Source of the DNA: an uncultured Spirochaetota bacterium
GTDB taxonomy: Bacteria > Spirochaetota > Spirochaetia > SZUA-6 > Fen-1364
Assembly: GCA_963734545.1 (NCBI GenBank)
Contig: CAVTHO010000008.1
Coordinates: 160,001-224,000, forward strand
Direction of reading: 5' to 3'
Length of the DNA stretch: 64,000 bases
Shown here: piece after piece, positions 1 through 64,000 of the stretch
Layout: each line of letters starts with the position of its first letter
Position numbering within the stretch: position 1 is the stretch's first letter
Made by a program: the position numbers and the translations under genes
Notes under the pieces: generated by a model
Seen by the model: only the letters and a program-made list of their open reading frames with translations
Databases searched by the model: none
Told to the model about the DNA's origin: nothing

Positions 1-1147
1 GCACAGGGAGCACGCGATCGAGGGGATCCAGTTCCACCCCGAGTCGATCGCCTCGGAGCACGGCAAGAGGGTGCTGCAGAACTTCCTCCGCTACCGCCGC
101 GAGCCCCTTCCCCTTGCCGTCGATCCTGGCGGGTCTGCAGCAGAAGAAGGAGATCACCCGTGACCAGGCCGAGGCCTTCATGGACGAGCTCACCGACGGC
201 AGGCTCAGCGACGCGCAGATCGCGGGGGTGCTCGCGTCCCTGACCGGATCCCTGATCAGTCCCGAGGCGCTGGCCGGGTTCGCCACCGTGCTCCGCCGCA
301 AGAAAAGGCCTTTCGCGAGCGACCGCAAGGTGCTGGACACCTGCGGCACGGGTGGCGACGGCCTGGGCACGTTCAACATCTCTTCCCTCGCGGCGGTCGT
401 GGCCGCCTCCTGCGGGGCGCTCGTGGCAAAGCACGGCAACCGCGGAGTCAGCTCTCCCGTGGGCAGCGCTGACTTCTACCGGGCGCTGGGCGTGCGCGGT
501 GGACGTGGAGCCGTCCGCAAGCGAGGACCTCCTGCGGGACACCGGGTTCTGCTTCCTGTTCGCGCCGACCTACCACGGCGCCATGCGCCACGCCGCGAAG
601 GTCCGCAGCGAGCTGGGCATCAGGACCGCCATGAACCTCGTCGGACCGCTTTCCAATCCGGCGGACGCCTCCTACCAGCTCATCGGCGTCTACGACGCGC
701 GAGCTCTGCGGTCCCGTGGCAGAGGCGGCCCACCTGCTGGGCGTGCGGAGGGTCATGGCGGTCCACGGGGAGGACGGCCTGGACGAGATCTCCGTCTGCG
801 CGCGGACGCGTGTCGTGGAGGTGGACGAGACGGGCAGTCCGCCGTGACTACTACCCTCAGCCCCGAGGAGTTCGGCATCTCCCGCCGCTACCGGTGGAAG
901 AGCTCCGCGGCGGAACGGCGGCGGAGAACGCCGTCACGGCGCAGGCGGTGCTCGGCGGGGCCGGGCCCGCGGCGATCCGTGACGCGGTGCTGCTGAATGC
1001 CGGGGCAGCGCTGTACATCTGCGGCCTGGCCCGCAACATCGGAGACGGCTATGCGCGGGCCCAGGAGGCGCTGCAGAGCGGCGCGGGCCGCGGAGAAGCT
1101 CGAGCAGATCCGCGCGCGCGGCAAGGCTTCGCGCGAAGGCCGCATGA
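1..1147 (+). CDS. trpD: Bifunctional anthranilate synthase component II / anthranilate phosphoribosyltransferase (TrpG-TrpD fusion), 5'-partial, frameshifted
   Basis: Frame 2 from base 2 reads [29 protein letters not shown] (GATase C-terminus). It is followed without an intergenic gap by TrpD motifs [23 protein letters not shown] and [12 protein letters not shown] spread over several frames. Confidence 0.9.
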
Positions 1148-2603
1148 GCGTGCTGGACCGGATCGTCGCGCAGAGACGCGCGCAGGATCGAGACGGCAGG
1201 GGCATGCGATGGGCGCGTCTCTGCCCGCGGCCCGCACAGCTGCCGCTGGTCGCCTTCGGCGCGGAGCCCTTCCTCGTCTGCGAGGTGAAGCGCCGCTCCC
1301 CGTCGCGCGGCGAGATCGCCCCGGGCCTGGACGCGCTCGCGCAGGCGCGCCTGTACGCGGCACGCGGGGTGCGGAGCATCTCCGTGCTCACGGAGGAGGA
1401 CAATTTCGGCGGGTCTCTCGCTGATCTGTCGGCGCATCAAGACAGCGCTTCCCCACGTTGCGGTGCTCCGAAAGGACTTCCTCCTCGACGAGGAGGACGT
1501 CGAGGTGTCGTGGCGCGCGGGCGCGGACGCGGTGCTGCTCATTGCCTCCGTGCTGGACGCCGGAGCTCCTGGCAGCCATGCACGCGCAAGGCCCGGGAGC
1601 TGGGCATGCAGGCGCTGGTGGAGGTGCATGACAGGGAGGACGTGGAAAAGTGCCGGACATTTGCGCCCGCGCTCACCGGCATCAACTGCCGGGACCTCAC
1701 CACCTTTTCCGTGGACCTCCTGCACCCTCTCACGCTCAGGCCGCGCATCGACTGGCGGACGAGGCTCCTCTTCGAATCTGGAGTCCGCGGCCCCGAGGAC
1801 GTCCTGCTGGCCCTCTCGGCAGGTTTCGACGGCGTCCTGGTAGGAGAGACGGCGGTGAGATCGCCCGACAGCGTGGCAGGCCTCCTCTCCGCGTTCGGGC
1901 ATCTGCCGGGAGACTTCTGGGCGCGCCTGTGCGCGCGGGCAAGGCCGGGCCGGCCGCTGGTCAAGATCTGCGGCATCACGCGCGCGGCTGACGCGGAGAG
2001 CGCGGCCGCGCTGGGCGCGGATGCGCTGGGGTTCGTGTTCGCGCCGTCGAAACGGCGCGCCGAGCCGGCGCTGCTCCGCGAGCTTGCAGGCCTGGACGTG
2101 CTGAAGGTGGCGGTGGTCGTGACCGGCGAGGCAGAATCCGCGGAATACCGCGGCGCGGGGGGCCGTCCGCGCTCGACCCCGAGGTGAGGGAGCTGCTCGA
2201 CGCGGGTCTTCTGGACGCCGTGCAGTTTCACGGCGAGGAGCAGCCGGAGGAGTGCGCCGCCCTGGCCTTCCCGTACTACAAGGCGGTACGCGTGCGGGGA
2301 CCTGCCGACGCTGGCGGCGATGGCAAGCTACCGCTGCCCCCGTGTGCTCGCGGATGCCTGGTCGCCGCACGCAGCCGGCGGAACGGGCCAGCGCGTCCCC
2401 CGGAGCTTGCGCGCGCGCTCGCCGGGGGCAGGGGCAGCGGGCGGCCGCTGTGGCTGGCCGGCGGCCTCGGTCCGGACAACGTCGGGCGAGGTCATACGGG
2501 AGCTGTCACCCGAGCTGATCGATGCATCCAGCGGGCTGGAGGAATCCCCGGGGCGCAAGGACCGAACGAAGCTCGAGAAGCTACTTCGAGGAGATCGACA
2601 GGC

Positions 2604-2617
<14 letters not shown>
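1144..2617 (+). CDS. trpC: Indole-3-glycerol phosphate synthase / phosphoribosylanthranilate isomerase (TrpC-TrpF fusion), frameshifted
   Basis: [45 protein letters not shown] and ESGV, then in-frame [27 protein letters not shown] and IDASSGLE. Confidence 0.9.
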
Positions 2618-3825
<1,208 letters not shown>

Positions 3826-3829
<4 letters not shown>

Positions 3830-4577
3830 GCGGCTCACCACGGATCATGGCGCACATGGTGGCCTTCTCTCCCGACAGAGCGGGAACCCTCGAGGTGGCG
3901 CGGGGCCTGGCGGAATGCGGCAGCGCGTACCTGGAGGTGCAGTTCCCGTTCTCCGACCCCACGGCGGACGGTCCCGACATCCAGCGCGCCTGCGGCACTG
4001 CGCTGGAGGCCGGCTTCACCCTGAGTGAAGGCTTCCGCCTCGTGGCCGAAATCTGCTCCTTTGCGCGTCAGCCCCTTTTCATCATGAGCTACGCGAACCT
4101 CGTCTTCACACGCGGGGTCGAGAAGTTTCTCGGTGCCTGCCAAGGACGCCGGCGCGCGCCGGCGTGATCGTGCCCGACCTGCCGCCGGACTACGACGAGG
4201 GTCTCTTCACTCTTGCCGCGCGGCTCGGGCTGGCGGCAATGCCCGTCATGTCTCCCACCATGAAAGAAAAGAGGCTCACCCGCATCGCGGCGCTCGAGCC
4301 CGCGTGCATCTATGCCACCCTGCGCACGGGAACGACGGGTCCCTCCACGACGCTCAACGAGGAGGGCCGCGCCTTTCTCGCGCGATGCGCGTCACTGTCC
4401 CCCGGCGTGAAGGTGTTCGGCGGGTTCGGAATCTCCACCCACGAGCAGGTCCTCGCGTTCGCGCCGCTCGTGCACGCGGTTGTCGTGGGGAGCGCGCTCG
4501 TGCGGGAAGTCGCGCGCAGCGCGGATCCTCGGCGCGCCGTGCGGTCCAAGGTGGAGGAGCTGAGGGGAGCCGGATAG
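3826..4577 (+). CDS. trpA: Tryptophan synthase alpha chain, frameshift near 4150
   Basis: YLEVQFPFSDPTADGPDIQ, MSYANLV, IVPDLP, GGFGIST, VVVGSALV. Confidence 0.93.
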
Positions 4578-4656
4578 GGGCCTCGCCTCCGCACGCACCG
4601 ATGCCGGCAAATTGTCCGGTAGTCGGTATTCCCGCGCGCTGAGTATACTCTCTGCC

Positions 4657-5545
4657 ATGGACAGCTTCGAGGTCGTCTCACCGCGGTTCAGGAACCTGAC
4701 GCTCTTCAACGCTGCCGTGGAGACCCTGTACACGGGCACGCGATGGGGAGAAGGCCCGGTCTGGTTCGGCGACTCGCAGCACCTGATCTGGAGCGACATC
4801 CCCAACAACCGCATGCTGCGCTGGACGGACGGCGCCGGCGTATCGATCTTCCGCAGCCCCTCGAACTATTCGAACGGCAACACGCGGGACAGGCAGGGGC
4901 GGCTCGTCACCTGCGAGCACGGTACGCGGCGTGTCACGCGCACCGAGCACGACGGGCGGATCACGGTCGTCGCCGATGCCTACGAGGGAAAGAAGCTCAA
5001 CTCGCCGAACGACGTGGTGGTGAAATCGGACGGCACGATCTGGTTCACCGATCCCCCGTATGGGATCCTGTCGGACTACGAGGGAGGGAGGGCTGAACGG
5101 CGAGCAGGACGGCTGTTTCCTGTTCTGCTTCGATCCCCGGACAGGCACGCTGGCGATTGCCTCCCGGGAGTTTACCGGACCGAACGGCCTGGCCTTCTCT
5201 TCCGACGAGTCGCTTCTCTACGTCTCCGAGACAGGGGACGGCGCGCATATCCGGGTGTTCACCGTGCTGGAGAACAACCGCCTGGCAGGCGGGAAGGTCT
5301 TTGCCAAGGTCAGCCCCGGTATGTCGGATGGCTTCCGCCTGGATGAGCACGGGAATATCTGGACGAGCGCAGGGGATGGGGTGCACTGTATCTCTCCGGA
5401 GGGAGAGCTCCTGGGAAAAATACGCCTGCCGGAGATCATCTCCAACGTCGTGTTCGGGGGGCTGCGGAAGAATCGTCTCTTCGCCACAGGTGCCAACAGT
5501 CTTTTTTCCGTCTACCTGAACTGCAGGGGGGTGCAAACGCCATGA
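4657..5545 (+). CDS. SMP-30/gluconolactonase family protein, frameshift near 5090
   Basis: WGEGPVW, SDIPNNR, SNGNTRD, LNSPNDVVV, PNGLAFS, DGFRLDEHGNIW. Confidence 0.9.
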
Positions 5546-5650
5546 ACCAAAGGAGTACTGGACGCCCCCACAGCGGACGGAGTCCGCTACAAGCGGCCAG
5601 AGCGGTACTCCGCACCGTGACGCCATGAATCCACGGAGTACCGTGACGCC

Positions 5651-6397
5651 ATGATCCCGATCGGCGATGACAACAGTGACAGGAGAACAAGGCCTGTAGT
5701 CACGTGGGCGCTGATCGCGGTCAACGTGCTGGTCTTCGTCTTCTTTCAGGGCTTCGGGCGCAACGAGCATTTCACCTATGCCTACTCGACGGTGCCCGCG
5801 GAGATACTGTCCGGCAGAGACATCGTGACCCCGGACCGCGTGCTGATGGACCGTTCCACCGGAGAGCGCTATCTCGAGCCGGGCCTCCAGCCGACCCCGG
5901 TGCCCGTGCTTCTCACCATCCTCATCTCGATGTTCATGCACGCGGGGCTGGCCCATATCATCGGAAACATGCTTTACCTGCTTGTCTTCGGCGACAACGT
6001 GGAAGACCGGCTCGGACATTTCCGCTACCTGCTTTTCTATCTCTTCTGCGGCGTGGTCGCGTCCCTCGCCCACGTCTATACGACCAAGCTTACAGGAGGC
6101 GCCCTCAATGTCCCGAGCCTCGGCGCGTCAGGGGCAATCTCGGGCGTGCTGGGGGCCTACCTGCTCCTGTTCCCCCGCAAGAGAGTGCGCGTGCTCATAA
6201 GCGTATTTGTCGTGCCTATGCCGGCCCTCGTTGCCGTGGGTTTCTGGTTCGTGTTCCAGCTCGTGAACGGCCTGGGCTACCTCGGCGGCGGTACGAGCGG
6301 CGGGGTGGCTTACGCGGCACACATCGGCGGGTTCGTTGCCGGATTCGCGACCGTGAAGCTCTGGGGAATCGGACGCAACGTGCCTGCCGTGCGCTGA
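5651..6397 (+). CDS. Rhomboid family intramembrane serine protease
   Basis: SMFMHAG..HIIGNM, GASGAISG (catalytic Ser) and AHIGGF (catalytic His), with several TM segments. Confidence 0.93.
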   Translation: MIPIGDDNSDRRTRPVVTWALIAVNVLVFVFFQGFGRNEHFTYAYSTVPAEILSGRDIVTPDRVLMDRSTGERYLEPGLQPTPVPVLLTILISMFMHAGLAHIIGNMLYLLVFGDNVEDRLGHFRYLLFYLFCGVVASLAHVYTTKLTGGALNVPSLGASGAISGVLGAYLLLFPRKRVRVLISVFVVPMPALVAVGFWFVFQLVNGLGYLGGGTSGGVAYAAHIGGFVAGFATVKLWGIGRNVPAVR

Positions 6398-6462
6398 ATC
6401 AGGGGGCCTCGGGGTCGTGCCGACGCGCTGAGCCGGGGGGGCCGTTGTCTCGCGGTGGCGCG

Positions 6463-8268
6463 TCAGCGCGACGAAGAATCGCCGAACAAGTCCGTGCGCA
6501 GCCTTTCCCGCTCCTTGTCGACTGTCTCTGTCGTCGCGCCAAGCTCGCGCAGAATCGCCTCGTGCATGGCGAGCGCCACCTCGGCTTCTCCCGAGAAGAC
6601 CAGGTCGGCGCCTGCCGCGCGGAGCGCCGGGCGCTCGCGGAGATAGTCCGAGCGCACGATTACCCGTATGTCCTGGTTCAGCTCACGGGCCATGCGAATA
6701 ATCTCCTGGGTAGCCCTGAGCCCTGATGCGCTCAGGAAAAGACTCGCGGAACGTTCCGCGCCCGCGGCCCTGAGCGCTTCCATGTGTCCCGCATCACCAT
6801 AGACCGCCGGGATCCCCTGGGCGCGCAGCCGATGAACCGTCTCGAGATTCATCTCGATGATGGTGCACGTGATCCCGTTCTCCGCGAGGAGCCGGGCAAG
6901 GGTCCTGCCCACGGGACCGTAGCCCACTATCACGGCACGGTAGCGAGGGTCGTCTGACGCGCCTGCGCCCCCCGCTTCCCCGGACAGGGAGCCTGGTGCG
7001 GCCAGCCCGGGCGGATCCGATGCGCGCGTGGCAGGCCCGCGCGCGCGCTGCCGGCTGCCCGAATGCCACCGCACACGGCGGCCGCGCCGCGCAAGGGTGT
7101 CGATCGGTTCGATCAGTCGATGCAGGAGCGGGTTCAGCGCGATGGAAACGATGGCGGCCGCGATGATTGCGCTGGTTGCCTGCGCCGGGAGGATGCCGAG
7201 GGTATTGCCGACCCCCGCCAGGATGAATGAGAACTCGCCGATCTGTCCCAGTGCGAGCCCGACGGACAGGGCGGTCCGCCGTTTCTGCCCCAGAATGAGG
7301 ACAAGAAAGAACGAGACCACCGGTTTGGCAAGGAGCACGATGCCGAGGGTGGCGGCCACGAGCCAGGGCGCGTCGAGGATTGCCCGGGGATCGAACAGCA
7401 TGCCCACCGAAACGAAGAAGAGCACGGCGAATGCGTCCCGCATCGGCAGGGCTTCCGTGGCGGCGCGCAGGCTGAAATCCGATCTGCCGACCACCATGCC
7501 TCCCAGGAAAGCCCCGAGCGCCATGGAGACTCCGAAAAGCTTCGACGAGCCGAAGGCGATCCCCAGCGCCACGACGAGTATCGTGAGCGTGAAAAGCTCC
7601 CGTGAGCGCGTGGCCGCAACCTGCTTCAGAAGCCAGGGAACGACGCGCGCCGCGACGAGAAAGAGAACCACGAGCAGGATCGCGATCTTGAGGAAGGCGA
7701 TGCCCAGGGAGAGCAGGAGCGGTCCGCGCGCCTCTCCCCCCGCTGCTCCGCCTTCGGGCACGATGGCGGGAAGCAGGACGAGAATCACCACGGTGATCAG
7801 GTCCTCCACGATCGTCCAGCCCACCGCCATGTGACCGGCGGGAGTGTGCAGGTCATCATGGTCGGCCAGCACGCGCGTCATGACCACCGTGCTCGCCACC
7901 GAGAGGGCAAGGCCGTAGACGATGCTGCCCAACCAGCCATTAGCGCCGCCGAGCAGGATGGCTGCGGCCGCGCCCAGCGCGGTTGCCACGGCGCTCTGTC
8001 CCAGCGCGCCCGGCAGCGCGAATCGACGCAGCGCGAGAAGCTCTTTCAGGTCGAAGTGCAGGCCGACTCCGAACATGAGGAGCACGATGCCGATCTCCGC
8101 GAACTGCTCCGCAATGGCATGATTGGCGATGAACCCGGGCGTGTTCGGGCCGACGATGATCCCCGCCAGGAGGTAGCCCACCATCGGAGACAGGCCGAGC
8201 CGCTGGGTGACATACCCCAGGAGAAGGGCCACCGCCAGGCTGACTGAAATGGTGAGAACGAGATCCAT
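6463..8268 (-). CDS. CPA2 cation:proton antiporter with C-terminal TrkA-N/RCK domain (YbaL-like)
   Basis: Intact 601-aa ORF with VGYLLAG, LMFGVGLHF, IVEDL, QIGEFSF and RCK motif VIVGYGPVG. Confidence 0.9.
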   Translation of the reverse strand: MDLVLTISVSLAVALLLGYVTQRLGLSPMVGYLLAGIIVGPNTPGFIANHAIAEQFAEIGIVLLMFGVGLHFDLKELLALRRFALPGALGQSAVATALGAAAAILLGGANGWLGSIVYGLALSVASTVVMTRVLADHDDLHTPAGHMAVGWTIVEDLITVVILVLLPAIVPEGGAAGGEARGPLLLSLGIAFLKIAILLVVLFLVAARVVPWLLKQVAATRSRELFTLTILVVALGIAFGSSKLFGVSMALGAFLGGMVVGRSDFSLRAATEALPMRDAFAVLFFVSVGMLFDPRAILDAPWLVAATLGIVLLAKPVVSFFLVLILGQKRRTALSVGLALGQIGEFSFILAGVGNTLGILPAQATSAIIAAAIVSIALNPLLHRLIEPIDTLARRGRRVRWHSGSRQRARGPATRASDPPGLAAPGSLSGEAGGAGASDDPRYRAVIVGYGPVGRTLARLLAENGITCTIIEMNLETVHRLRAQGIPAVYGDAGHMEALRAAGAERSASLFLSASGLRATQEIIRMARELNQDIRVIVRSDYLRERPALRAAGADLVFSGEAEVALAMHEAILRELGATTETVDKERERLRTDLFGDSSSR

Positions 8269-8301
8269 TCGCGCCCTTTCGTCCGCCGGAGCCGCGGCGC
8301 C

Positions 8302-9332
8302 CTAGCGCTGCACCCTGCCGGAACCGGATCCGCCCACCAACGCCTTCACTTCCGAAACGGAAAGCAGAGGCAGGTCGCCGCAGATCGAGTGCTTGAGGCA
8401 GGAGGCCGCGACGGCGAACTCCAGCGCCTCCCGCGGCGTGGCGAGATTGGTGAGCCCGTAGATGAGACCTGCAGCGAAGGTGTCCCCGGTGCCGACCCGG
8501 TCCACGATGTCCGCTATCTCGTAGCTGCGGGAGACGAGGAACTCCTTGCCCGTGTGCAGCACGGCCGACCAGCCATTGTCGTTCGCGGACCTGCTCTCCC
8601 GCAGGGTGATGGCAATCTGTTTCAGGGACGGATAGGTCGCGAGAACCTTCTCCGCGAGCTTTCTGTATTGCTCGGGCTGGAGCTTTCCGGATTCCACGTC
8701 GATGCCGAGGCTGATCCCGAGCGCCTTCTGGCAGTCCTCCTCGTTCGCGACTGCCACGTCCACGGACTTGATCGAGCTCACCCATCACCTCGGGCGCATT
8801 CTTGCCGTACTTCCAGAGATTCTTGCGATAGTTGAGGTCGCAGGATACGGTGAGCCCTTTCGTCTTTGCCGCGCGCACCGCCTCGAGGGAAAGCTCCGCG
8901 GCGCTCTGCGAGATTGCCGGCGTGATTCCGGTGATGTGGAACCATGACGCGCCCTTGAACGTGGCGTCCCAGTCGATGTCTCCCGCGCCGGGCCTCCGCG
9001 ATGGCAGACCCCGCTCGGTCATAGATGACCACCGAGGGCCGCTGGTTGGCGCCCTGCTCCAGGAAGTAGATCCCGAGCCTGCTCCCCTTGCGGACCGCCA
9101 GGGTGGTATCGATGCCGTGCCGGCGCAGCTCCGCCACGCACGCATCGCCGACGGCGTTCGTCGGAATCACCGACACGAACGCGCAGTCACAGCCGAACCG
9201 GGCCAGGGCCGTGGCCACGTTCGCTTCTCCGCCGCCAAAGGTCGCCTCCAGCAGGGGGCTCTGGAAGAAACGCTCCACCCCGGGCGGCTTCAGCCGGAGC
9301 ATGATCTCACCAAAGGTCACATACCTGGCCAT
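8302..9332 (-). CDS. kdgK: PfkB sugar kinase, 2-keto-3-deoxygluconate kinase type, frameshifted
   Basis: [60 protein letters not shown]. Confidence 0.8.
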
Positions 9333-9352
9333 CGCAGCCCTCCTCCGATTTT

Positions 9353-10321
9353 TTATACGCTGTTGACGGGATACGCCGGCGCGCCGCCTGCCAGCACGGC
9401 GGCCACGTTCCGCGCGGCCTTGGTCTTCAGCTCCACCACCGACTCCTCGCTGTACCATCCCGCGTGGTCGGTGAAGATCACATTATCGAGCTTCCTCAGC
9501 AGGCTTTCACGGGGAACCGGCTCCTGCTCGAACACGTCCAGGCCCGCGCCTGCCAGGTGGCCATCGCGAAGCGACTCGGCCAGCGCCCGCTCGTCCAGCA
9601 CGTGTCCCCGGGAGGTGTTCACGAGTATGACGCCCCTCTTCATCATCGCGAGCTCTCGGGCGCCGATGAGATGCCGTGTCTCGGGGGTGAGCGGAATGTG
9701 AAGGGATATGTAGTCGAGCCTCTGTCAGCAGGGTGGAAAGCGGGACGGGCACGGCGCCCGCTGCCCTGATCACGGAGGCCCGCACGTTCGGATCGCAGAC
9801 GAGCACCCGGGCAAACCCGAAGCCGAACACCTTGCGATGAAGACAGCGTCCCGCGTTTCCATAACCGATGATCCCCAGTGTCCGCCCTTCCATCCTGTAG
9901 CAGGGCTGGTCCTTGTGGAGGTTCCAGCGCCCTTCGCGCACCATCCGGTCCTTGTAGGGGATTTTTCTCACGCAGCCAAGAAGGAGGGCCAGGGCATGAT
10001 CAGCCACGTCCTCGAAGCAATAGTCGGGCACGCGCGCCACCCAGATGCCCTTGCGCGTGGCGGTCTCCACGTCCACGTTGTCGTAGCCGACCCCGTAGCG
10101 GGAGATCACCCTGCACTTCGGCAGCCCCTCGATGATGTCCGCGGTCATCGGAAAAAGGTTCACGAGGATGGCGTCCGCCGAAGCGAAGGCCTTCCGCGCC
10201 TGCGCGGCGGAAGAGGAGGCAAAGATTTCGATCCTCGGCGTCCACCTCGCGCAGGACCGCTTCTTCCTCGTGGTAGCTCGGCGTAGCGGTCGTCGGCAAT
10301 GACGACGGTGAACCTGCTCAT
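9353..10321 (-). CDS. D-isomer specific 2-hydroxyacid dehydrogenase (CtBP-like), frameshifted
   Basis: SRYGVGYDNVD, VPDYCFEDVADHA, GIIGYGNAG, VNTSRG, AGLDVFEQEP, HAGWYSEES. Confidence 0.88.
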
Positions 10322-10337
10322 GTCCGGCTCCCGCGCC

Positions 10338-11485
10338 TCATCCTTCCTCGAAGAGGGTCTGCGCCTTCCCCGATGACCTTGACCGGATAGCGGGTGATGT
10401 CGAACGGGTCCCCGTTCCAGCAGGAGAACGACGCCCATTTCCCCTTGTCGCAGGGTCCCGAGGAAGCCGTCCACGCCGAGGATCTGCGCGTTCCTGCGGC
10501 GTGACGATCTCGATGGCGTCCTGCCGGTTCAGGCCGCAGCGAAGGAACCAGCGCAGCGCGAGCAGCAGATTGCGCTGCGGGACGACGGGGTGGTCCGTCA
10601 TGAGCCCGAACTCCACGCCGCTCTCCAGCAGGTGGCGCACGTTGCGCCAGTTCTCGTGCCGCAGCTCCACCTTGTAGGCGAAGGCGTCCAGCGGTCCGAA
10701 CACGACGGGAATGCCGCGTTCCTTCAGGAGCGCATAGATGTGGCCGTCATTCACGTCGCAGGCGTGCTCGACGGTCACGCCGATGCCGAACTCCTCCTGC
10801 AGGCGCAGGAGGCTGGCGATGTCGTCGATCTTGTGCACGTGGACGCGCAGGCCCTGCTTCGGCAGCAGGATGTCGCGGACGACCTCTTCCTCCGCGCGTG
10901 AGGGGCATCCGCCGCGGCCTTCGCCCCCTTGCGGGCCTTCTCCATCTTGTCCTTCACCTGGGCAAGCCGCGCGCGGAGAAGGGAGAGGGCGCCCATGCGG
11001 GTGTGCGGCCGGGTCCCTTTCCAGTCACGCGTGGACATGGGGTTGTAGCCGAAGGCCGCCTTGATTCCGGCCCGCGCAATCAGGGCCTCGCTGGTGCGTG
11101 CGGCGCATAGTTGCGGATGATGGCGGAGCGGCCGCCGACGATGTTGCCGCTGCCCGGCAGGACGCAGGAGTACAGCACGCCCAGCTCCACCGAGTCGCGG
11201 AATGCGCTGTCGTCCATCTGGACCGAATCCAGCGCGTCGGCCAGGAACAGGAGCGAGTCCATGTGCTCGTTCGCCTCTCCCTCGCTCCCCGGCTCCCCGG
11301 CGCGTTCCATGCCGATGTGGCAGTGCGCATCGATGAATGCGGGGGTGACCACGGAGAACTTCCCGAGGAACTCGCCCTTCGACCTCCTTGGAGACGCCCT
11401 TCACCAGCTTTCCCTCGAACACGAGATGGACGTTCCTGACGACCTCGTCCCCGGTGTACAGGGTCTCGGCGAAAACGGATTTCAC
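10338..11485 (-). CDS. Amidohydrolase family protein, frameshifted
   Basis: VTPAFIDAHCHIG (HxH), LPGSGNIVGG, VEHACD, LMTDHPV. GTG start at 11485. Confidence 0.85.
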
Positions 11486-11614
11486 GCGGCTCTCTCCTTT
11501 GTCGGAAAATGGTTGCGCTCCAGGGTCCTGCATGCGCGGGGAGTATAGCGATTTGCGCGGGTTTGACCAAGACGGGGCATTCCGTTACACCATCTGCGGG
11601 AGAGGACAAGCGGC

Positions 11615-12761
11615 ATGCAGGACAATGTGACCATCGAGACGGTGGAATCATCCCGGGGGCGCGCGGGGCGCGCGTTCGTCGACTTCCCGCACCGTCTGTA
11701 TCGCGGGTGCGCCCAATGGGTCCCGCAGTTCCGCCGTGACATCCGCATGGTCCTCGATCACGGCATCCCTTCTTCGAGCGGGGACGGGCGCAATTCTTCG
11801 TGGCGCGGAGGGGAGACCAGGCGGTCGGCACCATCTGCGCCATCGAGAATGTCGCCTACAACGAGTTCCACGGATCGAAAAGGGGACACTTCCACTTCTT
11901 CGACTGCGTCGACGACCGGGAGGTCTCTCACGCCCTGTTCGAGGCGGCCTTCGCCTGGCTGCGCGGCAGGGGAATGGAGGAGGTCGTCGGGCCCGTTCGG
12001 GTTCGGCTTCATGGGCATGGGCGCGCTGGTGGACGGATTCGAGCATCGCGCGGTCATGACCATGATGGCCTACAACCATCCGTACTACGGTCCGGCGATC
12101 GAGGCGGAGGGATTCGTCAAGCACAAGGACCAGCTCTCCATGTTCATCGACGCAAAGGCGTTCCGCCTGCCGGACAAGGTCCGGCGCGTCGCGGAGATTG
12201 CCATGAAGCGGGGCAGCTTCGAGGTGCCGGAGTTCCGGTCCAAGCGGGACCTTGTGCGCCGGGCGCAGGACATCGGCCGGGTCTACAACGAATCCTTCCA
12301 ATCCCACGGGGACGAGTTCTAGTCCGTTCAGCGAGCGGGAGATCCGCCAGATCACGTCGGACCTGGTGACGGTGGCCGATCCGTCGCTGATCAAGCTCCT
12401 TCTCTGCAAGGGGGAAATCGCCGGCTTCCTCTTCGGGTTTCCCGATCTGTCGGCGGCGCTGCAGCGTTCCCGGGGAAGGATCACCCCGTGGAGCATCGTG
12501 GATCTCCTGCTCGAATACGGTCGCACGCGGTGGCTCATCGTCAATGGGGCAGGCATCCTTCCCCGGTACCAGAGGCTGGGCGGAAACGCGCTTCTGTACT
12601 CGATGCTGGAAAAGATTGCCTCCCGCAAGCGGTTTCTCTACGTGGACGCGGTGCAGATTGCGGAGACCACGGAGCTGATGCTCTCCGATCTGAAGACGCT
12701 GGGGGGCAGGGTGTACAAGATCCACCGCATCTACCGCGATCTGCCGCGCGGGTTCAATTGA
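11615..12761 (+). CDS. GNAT-fold protein (YghO-like), frameshifted
   Basis: FVDFPHRLY..WVP, GHFHFFDC, YNHPYY..IE..GF.K, GFLFGFPD, GILPRYQRLG. Confidence 0.65.
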
Positions 12762-12798
12762 CAACCAACCCGCTCATCGGCCACAATGAATATCCGCC

Positions 12799-13713
12799 AT
12801 GCTGAAAGATGTGCTGAACAAGAGCAAGTACGCGGGAATCATCGACCGGATGATCGCGAACTCCACGGGCGCGCCGCTCGTCACGGAAGACAAACGTCTA
12901 CCAGGAGGGCAGGCCGGCAAACAAGCCGCTCTTGCAGGAGATCGTGCAGGACCTCCTGCTTCCGGGCAGCAGGATCATCGGGCGCGAGAACCTGCTGGAG
13001 CTTCACCGCCTGGCCATGCGAAAGAAGCCCTGCCTCATCCTCATGGAGCACTACAGCAATTTCGATATCCCCTGCATCTACGAGCTGCTGGACCGGTGCG
13101 GGGGTGCCTACCGTGACGTGGCGGACTCCATCGTGTTCGTTGGCGGGCGTGAAGCTGAATGAGGAGAGCAAGCTCGTCCTGGCGTTCACGGAGGTGTTCA
13201 CACGGGTCGTGCTCTACCCTTCGCGCGGCATCGAGGCCATTGCCAGGATGCCAGAGAGAGCGCCACGATGCAGAGAAGCGGCGCGCGCGCATCAATATCG
13301 CCGCGATGAAGCGGCTCGTAAACGCTGCGCAAGGAAGGCAAGATTATCCTCGTTTTCCCTTCCGGGACCCGCTACCGGCCCTGGGACCCTTCCACGGCGC
13401 GCGGCCTCAAGGAGATCGACACGTACCTGAAGTTCTACTCCCACATGGTGCTGGTGGCCGTGAATGGGAACACGCTCCTTCCCAATCCCGCAGGGCACAA
13501 TGGACGAGGACTTCCCGACCAAGGACGTGATGATCTACACGGTGAGCCCGGTGCGGAAATGCTCCGAGTTCCGCCGACGAGCGCTGAAAGGCCGGGAGCA
13601 CGACGAGGACCCCAAGCAGCATCGTCGCGGACAGCGTGATGGCGGCCCTGGCTGAGCTTCACGCGCGCACGGAAAAGGCCCGGGCAGCGCCTCCTCATGG
13701 AAAGGGAGCATGA
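12799..13713 (+). CDS. Glycerol-3-phosphate/1-acyl-G3P acyltransferase (spirochete type), frameshifted
   Basis: HxxxxD motif EHYSNFDIP and motif VFPSGTRYRP. TTGACA at 12758 upstream. Confidence 0.8.
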
Positions 13714-14561
13714 GCGGGGCAGCTCAGGCCGGACGCGGCGGGCGCCGCGCGCCCCGCGCCGCTCGGCGCCCTGCCGGCCAGGCTCTGCCGTGATCTCTCA
13801 CTCCTCTTCACGGACATCGACGACACTCTCACGACGAACGGCATGCTTCCCGAATCCTCCTACGGGGCGCTCTGGGACCTGGCGCGTGCCGGCATCCGTG
13901 TCGTGCCCGTCACGGGCAGACCGGCGGGGTGGTGCGACCATATTGCGCGCATGTGGCCGGTGGCCGGGGTGGTGGGAGAAAACGGCGCCTTCTACTATGC
14001 CTACGACCGGAAGCGCCGCACCATGACCCGCCGACAGATCCCGGCAGAGCCCGGGTCTGCATCAGCGACGGGAAAAGCTGCAGCGCGCTGCGGCCCGGGT
14101 GCTTCGGGAAGTGCCGGGAACGGCGATGGCGGCTGACCAGGCTTTCCGCGTGAGCGACTATGCCATCGACTACTGCGAGGACGTGCCTCCGCTTTCCCCG
14201 CAGAGCGTGGACGAAATCTGCCGCATCCTCTCCGAGGAAGGGGTGCACTTCAAGGTTTCGAGCATTCACGTGAACTTCTGGCTCGGAAGCTTCGACAAGC
14301 TCTCCGGAGTCCGATTGTTTCTCTCCGGCGAGGCCATCGGGGCGCTGGAGGACCTGGCGGAACAAATCCTCTTCATCGGTGATTCACCCAACGACGAGCC
14401 GCTGTTCGCCGGCTTTGCCCACAGCATCGCGGTGGGCAATCTTCGCCGGTTTCTTGCCAAGGCTCGCCCACAGGCCCGAGTTCCTCACGGAGAGGGATTC
14501 GGCTGAGGGCTTCCGGGAAGCGGCGGACGCCATACTCTCCCGGAGGGCGCGTCCTCAGTAG
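13710..14561 (+). CDS. HAD-IIB family hydrolase, frameshifted
   Basis: FTDIDDTLT (motif I), VTGRPAGW, VGENGA, SSIHVN, FDKL, IGDSPNDEP. Confidence 0.85.
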
Positions 14562-15464
14562 GACAGCTCGTCGAGGCTGCACTCCATCACCTGCGTGACG
14601 GGCGTGAAGCCCACGGACTGGAAGAAATCGGAGGAGCGCAGGGACCTGCCCATGAGCTCGATGGTCAGGCGCCGCATGCCCCGTGCGCGCATCTCCGTGA
14701 GGAACTTCCTGCAGCAGCGCCTCGCCGAGACCGATGCCGCGCAGATCCGGCGTGACGGCAAGCTGCACGATGTGCACGGAGGTGCCGTCGATGATGCCCC
14801 AGGCAAAGCCGGCGAGCTCTCCCGACGGTGTCTCGGCGTACGGAGTATCGGGCGACGCCGTCACTCCCGGCCGGAGGCATGCCCCGCCTCTTCTCGGCGA
14901 ATCGCTCTTCCAGCCGCTCGGGGCGCTCGTCCGGGAAGAGCTCGAAGAAAGCATCCCTGTCCAGCCGAAGCACCTCCTCCGCATGCTCCCCCGGCCCCCA
15001 GGCGAAGGAGAAGTCGCTCATCACGAGCTCCTCGGTCTCCTCGGGCTCGGCGGGGAGCTTCGCGAGGCCGCGCGCCTCGCGGTTGGCGTTGTACCAGCTC
15101 ACGATGACCGCGCGAAGCCGCTGCTCCTTGTAGGCGAACCAGAGCTTCTCGATCTCCTTGTTCTGCTTCAGCGCATCCTTGAAGGCGCGGAAGACCCCCT
15201 TGCCCATGGTCAGGGCCCGGGAGAGCTGTTCCCGGTAGGCGGGGTTGTCCAGGGAGGTCACGAAGCTCTCCATGAGGTGGAAGCCTTCCGCCGAGCCCCA
15301 CCGCGGCAGCCGCGACGTACCTCTCTTCGGCATGACGGCTCACCCAGTGTGGAGAGGGGGACGAGCTCTCCCGATGTCGACGTCCGACCGCGAACTGCTC
15401 CTTCTGGTCCTCCATCGCGAAGCGCGATCTTGTCGATCATCTGCGGGGTGAGCTCGAAGTTCAT
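14555..15464 (-). CDS. UPF0158-like N-terminal domain with C-terminal GNAT acetyltransferase, frameshifted
   Basis: MNFELTPQMIDKI, LPRWGSAEGFHLMESFV, GKGVFRAFKDAL, then QLAVTPDLRGIGLGEALL (acetyl-CoA binding) and FFQSVGF. Confidence 0.7.
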
Positions 15465-15491
15465 GGCTCGAGTGTAGATCATGCCTCATGA

Positions 15492-16909
<1,418 letters not shown>

Positions 16910-16924
16910 CTGGCAAGGTGATTC

Positions 16925-16974
16925 AAGGGCCGCCCTTGCGCGGAACTCCGCGCAGTGAGGCGGCCTTTTTGTTT
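16925..16974 (+). terminator. Rho-independent terminator after eno, possibly bidirectional
   Basis: aagggccgcc-ct-tgcgcgg..ccgcgca-gtga-ggcggccttttt stem with U-tract, lying between convergent genes. Confidence 0.8.
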
Positions 16975-16978
16975 CAGA

Positions 16979-17737
16979 TCAGCCCTGCGCGACCTTGTTG
17001 CGCAGCGTGCCGATTCCCTCGATCTCCACTTCCACCTCGTCTCCGGCGTGCAGCTCCGCGGGCTCTCCCGAGGTGCCGGTGAAGATCAGGTCTCCCGGTT
17101 CCAGGGTGACCGAGCGCGCGATCCACGAAATGAGGGCGGGAATATCGAAGATGAGGTCACGCGGGCTGCAGCGCTGCACTTCGCTCCCATTGATCCGGGC
17201 GGTGATGGAAGCGGTCATTGGATCGAGGTCCGTGGCGATCCACGGCCCGATGGGCGCGAACGTGTCGGACGACTTCGCCCGCCACCAGTTCAGATCGCTT
17301 TTCTGCCATGCGCGCGCGCTCACGTCGTTGCCGCAGGTGTAGCCCAGGACGTAGCGCATCGCCTGGTCGGGGGTCACTCCCCGGCATCGTTTTCCCATCA
17401 CCACGACGAGCTCGGCTTCCTCGTCCACCCTGCCCTGGTCCCGGGGCAGCACGATCGTCTCCCCCGGATCGATCACGGCACTGGGAACCTTGAGGAAGAT
17501 CTGGGGCTCGCGAGGGGGCTCGGCGCCGTGCAGATGGTCTCGGTAGTTGTTCGCCAGCCCGAAGATTTTCGACGGCCGGCACGGGGCGAGGAGCCTGACG
17601 CCGTCCAACGCGTGCGCGGCGCCGGGACGGCCGGGGTCGCTGAACGGCGTGCCATAGATCTCCCGCACGTAACGGGTGCCCTCTTCCAGGACACCGAAGG
17701 CGATGCGTCCCCCGAGCTCGAAACGGGCGTACTTCAT
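16979..17737 (-). CDS. Fumarylacetoacetate hydrolase family protein
   Basis: [56 protein letters not shown]. Confidence 0.92.
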
Positions 17738-17762
17738 TCTGTCCTCGCCGCGAGATCCTTTC

Positions 17763-18041
17763 TCAGAGACTGGGCCCGGTCTGGAAGAGGCTGCTGAACG
17801 CGGACCCCGCGAAGTTCATTCCGACGATGGTGGCCACGCCGAGGATCCAGAGCAGGACGGCGAAGATCTTCAGGCACGCGGAGAGGACCTTCAGCAGCGT
17901 GTACGAGCTGCCCTGGTCCGCATTCTTGCGCGTGTTGATCGCAATCTCCCGCCATGCGAGCGGTGTATCCGAAGCTGCCCAGACCATTATCCCTACGAGG
18001 ACGAAAAGGATGAAAAGGAACTGCGAGACCAGGAAAATCAT
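17763..18041 (-). CDS. Small membrane protein with two TM segments (92 aa)
   Basis: GGAGG SD then MIFLVSQFLFILFVLVGIMVW, with two hydrophobic helices. It lies just upstream of the FAH gene on the same strand. Confidence 0.65.
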   Translation of the reverse strand: MIFLVSQFLFILFVLVGIMVWAASDTPLAWREIAINTRKNADQGSSYTLLKVLSACLKIFAVLLWILGVATIVGMNFAGSAFSSLFQTGPSL

Positions 18042-18206
18042 TCTTTCACCTCCGGTATTCGCCAGACTCCTCAAAGTCTAATGCCCGGAGGGCTCCTGTC
18101 AAGGCGACATTCCCTGCGCGGAGCGGAGTGCCGCTTCCCCACGGCCTTTCCCCCGTGGTAGAATATGCCGATATTAATAGTAGGAACCGGGAGGGGAAGG
18201 AGCGCT

Positions 18207-18344
18207 GTGATCTATCTCATTTATAAAGACGGTGAGATCCTGGTCGAAACCGACGACATCGAGTTCGTGAAGAGCTACGTGAGCAAGAACGAGGAGTGCT
18301 CCGTGCGCGACGCGCGCACGGGAAAGAAAATCCCCCTCGAATAG
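18207..18344 (+). CDS. Small protein (45 aa), not in the ORF track
   Basis: Extended -10 TGGTAGAAT (18156-18164), SD AAGGAG, GTG start. Reads MIYLIYKDGEILVETDDIEFVKSYVSKNEECSVRDARTGKKIPLE* with mostly G/C third positions. Confidence 0.7.
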   Translation: MIYLIYKDGEILVETDDIEFVKSYVSKNEECSVRDARTGKKIPLE

Positions 18345-18393
18345 GCCGCCTGCAGCCTTTTTGTCCGCGCGATCATCGCCGGACCGTCTGCTG

Positions 18394-19098
18394 CTACTTT
18401 CTGTACTCGATGTCCTGTTCCGAGCTCCCGATGAGAAGCTCGGGAGTGTTCCTGGTGAAAAGCCCGTTTTCCAGCACGCCGGGGATCAGCTTCAGCTCGT
18501 CTTCCATCCGGCGCGGGTCAAAGTCACCCCTGAACGTCACGTCCAGAAGCAGGTTGCCCAGGTCAGTCACCACGGGGCCCGCCTTCCGCACCGCCATCCG
18601 AATGGCTGCCTCCCCGCCCATCTCCCGGATCCTGCGGATCACCGGGGTCGCCGCGTTCGCGACGACCTCCAGGGGAATGGGGAAATGGTCGCACAGCCGC
18701 GCGCTGAGCTTTGCCGACTCCGCGATGATGAGGAGCCGACGGGACGCATAGGCGACTATCTTCTCCTGGAGCATGGCGCCGCCGCCGCCCTTGATCATGT
18801 TGCGCGCCGGATCTATCTCATCAGCGCCGTCGATGGTGAGATCGAGCGTGCAGTCGATGGCCGCGTCATTGAGGGTGAAGACGGGAATGCCGAGCGCGCG
18901 CGCCTCCAGCTCGGTCTGGAGGCTCGTGACGACCGCCCGGATGCCCCGCAGGCTCCCCTCCGCGAGGCGGGCGGCCACCCGGCGGGCGGCCCAGATGGCC
19001 GTCGAGCCGGTTCCCAGACCCAGGCGCATGCCGTCCTGCACGAATCGGTCCACGGCCTGAGTCCCGAGCGTCTTCTTGATGTCCGCGCTGTCCCCCAT
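18394..19098 (-). CDS. rpiA: Ribose-5-phosphate isomerase A
   Basis: GLGTGST, IDGADEID, IKGGGGA.LQEKIVA, VVTDLGN, IPGVLENGLF. Confidence 0.96.
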   Translation of the reverse strand: MGDSADIKKTLGTQAVDRFVQDGMRLGLGTGSTAIWAARRVAARLAEGSLRGIRAVVTSLQTELEARALGIPVFTLNDAAIDCTLDLTIDGADEIDPARNMIKGGGGAMLQEKIVAYASRRLLIIAESAKLSARLCDHFPIPLEVVANAATPVIRRIREMGGEAAIRMAVRKAGPVVTDLGNLLLDVTFRGDFDPRRMEDELKLIPGVLENGLFTRNTPELLIGSSEQDIEYRK

Positions 19099-19139
19099 GC
19101 TCACCTTCCGTTTGCAAACACTCCGAAGCAACGTATACT

Positions 19140-20292
19140 ATGAACAGAGGCGCGCGTACAGTGGAGCCCGATTCCATACTTTCGCAGGTTTCCTTCACCG
19201 AGTTTCTCGACCAGGTGCAGGACGGCCTCTATATCGTCGATTCGAGCCGGCGGATCGTGTTCTGGAACCGGGCGGCGGAGGAGCTGACCGGCTTCGCCGC
19301 GGCCGAGATCGTCGGCAGGAGCTGCTTCGACCCGAAAGTGCTCGATCACCGGACGATTCTCGGCGAGAGCCTGTGCACGGACGATACGTGTCCCATTCTT
19401 CGCTGCATGACCACGGATGCCGGGGGAACGGTGCCGCAGCTCATTCTCATCAAGACAGCCTCCGGACGGCCTCTGCCCTCTCAGCTCAGCGTCGGCCCGC
19501 TGCACGGCCGGGACGGCGCGGGCATCGGGGCCATCGCGCTTTTTCGCAGCATGCGCGAGGAGTACCAGCAGCGGAAGCTCGCGGTGGAAATCCAGAAGCA
19601 CATGATCACGCAGAAGGGCTTCGCGAGGAACGGGGTGCGGGTGGATACGGTCTACGCGCCGGTGGATGAGATCGGCGGGGATTTCCTGGAAGCTTTCTTC
19701 CTCGACGAGCAGCACCCTCATTGCCACCATCGCGGACGCGACAGGGCATGGCATCTCCGCCTCTCTTTTCACAATGGTCTACAAGACGCTCCTGCATTCC
19801 GCCTTCGGCCGTCACCACGATCCCGCGCGGGTCCTGGCCGGTGTGAACCGGGAATTCCTGAAGACCGCGGAGGTGGACGGGTTCTACATCGGCGCATGCC
19901 TGGTGAGCTACGACACGGTATCCCGCACAGGGAGCTACGCGGCCGCAGGCCATCCCCGGGGGCTCATCTTCTCCCGTGAGGGAGAGAAGCGCACGCTGAG
20001 GGAAAGCCTCGCCGTGCAGTCTCTCATGCTCGGAATGGACGCGGAAGCCCGCTACAGCGGGATCTCCTTCGGCCTTTCCCCCGGGGAGCTTCTTTTCATA
20101 TGCTCGGACGGGATCCTCGAGGCCCCGTGCGCCAATGGCAGGCAGTTCGGAGTGGAGGGCGTGGAGGAGTTCTTTGCGTGCTACACGGGAGACAACCCGC
20201 TCGAGGACCTGCTGGCCGAGGTACGCCGCAGCAGCACATTCCATCCGCTCGGCGACGACGTGAGCGCCATCCTGGTGACGCCGGCGCCGTGA
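19140..20292 (+). CDS. PAS-domain PP2C/SpoIIE (RsbU-like) phosphatase, frameshift near 19710
   Basis: PAS segment FWNRAAEELTGF. PP2C motifs IGGDF, IADATGHG, AAGHP, CSDGILEA, DDVS. Confidence 0.88.
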
Positions 20293-20415
20293 CAGGGGCC
20301 CTCATGCCACGGAATACCGCGGCCATGGCACCCCATGGCATTCGTGGCGCGCCGCCGCGGGCCGGCCTGCCCACTTGCACGTCTTGCGCGATTTTTCTAT
20401 AGTGGCGCACTTTAT

Positions 20416-21120
20416 ATGAGCAAAATGCCGATACACAGAGCGGTGAAGCCTCTCCTCATCGTCCTCCTCATTGTCACTTCTCCCTCCCTCTTCGCGGGCA
20501 CCCCGTCACCGTACCCCGTGGCGTTCGAGACCGAGCTCCAGGGATTCGCCTCGTGGTACGGTGGCAAGTTCCACGGACGCCTCACCTCCAGCGGGGAAGT
20601 CTTCGATACCAACGACATGACCGCCGCCCACAAGACGCTCCCGTTCGGGACCATCGTGAAGGTCACCAACGAGGACAATGGGAAGTCGACGCTCGTGAAG
20701 ATCAACGACAGGGGTCCATTCGTGGAAGGAAGGATCATCGACCTGTCGAGGGCCGCGGCGGAGCAACTGGACATGGTGGGCCAGGGCGTGGCGCGCGTTT
20801 CACTCGATATCGTGGATTTCGTCACCGACAAGGATCTCTACGCTGTCCAGGTGGGCGCCTACGCCCTGGAGAGAAACGCGGAAAAGGCGCGCGCGACTCT
20901 GGAAACCGCGGGTTTCGTCGTCACGGTCGAACGGAACGCCCTGGGAGTGGCGCGCGTGTCCGCGCGGGCCATCGCCGGCAAGGACCTCCCCGTCTGCCGG
21001 AAAAAACTGGAGGGGCTCGGTTTCTCGGGCTACCTCGTCAAGAAAGAAAAGACCGAGACCCCGCGTTTCTCCCGTATCAGCGCGGCAGGCTCTCCCACCG
21101 CCCTCGTGACTACTCCCTGA
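20416..21120 (+). CDS. rlpA: Septal ring lytic transglycosylase RlpA with SPOR domain
   Basis: ASWYG..FHGRLTSSGE, TAAHKTLPFGT, INDRGPF, IIDLSRAAA, and SPOR-like YAVQVGAY. Confidence 0.92.
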   Translation: MSKMPIHRAVKPLLIVLLIVTSPSLFAGTPSPYPVAFETELQGFASWYGGKFHGRLTSSGEVFDTNDMTAAHKTLPFGTIVKVTNEDNGKSTLVKINDRGPFVEGRIIDLSRAAAEQLDMVGQGVARVSLDIVDFVTDKDLYAVQVGAYALERNAEKARATLETAGFVVTVERNALGVARVSARAIAGKDLPVCRKKLEGLGFSGYLVKKEKTETPRFSRISAAGSPTALVTTP

Positions 21121-21844
21121 CGTCCGTGTGCGCGCGGGTAATCGGCTTCCCGAAGAAGATCATGAAGATGATGTTGATGCCGGCAAAATAGCCGGCGCTC
21201 AGAAGCCCGTCTTTGAGAAGGCGCCTCGCCGAGGTCCTCATCAGCAGACGCATGCTGAAGCGCACGAGACCGACCCGGGAAAGCCGGATGGCGATATCGG
21301 TATCCTCGCCGTAAAAAGCGATGGCAGTGTTGAATCCGCCCACCTTCTCGAGCATGCGCCTCCGCACGACGAAGTTCCCACCCTGCGCGATCGCGCCCAA
21401 CCCGAGGATGCGCTGGCCGATGACATTGGGAAGGAACTGAAACATGTAGAAGAACATGGATCCTATCTGCGCGGGCTGGGGCATGTCGTAGTAGAAGAAC
21501 GGCCCCGAGAGAAGGGCAAGGCGCGGATTGTCGAAATGTGGCAGCACGCGGGAGATGTAGCCGCGAGGCATGAGGCAGTCCGCGTCCACGTTCATGATCA
21601 GCTCGCCGTGCGCTTCCCGGCAACCGGTGTCCCGGGCCCGGGAAAGCCCTTTGCGCGGCTCGTCCACCACTCTTACTCCGGGGAAGCCGGCCGCGATCTC
21701 CGCGGTGCGATCCGTGCTCGCATTGTTGACGACAATGATTTCCACGTCGTGCCCTGAGCGTGCCGCCTCCCTGCTGACGGCCCTCAGGCATGGCCCGATA
21801 TAGTTCTCCTCGTTGTACGCGGGGATCACCACGCTGAGCTTCAT
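21110..21844 (-). CDS. Glycosyltransferase family 2
   Basis: SVVIPAYNEE, IIVVNNASTD, DAD, YGEDTD, TSARR. Confidence 0.92.
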   Translation of the reverse strand: MKLSVVIPAYNEENYIGPCLRAVSREAARSGHDVEIIVVNNASTDRTAEIAAGFPGVRVVDEPRKGLSRARDTGCREAHGELIMNVDADCLMPRGYISRVLPHFDNPRLALLSGPFFYYDMPQPAQIGSMFFYMFQFLPNVIGQRILGLGAIAQGGNFVVRRRMLEKVGGFNTAIAFYGEDTDIAIRLSRVGLVRFSMRLLMRTSARRLLKDGLLSAGYFAGINIIFMIFFGKPITRAHTDVRE

Positions 21845-21922
21845 GCGGGCTGAGTATATAAGCACGGCAGACTCATTGCAAAGCATCGCCTGGCTCTGTA
21901 TCTTTGACACTGAAGGAAACAT

Positions 21923-22417
21923 GTGAAGATAAAGCTCTCCCAGCGAATCCTCGGGTATGGCGCAGTCATCCTGGGCGGCATCAGCATCCTGGTGGGTGCC
22001 CTACCGTGGTTTCACGTCGTGGGTGAAGCATATTTCGTCGGTTTCGTGCTCTTCGGGGCAGGCGCGTGGATCCTCGTAGGACCGGAGCTGCGCGATTCGG
22101 CGCGCAAGGCGCTCGCGGTCATGCGTGAGGCACGACGCGCATCAAGACGCTCCCCACGTCGTCCCGGCAGAGAACCCGTCATAATCGATCCCCTCCTGCC
22201 CGTCCGCATTCTGAAGCTCGCCCGGGAGCAGGGGGGCACGCTCACCGTTGCGCAGGTGGCCATGGAGCTCACCGTGCCGTTGGACCATGCGGAGGCAGGG
22301 CTCAACGAATGCGTCCGGGCAGGCAATGCCATCCCGGACTACGACATCCCCCGCGCGCATGCCCTCTACCGGTTTCCGGAGTTCGCGGAGCCCGAACCGC
22401 CCCGTCTTTCCAGTTGA
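21923..22417 (+). CDS. Membrane protein with two N-terminal TM segments and a winged-helix-like C-terminus
   Basis: Two hydrophobic helices, then ILKLAREQGGTLTVAQVAMEL...YRFPEF. Confidence 0.7.
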   Translation: MKIKLSQRILGYGAVILGGISILVGALPWFHVVGEAYFVGFVLFGAGAWILVGPELRDSARKALAVMREARRASRRSPRRPGREPVIIDPLLPVRILKLAREQGGTLTVAQVAMELTVPLDHAEAGLNECVRAGNAIPDYDIPRAHALYRFPEFAEPEPPRLSS

Positions 22418-22442
22418 CAGGGGCTGGGGCCGCCGATAATCT
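22414..22442 (+). promoter_or_regulatory. Sigma70-type promoter upstream of tRNA-Arg
   Basis: TTGACA (22414-22419)-17 nt-TAATCT. Confidence 0.55.
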
Positions 22443-22450
22443 CTCACTAC

Positions 22451-22495
22451 GCCGCGGTATCCCCGCGGATTGCGCGCCGCGGTATCCCGCGGATT
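22451..22495. repeat. Two-copy direct repeat gccgcggtatccc(c)gcggatt in the tRNA leader
   Basis: Copies at about 22451-22471 and 22476-22495. Each unit can fold as ccgcgg-loop-ccgcgg. Confidence 0.7.
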
Positions 22496-22509
22496 ATCGT
22501 TGTGCTGCC

Positions 22510-22583
22510 GCCCCAGTAGCTCAGCTGGATAGAGCGACGGTTTCCTAAACCGTAGGTCAGATGTTCGAGTCATCCCTGGGGCA
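22510..22583 (+). tRNA. tRNA-Arg, anticodon CCT
   Basis: Cloverleaf: acceptor GCCCCAG/CTGGGGC, D-arm GCTC/GAGC, anticodon arm ACGGT-TTCCTAA-ACCGT, T loop TTCGAGT. CCA is not encoded. Confidence 0.95.
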
Positions 22584-22735
22584 AACGCGATCGCGAGCGA
22601 AAAGCCCACCAGGAGAATGGGCGCGAGGTCCGCGGTGCCCTGCTTCCAGTGCCAGCCTTCGAAGCAGCGGCGCCTGAGCGCGGAGCCCTGGTGGCGTTCG
22701 GGGTGGTAGAGCGGGGGTGCCATGGGACCTCCGGA

Positions 22736-24205
22736 TCAGACCCTGTGTCGAACCAGTCTGCCGGCCTCATCGACGCACTCGATCTCCGACCGGCTGGTCT
22801 CGAGGTCGGCCGTCAACGTGCAGATTGCCCCGTCCTTCTGCCAGCGGAGGCGGACCACGCCCTCTTCCGAATCCATGACCTGGAAGACTCCGTTGAAGGC
22901 CGGGTACTCGTTTCTAAACCGAATGAGCCTCACCAGTCTTTGAACCGGCTCCGCGCGGACCCGGGCATCGATCTCTTCGAGGCTGTAATTGTGCCGGTTT
23001 ACTTCGCGCCCTTCTCCTGTCCGCTGGACGGCTTCCGTGTCGTTTTCCCCCGCGAGCAGCCCCACGTAATAGACCTGCGGTATGCCCGGCGCGAAGAACT
23101 GCAGGGCCCGGGCCGACAGATAGGCCTCGTCGTCGCGGTCGAGAACGGAGTAAAAAGAGCACCGGATCTGGTGGACATCGAAACCGTCCGAATCCTTGTG
23201 CGCCGGAGAGAGAACGAAGCTCAGGTTTGCGCCGCGCTCCACGCAGGTCCGTACGACTCTTCTCGCATCATCGCTTTCGTAGAGTCCATTCAGGTCCGGC
23301 TTGACGGGGATGCCGTCGTGACAGTCGAGCATCGTGAATTGCCGGTGAGGGCGCACGGCGAGGTACCGTTTCAGCTTCCCTCCCTTCCTGAGGAGCAGGG
23401 CTTCGAGGATCATGTAGGGAAGGATGAAGTCATAGATCCAGTACCCATGCGCGGACAGGCTGAACTGGGTCGTGGGGTGCGCATGGACCTCGGGCAGCAG
23501 CTCGATCCCGAACGAGCTTGCCACGGAGCGGATCCAGTCGAGGAATCGGTAGATCTCCGGCTCCACGAAAAAACAGCTCGTCCCGATCTTCTTCACTATA
23601 TAGCCGATTGCATCCAGCCGGACCATGCTCACGCCGTTGCGGCTGAAACCTGCCATGAAGTCCGTCAGGAGCTTCCGGTATGCGTCCGAGTGCCAGTCCA
23701 TGTCGATCTGGTCGGAGGGGTCTTTCTTCCCGAAGGTGGTCCAGACCACTTCTTCTTCGCCAGTGTCCTCGATGGTGAACCGGGAAAACGGCAACGGTCT
23801 GCGCAGGAATATCTTTGAAAGGTCTTCTTGAGAAGGCTTCCCGTCCGGCCACATCTTGTCCAGCGTGATGAAGAGGTCCGCCCAATGCGCGCGGCGGCCT
23901 TTTTTCAGGAAGTCACGGAAATACTCAGACTGCCGGGACACGTGGTTCACCATCAGGTCGAGCATGACCTCCGAATGACGGCTGATGCGCCGGATGTCAT
24001 CCCAGCCGCCGAAGCGCGGCTCGATCTCCAGGTAGGTCAGGGGAGCGAAACCCCTGTCCCCGGAAGCCGGAAACGGCGGGAGGATGTGAACTCCGCCCTG
24101 AAAAAGGCCCGGGAAATGCCTGAGAAGCACCTGGTCGAGCGCCTCCAGGGTTCCTCCAAGCGAATCCGGATAGGTGATAAGCTGAACCTGGTTCTTCACC
24201 GCCAT
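22736..24205 (-). CDS. GH13_18 glycoside phosphorylase, probable sucrose-6F-phosphate phosphorylase
   Basis: QLITYPDSLG, GVHILP, DRGFAP, DLMVNH, RLDAIGY, LPEVH, DCHDGI. Specificity loops read KIFLRR and GFDVHQI. Confidence 0.88.
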   Translation of the reverse strand: MAVKNQVQLITYPDSLGGTLEALDQVLLRHFPGLFQGGVHILPPFPASGDRGFAPLTYLEIEPRFGGWDDIRRISRHSEVMLDLMVNHVSRQSEYFRDFLKKGRRAHWADLFITLDKMWPDGKPSQEDLSKIFLRRPLPFSRFTIEDTGEEEVVWTTFGKKDPSDQIDMDWHSDAYRKLLTDFMAGFSRNGVSMVRLDAIGYIVKKIGTSCFFVEPEIYRFLDWIRSVASSFGIELLPEVHAHPTTQFSLSAHGYWIYDFILPYMILEALLLRKGGKLKRYLAVRPHRQFTMLDCHDGIPVKPDLNGLYESDDARRVVRTCVERGANLSFVLSPAHKDSDGFDVHQIRCSFYSVLDRDDEAYLSARALQFFAPGIPQVYYVGLLAGENDTEAVQRTGEGREVNRHNYSLEEIDARVRAEPVQRLVRLIRFRNEYPAFNGVFQVMDSEEGVVRLRWQKDGAICTLTADLETSRSEIECVDEAGRLVRHRV

Positions 24206-24220
24206 GCCGCGCCTCGCCGG

Positions 24221-24874
24221 TCAATTCGTCGCGCGCACATCGTAGTCTTTCGTGATGACGAAGTCCGCGAGATGTCGATGCCCTGCGATGATCATGTGCT
24301 CCCTTGTCAGGACCTGCTCGACGAACGGATCCCGCGCCTCGCCGCCCCGGTTTCTCTTCAGCCTGTGCTCCAGAGTGTCCCGACGGCTCCTGGCAATGAA
24401 GACCCTGGTGTCCGCGTGTCTCAGCAGCGACGTATACGTTCCCTCCGCAATGACCACCGCGACACCCTCCAGGCCGATTCTCTCTTCTCCCACGCGGTCA
24501 TTGTCATAGTCGACGAGCGGCTTGATCAGCTCCTGCGCCCCCCCGACCGCGTCCCTCAGGTTGCCGTCCATAAGGTCGAGGTCCACCTCGACGTGGGGTC
24601 CGAGCCACTCCGGGTCGTTCCTCCTCCTGGCATCGTTCGACCGCGGCGGAAGCACGAAATAGTCGTCCTGCCCCAGGATGACGGATCGAACGCCGAGTTT
24701 CGCCAGTTCGTCTGCAATCGCTTGCGCGGTCTCGGATTTGCCGCTGCCCGATTCACCGGCAACACTGATGATGTACCTCGCCGGCTTTGTTTTTACCTTG
24801 TCGATTATCGCGGGCACGATCGCGCCGGCTGCCCTGCGGTGATGTTTTTCCACCAGGATGATGTCGCCCCTCAT
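24221..24874 (-). CDS. P-loop kinase (uridine kinase-like fold), probable sucrose kinase
   Basis: Walker A GESGSGKS, QDDYF, IAEGTY. It lies 15 bp upstream of the phosphorylase on the same strand. Confidence 0.75.
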   Translation of the reverse strand: MRGDIILVEKHHRRAAGAIVPAIIDKVKTKPARYIISVAGESGSGKSETAQAIADELAKLGVRSVILGQDDYFVLPPRSNDARRRNDPEWLGPHVEVDLDLMDGNLRDAVGGAQELIKPLVDYDNDRVGEERIGLEGVAVVIAEGTYTSLLRHADTRVFIARSRRDTLEHRLKRNRGGEARDPFVEQVLTREHMIIAGHRHLADFVITKDYDVRATN

Positions 24875-24899
24875 TCACCGTACCCTCCAGTCCACCTTC

Positions 24900-24962
24900 T
24901 TGACACATGCGGCAGAATGTGCAATATTCCAAATGAAAGAACTTTCATGAAACTTCTTTCAT
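24900..24962 (+). promoter_or_regulatory. Promoter with two overlapping palindromic operators
   Basis: TTGACA (24900)-17 nt-AATATT. Palindromes ATGAAAG-AA-CTTTCAT (24933-24948) and ATGAAA-CTTC-TTTCAT (24947-24962). Confidence 0.7.
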
Positions 24963-24972
24963 AAGGAATAGC

Positions 24973-25118
24973 ATGCCGGCAAGGCGGAGTCAATGATCTG
25001 CAGTGTCGCCTCGTACGCGGGAGTGAGCATCTCCACGGTGTCACGCTTCGTCAACATCCCTGACAAGGTGAACGCCGAGGGGGCACCTCGCGAGGCAACA
25101 GGACGTGCGAGTCGTTGA
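24973..25118 (+). pseudogene. LacI helix-turn-helix-only remnant
   Basis: MPARR, then a frameshift, then MICSVASYAGVSISTVSRFVNIPDKVNAE. This parallels the N-terminus MPARAPTIYDVARKAGVSVSTVSRAVNAP of the LacI at 29389. Confidence 0.7.
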
Positions 25119-25204
25119 AAGAGGCATGACGTGTGCGAAGTGACCTTTCTCGCCCCCTCGGTGAGGGGGACGGTAACCATCACGATTCCTGAACGGAGGC
25201 TTCG

Positions 25205-26434
25205 ATGAAGAAACTCGTCCTGGCACTCGCGGCGCTCCTCGTGACCGCCGCTGTCTTCGCCCAGGGGATCACCCTGGCGCAGAACAAGCCCGAGATCGAC
25301 GCGGCCCTGAAGGCGTACGCGGCCGCGTGGTCCAAGGCGAACAACGTCCCCGTCACCATCAAGTCCGTGGGCGGCGGCACCGGCATGGACCTCGACAGCC
25401 AGCTGAAGGCCGACCTCGCCGCGGGCGACATGCCCGACATCTTCGCCATCAACGGCCTGGAGAACTACAAGGAGTGGGCGGACCTCGTCCTCGACCTCTC
25501 CGGCGAACGATGGGTCAAGAATACCTCGGTCGCGTTCAAGTACGAAGGCAAGGTGTACGGCTATCCTGTCGCGGTTGAGGGCTGGGGCATGGCGTACAAT
25601 GCCGACATCCTCAAGAAGGCCGGGGTCGATCCGAAGACCCTCGTCAATTACTCCGGCTACAAGGCCGCCTTCGAGAAGATCGACGCCCAGAAGGCCAAGC
25701 TCGGCATCAAGTCCGTGGTCTCCATGGCTGCCTCCCTCGACATGGGCTGGGTCACCGCCCACCACAACTTCAACTCCCTGCTCTCGAACGGCCTTCCCTA
25801 CGGCGACCTGTCCGTCGTGAACGACCTCCTCGCCGGCAAGGTCGACGCCAAGCGCCTCTCCGAGTACGCCGATTGGGTGGAGCTGCTCTTCAAGTACGCC
25901 GACAAGGCTGTCCTCACCACAGGCAATTATGACGCGCAGGTCGGCGCGTTCGCGTCCGGCCAGGCTGCCTTCCTCCACCAGGGCAACTGGATCGATCCCA
26001 ACATGGCCCAGGCCAAGGCGACTTTCCCCATGGCCTTTGCGCCCCACGGCTCCATGGCCAAGGCCACCAACGGCATCTTCGTGGCCGCCCCCTCGTTCTA
26101 TTGCATCAACAAGAACTCCAAGAACCTCGCGGCCGCGAAGAAGTTCCTGAACGACCTCGTCTTCACCGAGGCGGGCAACAAGTACATGGTCCTCGACGCG
26201 GGCTCCATCCCCGCCTTCTCGAACGTGAAGCTCAACCCGACCGGCCAGCTCTCCCGGTCCGTGCAGGCCTGGGCCGCTGCGGGCAAGATTTACAGCTGGA
26301 ACCAGTACTACTTCACAGAAGATTTCCGCAACAAGACGCTCGCGCCGATCTACAACCAGTTTGCAACCGGCGCCGTCACCAAGGCCCAGTTCATCGACCT
26401 CATGACGAAAGCCTTCCAGGGCCTCGCGAAGTAG
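25205..26434 (+). CDS. Carbohydrate ABC transporter substrate-binding protein (CUT1, MsmE-like)
   Basis: Signal peptide, QNKPEI, GDMPDIF, GKVYGYPVAVEGWGMAYN, HQGNW. Confidence 0.9.
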   Translation: MKKLVLALAALLVTAAVFAQGITLAQNKPEIDAALKAYAAAWSKANNVPVTIKSVGGGTGMDLDSQLKADLAAGDMPDIFAINGLENYKEWADLVLDLSGERWVKNTSVAFKYEGKVYGYPVAVEGWGMAYNADILKKAGVDPKTLVNYSGYKAAFEKIDAQKAKLGIKSVVSMAASLDMGWVTAHHNFNSLLSNGLPYGDLSVVNDLLAGKVDAKRLSEYADWVELLFKYADKAVLTTGNYDAQVGAFASGQAAFLHQGNWIDPNMAQAKATFPMAFAPHGSMAKATNGIFVAAPSFYCINKNSKNLAAAKKFLNDLVFTEAGNKYMVLDAGSIPAFSNVKLNPTGQLSRSVQAWAAAGKIYSWNQYYFTEDFRNKTLAPIYNQFATGAVTKAQFIDLMTKAFQGLAK

Positions 26435-26463
26435 GATCAGCCCCGCGCGGCCGGCTCCCCTCC

Positions 26464-26497
26464 GACCCGCTCTCTGGCCTTTGCCGGAGGGCGGGTC
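26464..26497 (+). other. Intergenic stem-loop after the binding-protein gene
   Basis: 15-bp stem gacccgctctctggc/gccggagggcgggtc (with G-U pairs), 4-nt loop, no U-tract. Likely a differential mRNA stability element. Confidence 0.55.
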
Positions 26498-26524
26498 TAT
26501 AGTACCGGGCAGGAGCGTCGATCG

Positions 26525-27439
26525 ATGCGGAAAACGAAACACCCCCCCGTCTTCTGGCTCTTTCTCACGCCCGTCATCCTGGCCTTTGCCCTCGTCATCG
26601 TCATCCCCTTCCTGCTCGGTGTGTACTATTCCTTCACGAACTGGTCGGCGACCGCCCGGCTGGGCGGCAGCCTCAAGGCGGTAGGCCTCAGGAACTTCGC
26701 CGGAATCCTGAAGGACCCCAGCTTCACCTACTCGTTCATCCTGACGGTCGTGTACACGGTGCTCAACATGATCGTCATCAACGTGGTCTCCTTCAGCCTT
26801 GCCATGCTCGTGACGCGAAAGCTCAAGGGACGCAACGTCTACCGCGCGGGCTTCTTCGTCCCCAACCTCATCGGCGGCCTGATCCTCGGGTACGTCTGGC
26901 AGTTCATTTTCAACAACGCCGTTCCGTCCTTGGGGACGATGATCGGCTTCGCATCCTGGGCTGACGCGGGGAATCTCCTGCTCGCAAAAAGCACCACGGC
27001 CACGATCGCCATGGTCCTCGTGGGAACCTGGCAGTACGCGGGCTACATCATGGTCATCTACGTGGCCGCGATCGAGAGCATCCCCCAGGAGCTCATCGAG
27101 GCGGCGCAGATCGACGGCGCCTCCCCCTTCCGCAGGCTGCGCGCGATCACGCTTCCGTTGACGCGGCAGGCATTCACGATCACCATCTTCCTGACGCTCG
27201 TGAACTCGTTCAAGCAGTTCGACGTCAACGTCTCCCTCACCGGCGGCGGCCCGTCGGCTATGTTCCTGGGCCAGCCGATCTACGGCACTCAGCTCCTTGC
27301 CATGAACATCTACAATCAGGGTTTCAAGTCGAACGACATGGCGGGCGGACAGGCCCGCGCCGTGGTCTTCTTCCTCGTCCTGGTGATCGTCTCCATCATC
27401 CAGGTCTCCGTCAACAAGAAGAGGGAGATCGAGCTGTGA
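26525..27439 (+). CDS. Carbohydrate ABC transporter permease
   Basis: EAA loop ELIEAAQIDGA and multiple TM segments. Confidence 0.93.
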   Translation: MRKTKHPPVFWLFLTPVILAFALVIVIPFLLGVYYSFTNWSATARLGGSLKAVGLRNFAGILKDPSFTYSFILTVVYTVLNMIVINVVSFSLAMLVTRKLKGRNVYRAGFFVPNLIGGLILGYVWQFIFNNAVPSLGTMIGFASWADAGNLLLAKSTTATIAMVLVGTWQYAGYIMVIYVAAIESIPQELIEAAQIDGASPFRRLRAITLPLTRQAFTITIFLTLVNSFKQFDVNVSLTGGGPSAMFLGQPIYGTQLLAMNIYNQGFKSNDMAGGQARAVVFFLVLVIVSIIQVSVNKKREIEL

Positions 27440-28296
27440 CAACGCGCCGCACGGCACGCCTGCTCGCCCCCGAGATCGTCGCCGTCGTCCTTTTCCTTCT
27501 CTTCCTCTTTCCCTTCCTCATCGTCGTCGTGAACTCGGCGAAGACGCCGTTCGAGATTACTCAGAATCCGCTCACCCTTCCCGCCGACTGGGGGAAGATC
27601 CTGCAGAACATGGTGACCATCTGGACCAGCGTCAACGTGCAGTACTCCTCCTCGTTCCTCAGTTCGGTCATCATCACCGTGGCGTCCCTCCTCCTCCTCA
27701 ACGTCCTGTCTTCGCAGGCGGCCTGGGTCCTCGTACGGACCAAGACCAGGCTCTCAATGGGCATTTTCATCATCTTCGTCGCTGCGATGGTCATCCCCTT
27801 CCAGATCGTCATGTTCCCCCTGCTCACCTGGTTCCGCGAGATCACGGCTCTCACGGGAGTGAGGCTCCTGCGGTCTTTCACTGGGATCATCCTTGCGTAC
27901 ATCGGTTTCGGCATGTCCCAGTCGATCTTCCTCTTCCACGGCTTCATCAAGAGCATTCCGCTGGAGCTCGAGGAAGCCGCGCTCATCGACGGCTGCCGGC
28001 CCGTGCAGACCTTCTACCGGATCATCTTCCCCATCCTGAGGCCCATCCACGCCACCGTCCTCGTGCTGAACGGCATCTGGATCTGGAACGATTACCTGCT
28101 CCCGCTCCTCATCCTCGGGAAGGGCAACAAGGTGATGACCATCCCCCTGGCCGTCTCCAACTTCGCCGGGGCCTACGTGAAGCAGTGGGACCTCATTCTC
28201 ACGGCCATCCTCATGGCGATGATCCCCATCGTCATCTTCTTCCTCGTTGCCCAGAAGTACATCATCAAGGGGATGGTAGCCGGCTCCATCAAGTGA
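27436..28296 (+). CDS. Carbohydrate ABC transporter permease
   Basis: ELEEAALIDGC, WNDYLLP, QKYIIKG. Confidence 0.93.
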   Translation: MTTRRTARLLAPEIVAVVLFLLFLFPFLIVVVNSAKTPFEITQNPLTLPADWGKILQNMVTIWTSVNVQYSSSFLSSVIITVASLLLLNVLSSQAAWVLVRTKTRLSMGIFIIFVAAMVIPFQIVMFPLLTWFREITALTGVRLLRSFTGIILAYIGFGMSQSIFLFHGFIKSIPLELEEAALIDGCRPVQTFYRIIFPILRPIHATVLVLNGIWIWNDYLLPLLILGKGNKVMTIPLAVSNFAGAYVKQWDLILTAILMAMIPIVIFFLVAQKYIIKGMVAGSIK

Positions 28297-28387
28297 CGGG
28301 AGGCGGGGGACCCGGATGAGCGACGAGCGGCGAAGATGATCGGGGCTTGATCGGCATCCTCTTCCGTCTTGCAGGTCGCGCGCCGCG

Positions 28388-29389
28388 CTAGGTCGTGAGG
28401 CGTTCGATCAGTTTGAGCTGCAGCCGTGTGCTCTGCAGGGGCCGGCCGCGGTCGGAGATGCGGGACATCAGCATCTCGGCGGCGAGGCGGCCGGACTCGT
28501 CCAGGCGCTGGTCAATCGTGGTCAATCCCAGATAATCGGCGAGATCGGTGCCGTCGAAGCCGATGATCGACAAATCCTCCGGCACGCGCATCCCTCTGGC
28601 GTGCGCAGCGCGGAGAACGTCGGCGGCGTGGAGGTCCGAGTAGGCAAAAAGCGCGTCGGGAAGGGGCGAGCGGCTGAAAAGAGCCTCTACCTGCCGCACG
28701 ACGCCTTTCCGGCTGTAAGGCTCGCGACTGACATATTCACCCGGCAGATCGAGGCCCGCCTCCTGGAGGCCCTGGCGGAACCCTTCCAGGCGGAGGTCGC
28801 TCAGGTGGATGATGTGCTCTGGAACGCCCACTTCGCCGACATACGCGCATCGTCGGCGGCCCTTCTCCGTAAAGTGGCGCGCCGCCATTCTCCCGCCTTC
28901 GAGGTTGTCGATCTCGATCGAACAGAACTGGGCATGCGCGAACTCCACGCACACGATTTCCAGCGAGTGCGTCTGCAGGTGACGCGTCTGGGCGTCGGAG
29001 AAAGGCATCGACATCACGATCAGGCCGTCCAGCCGACGCCACAGGGGAAGCACGTCGAGGTACTCGTCCAGCTGGACCCGGGAGCCGACCGTGTAGACGA
29101 CAAACTCGAACTTCGTTGCCGAAAGGGCCGAGGCCACGCCGCGCATTCTCTGCACGAACGACGGCGAAGTGAAAAACGGGAGGAGGACGCCGATGCTCCC
29201 GACGTGCTTCCGCGCCAGGGCGCTGGCCTCCGCCTTGGGTACGAACTTGAGCTGTTCAACGGCGTGCATGACCCTTCGGCGGGTCTCTTCCTGAACCAGG
29301 TGCGGCGCATTGACGGCACGCGAAACGGTGGACACGCTGACGCCTGCCTTTCTGGCGACGTCGTAAATGGTGGGTGCGCGCGCGGGCAT
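28388..29389 (-). CDS. LacI family transcriptional regulator
   Basis: TIYDVARKAGVSVSTVSR, VPEDLSIIGFD, LTTIDQ. Confidence 0.95.
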   Translation of the reverse strand: MPARAPTIYDVARKAGVSVSTVSRAVNAPHLVQEETRRRVMHAVEQLKFVPKAEASALARKHVGSIGVLLPFFTSPSFVQRMRGVASALSATKFEFVVYTVGSRVQLDEYLDVLPLWRRLDGLIVMSMPFSDAQTRHLQTHSLEIVCVEFAHAQFCSIEIDNLEGGRMAARHFTEKGRRRCAYVGEVGVPEHIIHLSDLRLEGFRQGLQEAGLDLPGEYVSREPYSRKGVVRQVEALFSRSPLPDALFAYSDLHAADVLRAAHARGMRVPEDLSIIGFDGTDLADYLGLTTIDQRLDESGRLAAEMLMSRISDRGRPLQSTRLQLKLIERLTT

Positions 29390-29553
29390 GACTGTTCTCC
29401 TACGTCAGAAAGGCTCACCCGGCGGCTTCTGTCAAGTCTCGAAGGCATGCCTCGTCCAGCACAATCTTTCCGGCGTCGAGGTTTTCCCGCAGGTGCTTCA
29501 CTGTGCTCGCCGCCACAAGAGGAATAAGCGGCCGCCCATGCTATAATTCCGCC

Positions 29554-30918
29554 ATGGGATTTGCCCTACAAAGTGCGCGGGCCGCCAGGACAAGGGCTCC
29601 GGCCCGGCTTGCTCTCGCCTTCGGTCTTTCCTGCTGCCTGGCCGCCTGCGGGGCCTGGAAGGGCCCGTCTCCCGCGACCAGCCTGCCCCGGAAGATCCAG
29701 GTCATGGCGTCAGACGGCTGGATCTACGACGTCATGGGAGAAAACGCGAAGCTGTTCGAGAAGGAGACCGGCATCAAGGTCTCCTTCACGATCTACGCGC
29801 CGCACGTGTACTTCCGGGCGCTCCAGACGATGCTCGCCTCCGGGGAAGCCGCCGACATCTTTCTCATGCAGTCCACGCGGTGGTACCTCGGGCAGCGAGA
29901 TCGACCCGGAAAAGTCGTGCATCGACCTGACGGCGGAGGAATGGACGAAACGCCTGAAGCCGGAATGGCTTCCCGCCGTCTCGTACAAGGGCCGCGTCTA
30001 CGGCCTGATCGTCTGGGACGATACCCTGGGATGGGTCTACACCTACAACGACAAGATCTTCCGGCGGCTGGGCCTCTCCGCGCCGCGGACGTACGAGGAG
30101 TTCGTGGCGGTCTGCGAGCGGATCAAGCAGGCCGGCATCGTGCCCATCTACGAGCCCGGGGCCAGCCGCTGGCACACGTCCCTCACGTTCTTCGAGATGG
30201 GCTCCACGTTCGAGCAGCGCGACCCCGGCCTCTATGAGCGGCTCAACACGAACCGGCTGAAGTTCGCCGACTACGAGCCGTTCCGCCGGGCGCTCGGACC
30301 AGATCCTGTCCGCGGCCAACCGCGGGTTCTTCGGCAGCGACTTCATGGCCAACACGATCGAGGGATCGAAGACGGCGCTGATCTCGGGGGCCGCGGCGAT
30401 GACGCTGAACAAGATCGGGTTCGCCCGAAGCGTGCTGAAGACCAACCCCGATTCCGGCGCGCAGAACTGGGGGATGTTCCCCATCCCCTGGCTGGACAAC
30501 CGCACGGTGAGCATCGAGCGCTCCGCCCCCACCTGGTTCGGCAACGCGAAAAGCCGGGACCGCGCGGCGGTGCTCGAGTTCTTCCGATTCCTGACCCGGG
30601 AAGACAACCTCTACCGCTACGCCGCCGGCCAGCCCGAGGGCACCAGCCTGTCCTTCCCCACCCGGCCCGTTCCCCTGCTGCCCAACGAGCAGTCGTTCCT
30701 CGGCTCCGCGCGGCTCGGGGGAGAGCCGTTCCAGGGCGGGGTCAAGTACATCATGGCGCAGTGGATGGAGATCGAGGCCGACTTCGAGTCCATGCTGGTC
30801 GGCGCACTGAGCCCGCGAGCGGTTTCTCTCCGGCGTGGACACGCGGCGGGCCAACATCGCCACGGCCGCCCGGGACCCCGCGTGGCCGCGGCCTACGGCC
30901 GAGCCATCGAGTCCCTGA
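29554..30918 (+). CDS. Extracellular solute-binding lipoprotein, probable sensor accessory, frameshifted
   Basis: Lipobox-like LAAC, FEKETGIKV, YKGRVYGL, YNDKIF, PRTYEEF. Convergent with the response regulator. Extended -10 TGCTATAAT lies 6 nt before the ATG. Confidence 0.75.
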
Positions 30919-31664
30919 ACGCGGAGGGGTTCTTGCCCGTCTCCTTCTTGAACAACCGGGAGAAGTACAGCGCATCCTCGTAGCCCACCGCGGCGGCGAC
31001 CTGTTTGATCTCCATCTGCGGATGTCCCACGAGCAGGCGCTTGGCCTTCTCGATGCGGAGACGGATCAGGTCCTGCGTGGGGGTGCCTCCCTTGATCCGG
31101 CGGTACAGCCGCAGGAGGTAGGCGGCCTTGCAGCCGAACGACGGCGGCCAGGCGCTCGAGGGAGTACGGCTGGCGGTAGTTCTCCTTGAGATACAGCTCG
31201 ACGGCGTTCGCCAGTTCCTCCTCCCGGGATCCGATCCGGTCCAGCCCGAACTCGGCGTCGATCGGCTCCGGCGCAGTGCTTCCAGTCGGATGCGGATCCG
31301 GCGCAGCGTTTCCCGAAAGGCCTGCACGTCGATGGGCTTCAGCAAGTACTCGTCCACGCCCAGCTCGATCGCCCGCTTGGCGTACTCGAACTCGCTGTAG
31401 CCGGAGACGATGAGGATCCGCAGGTCGGGGTTCGTGCGGCGCAGGCGCTGGATCAGCTCCAGCCCCCCGAGCACCGGCATCTTGATGTCGGTGATCAGCA
31501 GGTCGGGCAGGTGGCGCTCCGCCAGCTCCACGGCCTCTTCGCCGTCCGCCGCCGTGCCCGACGCATTCCAGCGCCGGGTCCAGCTCCGTGGTCTTGCGCG
31601 CCAGGTACTCCCTCATTCGTTCCTCGTCCTCGGCGACGACGAAGGTGAGCTTCCTCTCAGCCAT
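30893..31664 (-). CDS. Response regulator with AraC HTH (YesN-like), frameshifted
   Basis: VVAEDE, PDLLITDIKMP, SGYSEFEYA, YLLKP, VGYEDALYFSRLFKK. Confidence 0.92.
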
Positions 31665-33479
31665 GGAGCCCGGCCCCCATCGCGATGCGCGCGCCGCCGT
31701 CGGGACGGTTGGTGATCTCGAATGCCGCCTCGTCCCCGAAGGCGAGCCGCAATCTTTCGCAGGAATTGACGATTCCCATTCCCGAGATCGACATCGGGGA
31801 CAGGCCGCTCCCGCCTGCCGGCGGGCGGCAAGCCGCTCGGAGATGCGGGCCAGGGTTTCCGCCGCGAACCCGGGCCCGTTGTCGAGGATCTCCATGGCAC
31901 CACCGTCCGTCCACGCAGTTCCCGCGAATCTCGATGCGCCAGGGAGGACGCGCGGTGGTTCCGTACTTGAAGCAGTTCTCGATGAACGGCTGGAGAATCA
32001 GGCGGGGAACGACGACCTGCCTCATCTCGGGACGGACGTCGATCACGTACTCGAGGCTGTCGCCGAATCTCGCCCTCATGCCGGCGAGGTAGCTCTCCGC
32101 GTACTCGATCTCCGTTCCCAGCGTCGCCGTCGTTGCCTCCGTGGAAGAGACGTAGCGGAGCATCCGGGCGAGATTCAGGATCAGCTCCTGGATGGCCGCC
32201 GGGGACCCTTCCTCCGCCATGATGCCGATGGTCTGCAGCATGTTGTGGATGAAGTGCGGGTTCAGCTGCGACTGCAGCGCCACGAGCTGGGCCTCCTTCT
32301 CGTGCGCGCGCAGCGACACGGCCTCCTGGATGGATTCGTTGAGCTTCAGCCGCATGTCCCGGAAGGCCAGGCGCAGCTCGTCGATCTCCCCAAGGTCGGT
32401 CTTGTGGGTCCCGGCGCCGATCTCGTCGAGGTTTCCCAGGTCCAGCGCCTCGATCTCGGCGTGCAGCGCCTTGAGCGGGCACCGTCACGCGGCGGGCGAT
32501 GAAGTAGGAGGCCGCCAGGGAGCAGGTGATGGCGATCAGGGCCAGGAGCGCGATCCGCACCGCGTACTGAAGGACGCTCGCCGTCAGGCCGCCGGTAGGC
32601 TCGCCGATCAGGAGGGTCCAGCCCGTGTCCCTCGAGGTGGCGATCGCAAAGATCTGCGGCTCGCGCTTCCCCGGGAGGACGCCGGTCACGATCGGGCGCG
32701 CGCGCCGCCTGGTCGGCCAGCCGGCGGAAGAGGGCGGGATCGGCGGGGGAGCCGTCATAGGGGTAGAGCTGGTTCCAGGCGCCGTCGAAGAGAAAGAACG
32801 AGCCGGAAGTGCCGTTCAGCAGATCGAGCTCGCTGAACAGCGCGTCGCAGTACTGCTCGACCTCGACGATCCCCTGCGTGGACAGGAGCGCGTCCTGGAA
32901 CGTCCTCACCAGGGACACGTAGCGCTTGTCCTTGACGATGATCGACGTCTGCTCCAGGAGCGGATCCATGTGCGGGGGAAGGATCACGCGGTCTCCGCCC
33001 GCCCCCATGACCGCCGCGTACCACGGTTCGCGTCTTCACGTCCCGCTCGATGAGGCGGCTGTAGTAGCCGGCGCCGATCATCTCGCCCCGAAGATCGAAG
33101 ACGTTGGCCTGCGGCGCGGAGCGGTTGGGGCCGAGAATCGTCTCGCTGATCTCGATCAGCGCCTCCGTGTTCTCCAGCCTGGCGATTCTCTGCTCGGCCG
33201 AGGCCGGGGCTGCGCGGAAGGGCAAGGTGGCGCGCGTACAGGCCCTGGAAGACCCGGGAATAGATGATCGTCAGGCTCAGCCGGTTCATCTCGGCCACCT
33301 GGGCATCCAGGTTCGTCATGACGGAGCGCGACAGCGTGTTCAGCGCTTCGGCAAAGCGGTCCCGCGCCACGCCGGAGGCGTAGTCGTACACCACCAGGGA
33401 GAAGGCCGACGAGCACGCACACCAGGAGCAGCGAGACGGCGAGAAAGACCGATCCCTGGACCGTTCGACGGCGCGACAC
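31657..33479 (-). CDS. Sensor histidine kinase (YesM/LytS type), frameshifted
   Basis: LQSQLNPHFIHNML, EIEYAESYL, LQPFIENCFKYG, DNGPG, GMGIVN. N-terminal TM, Cache-like and HAMP regions. Confidence 0.9.
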
Positions 33480-33592
33480 GGGGGCATGATACCACGGAAT
33501 TTATTCCATGTTCCCGCGCAATCCAGTCCATTTACGGCCCCCGAGGCCGCCCTGATACTGCCAGTGAACTCATACGCTCGAAGGAGGCACTC

Positions 33593-34884
33593 ATGATCAA
33601 ACGATCGATTCTCTGTCTCGTTCTGGCGGCCGCTTGCGCGGCCCTCGGCTTCGCTGCGCCAGCGAGGCGGCCTCGGGGCCGGTGACGCTCACCGTCTGGG
33701 ACTTCAAGTACAGCGAGGTCGAACCGGGCGGCGCGCAGGCGCCCATGAAGCAGATCGACGCGCTGTTCCAGCAGAAGAACCCCGGCGTCACGATCAACCA
33801 CGTGGCGCAGCCCGCTGGAGCCCCAGTACTACCAGATCATCCAGGCAGCGGCCACCGCGAACCAGGGACCGGACGTGGCCATGTTCCACCCCGGCGCCCG
33901 CGAGTACGGGTTTGGCGACATCCTCGTCGACCTGACCCCGTACATCCAGGACGTGAAGAACCAGTTCACGGCCGCGAGCATCGCGATGGTCTCCATGGAC
34001 GGCAAGGTCGGCGCGCCGATCAAGCTCCTGCCCCTGACCATGCAGGGCTTCGGCATCTACTACAACAAGGCCTACTTCAAGAAGGCCGGCCTGGATCCCG
34101 AGCAGGCCCCCAAGACCGCGGCGCAGTTCCTGGCCGCCTGTGAGAAGCTGAAGGCGGCCGGGATCGTTCCCATCACCGTCGGCCAGACCTACACGATCGA
34201 CTTCCTCCTTCGCTGCCTCGTGGCAAACGCCTACGGACCGAACGTCGCCGGCCTCAAGGATGGCTCCGCAGAAGTACACGGACCCCCTGTTCAAGGAGAG
34301 CGTGGAGTTCGTCAAGACGCTCGTGGACAAGGGGTACCTGGAGAAGGACGGCTTCTCCCGGCCGTATTTCATGGACGGGATCGACAAGTTCGCCGCCGGG
34401 AACGGCGGAATGTTCGTCGGGCTCCTGTCGGACGTCGGCAACTGGAAGAGCGTTCTCCGACAAGCTGGGCGCCAACAACATCGGCTACTTCCCCACCATC
34501 AACTTCCCCGACAGCAAGTACAAGGACCAGCAGGTGGCCCAGGGCGCGGGGATCGGCTACGGCGTCATGACGTGGTCGAAGAACCAGAAGCTGGCCGCCG
34601 CGTACGTCAAGTTCGCCACCACCGGAGAGGGAGCGGGCATCTACGCCAGCACGACCGGCGCCCTGTCCCCCAACACGGCGGTGAGCGGCTCCGACGCGGC
34701 CTACCCGGCGCTCAAGATCATCCAGCAGTACCTCAAGGGCGGCCTGGCCCTGGACTACCTCCCGATGTTCTACAACGGGTACGAGGATGACTACGAACCG
34801 GCTCTGAACGACCGGCTGTTCGTGACGGGCGAGCTCACCATGGACCAGTACATCGCCGAGTACCAGAAGCTCATCACGAAATAG
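33593..34884 (+). CDS. Carbohydrate ABC substrate-binding protein, frameshifted
   Basis: AAGGAGG SD, signal peptide, VTLTVWD, GIYYNKAYFKKAGLD. Confidence 0.85.
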
Positions 34885-34899
34885 CACTCCACGTCGGAG

Positions 34900-34933
34900 G
34901 GACGGGGCGCGAGCCCCGTCCTTTCTATTCTTT
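34900..34933 (+). terminator. Hairpin with GNRA loop between binding-protein and permease genes
   Basis: ggacggggc-gcga-gccccgtcc followed by tttctattcttt. Confidence 0.6.
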
Positions 34934-34950
34934 CCCACGGAGCATCTGCC

Positions 34951-35830
34951 ATGCGTCATCGAAGGCTCGAACAGAGACGGAATCGCCCCCTACCTCTTCC
35001 TGTCGCCGCTGCTGGTGCTCCTTGCCGCGTTCATCCTCTATCCCGTCGTCATGAACCTGGTCGCGAGCTTCACGGAGTGGAAGGGATATGGACCCATGAA
35101 ATGGATCGGCCTGTCCAACTACCGCGTCCATGCTCAGCCGACCAGGCGTTCTGGACGTCCATCCGGAACACCGCCATCCTCGTCTGCTACATCCCGCTCA
35201 GCGTGGCGATCACGGTGTTCGTCTCCGCGCTCCTGCGCGAAGGGCTGCGAGGTTGGCAGGTCTACCGTGCCATCCTCTACATCCCGAACCTCCTGGGACT
35301 GGTCATCATCGGCGTGGTCTTCTCGATCTATCTCCGCGACGACGGTCCGCTGAACCTCGCGCTCAAGTGGGCCGGCGGCTCGACCGTGCGATTCATGACC
35401 TCCCCGTGGCTGGCCCTCAACTCCATTGCCATCATCAAGGTCGTCTGGGTCCACCTCGGCTTCGGCCTCATCTACTTCCTGGCCGCCATGAACGGCATCG
35501 AGCCAGGGAGTCTACGAGGCGGCGATCATCGACGGCGCGGGCTTCTTCCAGACGTTCTGGCGCGTCACCGTGCCGAGCATCCGCTTTGCCATCGAGTTCT
35601 GGGTGGTGTTCAACTTCATCGAGGTGTTCGCCCGCATGTTCAGCCTCATCTACACCCTCACCCAGGGCGGACCCGGATATGCCACGTTCACCCTGGAGTA
35701 CGGGATCTTCGTCCAGGGATTCGCGAAGTTCCGCGTCGGGTACTCCAGCGCGTGGTCCACGGTCCTGTTCCTCTTCTGCGCCGTCATTTCCGTCGCGCAG
35801 ATCCGCCTGATGCGGCGGAGGAGCGCATGA
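34951..35830 (+). CDS. Carbohydrate ABC permease, frameshifted
   Basis: SFTEWKG, FWTSIRNT, YEAAIIDGA, TQGGPG. Confidence 0.88.
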
Positions 35831-36668
35831 GAAAGGCCTCTTCCATCGGCGCCGGGTGGCGCGTGCTCGTCCAGGTCTTCCTGATCGCGCTGGTCGTCGC
35901 CTCGCTCCTCCCGCTGTACAACGTGATTGCCGCCAGCTTCAAGTCCGCGGACGAGTTCGTGATGAACCCCTTCTTTCCGCCGCAAGTCGCCCACTACGGA
36001 CAACTACGTCTACGCCGCCGTCAGCGCGCGGCTGCTGCGCTTCGCGGTCAACAGCCTCATCCTCGTGCCGCTGGGTCTGCTGCTGTACCTGGCGGTATGC
36101 ATCTCGGCGGGCTACGCGTTCGGCAAGATGCGATTCCGCCTCAGGCTGCCCCTGTTCCTCCTCGTGCTCTTTCTCACGATCTTCCCGCAGCTCCTCCTGG
36201 CGACCCAGGTGTTCAAGCTGATCTCCCTGCTGCACCTGACCAATACCGCGTCCGGCGTCATCCTCACGTGGGTGGCCTACTTCGCGCCGTTCGGCACCTA
36301 CATCATGACCACGTATTTCGCCGACATGCCCTACGAGCTGGTGGAGGCCGCGCGCATGGATGGCGCCTCCCCGCTGCGGATCCTCGTGCAGGTGATGACA
36401 CCCCTGGCCGCGCCGATGATCGCAACCGTCGCCATCATCGGGTTCCAGTCCATGTGGAACGAGCTGCCGTTTTCCCTGCTGATCCTGCAGGACCAGGGCT
36501 CGCGGACGCTCACGCTCGGCATCGCCATGATGAGGGGGGAGTACGGCCTTCGGCGTGCCGATCCTGAGCGCGGCCGTTGTCATCGCCATGGCGGTGCCCC
36601 TGGTCATCTTTCTCATCTTCCAGCGCCGCATCACGCTCGGAGCCACGGCCGGCGCCATCAAGGGGTGA
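35827..36668 (+). CDS. Carbohydrate ABC permease, frameshifted
   Basis: ELVEAARMDGAS, WNELPF, C-terminal GATAGAIKG*. Confidence 0.88.
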
Positions 36669-36673
36669 TACCG

Positions 36674-38962
36674 ATGACACCAGCACAACCGATTCCGCGA
36701 GGACATGCTCGACCTGGAGGACCCAGCCGCCGCCGGGGACGTCGTCTACATCGCCGCCCCGGCCACTTCTGCGCGGGCGGAAGGCGATGTCGCGGTGCTC
36801 ACTCTGCCCCTGATCGCCCGAAAGCCTTCTTCGTTCGAAGCCGACCCGGCCGTGGCCCCCATGGTCGCGGATCTTCGCCTGCAGTCATTCGGCGGATGCA
36901 TGGTGAGGGCGTGCGTGGAGTTTCAGCATTCCGGGGACGGCTGCGCCGCTGGAGGACCTGGATTCCAGCCCGATGATCGAGCGTGACGACACCCTTCAGA
37001 CCGAGCCGCTCGTCGTCCTGCGGGGAGTCGAGGCCGGGGAATATGTCGTCAAGGACGCGTCCGGCAGGGTGGTGCTGCGGACGCTTCCACCCCGCCTCCC
37101 GTCGCACCCCTGGAGCCGGCAGCTGCCGGATCCGGATCCCGTCTTCGACGCGGTCGTCTGCCCAGACGGCGCGGCAGAAGTTCCGTTCATGGCCCACGAC
37201 ACGTTTTTCCCCGCACACCGCGAGTCCATTGGCCTCGGCTGCGTGTCTGCGCGGCGGCACGCACGCGTCTTTCTCTGTTCTCCCTGCACGCCCGCCCGGG
37301 AGAGCGCTTCCTGGGGACCGGCGAGCGATTCTCCCGCTTCGGCCTCGCCGGTTCGACGGTCGTGCTGGAAAACACCGACGCCCTGGGGGTGTCCTCACGG
37401 CGGGCGTACAAGAACGTTCCGTTCTACGTGTCCAGCGCCGGCTACGGTCTGTTCGTCCACACCTCGTACCGAACGCGGCTGTCATTTGCCGACATCTCCT
37501 CCCGGGCCGTCCAGGGCGCCGTGGAGTCGTCTACCCTGGACCTGTTCTTCATCGGCGGAGGCTCGGTGCCGTCGATCGTGCGAAACTACCGGCGCCTGAC
37601 CGGCGTTCCGCGCCCGCCCCCGCTGTGGAGCTACGGCACGTGGATGGCGCGCATGACGTACTTCTCGGCGAAGGAAGCGCTCGAGGTGGCGGAGGGAATG
37701 CGCACGGGCGGCTTCCCGTGCGACGTGATCCATCTCGACACCGGGTGGTTCAGGACCGACTGGAGGTGCGAGTGGGAGTTCAGCCCGGAGCGGTTTCCGG
37801 ACCCCGAGGGGTTCTTCCGTGAAATGAAGAGTCTCGGGTTTCGGGTCAGTCTCTGGCAGTTGCCGCTGGTGACGGAAGGAACCAGCCTGTACGCCCTGGC
37901 TCGCGAGAACAGGTACATCGCGCCGGGAACCATGCCTCCGCTCGAATCGAAGTTCGACGACGCCCGAGGCTGCACCATCGACTTCACCAACCCTCGAGGC
38001 GGTGGAGTGGTACAAGGGCCTGCTGCGGAGGCTGTTGAGGATGGGAGCCGCGGCGATCAAGACGGACTTCGGAGAGATCGATCGACATGCAGGCCTCCTA
38101 CCACGGCATGAGCGCCGCGCGGCTTCGCAACATCTACTGCCTGCTCTATCACCGGGCCGCGTTCGAGGTGACGCGGGAGGTCTACCCGGACGGCATCATC
38201 TGGGCCCGGTCGGGATGGGCGGGAAGCCAGCGCTACCCGGTCCACTGGGGCGGGGACGCGGCCTGCACGTGGGACGGGCTGGCCGCTACGATCCGCGGGG
38301 GACTTCAGATCGGGCTGTCCGGTTTCGCGTTCTGGAGCCACGACGTTCCGGGATTCCACTCCCTTCCCAGCTTCATGAACGACCGTCCCTCCGACGAGTT
38401 GTTCGTCCGCTGGACCCAGGTCGGCGTGTTCACCTCCCACCTCCGCTTCCACGGGTCTTCCGCCCGCGAGCCCTGGGAGTACCCTTCCGTGGCCGGGTCG
38501 GTGCGGGAATGGCTCAAGCTGCGCTACGCGCTGATTCCCTACTTCCTGCGGGAAGCCGAACGGGCGATTTCCAGCGGTCTGCCGATCTTTCGCTCGCTGG
38601 TCTTTCATCATGAAGAGGATCCGGTCGCCTGGACGATCGAGGACGAGTTCTATTGCGGCGGGACGTTCCTGGTTGCTCCGATCCTCAGTGCCACGGGGGC
38701 AAGAAGCGTGTACCTGCCCGCCGGCGAATGGATCGACTTCTGGACCGGGGAGCGGATCCGGGGTCCGGTCGCCCTGGGCCGCGTGGAGCAGCCCCTCTCA
38801 CGCGTGCCGCTCTATGTCCGCAGCGACGCCGTCATCCCGTTCTATCCCGAGCCGGTTGCCTGCACGGATGAAATGGACCTCTCGCGGAACGCCGAGCTTG
38901 TCTTCGATGACAGTTACCGCGGCTTCCGCTCGTCACCCCTTGGGAGGGGCATCGAGCTGTGA
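36674..38962 (+). CDS. GH31 glycoside hydrolase (YicI alpha-xylosidase-like), frameshifted
   Basis: YKNVPFY, PPLWSYG.W, IHLDTGW, IDFTNP, IKTDFGE (nucleophile), HWGGD (acid/base), WSHDVPGF, YLPAGEW. Confidence 0.88.
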
Positions 38963-39973
38963 ACCGGCTCCACCCGGGGAGGCCTGCGTGGGCCGGAGTG
39001 TGTTCTCCAGGCGCTGTCCCTGCGCGCCGATCAGAGACATGGCGATGGGCTCATCCACGACCAGCATGGTCACGAACCCGCCGCGCAGGGCCGCGAGGAC
39101 TGCCGCCGTCTTCTCCCCGCCGGCGGCCGCTCCCAGCCGCACGGGGATCCGTCCAAGCGTGGCGCGATCAATGCCGACCAGACGGTCGTTGACATCGCAC
39201 GGCAGGACGGCCCCGTCCGCTCCGATGTGAAGACCGCAGACGGTTCCGACGGCTCCCGCGGAGAGGAGCGCCTCCGAGTCCTCCGGGCGGAGGAAGCCCG
39301 CCCGCACGAGCGAGCTGACGGCGGGCAGGTTCGACCCGATTCCGAACAGGGCCAGGTGCACGGTCGCCGCGTCGGCAAGCACGTGCGCCACGCCCGGCTC
39401 CCTCACGAGCATCTCCTTGAGCGCGACATCGCGCACCACGAGCGGCGCCTGCACGATGCGGTAGCCCCCGGCGAGCTTCTCCGCGAGCTTCTGGGCGAGC
39501 CCGAACCCGTCGATGGCCGGGTCCCCCGAGCCAAGACCGCCATGCAGCTGCAGGATTTCCACGTCGCGGAGCGCCTGGGGCTCCACGTGCCGCACCAGCT
39601 CGTACAGGGTGGTCCCCCAGCTTATGCCGATGCGGACCCCGTCATGCAGGAGGGGGCGAAGGCGTCGCGCGGCGGCCATCCCCACGTGGGACTTCGCCTG
39701 TGCCGGGTCCGCGCTGGCGGGGACCACGACCGCGTCCGCGAGCCCGAAGCGCTCGCGAAGGGCGGCGGCGAGCCGCGAGGCGTGCGAGGTGTCGTCATTG
39801 ACGCGGATCTCCACGATGCCCTGCTCCCGGCAGAGCTTCAGCATGGCGGAGACCGACGAGCGCGCGACGTTCAGCTTCTCGGCGATCTCCTGTTGAGACA
39901 GGTCCTGCTCGTAGTACATGCGCGCAACGGCGATCAGCGTCTCGCGCCGCGTCGATACCCTTTCCCGTTCCAT
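38933..39973 (-). CDS. SorC/DeoR (LsrR-like) sugar-phosphate-binding transcriptional regulator
   Basis: VARMYYEQDLSQQEIA, GISWGTTL, GAVGTVCG, AALRGGFVTMLVVDE. Confidence 0.93.
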   Translation of the reverse strand: MERERVSTRRETLIAVARMYYEQDLSQQEIAEKLNVARSSVSAMLKLCREQGIVEIRVNDDTSHASRLAAALRERFGLADAVVVPASADPAQAKSHVGMAAARRLRPLLHDGVRIGISWGTTLYELVRHVEPQALRDVEILQLHGGLGSGDPAIDGFGLAQKLAEKLAGGYRIVQAPLVVRDVALKEMLVREPGVAHVLADAATVHLALFGIGSNLPAVSSLVRAGFLRPEDSEALLSAGAVGTVCGLHIGADGAVLPCDVNDRLVGIDRATLGRIPVRLGAAAGGEKTAAVLAALRGGFVTMLVVDEPIAMSLIGAQGQRLENTLRPTQASPGGAGSQLDAPPKG

Positions 39974-39997
39974 GCGGCCTCCTCGCCGGACTCCGGC

Positions 39998-41184
39998 TCA
40001 GGCCAGAATCGCCCAGCAGTTCTCCAGGAGCGTCCGAACCCTGCCGAGGAACGCCGCGGCAGGCGCGCCGTCGATGTGCCTGTGGTCATGCGTGAGACAC
40101 AGGCTCATGAGGCGGCGGGGCTCGATGTCCCCCGAGGGGCCCCGGCGCAGCACCTCCTCGATGGCGCCCACACCGAGGATGGCGCTTTCCGGAACGTTGA
40201 TCAACGGCGTGAACTCCGTGATCCCGTACATGCCGAGGTTGGTGATGGTGAACGTCCCGCCGCTGCACTCCTCGGCCGCGAGGGTCCCCCGGCGCGCCTG
40301 GTCGGCCAGGTCCCGGAGGCGAGCCGACACCTCGCGGACGGTCAGCGTATCCGCGGCGCGGATCACCGGCACGATGAGGCCGCTTTCCAGGGCCACGGCG
40401 ACGCCGATGGCTACATCGGCCTGCAGGATGATCCGGTCGCCCTGGATGGTCGAGTTCAGAACAGGGTGCTCCCGGAGAGCAAGCGCTGATGCCCGCACGA
40501 TGAAATCAGTGAAGGAGACACGGGGGCGGTTGCCGGCGTTTATCCTCTCGCGGAGGTCCACAAGCTCGGTGACATCCGCGCGAGTGACCAATGTGACGGC
40601 GGGCACCGTCTGGTGGCTTCGCAGCATCTTGTCCGCGATCAGCTTCCGTATCCCCGTCATGGGCGTTCCGGTTCCGGGGAGAACCTCCGGCCGGGCCTGG
40701 GCCGTCCAGGCCGCCACGTCGCGCGCATGCACGGCGCCGCCCGGCCCCGTTCCCTTCAACGCGGAGAGGGAGACGCCAGCTTCCGCAGCGAGGCGACGCG
40801 CTGCGGGCGTGGCCGGCGCCCTGCCCGGCGCAACCGTGGGTGCCGGTGCAGCCTGCTGTGCGGGAGCAGCGACCGGCGCGCACCGGGGCGCCGGCGTGGG
40901 GCTGCGCGGGCGTGGCAGACCGGGGCCGCGGCCTCAACGGTCTCCCCGGGCGCGCCGATCCACGCGATGGTGTCCGTGACCTTCACGACGGCGCCGTCGC
41001 CGTGCACGATGGCCAGGAGCGTGCCCTCGTCCTCCGCCTCCAGGTCCATGGTGACCTTGTCGGTTTCAATGACGGCGATGGGCTCGCCCCGGGTGACCGT
41101 GTCCCCCGGCTTCTTGAGCCACCGCACGATCGTGCCTTCCTCCATTGCCATGCCCGTCTTGGGCATGATCACGCTGCGTGCCAT
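39998..41184 (-). CDS. Dihydrolipoamide acyltransferase E2, frameshift near 40900
   Basis: Lipoyl domain IETDKVT, E3-binding ATPAARRLA, TFTITNLG, catalytic THDHRHIDG. Confidence 0.93.
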
Positions 41185-41194
41185 GGCCGGGGCC

Positions 41195-42172
41195 CTACCT
41201 CATCAACGCGCGCGCCGCGGCGGCGATTGTCTCGTGCGTCGGGACCACTGCAGCTTCCAGGGTCTTGTTGTACGGGATGGGAACGTCCCGCCCGCCCAGA
41301 CGGCGGACCGGCGCATCGAGGTGGAAGAAGGCCTCGCTGTCGCAGATAGCCGCGGCGATCTCTCCGCCGAAGCCGGCGAACTGGCACGCCTCGTGAACGA
41401 TGAGCACGCGGCCCGTCTTCCTGGCGGAGGCGATGATGGCCGCCGTGTCCAGCGGCCGCAGCGAGCGCAGGTCGATGACCTCCGCGTCCACTCCCTCGCC
41501 GGCCAGGGTGCCGGCCGCCTCGAGGCAGCGCTGAACCATGCGGCCATAGGTGATGACGGTGAGGTCCTTTCCCGGGCGCTTCACGTCCGCCACGCCCAGC
41601 GGCACGAGGTGCTCCCCGTCGGGAACTTCGCCCTTCGTGCGGTAGAGGAGCTTCTGCTCCAGGAAGACCACCGGGTTGTCATCCCGTATGGACGACTTGA
41701 GAAGCCCCTTGGCATCCGCCGGCGTGGAGGGCGCCACCACCTTGAGGCCGGGGACGTTCAGAATCCAGGACTCGACGCTCTGCGAGTGCTGCGCCGCCGC
41801 ACCGGTGCCGGAGCCTTCGGGCGCGCGCAGCACCAGGGGCACCGATGCCTGTCCGCCGAACTGGTAGCGGGCCTTGGCCGCCTGGTTGACGAGCTGGTCC
41901 ATGGCGATAGTGATGAAGTCGAGAACATGATCTCCACGATGGGCCGCATGCCCGTCATGGCAGCCCCCACCGCGGCGCCCGTGATGGCGGCCTCGGAGAT
42001 CGGCGTGTCGCGCACGCGCTCGGGACCGAACTCCTCGATCATCCCGCGCGTCACGCCGAAGGCGCCCGCCGTAGGGTCCGATGTCCTCGCCCAGGAGGAA
42101 GACGTGCTCGTCGCGACGCATCTCCTCCGACATCGCGTCTTTTATCGCCTGGGCGTAGGTGATTTCAGGCAT
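41195..42172 (-). CDS. TPP-dependent dehydrogenase E1 beta subunit (acetoin dehydrogenase AcoB-like), frameshifted
   Basis: [40 protein letters not shown]. Confidence 0.92.
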
Positions 42173-43135
42173 AGACGTCTTCCTCCACCGTGTCCACCGA
42201 CGGTTCAGGGCTGGCCTCGGCGAAGGCGACCGCCTCTTCCACCGTCCGCGCTGCCGCCGCGTCCATGGCCGCGATCTGCTCCGCGCTGAGCCCCATTCTC
42301 CCGAAGGACACGGGCCATCCGCGGGATGGGGTCCTTCTTCTTCCAGGACTCGACCTCTTCTTTCGCGCGGTACAGGCCCGCATCGCTCTTGGAGTGGCCC
42401 ATGATGCGGTAGGTGTTCAGGACGAGGAGCAGGGGACCGTTCCGGCGCACCGCGGCCCGCGCTTCCCGGGTCGCCGTCGTAAACCGCCACCGCGTCGTTT
42501 CCGTCCACGGAGCGGCCCGGCATGCCATAGGAGGCGGCCCGCATCGAAATGTCCTCTATGTTCATGCTCCTGCTGACATGCATCGACATCCCGTACTGGT
42601 TGTTGATGCAGACGAAGAGCACCGGAAGCTTCCATATCGAGGCGAGGTTGAGCGACTCGTGGAACGTTCCCTCGTTGGCCGCGCCGTCCCCGAAGAAGCA
42701 GACGACGATCCGATCGATCTTCTGCATCACGGTGCTGAGGGCCGCTCCCACCGCAATCGGGATCCCGCCGCCCACGATGCCGTTGGCCCCGAGGTTTCCG
42801 GCCGTGATCTCGGCGATGTGCATGCACCCGCCTTTGCCCTTGCACACGCCGGTGGCCTTGCCGAGGAACTCGGCCATCATCGTTTTCACGTTCATGCCCT
42901 TGGCGATGCTCTGCCCGTGCCCGCGGTGCGTTGCATAGATGAGATCCTGCGGCTCGATTGCCGCGCAGACACCGGCCGCGGTGGCCTCCTCGCCTACGCA
43001 GAAATGGGCGGTGCCGTGCACCTTTCCGAGGCTGAACAACTTCATGGCTGTTTCCTCGAATACCCTGGTGGTGGCCATGTTGGCGTACATGAGCTTGAGC
43101 TTGTCGAGCGGAACCTTTGCCCGTTGTATTGACAT
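42165..43135 (-). CDS. TPP-dependent dehydrogenase E1 alpha subunit (acetoin dehydrogenase AcoA-like), frameshifted
   Basis: THRGHG, GKGGCMH, LGANGIVGGG, TPP motif FFGDGAANEG...NN, TYRIMGHS. Confidence 0.93.
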
Positions 43136-43262
43136 ATGATACTTTTTTACGATTTTTTGTCATTTGTCAACAACAGGTCGATCGTGTGGAACAGCTTCTG
43201 CCGCTCTTTCAGCACTTGGCACCACCCCTAATCTCATGATCAGTATGAAAATAAGAATTAAC

Positions 43263-43337
43263 TTGACAAGTAGTCCAGAATATGGGAGAATCCGCCATAG
43301 TGGTTTGTTATTTAGAACAAAACTATTTTTTGTTGCA
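43263..43337 (+). promoter_or_regulatory. Promoter/operator block, copy 1
   Basis: TTGACA-17 nt-GAGAAT with extended TG, then palindrome TTTGTT-ATTTAG-AACAAA (43304-43321). Confidence 0.8.
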
Positions 43338-43398
43338 TAACCATTTTGTTGAAAATCGGCAGTTTGAGCCGATTCAAATTTAATTGAGGAGGAAGAAG

Positions 43399-44427
43399 AT
43401 GAAGAAGCTAATGCTGGCTGTGTTAGCGGTTGCTCTGGTGTTACCGCTAGGTTACGCCGCGCCAAAAAAGGTAGGGCATGTCGTCTATACCATGGAACAT
43501 CAGTTCCACCAGTCAATTGCTCGGGAACTTCAAAGCTATGGACCGAAAATGTACGGGGTCAAGGTAATCATTCTTGACGGCGGGGGCAAAGGAGAAAAAA
43601 TGCTTGCCGCCGTTGAAAATCTCATTGCGCAAAAGGTTGACGCTATTTCGATTCACAGCCCCGAAACGGCTTTGACTGCAAAGGCTATCGAACTTGCGCA
43701 TGCCAAAAAGATCCCTATTGTAACCACTTTGATTTACCCTGACTCAAAGAATGCACCTCATGTTCAGCCGATGGAAACGCCGGCATCCTATGCCGAAGGC
43801 AAGATAGCTGCTCAGCAGTGGCTAAAAGCTTTCCCGGATAAGCCCTGCAAAGTCGCTATTCTTAATTTCGGTGCATGGGAACAGGGAGAGGTTTTGAGAT
43901 TCGGGCCTTTCTTTGAAGGCGTCAAGGCAGTCGATCCGAATGCGGAACTTGTTACTGTTCTTAACGGTCAGGGTTCTACCGAAGTATCAATGAAAGTGAC
44001 CCTCGATATTCTCCAGGCTCATCCGGAAGTAAATATCTTCTTCGGCGGAAATGATGAAATGGCTCTTGGAGCTCTTGCGGCCTGCGAACAGAAGGGCAGA
44101 GGAAAAATGGACAATGGAACACCTCTGACTGAAATCATAGCAGGTGTTGACGGAAACTCCTCCGCGCTGATCAAGATATATGATCCGGACTGTTCATTCA
44201 AGATTTCTCAGGGTGCCGTACGCGATGTCGCTCGTGCTGAAATGGATTGTATGATGGGAATGATTGAAGGCAAAATCGATATGTACAAATTCCAGATTAT
44301 TCAGGCCTTCGTCAAAGAAATTGACTACTGGCAGACTTCTATCGAAGATGCCCAGGTATTCCTGATGGATAATTATGGCTATAAAGGGAAACTTGCAGCC
44401 GATGTAGCCAGGGGCAAAAAGAAATAA
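43399..44427 (+). CDS. Monosaccharide ABC substrate-binding protein (RbsB-like), AT-rich
   Basis: Signal peptide MKKLMLAVLAV, ENLIAQKVDAI, ILQAHPEVNIFFGGNDEMALGA, IAGVDG. Confidence 0.9.
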   Translation: MKKLMLAVLAVALVLPLGYAAPKKVGHVVYTMEHQFHQSIARELQSYGPKMYGVKVIILDGGGKGEKMLAAVENLIAQKVDAISIHSPETALTAKAIELAHAKKIPIVTTLIYPDSKNAPHVQPMETPASYAEGKIAAQQWLKAFPDKPCKVAILNFGAWEQGEVLRFGPFFEGVKAVDPNAELVTVLNGQGSTEVSMKVTLDILQAHPEVNIFFGGNDEMALGALAACEQKGRGKMDNGTPLTEIIAGVDGNSSALIKIYDPDCSFKISQGAVRDVARAEMDCMMGMIEGKIDMYKFQIIQAFVKEIDYWQTSIEDAQVFLMDNYGYKGKLAADVARGKKK

Positions 44428-44463
44428 CCCATAGGGCAAGAAAGAACTAGTCTAGGGAAAGGA

Positions 44464-44507
44464 AAGAGAAAGGATAAATGAAATACTTTATCCTTTCTCT
44501 TGTTTTG
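44464..44507 (+). terminator. Rho-independent terminator
   Basis: 15-bp perfect stem aagagaaaggataaa/tttatcctttctctt followed by gttttg. Confidence 0.75.
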
Positions 44508-44508
44508 T

Positions 44509-44690
44509 TGTAGTGCCCCCCGAAATCAAGCCACCGGGGATAGTACTTGAGTACAGTGCTCCCCTGACCGTGCGGCCTGCCACGACTACCGCCTGACGCA
44601 GGAGTTCATCACTCCGTACACGCCCGAGCAGAATGGCATCTGAATACAAGGCTCACCTATCGGAGTCTGTGGCTTGAAACATGGGAGGCT
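44509..44690 (+). mobile_element. Internally deleted IS3-like remnant
   Basis: Terminal TGTAGTGCCCCCCGAAATCAAGCCACCG, transposase core fragment ACHDYRLTQEFITPYTPEQNGI*, and a partial right end tggcttgaaacatggg. Confidence 0.7.
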
Positions 44691-44719
44691 CGGAACTTTA
44701 CACCAACTATGGAAATCAT

Positions 44720-44795
44720 TTGACAAATAGTCCTAAATATGGGATAATCTGTCTCAACAGTTTGTTATTTAGAACAAAACTTATATTTGTTGCAA
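44720..44795 (+). promoter_or_regulatory. Promoter/operator block, copy 2
   Basis: TTGACA-17 nt-GATAAT and the identical palindrome TTTGTTATTTAGAACAAA (44761-44778). Confidence 0.8.
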
Positions 44796-44813
44796 GATTC
44801 GGAGGAGCGAGGC

Positions 44814-45995
44814 ATGAAGGCATTCGATTTCAGCGTACCTACTAGGGTCTTCTTCGGAAATGGCGAGCTCAGGCGGCTCCAGGAGATTGCACCGACCACC
44901 GGCAAGAGAGCGATGCTACTTGCTGCCAAGCACACCATGAAGCAGACCGGTATCCTGGACAGGGCAGTAGAACTGCTCAAGAAGGGCGGCGTTGACGTCG
45001 TCGTCTCCGACAACGTTGATCCCAACCCCAAGGACGTGGACATCGACCGCCAAACCATGGTGTTCCTCACGAGCAAGTGCGACTTCGCAATAGGGCTCGG
45101 CGGGGGAAGCTCCATGGACTCCGCCAAGGCCGTGGCGTTCCTGGCTGCCCAGGGAGGCGGAACCATCCTGGACTACCTCGCCGGAGGACTCCACGCCACG
45201 TTGGAGGGAACGAAGCCGGCGTTCCCCATCATCTGCGTCACAACGACCGCGGGAACCGGCTCGGAGACGACCCCCTGGTGGGTGATCACGAACACGAAAT
45301 GGCACGAGAAACCGGGAACGGGCAACGACAGCACCATGGCGCGCTACGCCATCGTGGATCCCGAGCTCATGGTCTCCGTTCCCCAGGAGGTCACGCGCAG
45401 CACGGGCATCGACGTGCTCTTCCACGCCATTGAGGCGTTCATCGCCAATGTCGCCACGCCATTCACGGATCTCCTTGCCCGGGAAGCCATCACGCTCGTG
45501 GTGAAGAACCTCGGCAATGTGCTGGAAAACGGGCAGGACCTGGAGGCACGCGGTCGCATGGCTTGGGCCAACAGCATCGCCGGTATCGCCATCGGAGAAG
45601 GCAAGTCTTCCACAGTGGCAATCCACGCCCTGGGGCACAGCATCGGCGGTCAGACCGACGCCCCGCACGGTCTGACCATGGCCGCGGTGGGACCGGCCTA
45701 CATGGCAAAGACCTGGGACGCGGACATCGCCCGCTACGCCGAGGTCACCCGGCTGCTCGGGTATGCAAAGCCCGGGCTCTCGGACCAGGAGCTCGCCCGG
45801 AGGTCTCCAGAGGCGCTCGTCGCGGTACTGGAGAAGTTCGGCTGCCGCGTGCGTATGCGCGACCTGGGAGTCAAGGAGGAGATGCTCGGGGCCATGACCG
45901 ATTCCGCCTTCAAGACAATGAGCGGCTGCCTGAACTGCAGTCTGAAGCCGCTCAGCCGGGCGGACGTCGTGCAGATGTACAAGGATTCCCTGTAG
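44814..45995 (+). CDS. Iron-containing alcohol dehydrogenase
   Basis: GLGGGSSMDSAK, TTAGTGSE, DPEL, iron ligands D.LFHAIE, HALGH, PHG. Confidence 0.93.
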   Translation: MKAFDFSVPTRVFFGNGELRRLQEIAPTTGKRAMLLAAKHTMKQTGILDRAVELLKKGGVDVVVSDNVDPNPKDVDIDRQTMVFLTSKCDFAIGLGGGSSMDSAKAVAFLAAQGGGTILDYLAGGLHATLEGTKPAFPIICVTTTAGTGSETTPWWVITNTKWHEKPGTGNDSTMARYAIVDPELMVSVPQEVTRSTGIDVLFHAIEAFIANVATPFTDLLAREAITLVVKNLGNVLENGQDLEARGRMAWANSIAGIAIGEGKSSTVAIHALGHSIGGQTDAPHGLTMAAVGPAYMAKTWDADIARYAEVTRLLGYAKPGLSDQELARRSPEALVAVLEKFGCRVRMRDLGVKEEMLGAMTDSAFKTMSGCLNCSLKPLSRADVVQMYKDSL

Positions 45996-46008
45996 GGGAG
46001 GAGGCGAC

Positions 46009-47550
46009 GTGGAGACCTGCCTGGCGGGCATCGACATCGGGACCTCGGGTGCAAAGGGCATGGTGTTCGACCTGCAGGGGAACGCGCTCGGGACCGGCTA
46101 CCGCGAATACCCCTGCACCTACCCCCGGCCGGGCTGGGTCGAGCAGGACGCGGATCTCGTGGTGGAATCTACCATGCAGGCCATGTCGGAAGCCGTGCGG
46201 GCCAGCAACGTCCCCCCGGAGGCCATCGTGTCCCTGTCACTGTCCGCGCAGCGCTGCTGCGGGATCTTCCTGGACGCGAACGACCACCAGGTGCGCCCCA
46301 TGATTTCCTGGCAGGACAACCGTACCACCGCGGAAGTGAAGGAAATCGCCGCCCGGATCGATGAGGCGGAGCTCTACCGGCTCACGGGATATCCCAACAG
46401 CACGACGTGGCTCCTGTCCAAGATGATGTGGGTCCGCAGAAACGAGCCGGAAGTCTGGAACAGGACGCGCCGGGTCGTGCAGATGCACGACTATTTCGTG
46501 CGGGCGCTCGGCGCGGACGACTACGTGGTGGACTGGAACGACGCGGGCTATTTCGGCTTTTTTGACTCCGCGGCGGGGTGCTGGAACGCACGCTTGCTGC
46601 ACCTATTCGGCGTCGACGCCTCGCTGCTGCCGGTTCCGCGGCCGTCGGGAACGCCTGTGGCCCGGATCTCGTCGGCGGCTGCCTCGCGCATCGGCCTGCG
46701 GGCCGGAACACAGGTGAGCGTTGGCGCCGGGGACCAGAGCGCGGGCGCGGTCGGCGCCGGAATCGTTCGCGGGGGGCTGATTTCGGTTTCCATGGGGACG
46801 GCGGGGGCGGTGGCGGCGTTCCTGGACGCCCACATCCGCGACCCGGAGGGACGGATGATCGTCACGGCCCATCCGATCAAAGGGCATTGGCTCCTCGAGG
46901 GATACCAGGCGGCGGCGGCCAGCGTCTACCGCTGGTTCAAGGAGCGGTTCGGCGCGGAGGAAGCCCGCGATGCCGAGGCCGGTGGCCGCAGCTATTACGA
47001 ATACATGAACGACCGTGTCTCCGCGGTACCCGCCGGATCCCGCGGACTGCTTGTACTCCCCTATTTCGCGGCTGCCGGAACGCCCCGGTACAATCCCCTG
47101 GCCCGGGGAACGATTGTGGGGCTCACGTTCTCGCACACCCGGTTCGACATCGCCCGGGCGTTCATGGAAGGCATCACGCTGGACATGAAGGACATGATAG
47201 GCGCCATGGCACGAGCTGGACTCCAGGTGACGGAAGCCCGCCTCCTGGGCGGTCCCACGAAGTCCCGCGTGTGGAACCAGATCCAGGCTGATGTGTACGG
47301 CGTGCCCGTGACAACGCTGAAGGTCACGGACGCCACCGTGCTGGGCGCCGCCATCCTGGGGGGCGTGGGCGCCGCGGTCTTCTCCTCCATCGAGGAAGGA
47401 GCGGACGCGATGGTCCGGCTCGACGAGCGCTTCGAGCCCATCCCGGAGAACGTGCAGACCTACGCGCGGCTCTATGACGCGTACTGCCGTTGCTACGAGG
47501 GCCTCGACCGAAGCGGCGTGTACGCCGCGCTGGCCGACTTGCAGAAGTAG
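46009..47550 (+). CDS. FGGY family carbohydrate kinase (xylulokinase-like)
   Basis: GIDIGTSGAK, PGWVEQD, ISWQDNRT, GAGDQ, SMGTAG, LGGPTKS..WNQIQADV. Confidence 0.93.
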   Translation: METCLAGIDIGTSGAKGMVFDLQGNALGTGYREYPCTYPRPGWVEQDADLVVESTMQAMSEAVRASNVPPEAIVSLSLSAQRCCGIFLDANDHQVRPMISWQDNRTTAEVKEIAARIDEAELYRLTGYPNSTTWLLSKMMWVRRNEPEVWNRTRRVVQMHDYFVRALGADDYVVDWNDAGYFGFFDSAAGCWNARLLHLFGVDASLLPVPRPSGTPVARISSAAASRIGLRAGTQVSVGAGDQSAGAVGAGIVRGGLISVSMGTAGAVAAFLDAHIRDPEGRMIVTAHPIKGHWLLEGYQAAAASVYRWFKERFGAEEARDAEAGGRSYYEYMNDRVSAVPAGSRGLLVLPYFAAAGTPRYNPLARGTIVGLTFSHTRFDIARAFMEGITLDMKDMIGAMARAGLQVTEARLLGGPTKSRVWNQIQADVYGVPVTTLKVTDATVLGAAILGGVGAAVFSSIEEGADAMVRLDERFEPIPENVQTYARLYDAYCRCYEGLDRSGVYAALADLQK

Positions 47551-47596
47551 ACAACCGGCCTGTCAGGCCGGAGAGAGAATGAACAGGAGGAGAGAG

Positions 47597-47659
47597 ATGG
47601 TGAAGAAGATCCTCATGGCAGCGCTGGTTCTCGGCGTCCTCGCCACCGGCATCGCGTAG
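47597..47659 (+). pseudogene. Truncated gene, signal peptide only
   Basis: Strong SD AGGAGG, then MVKKILMAALVLGVLATGIA*, at the switch from GC-rich to AT-rich DNA. Confidence 0.6.
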
Positions 47660-47808
47660 AGGCGCCTCGCAAGTGTACACCTTTGCCGGTCAGGTGTCCG
47701 ACTGCTGCAAAGATCCTCAAAAGCAATGCTTTGGATATACTTCATTGCCCCTCGGCCCGATTCCTGCCCGCCGTTGGTCATTTCTATTGTATAACAGGAC
47801 GGTCTGTG

Positions 47809-48780
47809 ATGCTTAAGATTTTAGGACGATTCGATCAGCAGAAAATAGTACTTGTCAGTGTGATACTTGTGATAACCCTGGCAATGTCAATCTTGTCAGC
47901 CAAGTTTTTCAACATTGACAATTTCGTCAACATACTGCTTCAGATCGCTCCGCTGATCATTGTCGCTTCGGCGGCCAATCTTCTCATGATCACAGGGAAT
48001 TTTGATCTGTCGGTAGGAAGTGTATTCGCTTTCTGCGCGATTATGCACGCTTACATGACAAAGAACGTGCTGCCGATTGGATGGTCAATCCTGTTCTCCT
48101 GTGTCCTGGCTATTCTATGGGGAGCTTCAAACGGAATCATGGTTGGGATCCTGAACGTAAATCCCTTTATCGCCACAATGGGTTCCATGTACGCGGCGAG
48201 AGGTTTTGCCTATCTCATTGCCAGATGGGACGGCGGAGCGAACATATCGGCGGGGCTTCCGCCGGATTTCAGCGATTTCGGACGAACAAACGTTTTCGGC
48301 ATTGTTCCAATCATTATCATTTTCATGATAGTCGTAGTTGCAGTTTTCATATTCATTGAGAAGAAGACCGTCCTTGGAAGATACAGTTATTCTATCGGGT
48401 GCAATAAAAGCGCTTCAAAGCTTTCCGGGATAAATGTTCCACGTGTTTTGATCATCATATACATGATTGTCGGCTTGCTCGCCGGATTGTGCGGTGTCAT
48501 CCAGGTATCCCGCGTAGGATCGGCATATCCGAATATTGGCACCGGGATGGAATTTGATGTGCTTCTGGCAATATTCCTTGGCGGCACCAGTATGCTCGGT
48601 GGTGAAGGTTCTACATTTGGAATGATACTTGGAGCATTTATCGTTGGCCTGGTCGCGAACGGACTGAATCTGCTCAACGTACCGTATTTCTATCAGGAAG
48701 TAACAAAGGGAGCGCTTCTGATAATCGCCGTTCTTGCTGACCAGATGTTGAGAAGGCGGAAGCAACCGGGGGGTGCATGA
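47809..48780 (+). CDS. Monosaccharide ABC permease (RbsC-like), AT-rich
   Basis: GNFDLSVGS, PFIATMG, ASKLSGINV, LGGTSMLGGEGS. Confidence 0.92.
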   Translation: MLKILGRFDQQKIVLVSVILVITLAMSILSAKFFNIDNFVNILLQIAPLIIVASAANLLMITGNFDLSVGSVFAFCAIMHAYMTKNVLPIGWSILFSCVLAILWGASNGIMVGILNVNPFIATMGSMYAARGFAYLIARWDGGANISAGLPPDFSDFGRTNVFGIVPIIIIFMIVVVAVFIFIEKKTVLGRYSYSIGCNKSASKLSGINVPRVLIIIYMIVGLLAGLCGVIQVSRVGSAYPNIGTGMEFDVLLAIFLGGTSMLGGEGSTFGMILGAFIVGLVANGLNLLNVPYFYQEVTKGALLIIAVLADQMLRRRKQPGGA

Positions 48781-50308
48781 TGGAGAACGATGCCATATTG
48801 AGCATCAGGGGAATAGATAAGGAGTATCCAGGGGTTCATGCCCTGGATAATATTGATTTTGATATTTACAGGAACAGCATACATTGCATCATAGGCGAAA
48901 ACGGTTCGGGAAAATCGACATTCATAAAGATACTGACGGGAGTCGTTGCGAAAACCAGAGGCACCATATTGTTCAACGGCAAGCCGTTTGATCCAAAAAA
49001 TGTCAAAGACGCGAAAAGCCATGGCATTGTCGCCTTATACCAGGAACTGAATGTGGTGAATGATCTGACTGTCGAAGAGAATCTCACTCTTGGAAGGGAG
49101 AAGCATAGATTTGGCATGATCCAGAAGGATGACAGCCTTGATAGAATAGTTTCGATTCTCAAGGAACTCGATAAGACGATCAAGCTCAACATGACGGTAG
49201 GCGAGCTGAGCACCGCGCAAAAACAGATCATTGAAATTGTCAAGGCGGTTTCGATTGACTGCAAGGTACTGGTAATGGATGAGCCCACCGCTTCATTAAG
49301 CGAGGAAGAAACAAGCAAGATTTTTGAAGTGGTCAAGAAGCTGAAGGCCAGCGGGATGACCGTTATCTATATATCTCACAAGCTAAGCGAAGTATTTGAA
49401 ATAGGCGATTTTGTTACCGTGTTCAGAGACGGAAAAATCATCGCAACCAAAACTATTCAAGAAATCAACAAGGAATGCAAAGGCGATATTCCGATGCTTG
49501 TCTGGAACTGGTCAAAATGATGCTTGGAAGGGTCGTCATAGAATCCTACATACCAAGCAAGACCGACTATTCAGAAAAGATCCTGGAGGTCAAGAACCTG
49601 AATACTGATTTGCTAAAGAATGTAAATTTCGATCTTTTCAAGGGAGAAATTCTGGGATTCTACGGATTGGTGGGAGCTGGGAAAACCGAAGTGGCGCGTG
49701 TTCTTTTTGGAATCGATGTCTACTCCGGGGAAATACGTGTGAAAGGAAAGATAGCAAGACTCAATAGAGTAGGGGATGCTTTGAAAAATGGCATTGCCAT
49801 GATCCCCGAGGAAAGAAGAGAAGATGGGGTTTTTGGGAAACTTTCAATTAAAAACAACATTCCAATGATGAAAATCAAGTCGATTCTTAAGAATGGTATC
49901 ATCAGCAGGCAAAAAGAAAACAGAATTGCGGATGACTACATCAAGATGCTTTCAATCGCAGCCAGAGACAGGGAGCAGAAAGTCGCGTTCTTGAGCGGAG
50001 GAAATCAGCAAAAGGTTGTCATATCCAAGTGTCTGAACAGGGAAAGCGATGTGCTTCTGATGGATGAACCGACCAGAGGTATAGATGTCGGAGCGAAACT
50101 TGAAATTCATAACATAGCAAGAAATCTTGCGAATCAGGGCAAGGGCGTTATCGTATTTTCATCGGAACTGCCGGAAGTTCTTCATTTATGCGACAGAATC
50201 GTATTTATGAATAGCGGGAGAGTTTCAACCATTATCAAGAACGGGAATAATATGAATAACGACGATATTATGAAAATTATCGCAGATGGAGAGCAGAAAT
50301 ATGAATAG
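48777..50308 (+). CDS. Monosaccharide ABC ATPase (RbsA-like, two NBDs), frameshift near 49490
   Basis: GENGSGKST, VMDEPT, LSGGNQQK, MDEPTRGIDVGAK, SSELPE. Confidence 0.93.
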
Positions 50309-51289
50309 GAAAATAGATTTTGCAAAAATATCTAGAAATCCAATATCGATTATTGTTACATTTTTCATAGTAATCAACATATTTTTTATCATGACGGCAT
50401 ATGATAGTTTTTTTCAAATCTGATAACTATTTCAATGTGCTAAAGCAAACAGCGATGATTATTATCGTCGCTTCAGCAGCGACAATTCTTATGATGACGG
50501 GGAATTTTGACCTGTCTACAGGAAGCGTAGCGGCTTTTGCAGGTTGTGTCTACGCCTTGCTGATCAAAAACGGGATGCAACTGATTCCGGCAGGAATCTA
50601 TGCGGTTGTTGTTGGAATCGCCATCGGTATCATAAATGGAGCAATGGTTACGAAACTTAATTTCCCCCCTTTTATCGCTACGCTGTGTATGATGTACATT
50701 TCCAGGGGAATTGCTCTGATATTGGCGAATGGAGCAACTATACGCGACAATATGCCGCCGGAAATAGGCAATTTGGCAAGCAGAGACGTTTTTGGACTAC
50801 CGATATTTGTTATCTTCATAATCATTGCGCTGATCATCTTTGTTTTTATTGAAAAAAGGACCCTTCTTGGAAAATATGCGCTCGCTATCGGCGGAAATAA
50901 AAACGCGGCCTTCTTTTCCGGAATTAATACGGGAGCGATTATTCTTTGCCATCTATATCATTATTGGAGGGCTTGCCGGGTTTGCGGGAGTCATGTACGC
51001 GTCAAGACTAAGCGCCGGTGATCCGAGAGGCATGGTTGGTTTTGAATTTGATGTAATTCTCGCAATCATTCTTGGGGGCACAGGCCTTTCAGGCGGTAAA
51101 GGTTCCGTTATCGGTACTTGTTTTGGCGCCTTGGTTGTCGCAACCTTGGGAAATGGTCTGGATATGTTGAACATATTGACATTCTGGCAGAGCATTCTGA
51201 AAGGCATCATTTTCGTTCTGGCCATAGTTTTCAATGAGAAGATTCTAAAGAATATCGGCAAGAAAACCTTAGTTACAGCGAAAGCGTAG
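50301..51289 (+). CDS. Second monosaccharide ABC permease, frameshifted
   Basis: GNFDLSTGS, PPFIATL, AIGGN..AA..SGIN, LGGTGLSGGKGS. Confidence 0.9.
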
Positions 51290-51574
51290 AGGAAGGATTA
51301 GTCGGCCAGGTCAGGCAAAGAGAATTTGAATGTGGGGAATCAAGGTTGGGCAGGTGAGGCCTATTTGGAAGAGGATAGAAAAAATGGATTCTGGTTGCGA
51401 CAACAGGGCTTGTCCGCTTCAGCAGGCTGCGGTAATTGCTGAGCTCGGAGAAGTTGCTCGAGGTCAGGCATGCCTGCCACCCTCCGATGCCGGGGACGTC
51501 CGAGTCGTGAGGCAGGCGCTCCCCGGCTGTTCGATAAGGCGGCCCGCGGGAATGCCGTGCTCATTTGAGTGAGT

Positions 51575-51603
51575 CGGTGGCTTGATTTCAGGGGTGCACT
51601 ACA
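51575..51603 (-). mobile_element. IS3-like terminal inverted repeat matching 44509-44536
   Basis: Reverse complement reads TGTAGTGCACCCCTGAAATCAAGCCACCG versus TGTAGTGC-CCCCCGAAATCAAGCCACCG on the left. Confidence 0.75.
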
Positions 51604-51625
51604 TGGTACAGTAAGGGACTATCAT

Positions 51626-52471
51626 ATGGACAAGCCTTCGTCGTCAACGCACGCCGGCAATACCGCCTACATCATCCCCAATCTCGACCGTGCACTGCGC
51701 ATCATGGAGCACCTGAGCACGCACCGGGAAGGCAGGTCGATCACGGAGATCGCCACGCAACTCTCTCTGCCGAAGAACAGCGTCTTCCGGATCGTGCGGA
51801 CGCTGGCGGCAAGCGGGTACCTCGACGAGCACGACAAGTCCTGGCGCCTCAGCCCCAAGATCCTCTCCCTCGGCTACACCGCCGTGCAGAGCACGAACCT
51901 CATCAGCGCGTGCATGGACGAGATGCGCATGCTGCGGGACGAGATCAATGAGACCATCTTCGTGGGCGCCTTGTCGGAAGGCAAGGTGGTCATTCTCGAG
52001 GAGCTCCCCTCCTTCCAGCTCGTCAAGTTCACCGTCGAGATCGGCCACAGGGTCCCCATCCATGCCTCGGCGCCCGGCAAGGCCATCCTGGCGCACCTGC
52101 CGCCCGCTGAACAGAAGGACCTTCTGGCGCACATTGCCTTCACCCGGTTCAACGACAGGACCATCCCCGGGACGAAAGCCATGCTGGCCGAGATCGAGAA
52201 GGTCCTGGGGCTGGGCTACGCGCTGGACCTCGGTGAGGAAGTGGCCGAAATCTGGTGCGCTGCCAGTCCCGTGCTCGACTACCGCGCGTATCCCGTCGCC
52301 TCCATCTGGCTCTCGGGCCCCGAGTTCCGCGTTGCCAAGATGGACCTGGCCCGTGTCGGGGCCCTCGTGCGGGAGCACGCGCTGCGCATCTCGAAGCAGT
52401 TCGGCTACGATCCGTCGGTTGCCCGGCAGCCAGGCGAGGGGAAGACGTCTGGCGATCCTGGTGCCTTGTAG
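51626..52471 (+). CDS. IclR family transcriptional regulator
   Basis: IPNLDRALRIME, LPKNSVFRIVRTL...GY, HASAPGKAILA, GYALD..E. Confidence 0.93.
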   Translation: MDKPSSSTHAGNTAYIIPNLDRALRIMEHLSTHREGRSITEIATQLSLPKNSVFRIVRTLAASGYLDEHDKSWRLSPKILSLGYTAVQSTNLISACMDEMRMLRDEINETIFVGALSEGKVVILEELPSFQLVKFTVEIGHRVPIHASAPGKAILAHLPPAEQKDLLAHIAFTRFNDRTIPGTKAMLAEIEKVLGLGYALDLGEEVAEIWCAASPVLDYRAYPVASIWLSGPEFRVAKMDLARVGALVREHALRISKQFGYDPSVARQPGEGKTSGDPGAL

Positions 52472-52487
52472 GGGAGGGGGTGCACGC

Positions 52488-53361
52488 ATGACCGAGATCA
52501 CGCGCATGGAAGCCCAGAACCAGTGCGGCGAATCACCCGATCTGGGACCCGCGGACCGCGACGCTGTCCTGGGTGGACACCGAGAGGCCGCTGCTCTGCG
52601 CGCTCTCCGACGGGAGCGCGCAGGCCGTGACGATGCCGACGAGCCGGCTCGTGCAGTCCATCGGCCTTCGCCGCTCGGGCGGCTGGGTGGCGGTGGTACG
52701 GGACGGGTTCGCGCTGCTGCAGGCCGACGGCACGGAAGCTCGCTTCCTTGGCAACCCCGTCGAGGGTCTTCCTCACATGACCATGAGCGACGGTACCGTG
52801 GGCCCGGACGGACGCTTCTACGCGGGATCGTTCAACGTGCAGGACCTCGACGCGGCCGACGGGTGCCTCTACCGCGTCGACCACGACGGCGCCGTGGCGA
52901 TAATCGAGACCGGCCTCGTCCTTCCCAACGGGATGGCGTTCAGCCCCGACGGGGGAACCCTGTACGTGACGGAGATGTGGGTCCGCCGCATCGTGGCCTA
53001 TGACTTCGATGCCCAGGCGGGGACCCTCTCGCGCCGCCGGCTGCTCGTGACCGTGCCCGAGTCCGAGGGATACCCCGACGGCCTCATCGTGGACGAGGAG
53101 GGCTGCCTGTGGAGCGGCCACTGGCAGGGGTTCCGGGTCACCCGCTACGACCCCGACGGCAGGAAGGTGCGCCACGTCGATGTTCCCGTGCCCACGGCCA
53201 CCTGCATGGCGTTCGGCGGCCCGGACCTCGACCGGCTCTACATCACGACGGCCAAGAAGGGCCTGACGCCGGAACAGCTCGCCGCGTATCCCTCCGCGGG
53301 CGACCTCTTCATGGTTCGCCCGGGTGTCCGCGGGCGCGCGGAGCACGAGTTCGCCGGTTAG
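52488..53361 (+). CDS. SMP-30/gluconolactonase family protein, frameshift near 52535
   Basis: CGESP.WD, LPNGMAFSPDG, YPDGLIVD, TCMAFGGPDLDRLYITTA. Confidence 0.9.
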
Positions 53362-53477
53362 CGACGCTGGTGCAGCATCGGGCAGCGCGCGGCCGGCGTA
53401 ATCCTGATCGCGCTGTGACGGTCTTCGATGCGGTCGCGTGTTCGTCCGTGTCCAGGACTTCCCGTACCTTGGCCGAC

Positions 53478-53664
53478 AACGGCTGGGCTATCTGCATTTC
53501 GACCTCAAGGAATACCGGGAAGCGCTCGCGTACTGGAGCGCATGCACAAGAAGGATCCCAAGAACGTCCGGGTGTTGACCTCCATTGGCAACTGCTATCG
53601 TAAGCTCAAGACGTATGAGAAGGGGATCCGTTCATCCGCTCTCGGCTCGAACATCGAGCTGTAA
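53478..53664 (+). pseudogene. Internal fragment of a TPR protein
   Basis: Across frames it reads LGYLHFDLKEYREALAYW / ERMHKKDPKNVRVLTSIGNCYRKLKTYEKGI. No start or SD, and stops lie upstream. Confidence 0.6.
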
Positions 53665-53685
53665 CGGGGCGCCCCGTCGTCCAGG

Positions 53686-54685
53686 CTACTGCCCCTCGGT
53701 TACCGGAAACAGCAGCTTCTGGTTCTCCGGCTGGAACATGTTGAGCCGCGAGATGTCGACCGAGCCCGTGTTGATGAATCGGGCGGGCTTCCGGCCGCGA
53801 ATGAGCTCCCGCGCCGTCGTGACTCCGAGATATCCCATGTTGAACGGCTTCTGCACGACGGTGTCGCGGATGATGCCCCGCTCCACGTAGTGCAGCACGA
53901 GCAGCGAATTGTCGAACCCGATGAGCGCGATGGACGCCGCCTTTCCCGGACTCGTCCAGCGCCCGGGCAGCCCCGCGAGCCGTGGGATCGTTCAGCGCCA
54001 CGATCCCGCGCAGGTGCGGCGTGCCGGCGATCAGCCGGGCAGCCTGCGCATACGCCAGCGTCGGCGTCCGCGTTGCTGTACAGCGTGTCGAGGAGCCTGA
54101 CCTTCCCGTCCAGGATGAGTCCCGTGCCCCCGATTCCCGGTCGATGGCGGTCGAGCTGCCCTTGACGTAGCTCATGATCGCCACCAGATCGCCCGGCCGG
54201 ACGTAGCGAAGGAGCGCCGCGGCGCATTTCTGGCCGCCCTCGTAGCTGTCCGTACCGATTCGGGCGTCGGCGTCATCCGAGCTGACAAAAGAGTCGATGC
54301 AGACAAGCGGGATCCCATGGCTCTTGACCTCCCGCGCCGTAGGGACGAGGAGGTTGAAGTCCGCCGCGGCCAGGACGATGGCGTCCGGCTTCTCGGGGAT
54401 TGCGTGTCTGCACGATTGCGATCTGGCCCTCGACATCGGTCTCCACGGCAGGCCCACGGATGGAGACCGTGATACCGAAGTCCTGGCCGGCGGACAAGAC
54501 CCCGTCCCTCACGTTGGCCCAGAACGGATTGGTGGGGAAGTCCACGGTCTTGAATATGACGATCAACCTTCCGCGTCGTCCCGGACGCCGGGCTGAGCAG
54601 ACCGGGCGCCGCGATACAGGACGGTGAGCGTCACAGCGCCAGCGACGGCCGCGGCCAGGAGAACGAGCACCGTGCGGCTTCTCAC
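53686..54685 (-). CDS. RbsB-like binding protein co-encoded with the two-component system, frameshifted
   Basis: N-terminal TM, NPFWANVRDG, KPDAIVLAA, IGTDSYEGG, VVQKPFNMGYLGV. Confidence 0.85.
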
Positions 54686-56435
54686 GTCACGCTCCCCGGA
54701 GAGCATGGGGATGCGGACCGTCGCGACCGTGCCCACGCCCGGTGTGCTCTCGAAGCTCACGCCGTACTCCAGCCCGAAATAGACGTGAATGCGCTCCTGC
54801 ACGTTCCGCACCCCGACGCCGTTGCTCGGACGGGGCTCGATCAGGCCGTCGCGAAGCGCGGAAAGCTGATCGGGGGCCATTCCCACGCCGTTGTCGCTGA
54901 TGCGGATCACCATCGACTCCCCGTCGCGCTCGCCCGTGATCCGGATGAGCCCGGGCCCCTCGATGTTCTTGATCCCGTGGTAGATGGCGTTCTCCACGAG
55001 GGGCTGGAGGAGAAGCTTGAGGATCTGGGACTCGTGCAGGTCCGGCGCGAAGGCGATCTCGTAGGAGAGCTTGTCCTTGTAGCGCTGCTTCTGGATCTCC
55101 AGGTATGTCTGCATGTACTCGATCTCCGTGCGGACGCTGATGGTCTCCTCTCCGCGGCTGATCCCGATGCGGAAGAAGCGGGCCAGGGAGGAGGTCATGT
55201 CGATGGCCCGCTCGTGTTTCCCCGAGCTCGATCATCCAGATGATCGAGTCCAGCGTGTTGTAGAGGAAATGGGGATTGATCTGCGCCTGCAGGGAGCGCA
55301 GCTCCAGCTTCCGCTTGAGCTCCTGCTCGCGGCGGTTCTGCTCGATGAGGTCGCGGACCTTCTTCACCGCGATGTCGCAGTCCCGGGCGAGCTGGTAGAT
55401 CTCGTTGCGCGCGTTGACGGTGATGTCGATGTCGAAGTTGCCGCTCTCCACGGCCTGCATCGAGTGCCGCAGGCTTTCGATCGGCTTGGAGATGTTGGAC
55501 GAGATGGCCACCCCGGCGGCGATGGCTCCCACCAGGACGAGCAGCGAGAGCATGAGGAACACGTACTCCGCCTGCCGGCTGGCGCGGAACAGCTCGTCCA
55601 GGTAGGAGACGGCCACGACGTCCCAGCCCGTCTCTTTCGAGCTCACCACCGTGTAGAGGATCGCCCGGCCGTCCACCACGGCGTTGAGATTCCCGCCGTG
55701 GAGCGACATGATTTCGGCGATCCGCTCCGACTTGAGGTTCCCGTAGATGAGCTGCTGCCGGGGGTGGTACACGATGTCTCCGCTGCGGCTGAGGATGAAC
55801 ACGTACCCGGAGGTTCCGAGCTGGATGTCCTTGCACAGGCGCGCGATGATCTCGTAGTTGAGGTCCACCTGGATGAGCCCGGGGCTCTCCTCGCCGGGTC
55901 CGACGGGCAGGGCGCGAACGAGGGAGATCACCCAGGGATAGCGATAGTCCACGAGGTTTTCCACGTGGGCGGAGGACACCGACGGCCGGTCCGGGACGAC
56001 CCCGGCCTCCAGCTCGCGAAACCGCTGGCGGAGGTCCACCGTGGGGTTCAGCGCGCCGCCAGTGGTGGCGGCGATGGCGCGCCCGTCCCGGGTGATGACG
56101 AACACGGAATCGATGTCCCGGCGGACGGCCCGGAGGGACTCGAAGGTGGCTTCGATCTTTCCCCGCAGCTGGGGAGAATCCGCACCGGGGTGCGACATGA
56201 ACTCGCGCACGTCCGCGTTGTTGATGGCCATCAGGGCGATGTCGTCCATGTAGCGGATGTAGTTCTCGATGATGCGGTTCAGCTGGCTCACCAGCTGCAT
56301 CGTCGTCTCCTCGGCGTTCTGGATGAGGATCTTGTGCAGGTAGTAGTACGACAGCGTGCCGAGCAGGACCAGGGCGAGCACGATGAGCGTGGCGAAGGCG
56401 CGGATCAGGGTGTCCTGGATGCGGCGGATCTTCAT
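54682..56435 (-). CDS. Cache/HAMP sensor histidine kinase (YesM-like), frameshifted
   Basis: LQAQINPHFLYNTLDSI, LQPLVENAIYHG, DNGVGM, GVGVRNV. Confidence 0.92.
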
Positions 56436-58047
56436 GCCGGCGCGGTCTTCCCTCTCCGCTGGGCCCGGAACTCCGTCGGGGTGATCCCGATGTGCCGCTT
56501 GAACATGGTGCTGAAGTACTGCGCATCGGGGTAGCCCGTGGCCTCGGCGATCTCGTACGTCATCAGGTCTGAGGTTGTCAGAAGCTCCTTGGCGCGCTCC
56601 ATGCGGTAGTCGATGAGGTAGTCTACCACGCTTCGGTCCAGGTGGCGCTTGACCAGCTTGGAGAGGTAGCTCGCGCTGATGGAGAGACTGGCGGCGATGG
56701 TCTGCACGGAGAGCGCCCGCTCCCCGTAGTGCCGGGCCACGTAGTCCTTGAAGTCGCGGACCTTCCATTCCGGGGCGGGAAGGTTGCGGCCGTCGAGGAT
56801 CGAGCCGGCGTAGGAGGTGAGCCGGACAAGGAGCGCCTGCACCTCCTCGGCAGTGCGGAGGCGTTGGACGGCGAGGTCGGTGTCCAGGTGGAGGTCCTGG
56901 GCCACGGCGGCCGGGGAGACGCCAAGGTCCCTGCAGCGCGTCCAGGACAGCGGCAAACAGCGCCTCGATCTCGTGCCGGACGCGCTGGGGAGAGATGCCG
57001 GCCTCCCTGAGGAGCGCTGCGAAGGCCGCTGCCTGGACCTCCGCGTCCGCCGATTCTCCGGCCACCGCAGCGCGGCAGAGTGCGCTCCCTCTGCTCGGCA
57101 AGCCCATCGAGGGTCAGCGGGTCGTCCTCGCGCGCTCTCCCGTAGCGAAAGACTCCTCCCGGCGGCGCAACGAGCCGGTAGGAAAGCGCGGCGGAGGCCT
57201 CCGCGAAGCTCCGGGCCGCCTCGCGCCACGAGCCGCATGGCCGGCCAAGGGCGACGATCGGAGCCGGCACTGAAGAAGGAGTCGGACGGGCGGGCGCCAC
57301 CGCCCGCGCGGCGATGGCAGAAGCCAGCCGGTCGCAGGAAATCGCGTCCTGCTCCAGCACAAGGACAGCCTCCCGTCCCTCGGCCGGGGAAAAGCAAAGA
57401 ACGCGGCGAGCGGAGCCGGCCACCTCGGCCGCGGCCGCCGTGAGCCCGGTCGAGCCGTCATGCTCTCCCGCGCCGCCCGGATCGATCTCGGCGACCACCA
57501 CGGCTCCGGCGAGTCCCTCCGGGGAGAAGCCGAAGATCTCCTGGAACCGGGCGTCCGTGGGCTGGGCCGGCGAGCCGCTCACGAGGTCGAGGAGGGTCCG
57601 GGTCCGCAGCAGGCTCGCGGCGGCGGCGGCGCGCTGCTCGAGGGACTTCACCTTCTCCCGGGAGCGCTGGAGGGAATCCAGCCGGACTTTCAGCCTCCCG
57701 AGCAGGCCGGTGAGATCCCGGGAAGTGACCGGTTTGAGCACGTATTCGAAGACGTTGCTCTTGATTGCTTTCTGGGCGTATTCGAACTCGTCGTACCCCG
57801 AGAGGATCACGATGACGATCTCAGGGTGATGCTCCGCGGCATAGGCGGCGACGCCCAGCCCGTCCACGCGCGGCATGGCGATGTCCGTCATGACCACGTC
57901 GGGTTGGAGGGCCTCCATTGCCTCGATGGCCTGCTCCCCGTTCTCGCACGGCTCGAGGAACTCGAAATCGAGGCTGGTCCAGTCGATCTTGCGTCGGAAA
58001 CCGCGGCGGACGATTTCTTCATCGTCCGCCATCAGGAACCTGTACAT
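56432..58047 (-). CDS. Long response regulator with AraC HTH (YesN-like), frameshifted
   Basis: MADDEE, PDVVMTDIAMP, SGYDEFEYA, YVLKP, GYPDAQYFSTMFKR. Confidence 0.92.
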
Positions 58048-58117
58048 CTGCTGCGCGCCGTTCATTGCCGCGCCCATGATAGCCAGATTCGGGCCGGCCT
58101 GCCAGTCGGAAACAAGG

Positions 58118-58153
58118 GCGGCCGCCCCTCCAGAGGAGAACAGGGGCGGTCGC
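58118..58153 (-). other. Intergenic stem-loop after the binding-protein gene
   Basis: Inverted repeat gcggccgcccct...aggggcggtcgc. Confidence 0.45.
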
Positions 58154-58167
58154 AGGAAATGGGCTGC

Positions 58168-59127
58168 CTAGTACAGGACGTTCTTGGCCGCGGGAGTGTC
58201 GATGTTGTCTTGCGTGACGATGATGAATCCAGTGTCGACCTTCGCGGGAACCTTCTTCTTGGCGAACGCCGCGTCATATGCAGTCTTGACCCCAAGATAG
58301 CCCATGTTGTAGGAGCTCTGCACGGCGATGGCCTGCAGCGTGCCGTCCTTGACGAAGTTCTGCAGGGCCGCGTTGCCGTCGAAGCCGATGGCAACGATCT
58401 TGCCTGCCAGGCCCGCCTGGGCGATGGCGCGGCCCATCCCGACCGCCGTGGGCTCGTTGGCGCCGAAGATCCCCACGAGATCCGGGTTCGAGGCCAGGAC
58501 GTTCGTGGTCTGGTTGAGCGCGGTGGGCATGTCGGCGTTGGAGTACTGGGTGGTGACGACCTTGAGTTTCGAGTTCTTCGCGATGTAGTCCTTGAAGCCG
58601 CCCACGCGGCCGATCTCGGAGCCGACGCCTGCCACGTACGACATGACCGCGATGTTCCCGCTGTCACTGCCGGTAGCGGCCTTGACGCGGTCGATCAACT
58701 CCTTCGCGCACGCCCTTCCCGCCGCGTCGTTGTCGGTGGCGAGGAACGAGACGTAGTTGGAAGTAGGCCCGGTCAACAGCGAGTCGATGATGACGACCGG
58801 GATGCCGGCGTCCTTGGCCTTCTTGACCACCGGCACCAGGGCGGTGACGTCCGACGGGGCAAGCACGATGGCCTTCACGCCGCGGTCAATCGCGCTTTCC
58901 ATGATGTTGATCTCTTCCGCAATGTTGCTCTCGGACTGGGGTCCGAGGAACGTCACCGAAAGCTTCGGTGTCTTCGCCTTCAGCTCTTTCTGCGCATCGA
59001 AGCATCCGGTCTGGACGTTCTGCCAGAAGCTGGAGTTGCCCGTCTTCACGATCACCGCGATTTCCTGCGCGGACACGAACCCGGCGATGAAGGCAAGGGC
59101 CACGAGAATGAACAAAAGCCTCTTCAT
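58168..59127 (-). CDS. Monosaccharide ABC substrate-binding protein (RbsB-like)
   Basis: Signal peptide, IAVIVKTGNSSFWQ, GIPVVIIDS, ATDNDAAG, IFGANE, IGFDG. Confidence 0.93.
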   Translation of the reverse strand: MKRLLFILVALAFIAGFVSAQEIAVIVKTGNSSFWQNVQTGCFDAQKELKAKTPKLSVTFLGPQSESNIAEEINIMESAIDRGVKAIVLAPSDVTALVPVVKKAKDAGIPVVIIDSLLTGPTSNYVSFLATDNDAAGRACAKELIDRVKAATGSDSGNIAVMSYVAGVGSEIGRVGGFKDYIAKNSKLKVVTTQYSNADMPTALNQTTNVLASNPDLVGIFGANEPTAVGMGRAIAQAGLAGKIVAIGFDGNAALQNFVKDGTLQAIAVQSSYNMGYLGVKTAYDAAFAKKKVPAKVDTGFIIVTQDNIDTPAAKNVLY

Positions 59128-59191
59128 ACCGACCTCCTTGAACCATCTTCGCGGTCCATACGGACCGCGGCTTTTTCCTGCCGCAAAGACC

Positions 59192-60196
59192 TCACTTGTT
59201 TCGCAGCTGGTCGAAGGCCACAGCCCCGATCACCACGAGGCCGATCACGATCTGCTGCATGAAGTAGTTCGCCCCCTGCATCGTGAGCCCGACGGTGAGG
59301 ATCCCGATGATGAACGAGCCGATGACGGTTCCGCCGATCGTGCCCACGCCGCCCATGAGGCTGGTGCCGCCGATCACCGCCGCCGCAATGGCGTTCAGCT
59401 CGTAGCCGGTCGCGCTGTTGGGCTGGGACGTGACCATGCGGGAGGCCAGGATCACTCCGACGAGGCCGGCGAGCACGGCGCAGACGATGTAGTTGAAGAT
59501 CTTCACCCATCCCACCCGGATGCCGGAAAGCCGGGCCGCTTCCTCGTTCGAGCCGATGGCGTAGGTATAGCGGCCGATCTTCGTCTTGCGCAGGATGAAG
59601 TGGCAGAGAAAGGCCACCGCGATCATGATCAGCACGGGGTAGGAAATACCGGGGAACTGCACGCCGGTCCTGAACAGCGTGTCGTTGCCCAGGGCGCCGA
59701 ACGCTTCCGGCGCCGGCCAGGCGTTCGCGTTCGTGATCGTGAGCGCCACGCCGCGGGCCACCATCATCATGCCCAGGGTGGCAATGAACGGGGGAAGCTT
59801 CAGACGCGTGATCAGCAGTCCATTGGCGAGACCGCAGATGCCCCCGACGGCCAGGCCGATGAGCCAGCTGATCCAGATGGGGACTCCGGCGATTGCGGCC
59901 ATGACCGCCACCGTGCCGGTCAGGGCGACCACCGACCCGATGGAGAGGTCGATACCGGCGGTGATGATGGTGAACGTCACGCCGATGCCCATGAGTGTCG
60001 TCGTGCTGGTCTGCAGGGCGACGCTCAGGATGTTGCGCATGGTGAAGAAGTTCTTCGCCGTGATGGAAAAGACGGCAAACAGAGCGACAACCGCCCCGAA
60101 GGTGAGGAACCGGTCGAGAGCCACTCGGGACCGTCCCGTTGGGGCGGCCAGCTCGTGGCCTGGTGCATCCTTGCGTGGTGCGTGGCTGTCACTCAT
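59192..60196 (-). CDS. Monosaccharide ABC permease (RbsC-like)
   Basis: GIDLSIGS, PPFIATLG, GSNEEAARLSGI, YELNAIAAAVIGGTS. Confidence 0.94.
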   Translation of the reverse strand: MSDSHAPRKDAPGHELAAPTGRSRVALDRFLTFGAVVALFAVFSITAKNFFTMRNILSVALQTSTTTLMGIGVTFTIITAGIDLSIGSVVALTGTVAVMAAIAGVPIWISWLIGLAVGGICGLANGLLITRLKLPPFIATLGMMMVARGVALTITNANAWPAPEAFGALGNDTLFRTGVQFPGISYPVLIMIAVAFLCHFILRKTKIGRYTYAIGSNEEAARLSGIRVGWVKIFNYIVCAVLAGLVGVILASRMVTSQPNSATGYELNAIAAAVIGGTSLMGGVGTIGGTVIGSFIIGILTVGLTMQGANYFMQQIVIGLVVIGAVAFDQLRNK

Positions 60197-61749
60197 GTCT
60201 GGCGTCTCTCTTCCGCTCTGCGCAACCGGCCGTTCGGCGGCTTCCCGACCGCCCCCCCCAGGCCCGCAGCAAAGTTCAGGATCTGCTCCTGTGTTGTGTC
60301 CTTCGTCACGAGCGTGGCTTCGAGGCTGCCCTCGTGCAGCACGATGACGCGGTCGGTCATTCCCATGATCTCGGGGAGCTCAGAGGAGATCATGATGATC
60401 CCCACCCCCTCCCTCGCCAGCCGCTCGATCAGCTCGTAGATGGCGAACTTGGTGCCGACGTCGATTCCCCGGGTCGGCTCGTCGAAGATGAGGATCTTCG
60501 AATCGCAGAAGAGCCATTTCGCCACCACGACCTTCTGCTGGTTCCCGCCGGAGAGGTTGTTGACCACCTGGAGGAGACTGGGAGTGCGGATGGCGAGCTC
60601 ATCCACGTAGCGCTGGCACGCCTTCAGCTCGCGGCGGCGCGAGATCACGCCCATGCGGCTGGACACGCCTCCCATGTTGGCCAGCGTGACGTTTTCCGCC
60701 AGCAGCATCCTGACGGCAAGCCCTTCCTGCTTGCGGTTCTCCGAGAGGTAGGCGATTCCCGCACTGATAGATTCAGAGGGGGAGAGAATGGACAGCTTCT
60801 TTCCGTTCATGATCACGGTCCCCGAATCAATAGGGTCCGCCCCGAAGATCGCGCGCCCCAGCTCTGATCTGCCCGCACCCATCAGGCCGGCGAAACCGAG
60901 GATCTCGCCGCGGTACAGGTCGAACGAGATATCATGCAGAACGCCCCGGCGCACGATATTGCGCACCTCGAGGATCTTCTCCGTCGTCGGCACGTTGTGC
61001 CGCGTGGGGAACTTCTGCTCCAGCGTCCGCCCCACCATGCGGTTGACGATGGTGTCCATCGAGATCGAGCTATACGCATCGGTGCTGACATAGCGGCCGT
61101 CTCGGAAGATGGAGATGCGGTCCACGATATGCTTCAGCTCTTCCAGTCGATGGGAGATGTAGATGATCGCAACCCCCCGGTCGCGCAGCGTGTGGATGAC
61201 GGTGAAAAGCTCGTCGATCTCCGATTCGGTCAGTGCGCTGGTCGGCTCGTCCATGATGAGCACCTCGGAATCGAACGAGAGGGATTTCGCGATTTCCACC
61301 ATCTGCTGCTTGGAGATCGGAAGCCTGTTCAGCGTGATGGTCGGGTCGATGCGGAGGTTCAGCCGTTCCAGGATGGAGACGGCCTCGTCGTTCATCTTCT
61401 TTTCGTTCAGGGTCTTCAGCCACGTCAGCGGCTCCCGGCCGATGAAGATGTTGGCGGCGACCGACAGGTGAGGGATGAGGTTGAGCTCCTGGTAGATGAT
61501 CCCGATGCCGGCGTCCCGGGCCTGGGTCGAATTGTGGAACCGCACCTCGCGGCCCTTAAGGCGGATGACACCCTCGTCCGCCTGGTATACTCCGGAGAGG
61601 ATTTTCATGAGAGTGGACTTGCCTGCCCCGTTCTCCCCCACCAGGGCGTGAACCTCGCCCTTGCGGAGGTCGAGCGATACCTGGTCAAGCGCCTTCACGC
61701 CCGGGAAGCTCTTCGATACTTTTTCGACCTCGAGGATGACCTCTTGCAT
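60193..61749 (-). CDS. Monosaccharide ABC ATPase (RbsA-like)
   Basis: GENGAGKSTLMK, IMDEPT, LSGGNQQK, FDEPTRGIDVG. Confidence 0.95.
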   Translation of the reverse strand: MQEVILEVEKVSKSFPGVKALDQVSLDLRKGEVHALVGENGAGKSTLMKILSGVYQADEGVIRLKGREVRFHNSTQARDAGIGIIYQELNLIPHLSVAANIFIGREPLTWLKTLNEKKMNDEAVSILERLNLRIDPTITLNRLPISKQQMVEIAKSLSFDSEVLIMDEPTSALTESEIDELFTVIHTLRDRGVAIIYISHRLEELKHIVDRISIFRDGRYVSTDAYSSISMDTIVNRMVGRTLEQKFPTRHNVPTTEKILEVRNIVRRGVLHDISFDLYRGEILGFAGLMGAGRSELGRAIFGADPIDSGTVIMNGKKLSILSPSESISAGIAYLSENRKQEGLAVRMLLAENVTLANMGGVSSRMGVISRRRELKACQRYVDELAIRTPSLLQVVNNLSGGNQQKVVVAKWLFCDSKILIFDEPTRGIDVGTKFAIYELIERLAREGVGIIMISSELPEIMGMTDRVIVLHEGSLEATLVTKDTTQEQILNFAAGLGGAVGKPPNGRLRRAEERRQT

Positions 61750-61857
61750 GTGCGGGGACCTGCCCACCGCACATGAAGGCACGGCCCCGGGGCGAACACA
61801 ATCGAGAATACGGCACAAAAGGTTGGATTTCCGGCACTGTGCCGCCACGCGGTAAGG

Positions 61858-62685
61858 CTAGAACCCGCGAAGGTCGGTGCTGGATCTTCGAGGCAGCCCG
61901 GCGGCGGGGACGCGTCTGAGCACGAGATACTCGAGCCGATGCGCGCGGCAGAACTCACGTTTCTCCGTGTTGTCCCCGTCCTCGTTTACCGCGTACACGT
62001 GCGCCCCGATGCTCCTGATCTCCGGCTCGGCATCCATCCACCCTGACCCGGTGGACACGAGAGAACGGTGCACGTGGCGCACGGCCGCCGTCATGTAGCG
62101 GCGCTGGTCCTGGGGAAAGCGCGGGTGGCCGTCCCCCTTGAGGAGCCTCACGTTCGCGTCGTGGCCCACCACCACGTACAGCTCCCCGTAGCCCGACACT
62201 TCCTCGAAGAATCGGACGTGACCCGAGTGCAGCCAGTCGTAGCAGCCGGTCACCACGACGCGACGCTTCGAGGCGTCGGAAGGCGGCAGCGAAGGCTCCG
62301 GGAAGCCCTCGAGATCGCGGTCCGTGAACGCGCGAATCGACGCGCCGAGCCCCGCCGACATCCGAACGGCCGCCTCCACTTCCGCGACCGGCCCTTTCAT
62401 GTCCGCACACACGACCGGCCCGCTCCGCAGATCCGTCACCCGGCGCCATGGCTCCCGCCAGTCATCGACCATGACGACGCGGCTGACGAACCGCAGGGAG
62501 CCGACGAGATAGCGTCGCTCCTCAAGCGCGAACCTTGGCGGGCCGCCGGTGGCAGCGGTGATTGCCGAGTCGGTCCACAGCAGCACCGTGACCTCGCCGA
62601 TGCGCGAGGACTCGTGGAGAAACCGCACGTGCCGGAGCCCCAGGTCATCGAAGCTCCCGGTGACCACAGCGACAGCCTGACTCAC
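61858..62685 (-). CDS. Tandem-domain cytidylyl/adenylyltransferase (HIGH family)
   Basis: Domain 1 VVTGSFDDLGLRHVRFL, domain 2 VVTGCYDWLHSGHVRFF, C-terminal RRSSTDLR. Confidence 0.85.
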   Translation of the reverse strand: MSQAVAVVTGSFDDLGLRHVRFLHESSRIGEVTVLLWTDSAITAATGGPPRFALEERRYLVGSLRFVSRVVMVDDWREPWRRVTDLRSGPVVCADMKGPVAEVEAAVRMSAGLGASIRAFTDRDLEGFPEPSLPPSDASKRRVVVTGCYDWLHSGHVRFFEEVSGYGELYVVVGHDANVRLLKGDGHPRFPQDQRRYMTAAVRHVHRSLVSTGSGWMDAEPEIRSIGAHVYAVNEDGDNTEKREFCRAHRLEYLVLRRVPAAGLPRRSSTDLRGF

Positions 62686-63479
62686 CGGCCGGCCTCGCCT
62701 GTGCGTACCTGCACGCCGAAGGACCCCGGCACCGGCTCTTCGCTCACCACGTACAGGTATCCGCCGCCGCACCCCGAGTACATCGCCCCGTGAGAGCGTT
62801 CCTGGTAGCAGCGCAGGAGCCCTGCCAGGTCGACGGGTGATTCTGCAGGGCGAACCACCTGGGGAAGCAGCGCTTCCCAGCAGCGCATGCACTCGTTCAT
62901 CGACTCACCCAGCGCAGCCGCATCCATTGCCAGGATAGCCTCCCAGCAGGAGCGTCCCGATCTCCCCAGCCGCCCGATCCACGCCGGGTCGAGGTTCTTG
63001 ACCGCCAGCGGCTCGTAGCCTGCCGGTCTCGGCGCCACGGGCAGCACCTTGATGACCCGCTCCAGCCACCGCGCCACCTCGGGCGCCGAGCAGGTCTCGA
63101 TGGCGCTAGGGAACACGCCGCCCTCCACCGATGCGTTGTAGTCCAGGCGGCACACGCCGGGATAGAGCAGTCCCACCATGTCCTGTGATCCCGACGGCTC
63201 CTTCTTCCCCTGGTTCTCCGCCTCATACAGCTCCCGAACCAGCCGTGAAGGGTCCCCGTCCGGCATCCGACCACCCCAGTGGCGCATGGCCACCGCGCGC
63301 GTGGAGGTGGCCATGCCGCAGCGGTCCATCCATCGGAACGTCGGCTCCACGGCCACCGTCACCATGGAGCCCGGGGGCTCGGGATTGAGCCGGGACACGA
63401 AGGGCTGATCGATCCAGCCGCCGGCGAACGCCATGCGGTAGGGGATCGGCCCGATAACGCCGCAGAGGTCGCTCCCCAT
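62682..63479 (-). CDS. GHMP kinase-like protein (HddA/glucuronokinase-like)
   Basis: IPYRMAFAGGWIDQP, variant P-loop RCGMATS, SGSQD, YSGCGGGY. Confidence 0.7.
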   Translation of the reverse strand: MGSDLCGVIGPIPYRMAFAGGWIDQPFVSRLNPEPPGSMVTVAVEPTFRWMDRCGMATSTRAVAMRHWGGRMPDGDPSRLVRELYEAENQGKKEPSGSQDMVGLLYPGVCRLDYNASVEGGVFPSAIETCSAPEVARWLERVIKVLPVAPRPAGYEPLAVKNLDPAWIGRLGRSGRSCWEAILAMDAAALGESMNECMRCWEALLPQVVRPAESPVDLAGLLRCYQERSHGAMYSGCGGGYLYVVSEEPVPGSFGVQVRTGEAGR

Positions 63480-63484
63480 GACTG

Positions 63485-64000
63485 TCAGCTCACGGCGCGC
63501 TTGCCCGACCGTGCGGTCGCGATACTGCTGCTCGATCCAATTGTAGGTCCTGGCGAGTCCGTCCTTCAGCGAGGTGTCCGGCTCCCAGCCGAGGATCCGG
63601 TGGATCATCGTGTTGTCGCTGTTTCGGCCGGCCACGCCGCGCGGCGCCGTGGGATCGTAGCGCCGGGTGAGCTTCACGCCGCCGATCGTCTCTGCCAGCG
63701 TCGCCAGGTCGTTGATGGAGACCAGCTCGGAAGAGCCGAGGTTGATCGGTGTGGCCACCAGCTTCTCGCAATGCATGATCTTGTCGATGCCCTTCGTGCA
63801 GTCATCGATGTACATGAAGCTGCGCGTCTGCGTCCCGTCTCCCCAGATCGTGATCTCCTTCGCGCCCGTGTCCTTCGCCTCGATGACCTTGCGGCACAGC
63901 GCCGCCGGCGCCTTCTCCCGGCCGCCGTCCCACGTGCCGAAGGGGCCATACACGTTGTGGAACCGCGCGATGAACGTCGGCATGCCGCGCTCGGCGGTGT
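63485..64000 (-). CDS. NAD-dependent epimerase, GDP-mannose 3,5-epimerase-like, 5'-partial
   Basis: RFHNVYGPFGTWDGGREKAPAALCRK, IWGDGTQTRSFMYIDDC, GVAGRNSDN. Confidence 0.85.

What the first reader, a model, noticed from the sequence alone, without database searches (positions are those of the whole stretch)
38933..51289. Candidate new pathway: acetoin-dehydrogenase-like TPP complex wired to a sugar kinase, Fe-ADH and sugar ABC importer
Seen: E1alpha-E1beta-E2-SorC/DeoR regulator run one way. Divergently lie a binding protein, an Fe-ADH, an FGGY kinase and permease-ATPase-permease, and both plus-strand promoters carry the same operator. The locus has no aldolase, transketolase, isomerase or E3. 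Known: AcoABC cleaves the alpha-hydroxyketone acetoin to acetyl-CoA plus an aldehyde. SorC/LsrR regulators sense sugar phosphates. The Lsr AI-2 system has the same regulator/FGGY/two-permease layout but cleaves with LsrF. Inference: an imported polyol or deoxy-sugar is oxidised and phosphorylated, then cleaved oxidatively by the TPP complex to an acyl-CoA plus an aldose phosphate. For example, a 1-deoxy-ketose phosphate would give acetyl-CoA plus glyceraldehyde-3-P. E3 would be borrowed from elsewhere, and the substrate is unknown.
Basis: partly seen in the sequence, partly recalled or inferred. Interest (0 to 1): 0.75.

Follow-up and report, generated by a model that had tools for sequence, protein, structure and literature searches.

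The report
Sugar-uptake genes beside acetoin-type dehydrogenase complex
A peat-soil spirochaete keeps a sugar or polyol import-and-phosphorylation operon next to a thiamine/lipoate enzyme complex of the acetoin-dehydrogenase type; the pairing recurs in relatives and hints at an uncharacterised way of splitting a sugar derivative, but the substrate is unknown.

Summary
SorC, E2, E1beta and E1alpha lie on the minus strand. A binding protein, Fe-ADH, FGGY kinase and permease-ATPase-permease lie on the plus strand, and an 83-nt promoter/operator is duplicated. No aldolase, transketolase, isomerase or E3 lies nearby.

Caveats. Seven single-base frameshifts break E1alpha, E1beta, E2, the ATPase and permease 2. 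They are probably assembly indels. The transporter genes are low-GC replacements of an ancestral high-GC cassette.

The linkage is conserved in all five related genomes where contigs allow a check, in two gene orders. Related E1/E2+SorC modules sit beside non-orthologous sugar modules (PTS, other dehydrogenases, FGGY) in other phyla.

E1alpha forms a spirochaete clade nested among AcoA-like E1s and fails the PDH equivalog cut-off.

Against one single pathway: the two modules carry different operators, each has its own regulator (SorC, IclR), and each occurs alone in some genomes. The Fe-ADH resembles small-alcohol enzymes.

The proposed cleavage of a 1-deoxy-ketose phosphate is plausible but untested (about 0.35). 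Rivals are a small-carbonyl-oxidising complex (0.3) and two unrelated neighbours (0.25). My searches found only an unassigned acetoin-dehydrogenase-like enzyme in a Caldicellulosiruptor rhamnose locus. Interest is moderate to high.

The parts
38933..39973 (-). SorC/DeoR-family regulator (HTH plus sugar-binding domain), last gene of the E1 operon
   Evidence: Pfam Sugar-bind PF04198, 194 bits. NCBIfam DeoR 205 bits against cut-off 420 and LsrR 137 against 486, both below cut-off. Orthologues of 57-93% identity in 9 of 92 genomes.
39998..41184 (-). E2 dihydrolipoyl acyltransferase: lipoyl domain 40924-41184, linker/PSBD, catalytic domain 39998-40759. One frameshift between 40861 and 40873.
   Evidence: Pfam Biotin_lipoyl and 2-oxoacid_dh. 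Lipoyl-lysine context ETDKVTMD and catalytic DHRHIDG are visible. Frames mapped.
41195..42178 (-). E1beta (Transket_pyr plus Transketolase_C) with two compensating frameshifts near 42066-42071 and 41920
   Evidence: Contigs of run X5 carry an extra C behind 41919.
42168..43135 (-). E1alpha (E1_dh, TPP motif GDG...NN) with frameshifts near 42474-42479 and 42292-42299
   Evidence: The intact orthologue (G005) scores TIGR03182 at 353.7 bits, below the cut-off of 393.85.
43157..43170 (.). E1alpha-proximal operator-like motif TTGTCATTTGTCAA. This is the candidate SorC site.
   Evidence: Exact form occurs once in the genome. Related forms lie upstream of E1alpha in G014, G010, G005 and L033, where it is the palindrome TTGTCATATGACAA.
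43255..43337 (+). Promoter/operator copy 1, upstream of the binding-protein gene
   Evidence: 83-nt direct repeat, 80% identical to copy 2. The palindrome TTTGTT-N6-AACAAA occurs only twice in the genome.
43384..44427 (+). CUT2-type periplasmic binding protein (likely start ATG 43399), low-GC xenologue
   Evidence: Pfam Peripla_BP_4. GC 46-50%. 92% identical DNA in G001. Homologues of 53-65% identity in spirochaetes and marine Alphaproteobacteria, none characterised.
44464..44501 (+). Perfect 15-nt hairpin followed by a T-rich stretch: likely terminator of the binding-protein gene
   Evidence: Inverted repeat I1; sequence.
44712..44794 (+). Promoter/operator copy 2, upstream of the Fe-ADH gene
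   Evidence: The promoter core TTGACA-17-nnATAATCT is conserved upstream of ADH in G014, G010, G001, G036 and G024.
44787..45995 (+). Group III iron alcohol dehydrogenase (likely start ATG 44814, 393 aa as in relatives)
   Evidence: Pfam Fe-ADH plus ADH_Fe_C. No NCBIfam equivalog cut-off reached. Nearest solved structures are methanol and 1,3-propanediol dehydrogenases.
46009..47550 (+). FGGY carbohydrate kinase, XylB/LsrK-like
   Evidence: Pfam FGGY_N and FGGY_C. TIGR01312 XylB 346 bits against cut-off 380; LsrK 228 against 528. Best solved structure is LsrK 5ya0, 197 bits.
47597..47659 (+). Relic of the ancestral high-GC binding-protein gene: 20 codons of signal peptide, then a stop. It marks the junction with the foreign low-GC cassette.
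   Evidence: MVKKILMAALVLGVLATGIA* aligns by eye with the N-termini of the G014 and G024 binding proteins, which follow FGGY there.
47683..48780 (+). ABC permease 1 (BPD_transp_2), low GC
   Evidence: Intact 347-aa orthologue in G001.
48777..50308 (+). Double-cassette ABC ATPase, split by a 1-nt deletion at 49488
   Evidence: Two ABC_tran halves. Intact 506-aa gene in G001. An extra T behind 49488 in contigs of 4 of 4 runs.
50305..51289 (+). ABC permease 2 (approximate start), split by a 1-nt insertion at 50948
   Evidence: ORFs 50401-51021 and 50840-51289. Intact 331-aa gene in G001. The base is absent from contigs of 3 of 4 runs.
51569..52471 (+). IclR-family regulator that travels with the ADH-FGGY-ABC module. 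It is the candidate binder of the TTTGTT-N6-AACAAA operator.
   Evidence: Pfam HTH_IclR plus IclR_C. Orthologues of 76-86% identity beside the module in G014, G024 and G001. The assignment of the operator to IclR is inference.
52573..53361 (+). SMP-30/gluconolactonase-like protein, a recurrent neighbour
   Evidence: Pfam SGL, 209 bits. Homologues lie near the island in G014 and G001 and beside the subclade-B E1 operon of G024.

Best explanation
The locus is a two-module catabolic island of a wetland spirochaete.

Module 1 is the promoter/operator TTTGTT-N6-AACAAA, the binding protein, Fe-ADH, FGGY kinase and CUT2 ABC importer, then IclR and an SMP-30 lactonase. It imports a small sugar-like compound and phosphorylates it.

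Module 2 is E1alpha-E1beta-E2-SorC with its own operator TTGTCATnTGwCAA. It is an AcoABC-type thiamine-diphosphate/lipoyl complex.

My most likely reading is as follows. The phosphorylated product, or a close derivative, is an alpha-hydroxy-ketone with a methyl-ketone end (a 1-deoxy-ketose phosphate type). It induces module 2 through SorC. E1 then cleaves it next to the carbonyl. The acyl (probably acetyl) group passes through lipoyl-E2 to CoA, and an aldose phosphate enters central metabolism. E3 is supplied from C8:82 kb. The Fe-ADH supplies the redox step, either making the ketone from an alcohol or balancing NADH.

Shown: gene identities, intact catalytic motifs, the duplicated operator, conserved adjacency, and recurrence of E1/E2+SorC beside sugar modules.

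Inferred: functional coupling, the effector, the substrate class, the acyl product and the role of the ADH.

Broader claim, at about 0.65: the complex works on some sugar-derived carbonyl compound in the same pathway.
For: Adjacency is kept through rearrangement. The two operons are divergent in G000, G014 and G010 and collinear (E1a-E1b-E2-SorC-ADH-...-FGGY-ABC) in G001 and G036, which is 5 of 5 assessable genomes in two families.

The modules co-occur. Seven of the 9 genomes with the SorC orthologue also hold ADH-FGGY.

SorC accompanies E1 in 16 of 80 loci fetched with E1alpha, including a Tissierellia/Eubacteriaceae sister clade.

Non-orthologous sugar modules lie beside related E1 modules:
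- Tissierella: Ula/Gat-type PTS, class II aldolase/epimerase, Fe-ADH, SorC, E1E2E3.
- Anaerosalibacter: glucitol PTS, DRL_cat oxidoreductases, SorC, E1E2E3, LplA.
- Low-GC spirochaete L034: E1E2E3, SorC, Zn-ADH, FGGY, DeoC/LacD aldolase.
- G000 contig C5: ABC, two FGGY kinases, SorC, E1ab, epimerase-like genes.
- L070: FGGY-E1a-E1b-transaldolase-split transketolase-RpiB-acetate kinase.

DRL_cat is the family of DXR-II, which acts on 1-deoxy-xylulose-5-P (abstract of PMC3847144).

The kinase is nearest to XylB and LsrK. From recall, both of these phosphorylate 1-deoxy-pentulose derivatives.

Catalytic motifs of E1alpha and E2 are intact.

The frameshifts are absent from related short-read contigs. 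Lipoate ligase genes are present.
Against: The two modules have different operators and separate regulators.

Module 1 occurs without an adjacent E1 operon in G024, where a Y2 transposase lies upstream. G021 likewise has only a subclade-B E1alpha.

A subclade-A E1 operon occurs without ADH/FGGY in L033.

Module 1 alone would be a complete ordinary polyol operon: dehydrogenase, pentulose kinase and transporter.

The Fe-ADH is nearest to enzymes of C1-C4 alcohols.

E1alpha is 52% identical to an E1alpha in a canonical AcoR/acoABCL context, so plain acetoin remains possible.

No natural source of 1-deoxy-ketoses in peat is known to me.
Confidence: 0.35

Rival explanations
1. The complex handles a small, non-phosphorylated carbonyl by-product of sugar breakdown, such as acetoin, lactaldehyde, glycolaldehyde or acetaldehyde. 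It turns this into an acyl-CoA. The neighbouring Fe-ADH reduces part of the same aldehyde pool, giving a redox-balanced, ATP-yielding dismutation. The sugar kinase and transporter belong to the same regulon but do not make the E1 substrate directly.
For: The Fe-ADH resembles methanol, 1,3-propanediol and lactaldehyde enzymes.

Fe-ADH lies directly next to SorC/E1 both in the spirochaetes and in Tissierella.

Anaerolineae locus L053 combines a RhaA-like isomerase, FGGY, class II aldolase, aldehyde:ferredoxin oxidoreductase and E1abE2.

Rodionov et al. 2021 (PMC8579813, passages read) proposed that an acetoin-dehydrogenase-like three-subunit enzyme (Athe_0702-4) in the C. bescii rhamnose locus deals with lactaldehyde, and listed it as unassigned.

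E1alpha is close to AcoA-type E1s.
Against: The window locus and its orthologous loci hold no aldolase or other enzyme that would release such an aldehyde.

SorC-family regulators are known, from recall, for sugar or sugar-phosphate effectors.

The class II 'aldolases' in some contexts may be epimerases of the UlaF/SgbE type (my reading).
Confidence: 0.3
2. These are two unrelated neighbours. One is an ordinary IclR-controlled polyol/pentulose operon (binding protein, ADH, xylulokinase-like FGGY, ABC importer). The other is a SorC-controlled acetoin- or pyruvate-type dehydrogenase operon. They are adjacent through shared ancestry within one genus, not through shared function.
For: The operators and regulators differ.

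Each module exists alone in some genomes.

The kinase narrowly misses the XylB cut-off, 346 against 380 bits.

Most adjacency evidence comes from one genus, so the cases are not independent.

G000 has about 8 E1ab clusters, so some will lie near sugar genes by chance in a genome with 18 FGGY hits.
Against: Adjacency survives a change of gene order and is seen in a second family (G036).

SorC, FGGY or PTS neighbours of related E1 modules recur in several phyla. SorC is in 16 of 80 loci and FGGY in 10 of 80.

The whole set, including IclR and SMP-30, stays together in three arrangements.
Confidence: 0.25
3. The locus is decaying. The seven frameshifts are real, and the pathway is dead in this strain.
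For: There are seven frameshifts in 12.4 kb. That is denser than in rpoB (none) and rpoC (one).
Against: Three of the seven sites were checked against short-read contigs of related populations. The shift at 49488 is absent in 4 of 4 runs, the one at 50948 in 3 of 4, and the one at 41919 in 1 run.

rpoC, the E3 gene (three pieces) and the neighbouring GH31 gene are also broken. This points to assembly indels in a 10-contig genome.

Orthologues in G001 and G005 are intact.
Confidence: 0.08

Closest known systems
Acetoin dehydrogenase enzyme system AcoABC(L), as in Bacillus subtilis, Clostridium magnum and Pelobacter carbinolicus (names recalled)
   Same: Heteromeric E1alpha/E1beta plus a lipoyl E2. 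E1alpha is 52% identical to a Bacillaceae E1alpha in an AcoR-acoABCL-SDR context. Like that protein, it falls just under the PDH equivalog cut-off.
   Different: No E3 gene in the operon. A SorC regulator replaces the sigma-54 activator AcoR. The complex is embedded in a sugar uptake and kinase island. It forms its own spirochaete clade. Activity on acetoin is untested.
Athe_0702-0704 of Caldicellulosiruptor bescii, an acetoin-dehydrogenase-like three-subunit enzyme in the RhaR2 rhamnose locus (PMC8579813)
   Same: An Aco-like complex inside a sugar-utilisation locus with an FGGY kinase and a CUT2 transporter. Its function is unassigned.
   Different: That locus has an isomerase and an aldolase and a DeoR regulator, and the proposed substrate is lactaldehyde. 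I did not compare the sequences. The supplementary tables of that paper were closed.
Lsr autoinducer-2 uptake and processing system (LsrACDB, LsrK, LsrR, LsrF, LsrG)
   Same: A SorC-family regulator, an FGGY kinase and a two-permease CUT2 importer. The kinase's best solved relative is LsrK.
   Different: All Lsr equivalog cut-offs are missed: LsrK 228 against 528, LsrR 137 against 486, LsrC/D 137/135 against 388/500, LsrA 186-195 against 586. The binding protein gives no LsrB hit, and there is no LsrF or LsrG.
Pentitol/polyol operons (dehydrogenase plus FGGY pentulokinase plus transporter plus repressor, such as dal/rbt of Klebsiella; recalled)
   Same: Module 1 has exactly this make-up, and the kinase is XylB-like.
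   Different: The dehydrogenase is a group III Fe-ADH rather than an SDR or MDR enzyme. An E1/E2 complex and a lactonase are attached.
1-deoxy-D-xylulose-5-phosphate synthase (DXS) and transketolase/phosphoketolase
   Same: These are ThDP enzymes that make or break the C2-C3 bond of ketose phosphates. The proposed E1 step is formally the reverse of the DXS condensation, followed by oxidation.
   Different: The fold arrangement differs (E1ab against a single chain). The hits to dxs and transketolase models are only domain-level. There is no lipoyl acceptor in DXS, transketolase or phosphoketolase.

Membership tests
AcoABC(L) acetoin dehydrogenase system | E1alpha with ThDP motif, E1beta, and E2 with lipoyl, PSBD and catalytic DHRxxDG | tested here: met
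   Pfam E1_dh, Transket_pyr, Transketolase_C, Biotin_lipoyl and 2-oxoacid_dh. Motifs GDGAANEG...NN, ETDKV and DHRHIDG are visible.
AcoABC(L) acetoin dehydrogenase system | E3 (acoL) in the operon and an AcoR-type sigma-54 activator | tested here: not met
   No E3 in the locus; the best E3 is at C8:82038-83413. The regulator is SorC-type. The Bacillaceae comparator L045 has both.
AcoABC(L) acetoin dehydrogenase system | E1alpha falls inside a clade of characterised AcoA proteins | tested here: inconclusive
   The tree (quick method) puts it in a spirochaete clade (SH-aLRT 98). That clade groups, on open or weak branches, with the Anaerolineae, Tissierellia and Streptococcus clades, and the Bacillaceae aco-context row lies just outside. 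No experimentally characterised sequence could be included.
AcoABC(L) acetoin dehydrogenase system | Cleaves acetoin to acetyl-CoA plus acetaldehyde | not testable with these tools
   Needs an enzyme assay.
Pyruvate dehydrogenase E1 (TIGR03182 / PRK11892 equivalogs) | Score over the curated equivalog cut-off | tested here: not met
   Intact G005 E1alpha scores 353.7 against 393.85, and E1beta 409.2 against 454. Only the E1beta subfamily model PRK09212 is passed (406.5 against 321). The G001 E2 scores 277 against 445.
Lsr AI-2 system | LsrK, LsrR, LsrACD and LsrB equivalogs, and LsrF/LsrG present | tested here: not met
   All scores are below the cut-offs. There is no LsrB hit and no LsrF or LsrG gene.
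Xylulokinase XylB (TIGR01312) | Score over the equivalog cut-off | tested here: not met
   346.4 against 380.25 bits. It is the best-scoring model but falls below the cut-off.
SorC/DeoR-type sugar(-phosphate) responsive repressors | N-terminal HTH plus Sugar-bind domain (PF04198) | tested here: met
   PF04198 at 194 bits over residues 62-315, with HTH hits at residues 3-59. The effector was not tested.
CUT2 monosaccharide ABC importers | Peripla_BP_4 binding protein, two BPD_transp_2 permeases, and a fused double ATPase | tested here: met
   Intact versions in G001.

The most novel reading that the evidence does not exclude
A widespread, uncharacterised branch of AcoA-like E1/E2 complexes under SorC control acts directly on phosphorylated 1-deoxy-ketoses or related sugar ketols. 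It cleaves them oxidatively to acetyl-CoA plus an aldose phosphate. This would be a lipoate-dependent 'reverse DXS' route that replaces an aldolase or phosphoketolase in anaerobes. In this spirochaete it would be fed by an ABC importer, an Fe-ADH and an XylB/LsrK-like kinase. One possible substrate class is reduced phospho-AI-2 or 1-deoxy-pentuloses.
Probability: 0.3. Interest if true: 0.85.

Novelty: new variant of a known kind. Interest (0 to 1): 0.6.

Why it matters
Lipoyl-dependent E1/E2 complexes are textbook enzymes of 2-oxo acids and acetoin. A branch that works inside sugar or polyol catabolism would add a new type of carbon-carbon cleavage to carbohydrate metabolism.

It would also explain an unassigned 'acetoin dehydrogenase-like' enzyme already noted in a Caldicellulosiruptor sugar locus.

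The recurrence of SorC with E1/E2 beside PTS or FGGY modules in several phyla gives a concrete, assayable set of candidates. It would also help explain why this wetland spirochaete carries about eight E1ab clusters.

If the modules turn out to be independent, the locus is an ordinary polyol operon next to an acetoin/pyruvate-type dehydrogenase.

Tried and rejected
- Earlier notes of this scan: two look-ups found nothing.
- Literature: five searches for a described pathway of this kind found none. The only relevant text was the unassigned C. bescii enzyme. Rodionova 2013 (PMC3870299) has no occurrence of 'acetoin', 'pyruvate dehydrogenase' or 'thiamine'. PMC3637100 uses 'acetoin dehydrogenase' for acetoin reductase candidates only.
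- Binding-protein ligand: the solved structures are all distant, at most 59 bits. The 119 homologues carry only generic names.
- IS remnant: I read the peptide ...ITPYTPEQNGI* at 44551-44640 as the tail of a transposase, from recall. Pfam found nothing for the 30 residues and the genome holds no other copy. This is not confirmed.
- Lsr membership is rejected on the cut-offs.
- The 646-aa 'fused E1' ORF is rejected as a frameshift artefact.
- Not attempted: a structural search for a phosphate-binding pocket in E1. ThDP is not among the ligands offered, and I could not map active-site residues reliably.
- Runs found by shared words hold only 0.17-0.27 of the words, so they are related populations. 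I draw no conclusion on habitat or on uncovered parts.

Full report
**What is there**

The window is G000:C8:160001-224000 of a 5.14-Mb, 10-contig, 63% GC genome. Record titles of its closest relatives name it as a Spirochaetota MAG lineage from fen, peat and wetland samples.

- Minus strand: SorC/DeoR-type regulator (38933-39973), E2 (39998-41184), E1beta (41195-42178) and E1alpha (42168-43135).
- Plus strand: a Peripla_BP_4 binding protein (43384/43399-44427), a group III Fe-ADH (44787/44814-45995), an FGGY kinase (46009-47550), a permease (47683-48780), a double ABC ATPase (48777-50308) and a second permease (to 51289).
- Downstream follow an IclR regulator (51569-52471) and an SMP-30/gluconolactonase-like gene (52573-53361).
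- Upstream lie a GH31 glycosidase and a CUT1 permease.

No aldolase, transketolase, isomerase or E3 lies in the locus or its near flanks. The best lipoamide-dehydrogenase match in the genome is at C8:82038-83413, beside another E1/E2 cluster. Lipoate ligase-type genes exist.

**The shared operator**

An 83-nt direct repeat (43255-43337 and 44712-44794, 80% identity) precedes the binding-protein gene and the ADH gene. It holds a TTGACA-17-TATGGGAnAAT promoter and the palindrome TTTGTT-N6-AACAAA. That palindrome occurs exactly twice in the whole genome, both times here. This is far beyond chance.

**Frameshifts**

With intact orthologues as guides I mapped seven single-base frameshifts:
- two in E1alpha,
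- two compensating ones in E1beta,
- one in E2,
- one in the ATPase (49488),
- one in permease 2 (50948).

The 646-aa 'E1' ORF is their by-product.

Contigs from four wetland or peat runs, at least 92% alike, were laid on the locus.
- They carry an extra T behind 49488 in 4 of 4 runs.
- They lack the base at 50948 in 3 of 4 runs.
- One run carries an extra C behind 41919.

These runs are related populations, not proven to be the source sample. Elsewhere in the genome rpoC is also frame-broken while rpoB is not. The E3 gene is in three pieces, and the neighbouring GH31 gene is fragmented. The orthologous genes of G001 and G005 are intact.

I conclude that assembly indels are the likely cause. 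I put real pseudogenisation at about 0.08.

**Mosaic origin**

The binding-protein gene and the three transporter genes have 36-50% GC, between genes of 62-79% GC. The same mosaic is present in an independent assembly, G001.

Downstream of FGGY a 20-codon relic (47597-47659) matches the signal peptide of the high-GC binding protein that follows FGGY in G014 and G024. So an ancestral order ADH-FGGY-SBP-permease-ATPase-permease was overwritten by a foreign low-GC cassette, and the new binding-protein gene landed upstream with a copy of the ADH promoter.

In G001 and G016 the same binding-protein gene sits inside a remnant of the ADH gene, with a second ADH copy upstream. One run also shows this arrangement as a joint from 44507 to 45829. 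IS91/Y2-type transposase genes flank the island in G001 and G024.

**Is the linkage conserved?**

In the 92 genomes held for the order:
- FGGY orthologues of at least 70% identity occur in 8: G000, G001, G005, G024, G021, G014, G010 and G036 (11 of 92 pass E <= 1e-150).
- SorC orthologues of at least 57% identity occur in 9: G000, G016, G005, G013, G011, G014, G010, G036 and G001 (15 of 92 pass E <= 1e-70).
- Six genomes have both by these calls. G016 adds a seventh by DNA.

Where contigs allow a check, the operons are adjacent in 5 of 5 genomes. They are divergent in G000, G014 and G010. They are collinear as E1a-E1b-E2-SorC-ADH-...-FGGY-ABC in G001 and in G036, which belongs to another family. 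IclR and SMP-30 stay with the set in G000, G014 and G001, although on different sides.

Against obligate coupling:
- G024 and G021 have ADH-FGGY-SBP-ABC(-IclR), but their E1alpha genes fall in the paralogous subclade B. In G024 that E1 operon lies on another contig, and a Y2 transposase sits upstream of the ADH.
- A subclade-A E1 operon in another spirochaete (L033) is flanked by metG, a FemAB gene and an MFS transporter instead.
- Kin are not independent, and most cases are from one genus.

**Regulation**

Upstream of E1alpha a different motif is conserved. It reads TTGTCATTTGTCAA in the window (43157-43170) and TTGTCATATGACAA in L033, with related forms in G014, G010 and G005. The ADH promoters of six genomes share a TTGACA-17-nnATAATCT core but not this motif.

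By inference, SorC controls the E1 operon and IclR controls the uptake operon. This means two regulators and two signals.

**What kind of E1?**

An intact orthologue scores 353.7 bits on the PDH E1alpha equivalog model, below the cut-off of 393.85. A Bacillaceae E1alpha scores 382.4 on the same model. That Bacillaceae operon has the canonical acetoin context: a sigma-54/PAS activator, E1a, E1b, E2, E3 and an SDR. The nearest solved structure is human PDH E1alpha.

A tree of 91 E1alpha rows was built (quick method).
- Two of 93 rows were dropped.
- The window row was cut to its first 225 intact residues.
- Fused rows were cut to their first 345 residues.

The tree puts the window in a spirochaete clade of 10 rows (SH-aLRT 98). 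Subclade A is the locus type. Subclade B includes a second G000 copy on C5. This clade groups, on weak or open branches, with Anaerolineae, Tissierellia/Eubacteriaceae and Streptococcus/Porphyromonas clades, and the Bacillaceae row lies just outside.

**Contexts elsewhere**

Among 80 loci fetched with E1alpha, SorC lies within 10 kb in 16, an FGGY kinase in 10 and an Fe-ADH in 2. The full spirochaete set appears only in the G014 record.

Annotated examples:
- **Tissierella:** DRL_cat oxidoreductase, LevR-like activator, EIIA, Gat/Ula-type EIIC, class II aldolase/epimerase, Fe-ADH, SorC, E1a-E1b-E2-E3.
- **Anaerosalibacter:** DRL_cat, HAD phosphatase, SorC, GutM, glucitol PTS, DRL_cat, SorC, E1a-E1b-E2-E3, LplA.
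- **Low-GC spirochaete L034:** E1a-E1b-E2-E3-SorC, Zn-ADH, FGGY, DeoC/LacD aldolase.
- **G000 contig C5:** SDR, cupin, CUT2 ABC, FGGY, SorC, FGGY, E1b-E1a, class II aldolase/epimerase, xylose-isomerase-like TIM barrel.
- **Anaerolineae L053:** CUT2 ABC, MBL hydrolase, cupin, split transketolase, LacI, E1a-E1b-E2, RhaA-like isomerase, aldehyde:ferredoxin oxidoreductase, class II aldolase, FGGY.
- **L070:** permease, GntR, FGGY, E1a, E1b, transaldolase, split transketolase, RpiB, acetate kinase.
- **Planctomycete L074:** FGGY, Zn-ADH and PdxA-like genes near two E1ab pairs.

DRL_cat is the family of DXR-II, which acts on 1-deoxy-xylulose-5-P, and of two uncharacterised oxidoreductase groups (abstract of PMC3847144).

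The recurring theme is uptake with phosphorylation, plus an NAD-type dehydrogenase, plus SorC, plus an Aco-like complex, with non-orthologous parts in different phyla.

**Literature**

Five full-text searches found no described pathway of this kind. Rodionov et al. 2021 (passages read) note an acetoin-dehydrogenase-like three-subunit enzyme (Athe_0702-4) in the C. bescii rhamnose locus. They suggest it handles lactaldehyde and list it as functionally unassigned.

**Reading**

I hold it likely (about 0.65) that the complex belongs functionally to sugar-derived carbon flow.

The kinase product, or a derivative, is a phosphorylated methyl-ketol. E1 cleaves it, the acetyl group goes through lipoyl-E2 to CoA, and an aldose phosphate is released. 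This best explains the SorC link, the absence of any other cleaving enzyme, the DRL_cat neighbours and the L070 context, where pentose-phosphate enzymes and acetate kinase lie next to FGGY-E1ab.
- **Small-carbonyl rival (0.3).** This best explains the type of Fe-ADH, the aldehyde oxidoreductase in L053 and the C. bescii proposal. It lacks an aldehyde source in this locus.
- **Independent neighbours (0.25).** This is supported by the separate operators, the separate regulators and the separability of the modules.

The Lsr analogy is one of layout only, because every Lsr equivalog cut-off is missed.

**Verdict**

This is a new variant of a known kind of enzyme system and a good experimental lead.

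Noticed in passing
window 43100-44900 and 47600-51500; relic at 47597-47659: In-place replacement of an ancestral high-GC binding-protein/ABC cassette by low-GC xenologues (36-50% GC). It left a 20-codon relic of the old signal peptide and duplicated the ADH promoter. G001 and G016 carry the same binding-protein gene inserted in a remnant of the ADH gene.
   Followed up: yes
G000 genome: C9:92395-96472 (rpoC), C8:82038-83413 (E3), C8:78833-81974, window 36065-38962 (GH31): Frame breaks in essential and unrelated genes suggest that the 10-contig assembly carries many single-base indel errors. Gene calls in this genome should be read with that in mind.
   Followed up: partly
G000: C3:114.8-118.7k, C3:298-300.6k, C5:111-117k (+E2 at C5:96-97.2k), C8:78.8-83.4k, C8:198.9-203.1k, C8:407.6-410.8k, C8:728.1-731.8k, C8:875-876.6k: There are about eight separate E1alpha/E1beta clusters in one spirochaete genome, at least three of them with SorC and/or FGGY neighbours. 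This is an unusual expansion for a presumably fermentative organism.
   Followed up: partly
L041, L044, L047, L048, L051 (about 691-697 aa), L056 (652 aa, cut by the contig end): Anaerolineae and other Chloroflexota carry E1alpha and E1beta as one open reading frame in six independent assemblies. These appear to be natural E1alpha-E1beta fusions.
   Followed up: no
L037:1516-2805, L037:7452-8747, L043:2-1054: DRL_cat (DXR-II-like) oxidoreductases of unknown function sit next to PTS genes and SorC-E1E2E3 operons in Tissierellia. This may be a clue to the function of the uncharacterised DLO groups.
   Followed up: no
L053:130-18814: A long one-strand gene run in an Anaerolineae MAG joins a CUT2 importer, MBL hydrolase, cupin, split transketolase, LacI, E1abE2, RhaA-like isomerase, tungsten-type aldehyde:ferredoxin oxidoreductase, class II aldolase and FGGY kinase. 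It looks like a deoxy-hexose route with two aldehyde-handling systems.
   Followed up: no
L070:66-11056: FGGY-E1alpha-E1beta, with no E2 seen, is followed by transaldolase, split transketolase, RpiB and acetate kinase on one strand, in a 38% GC contig labelled Actinomycetes.
   Followed up: no
window 44551-44640: A short high-GC open frame ending ...ITPYTPEQNGI* lies between the binding-protein terminator and the ADH promoter. From recall it looked like the tail of an integrase-type transposase. Pfam and a genome-wide search gave no support.
   Followed up: yes
L020:18730-19782 (G001) and L022:10900-11778 (G024): IS91/Y2-type transposase genes border the island in two relatives, at the points where gene order differs from the window.
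   Followed up: partly
window 53606-60196, minus strand: A second CUT2-type sugar system lies just downstream: binding proteins, a permease, and a histidine kinase/response regulator pair. The region is a carbohydrate-utilisation neighbourhood.
   Followed up: no
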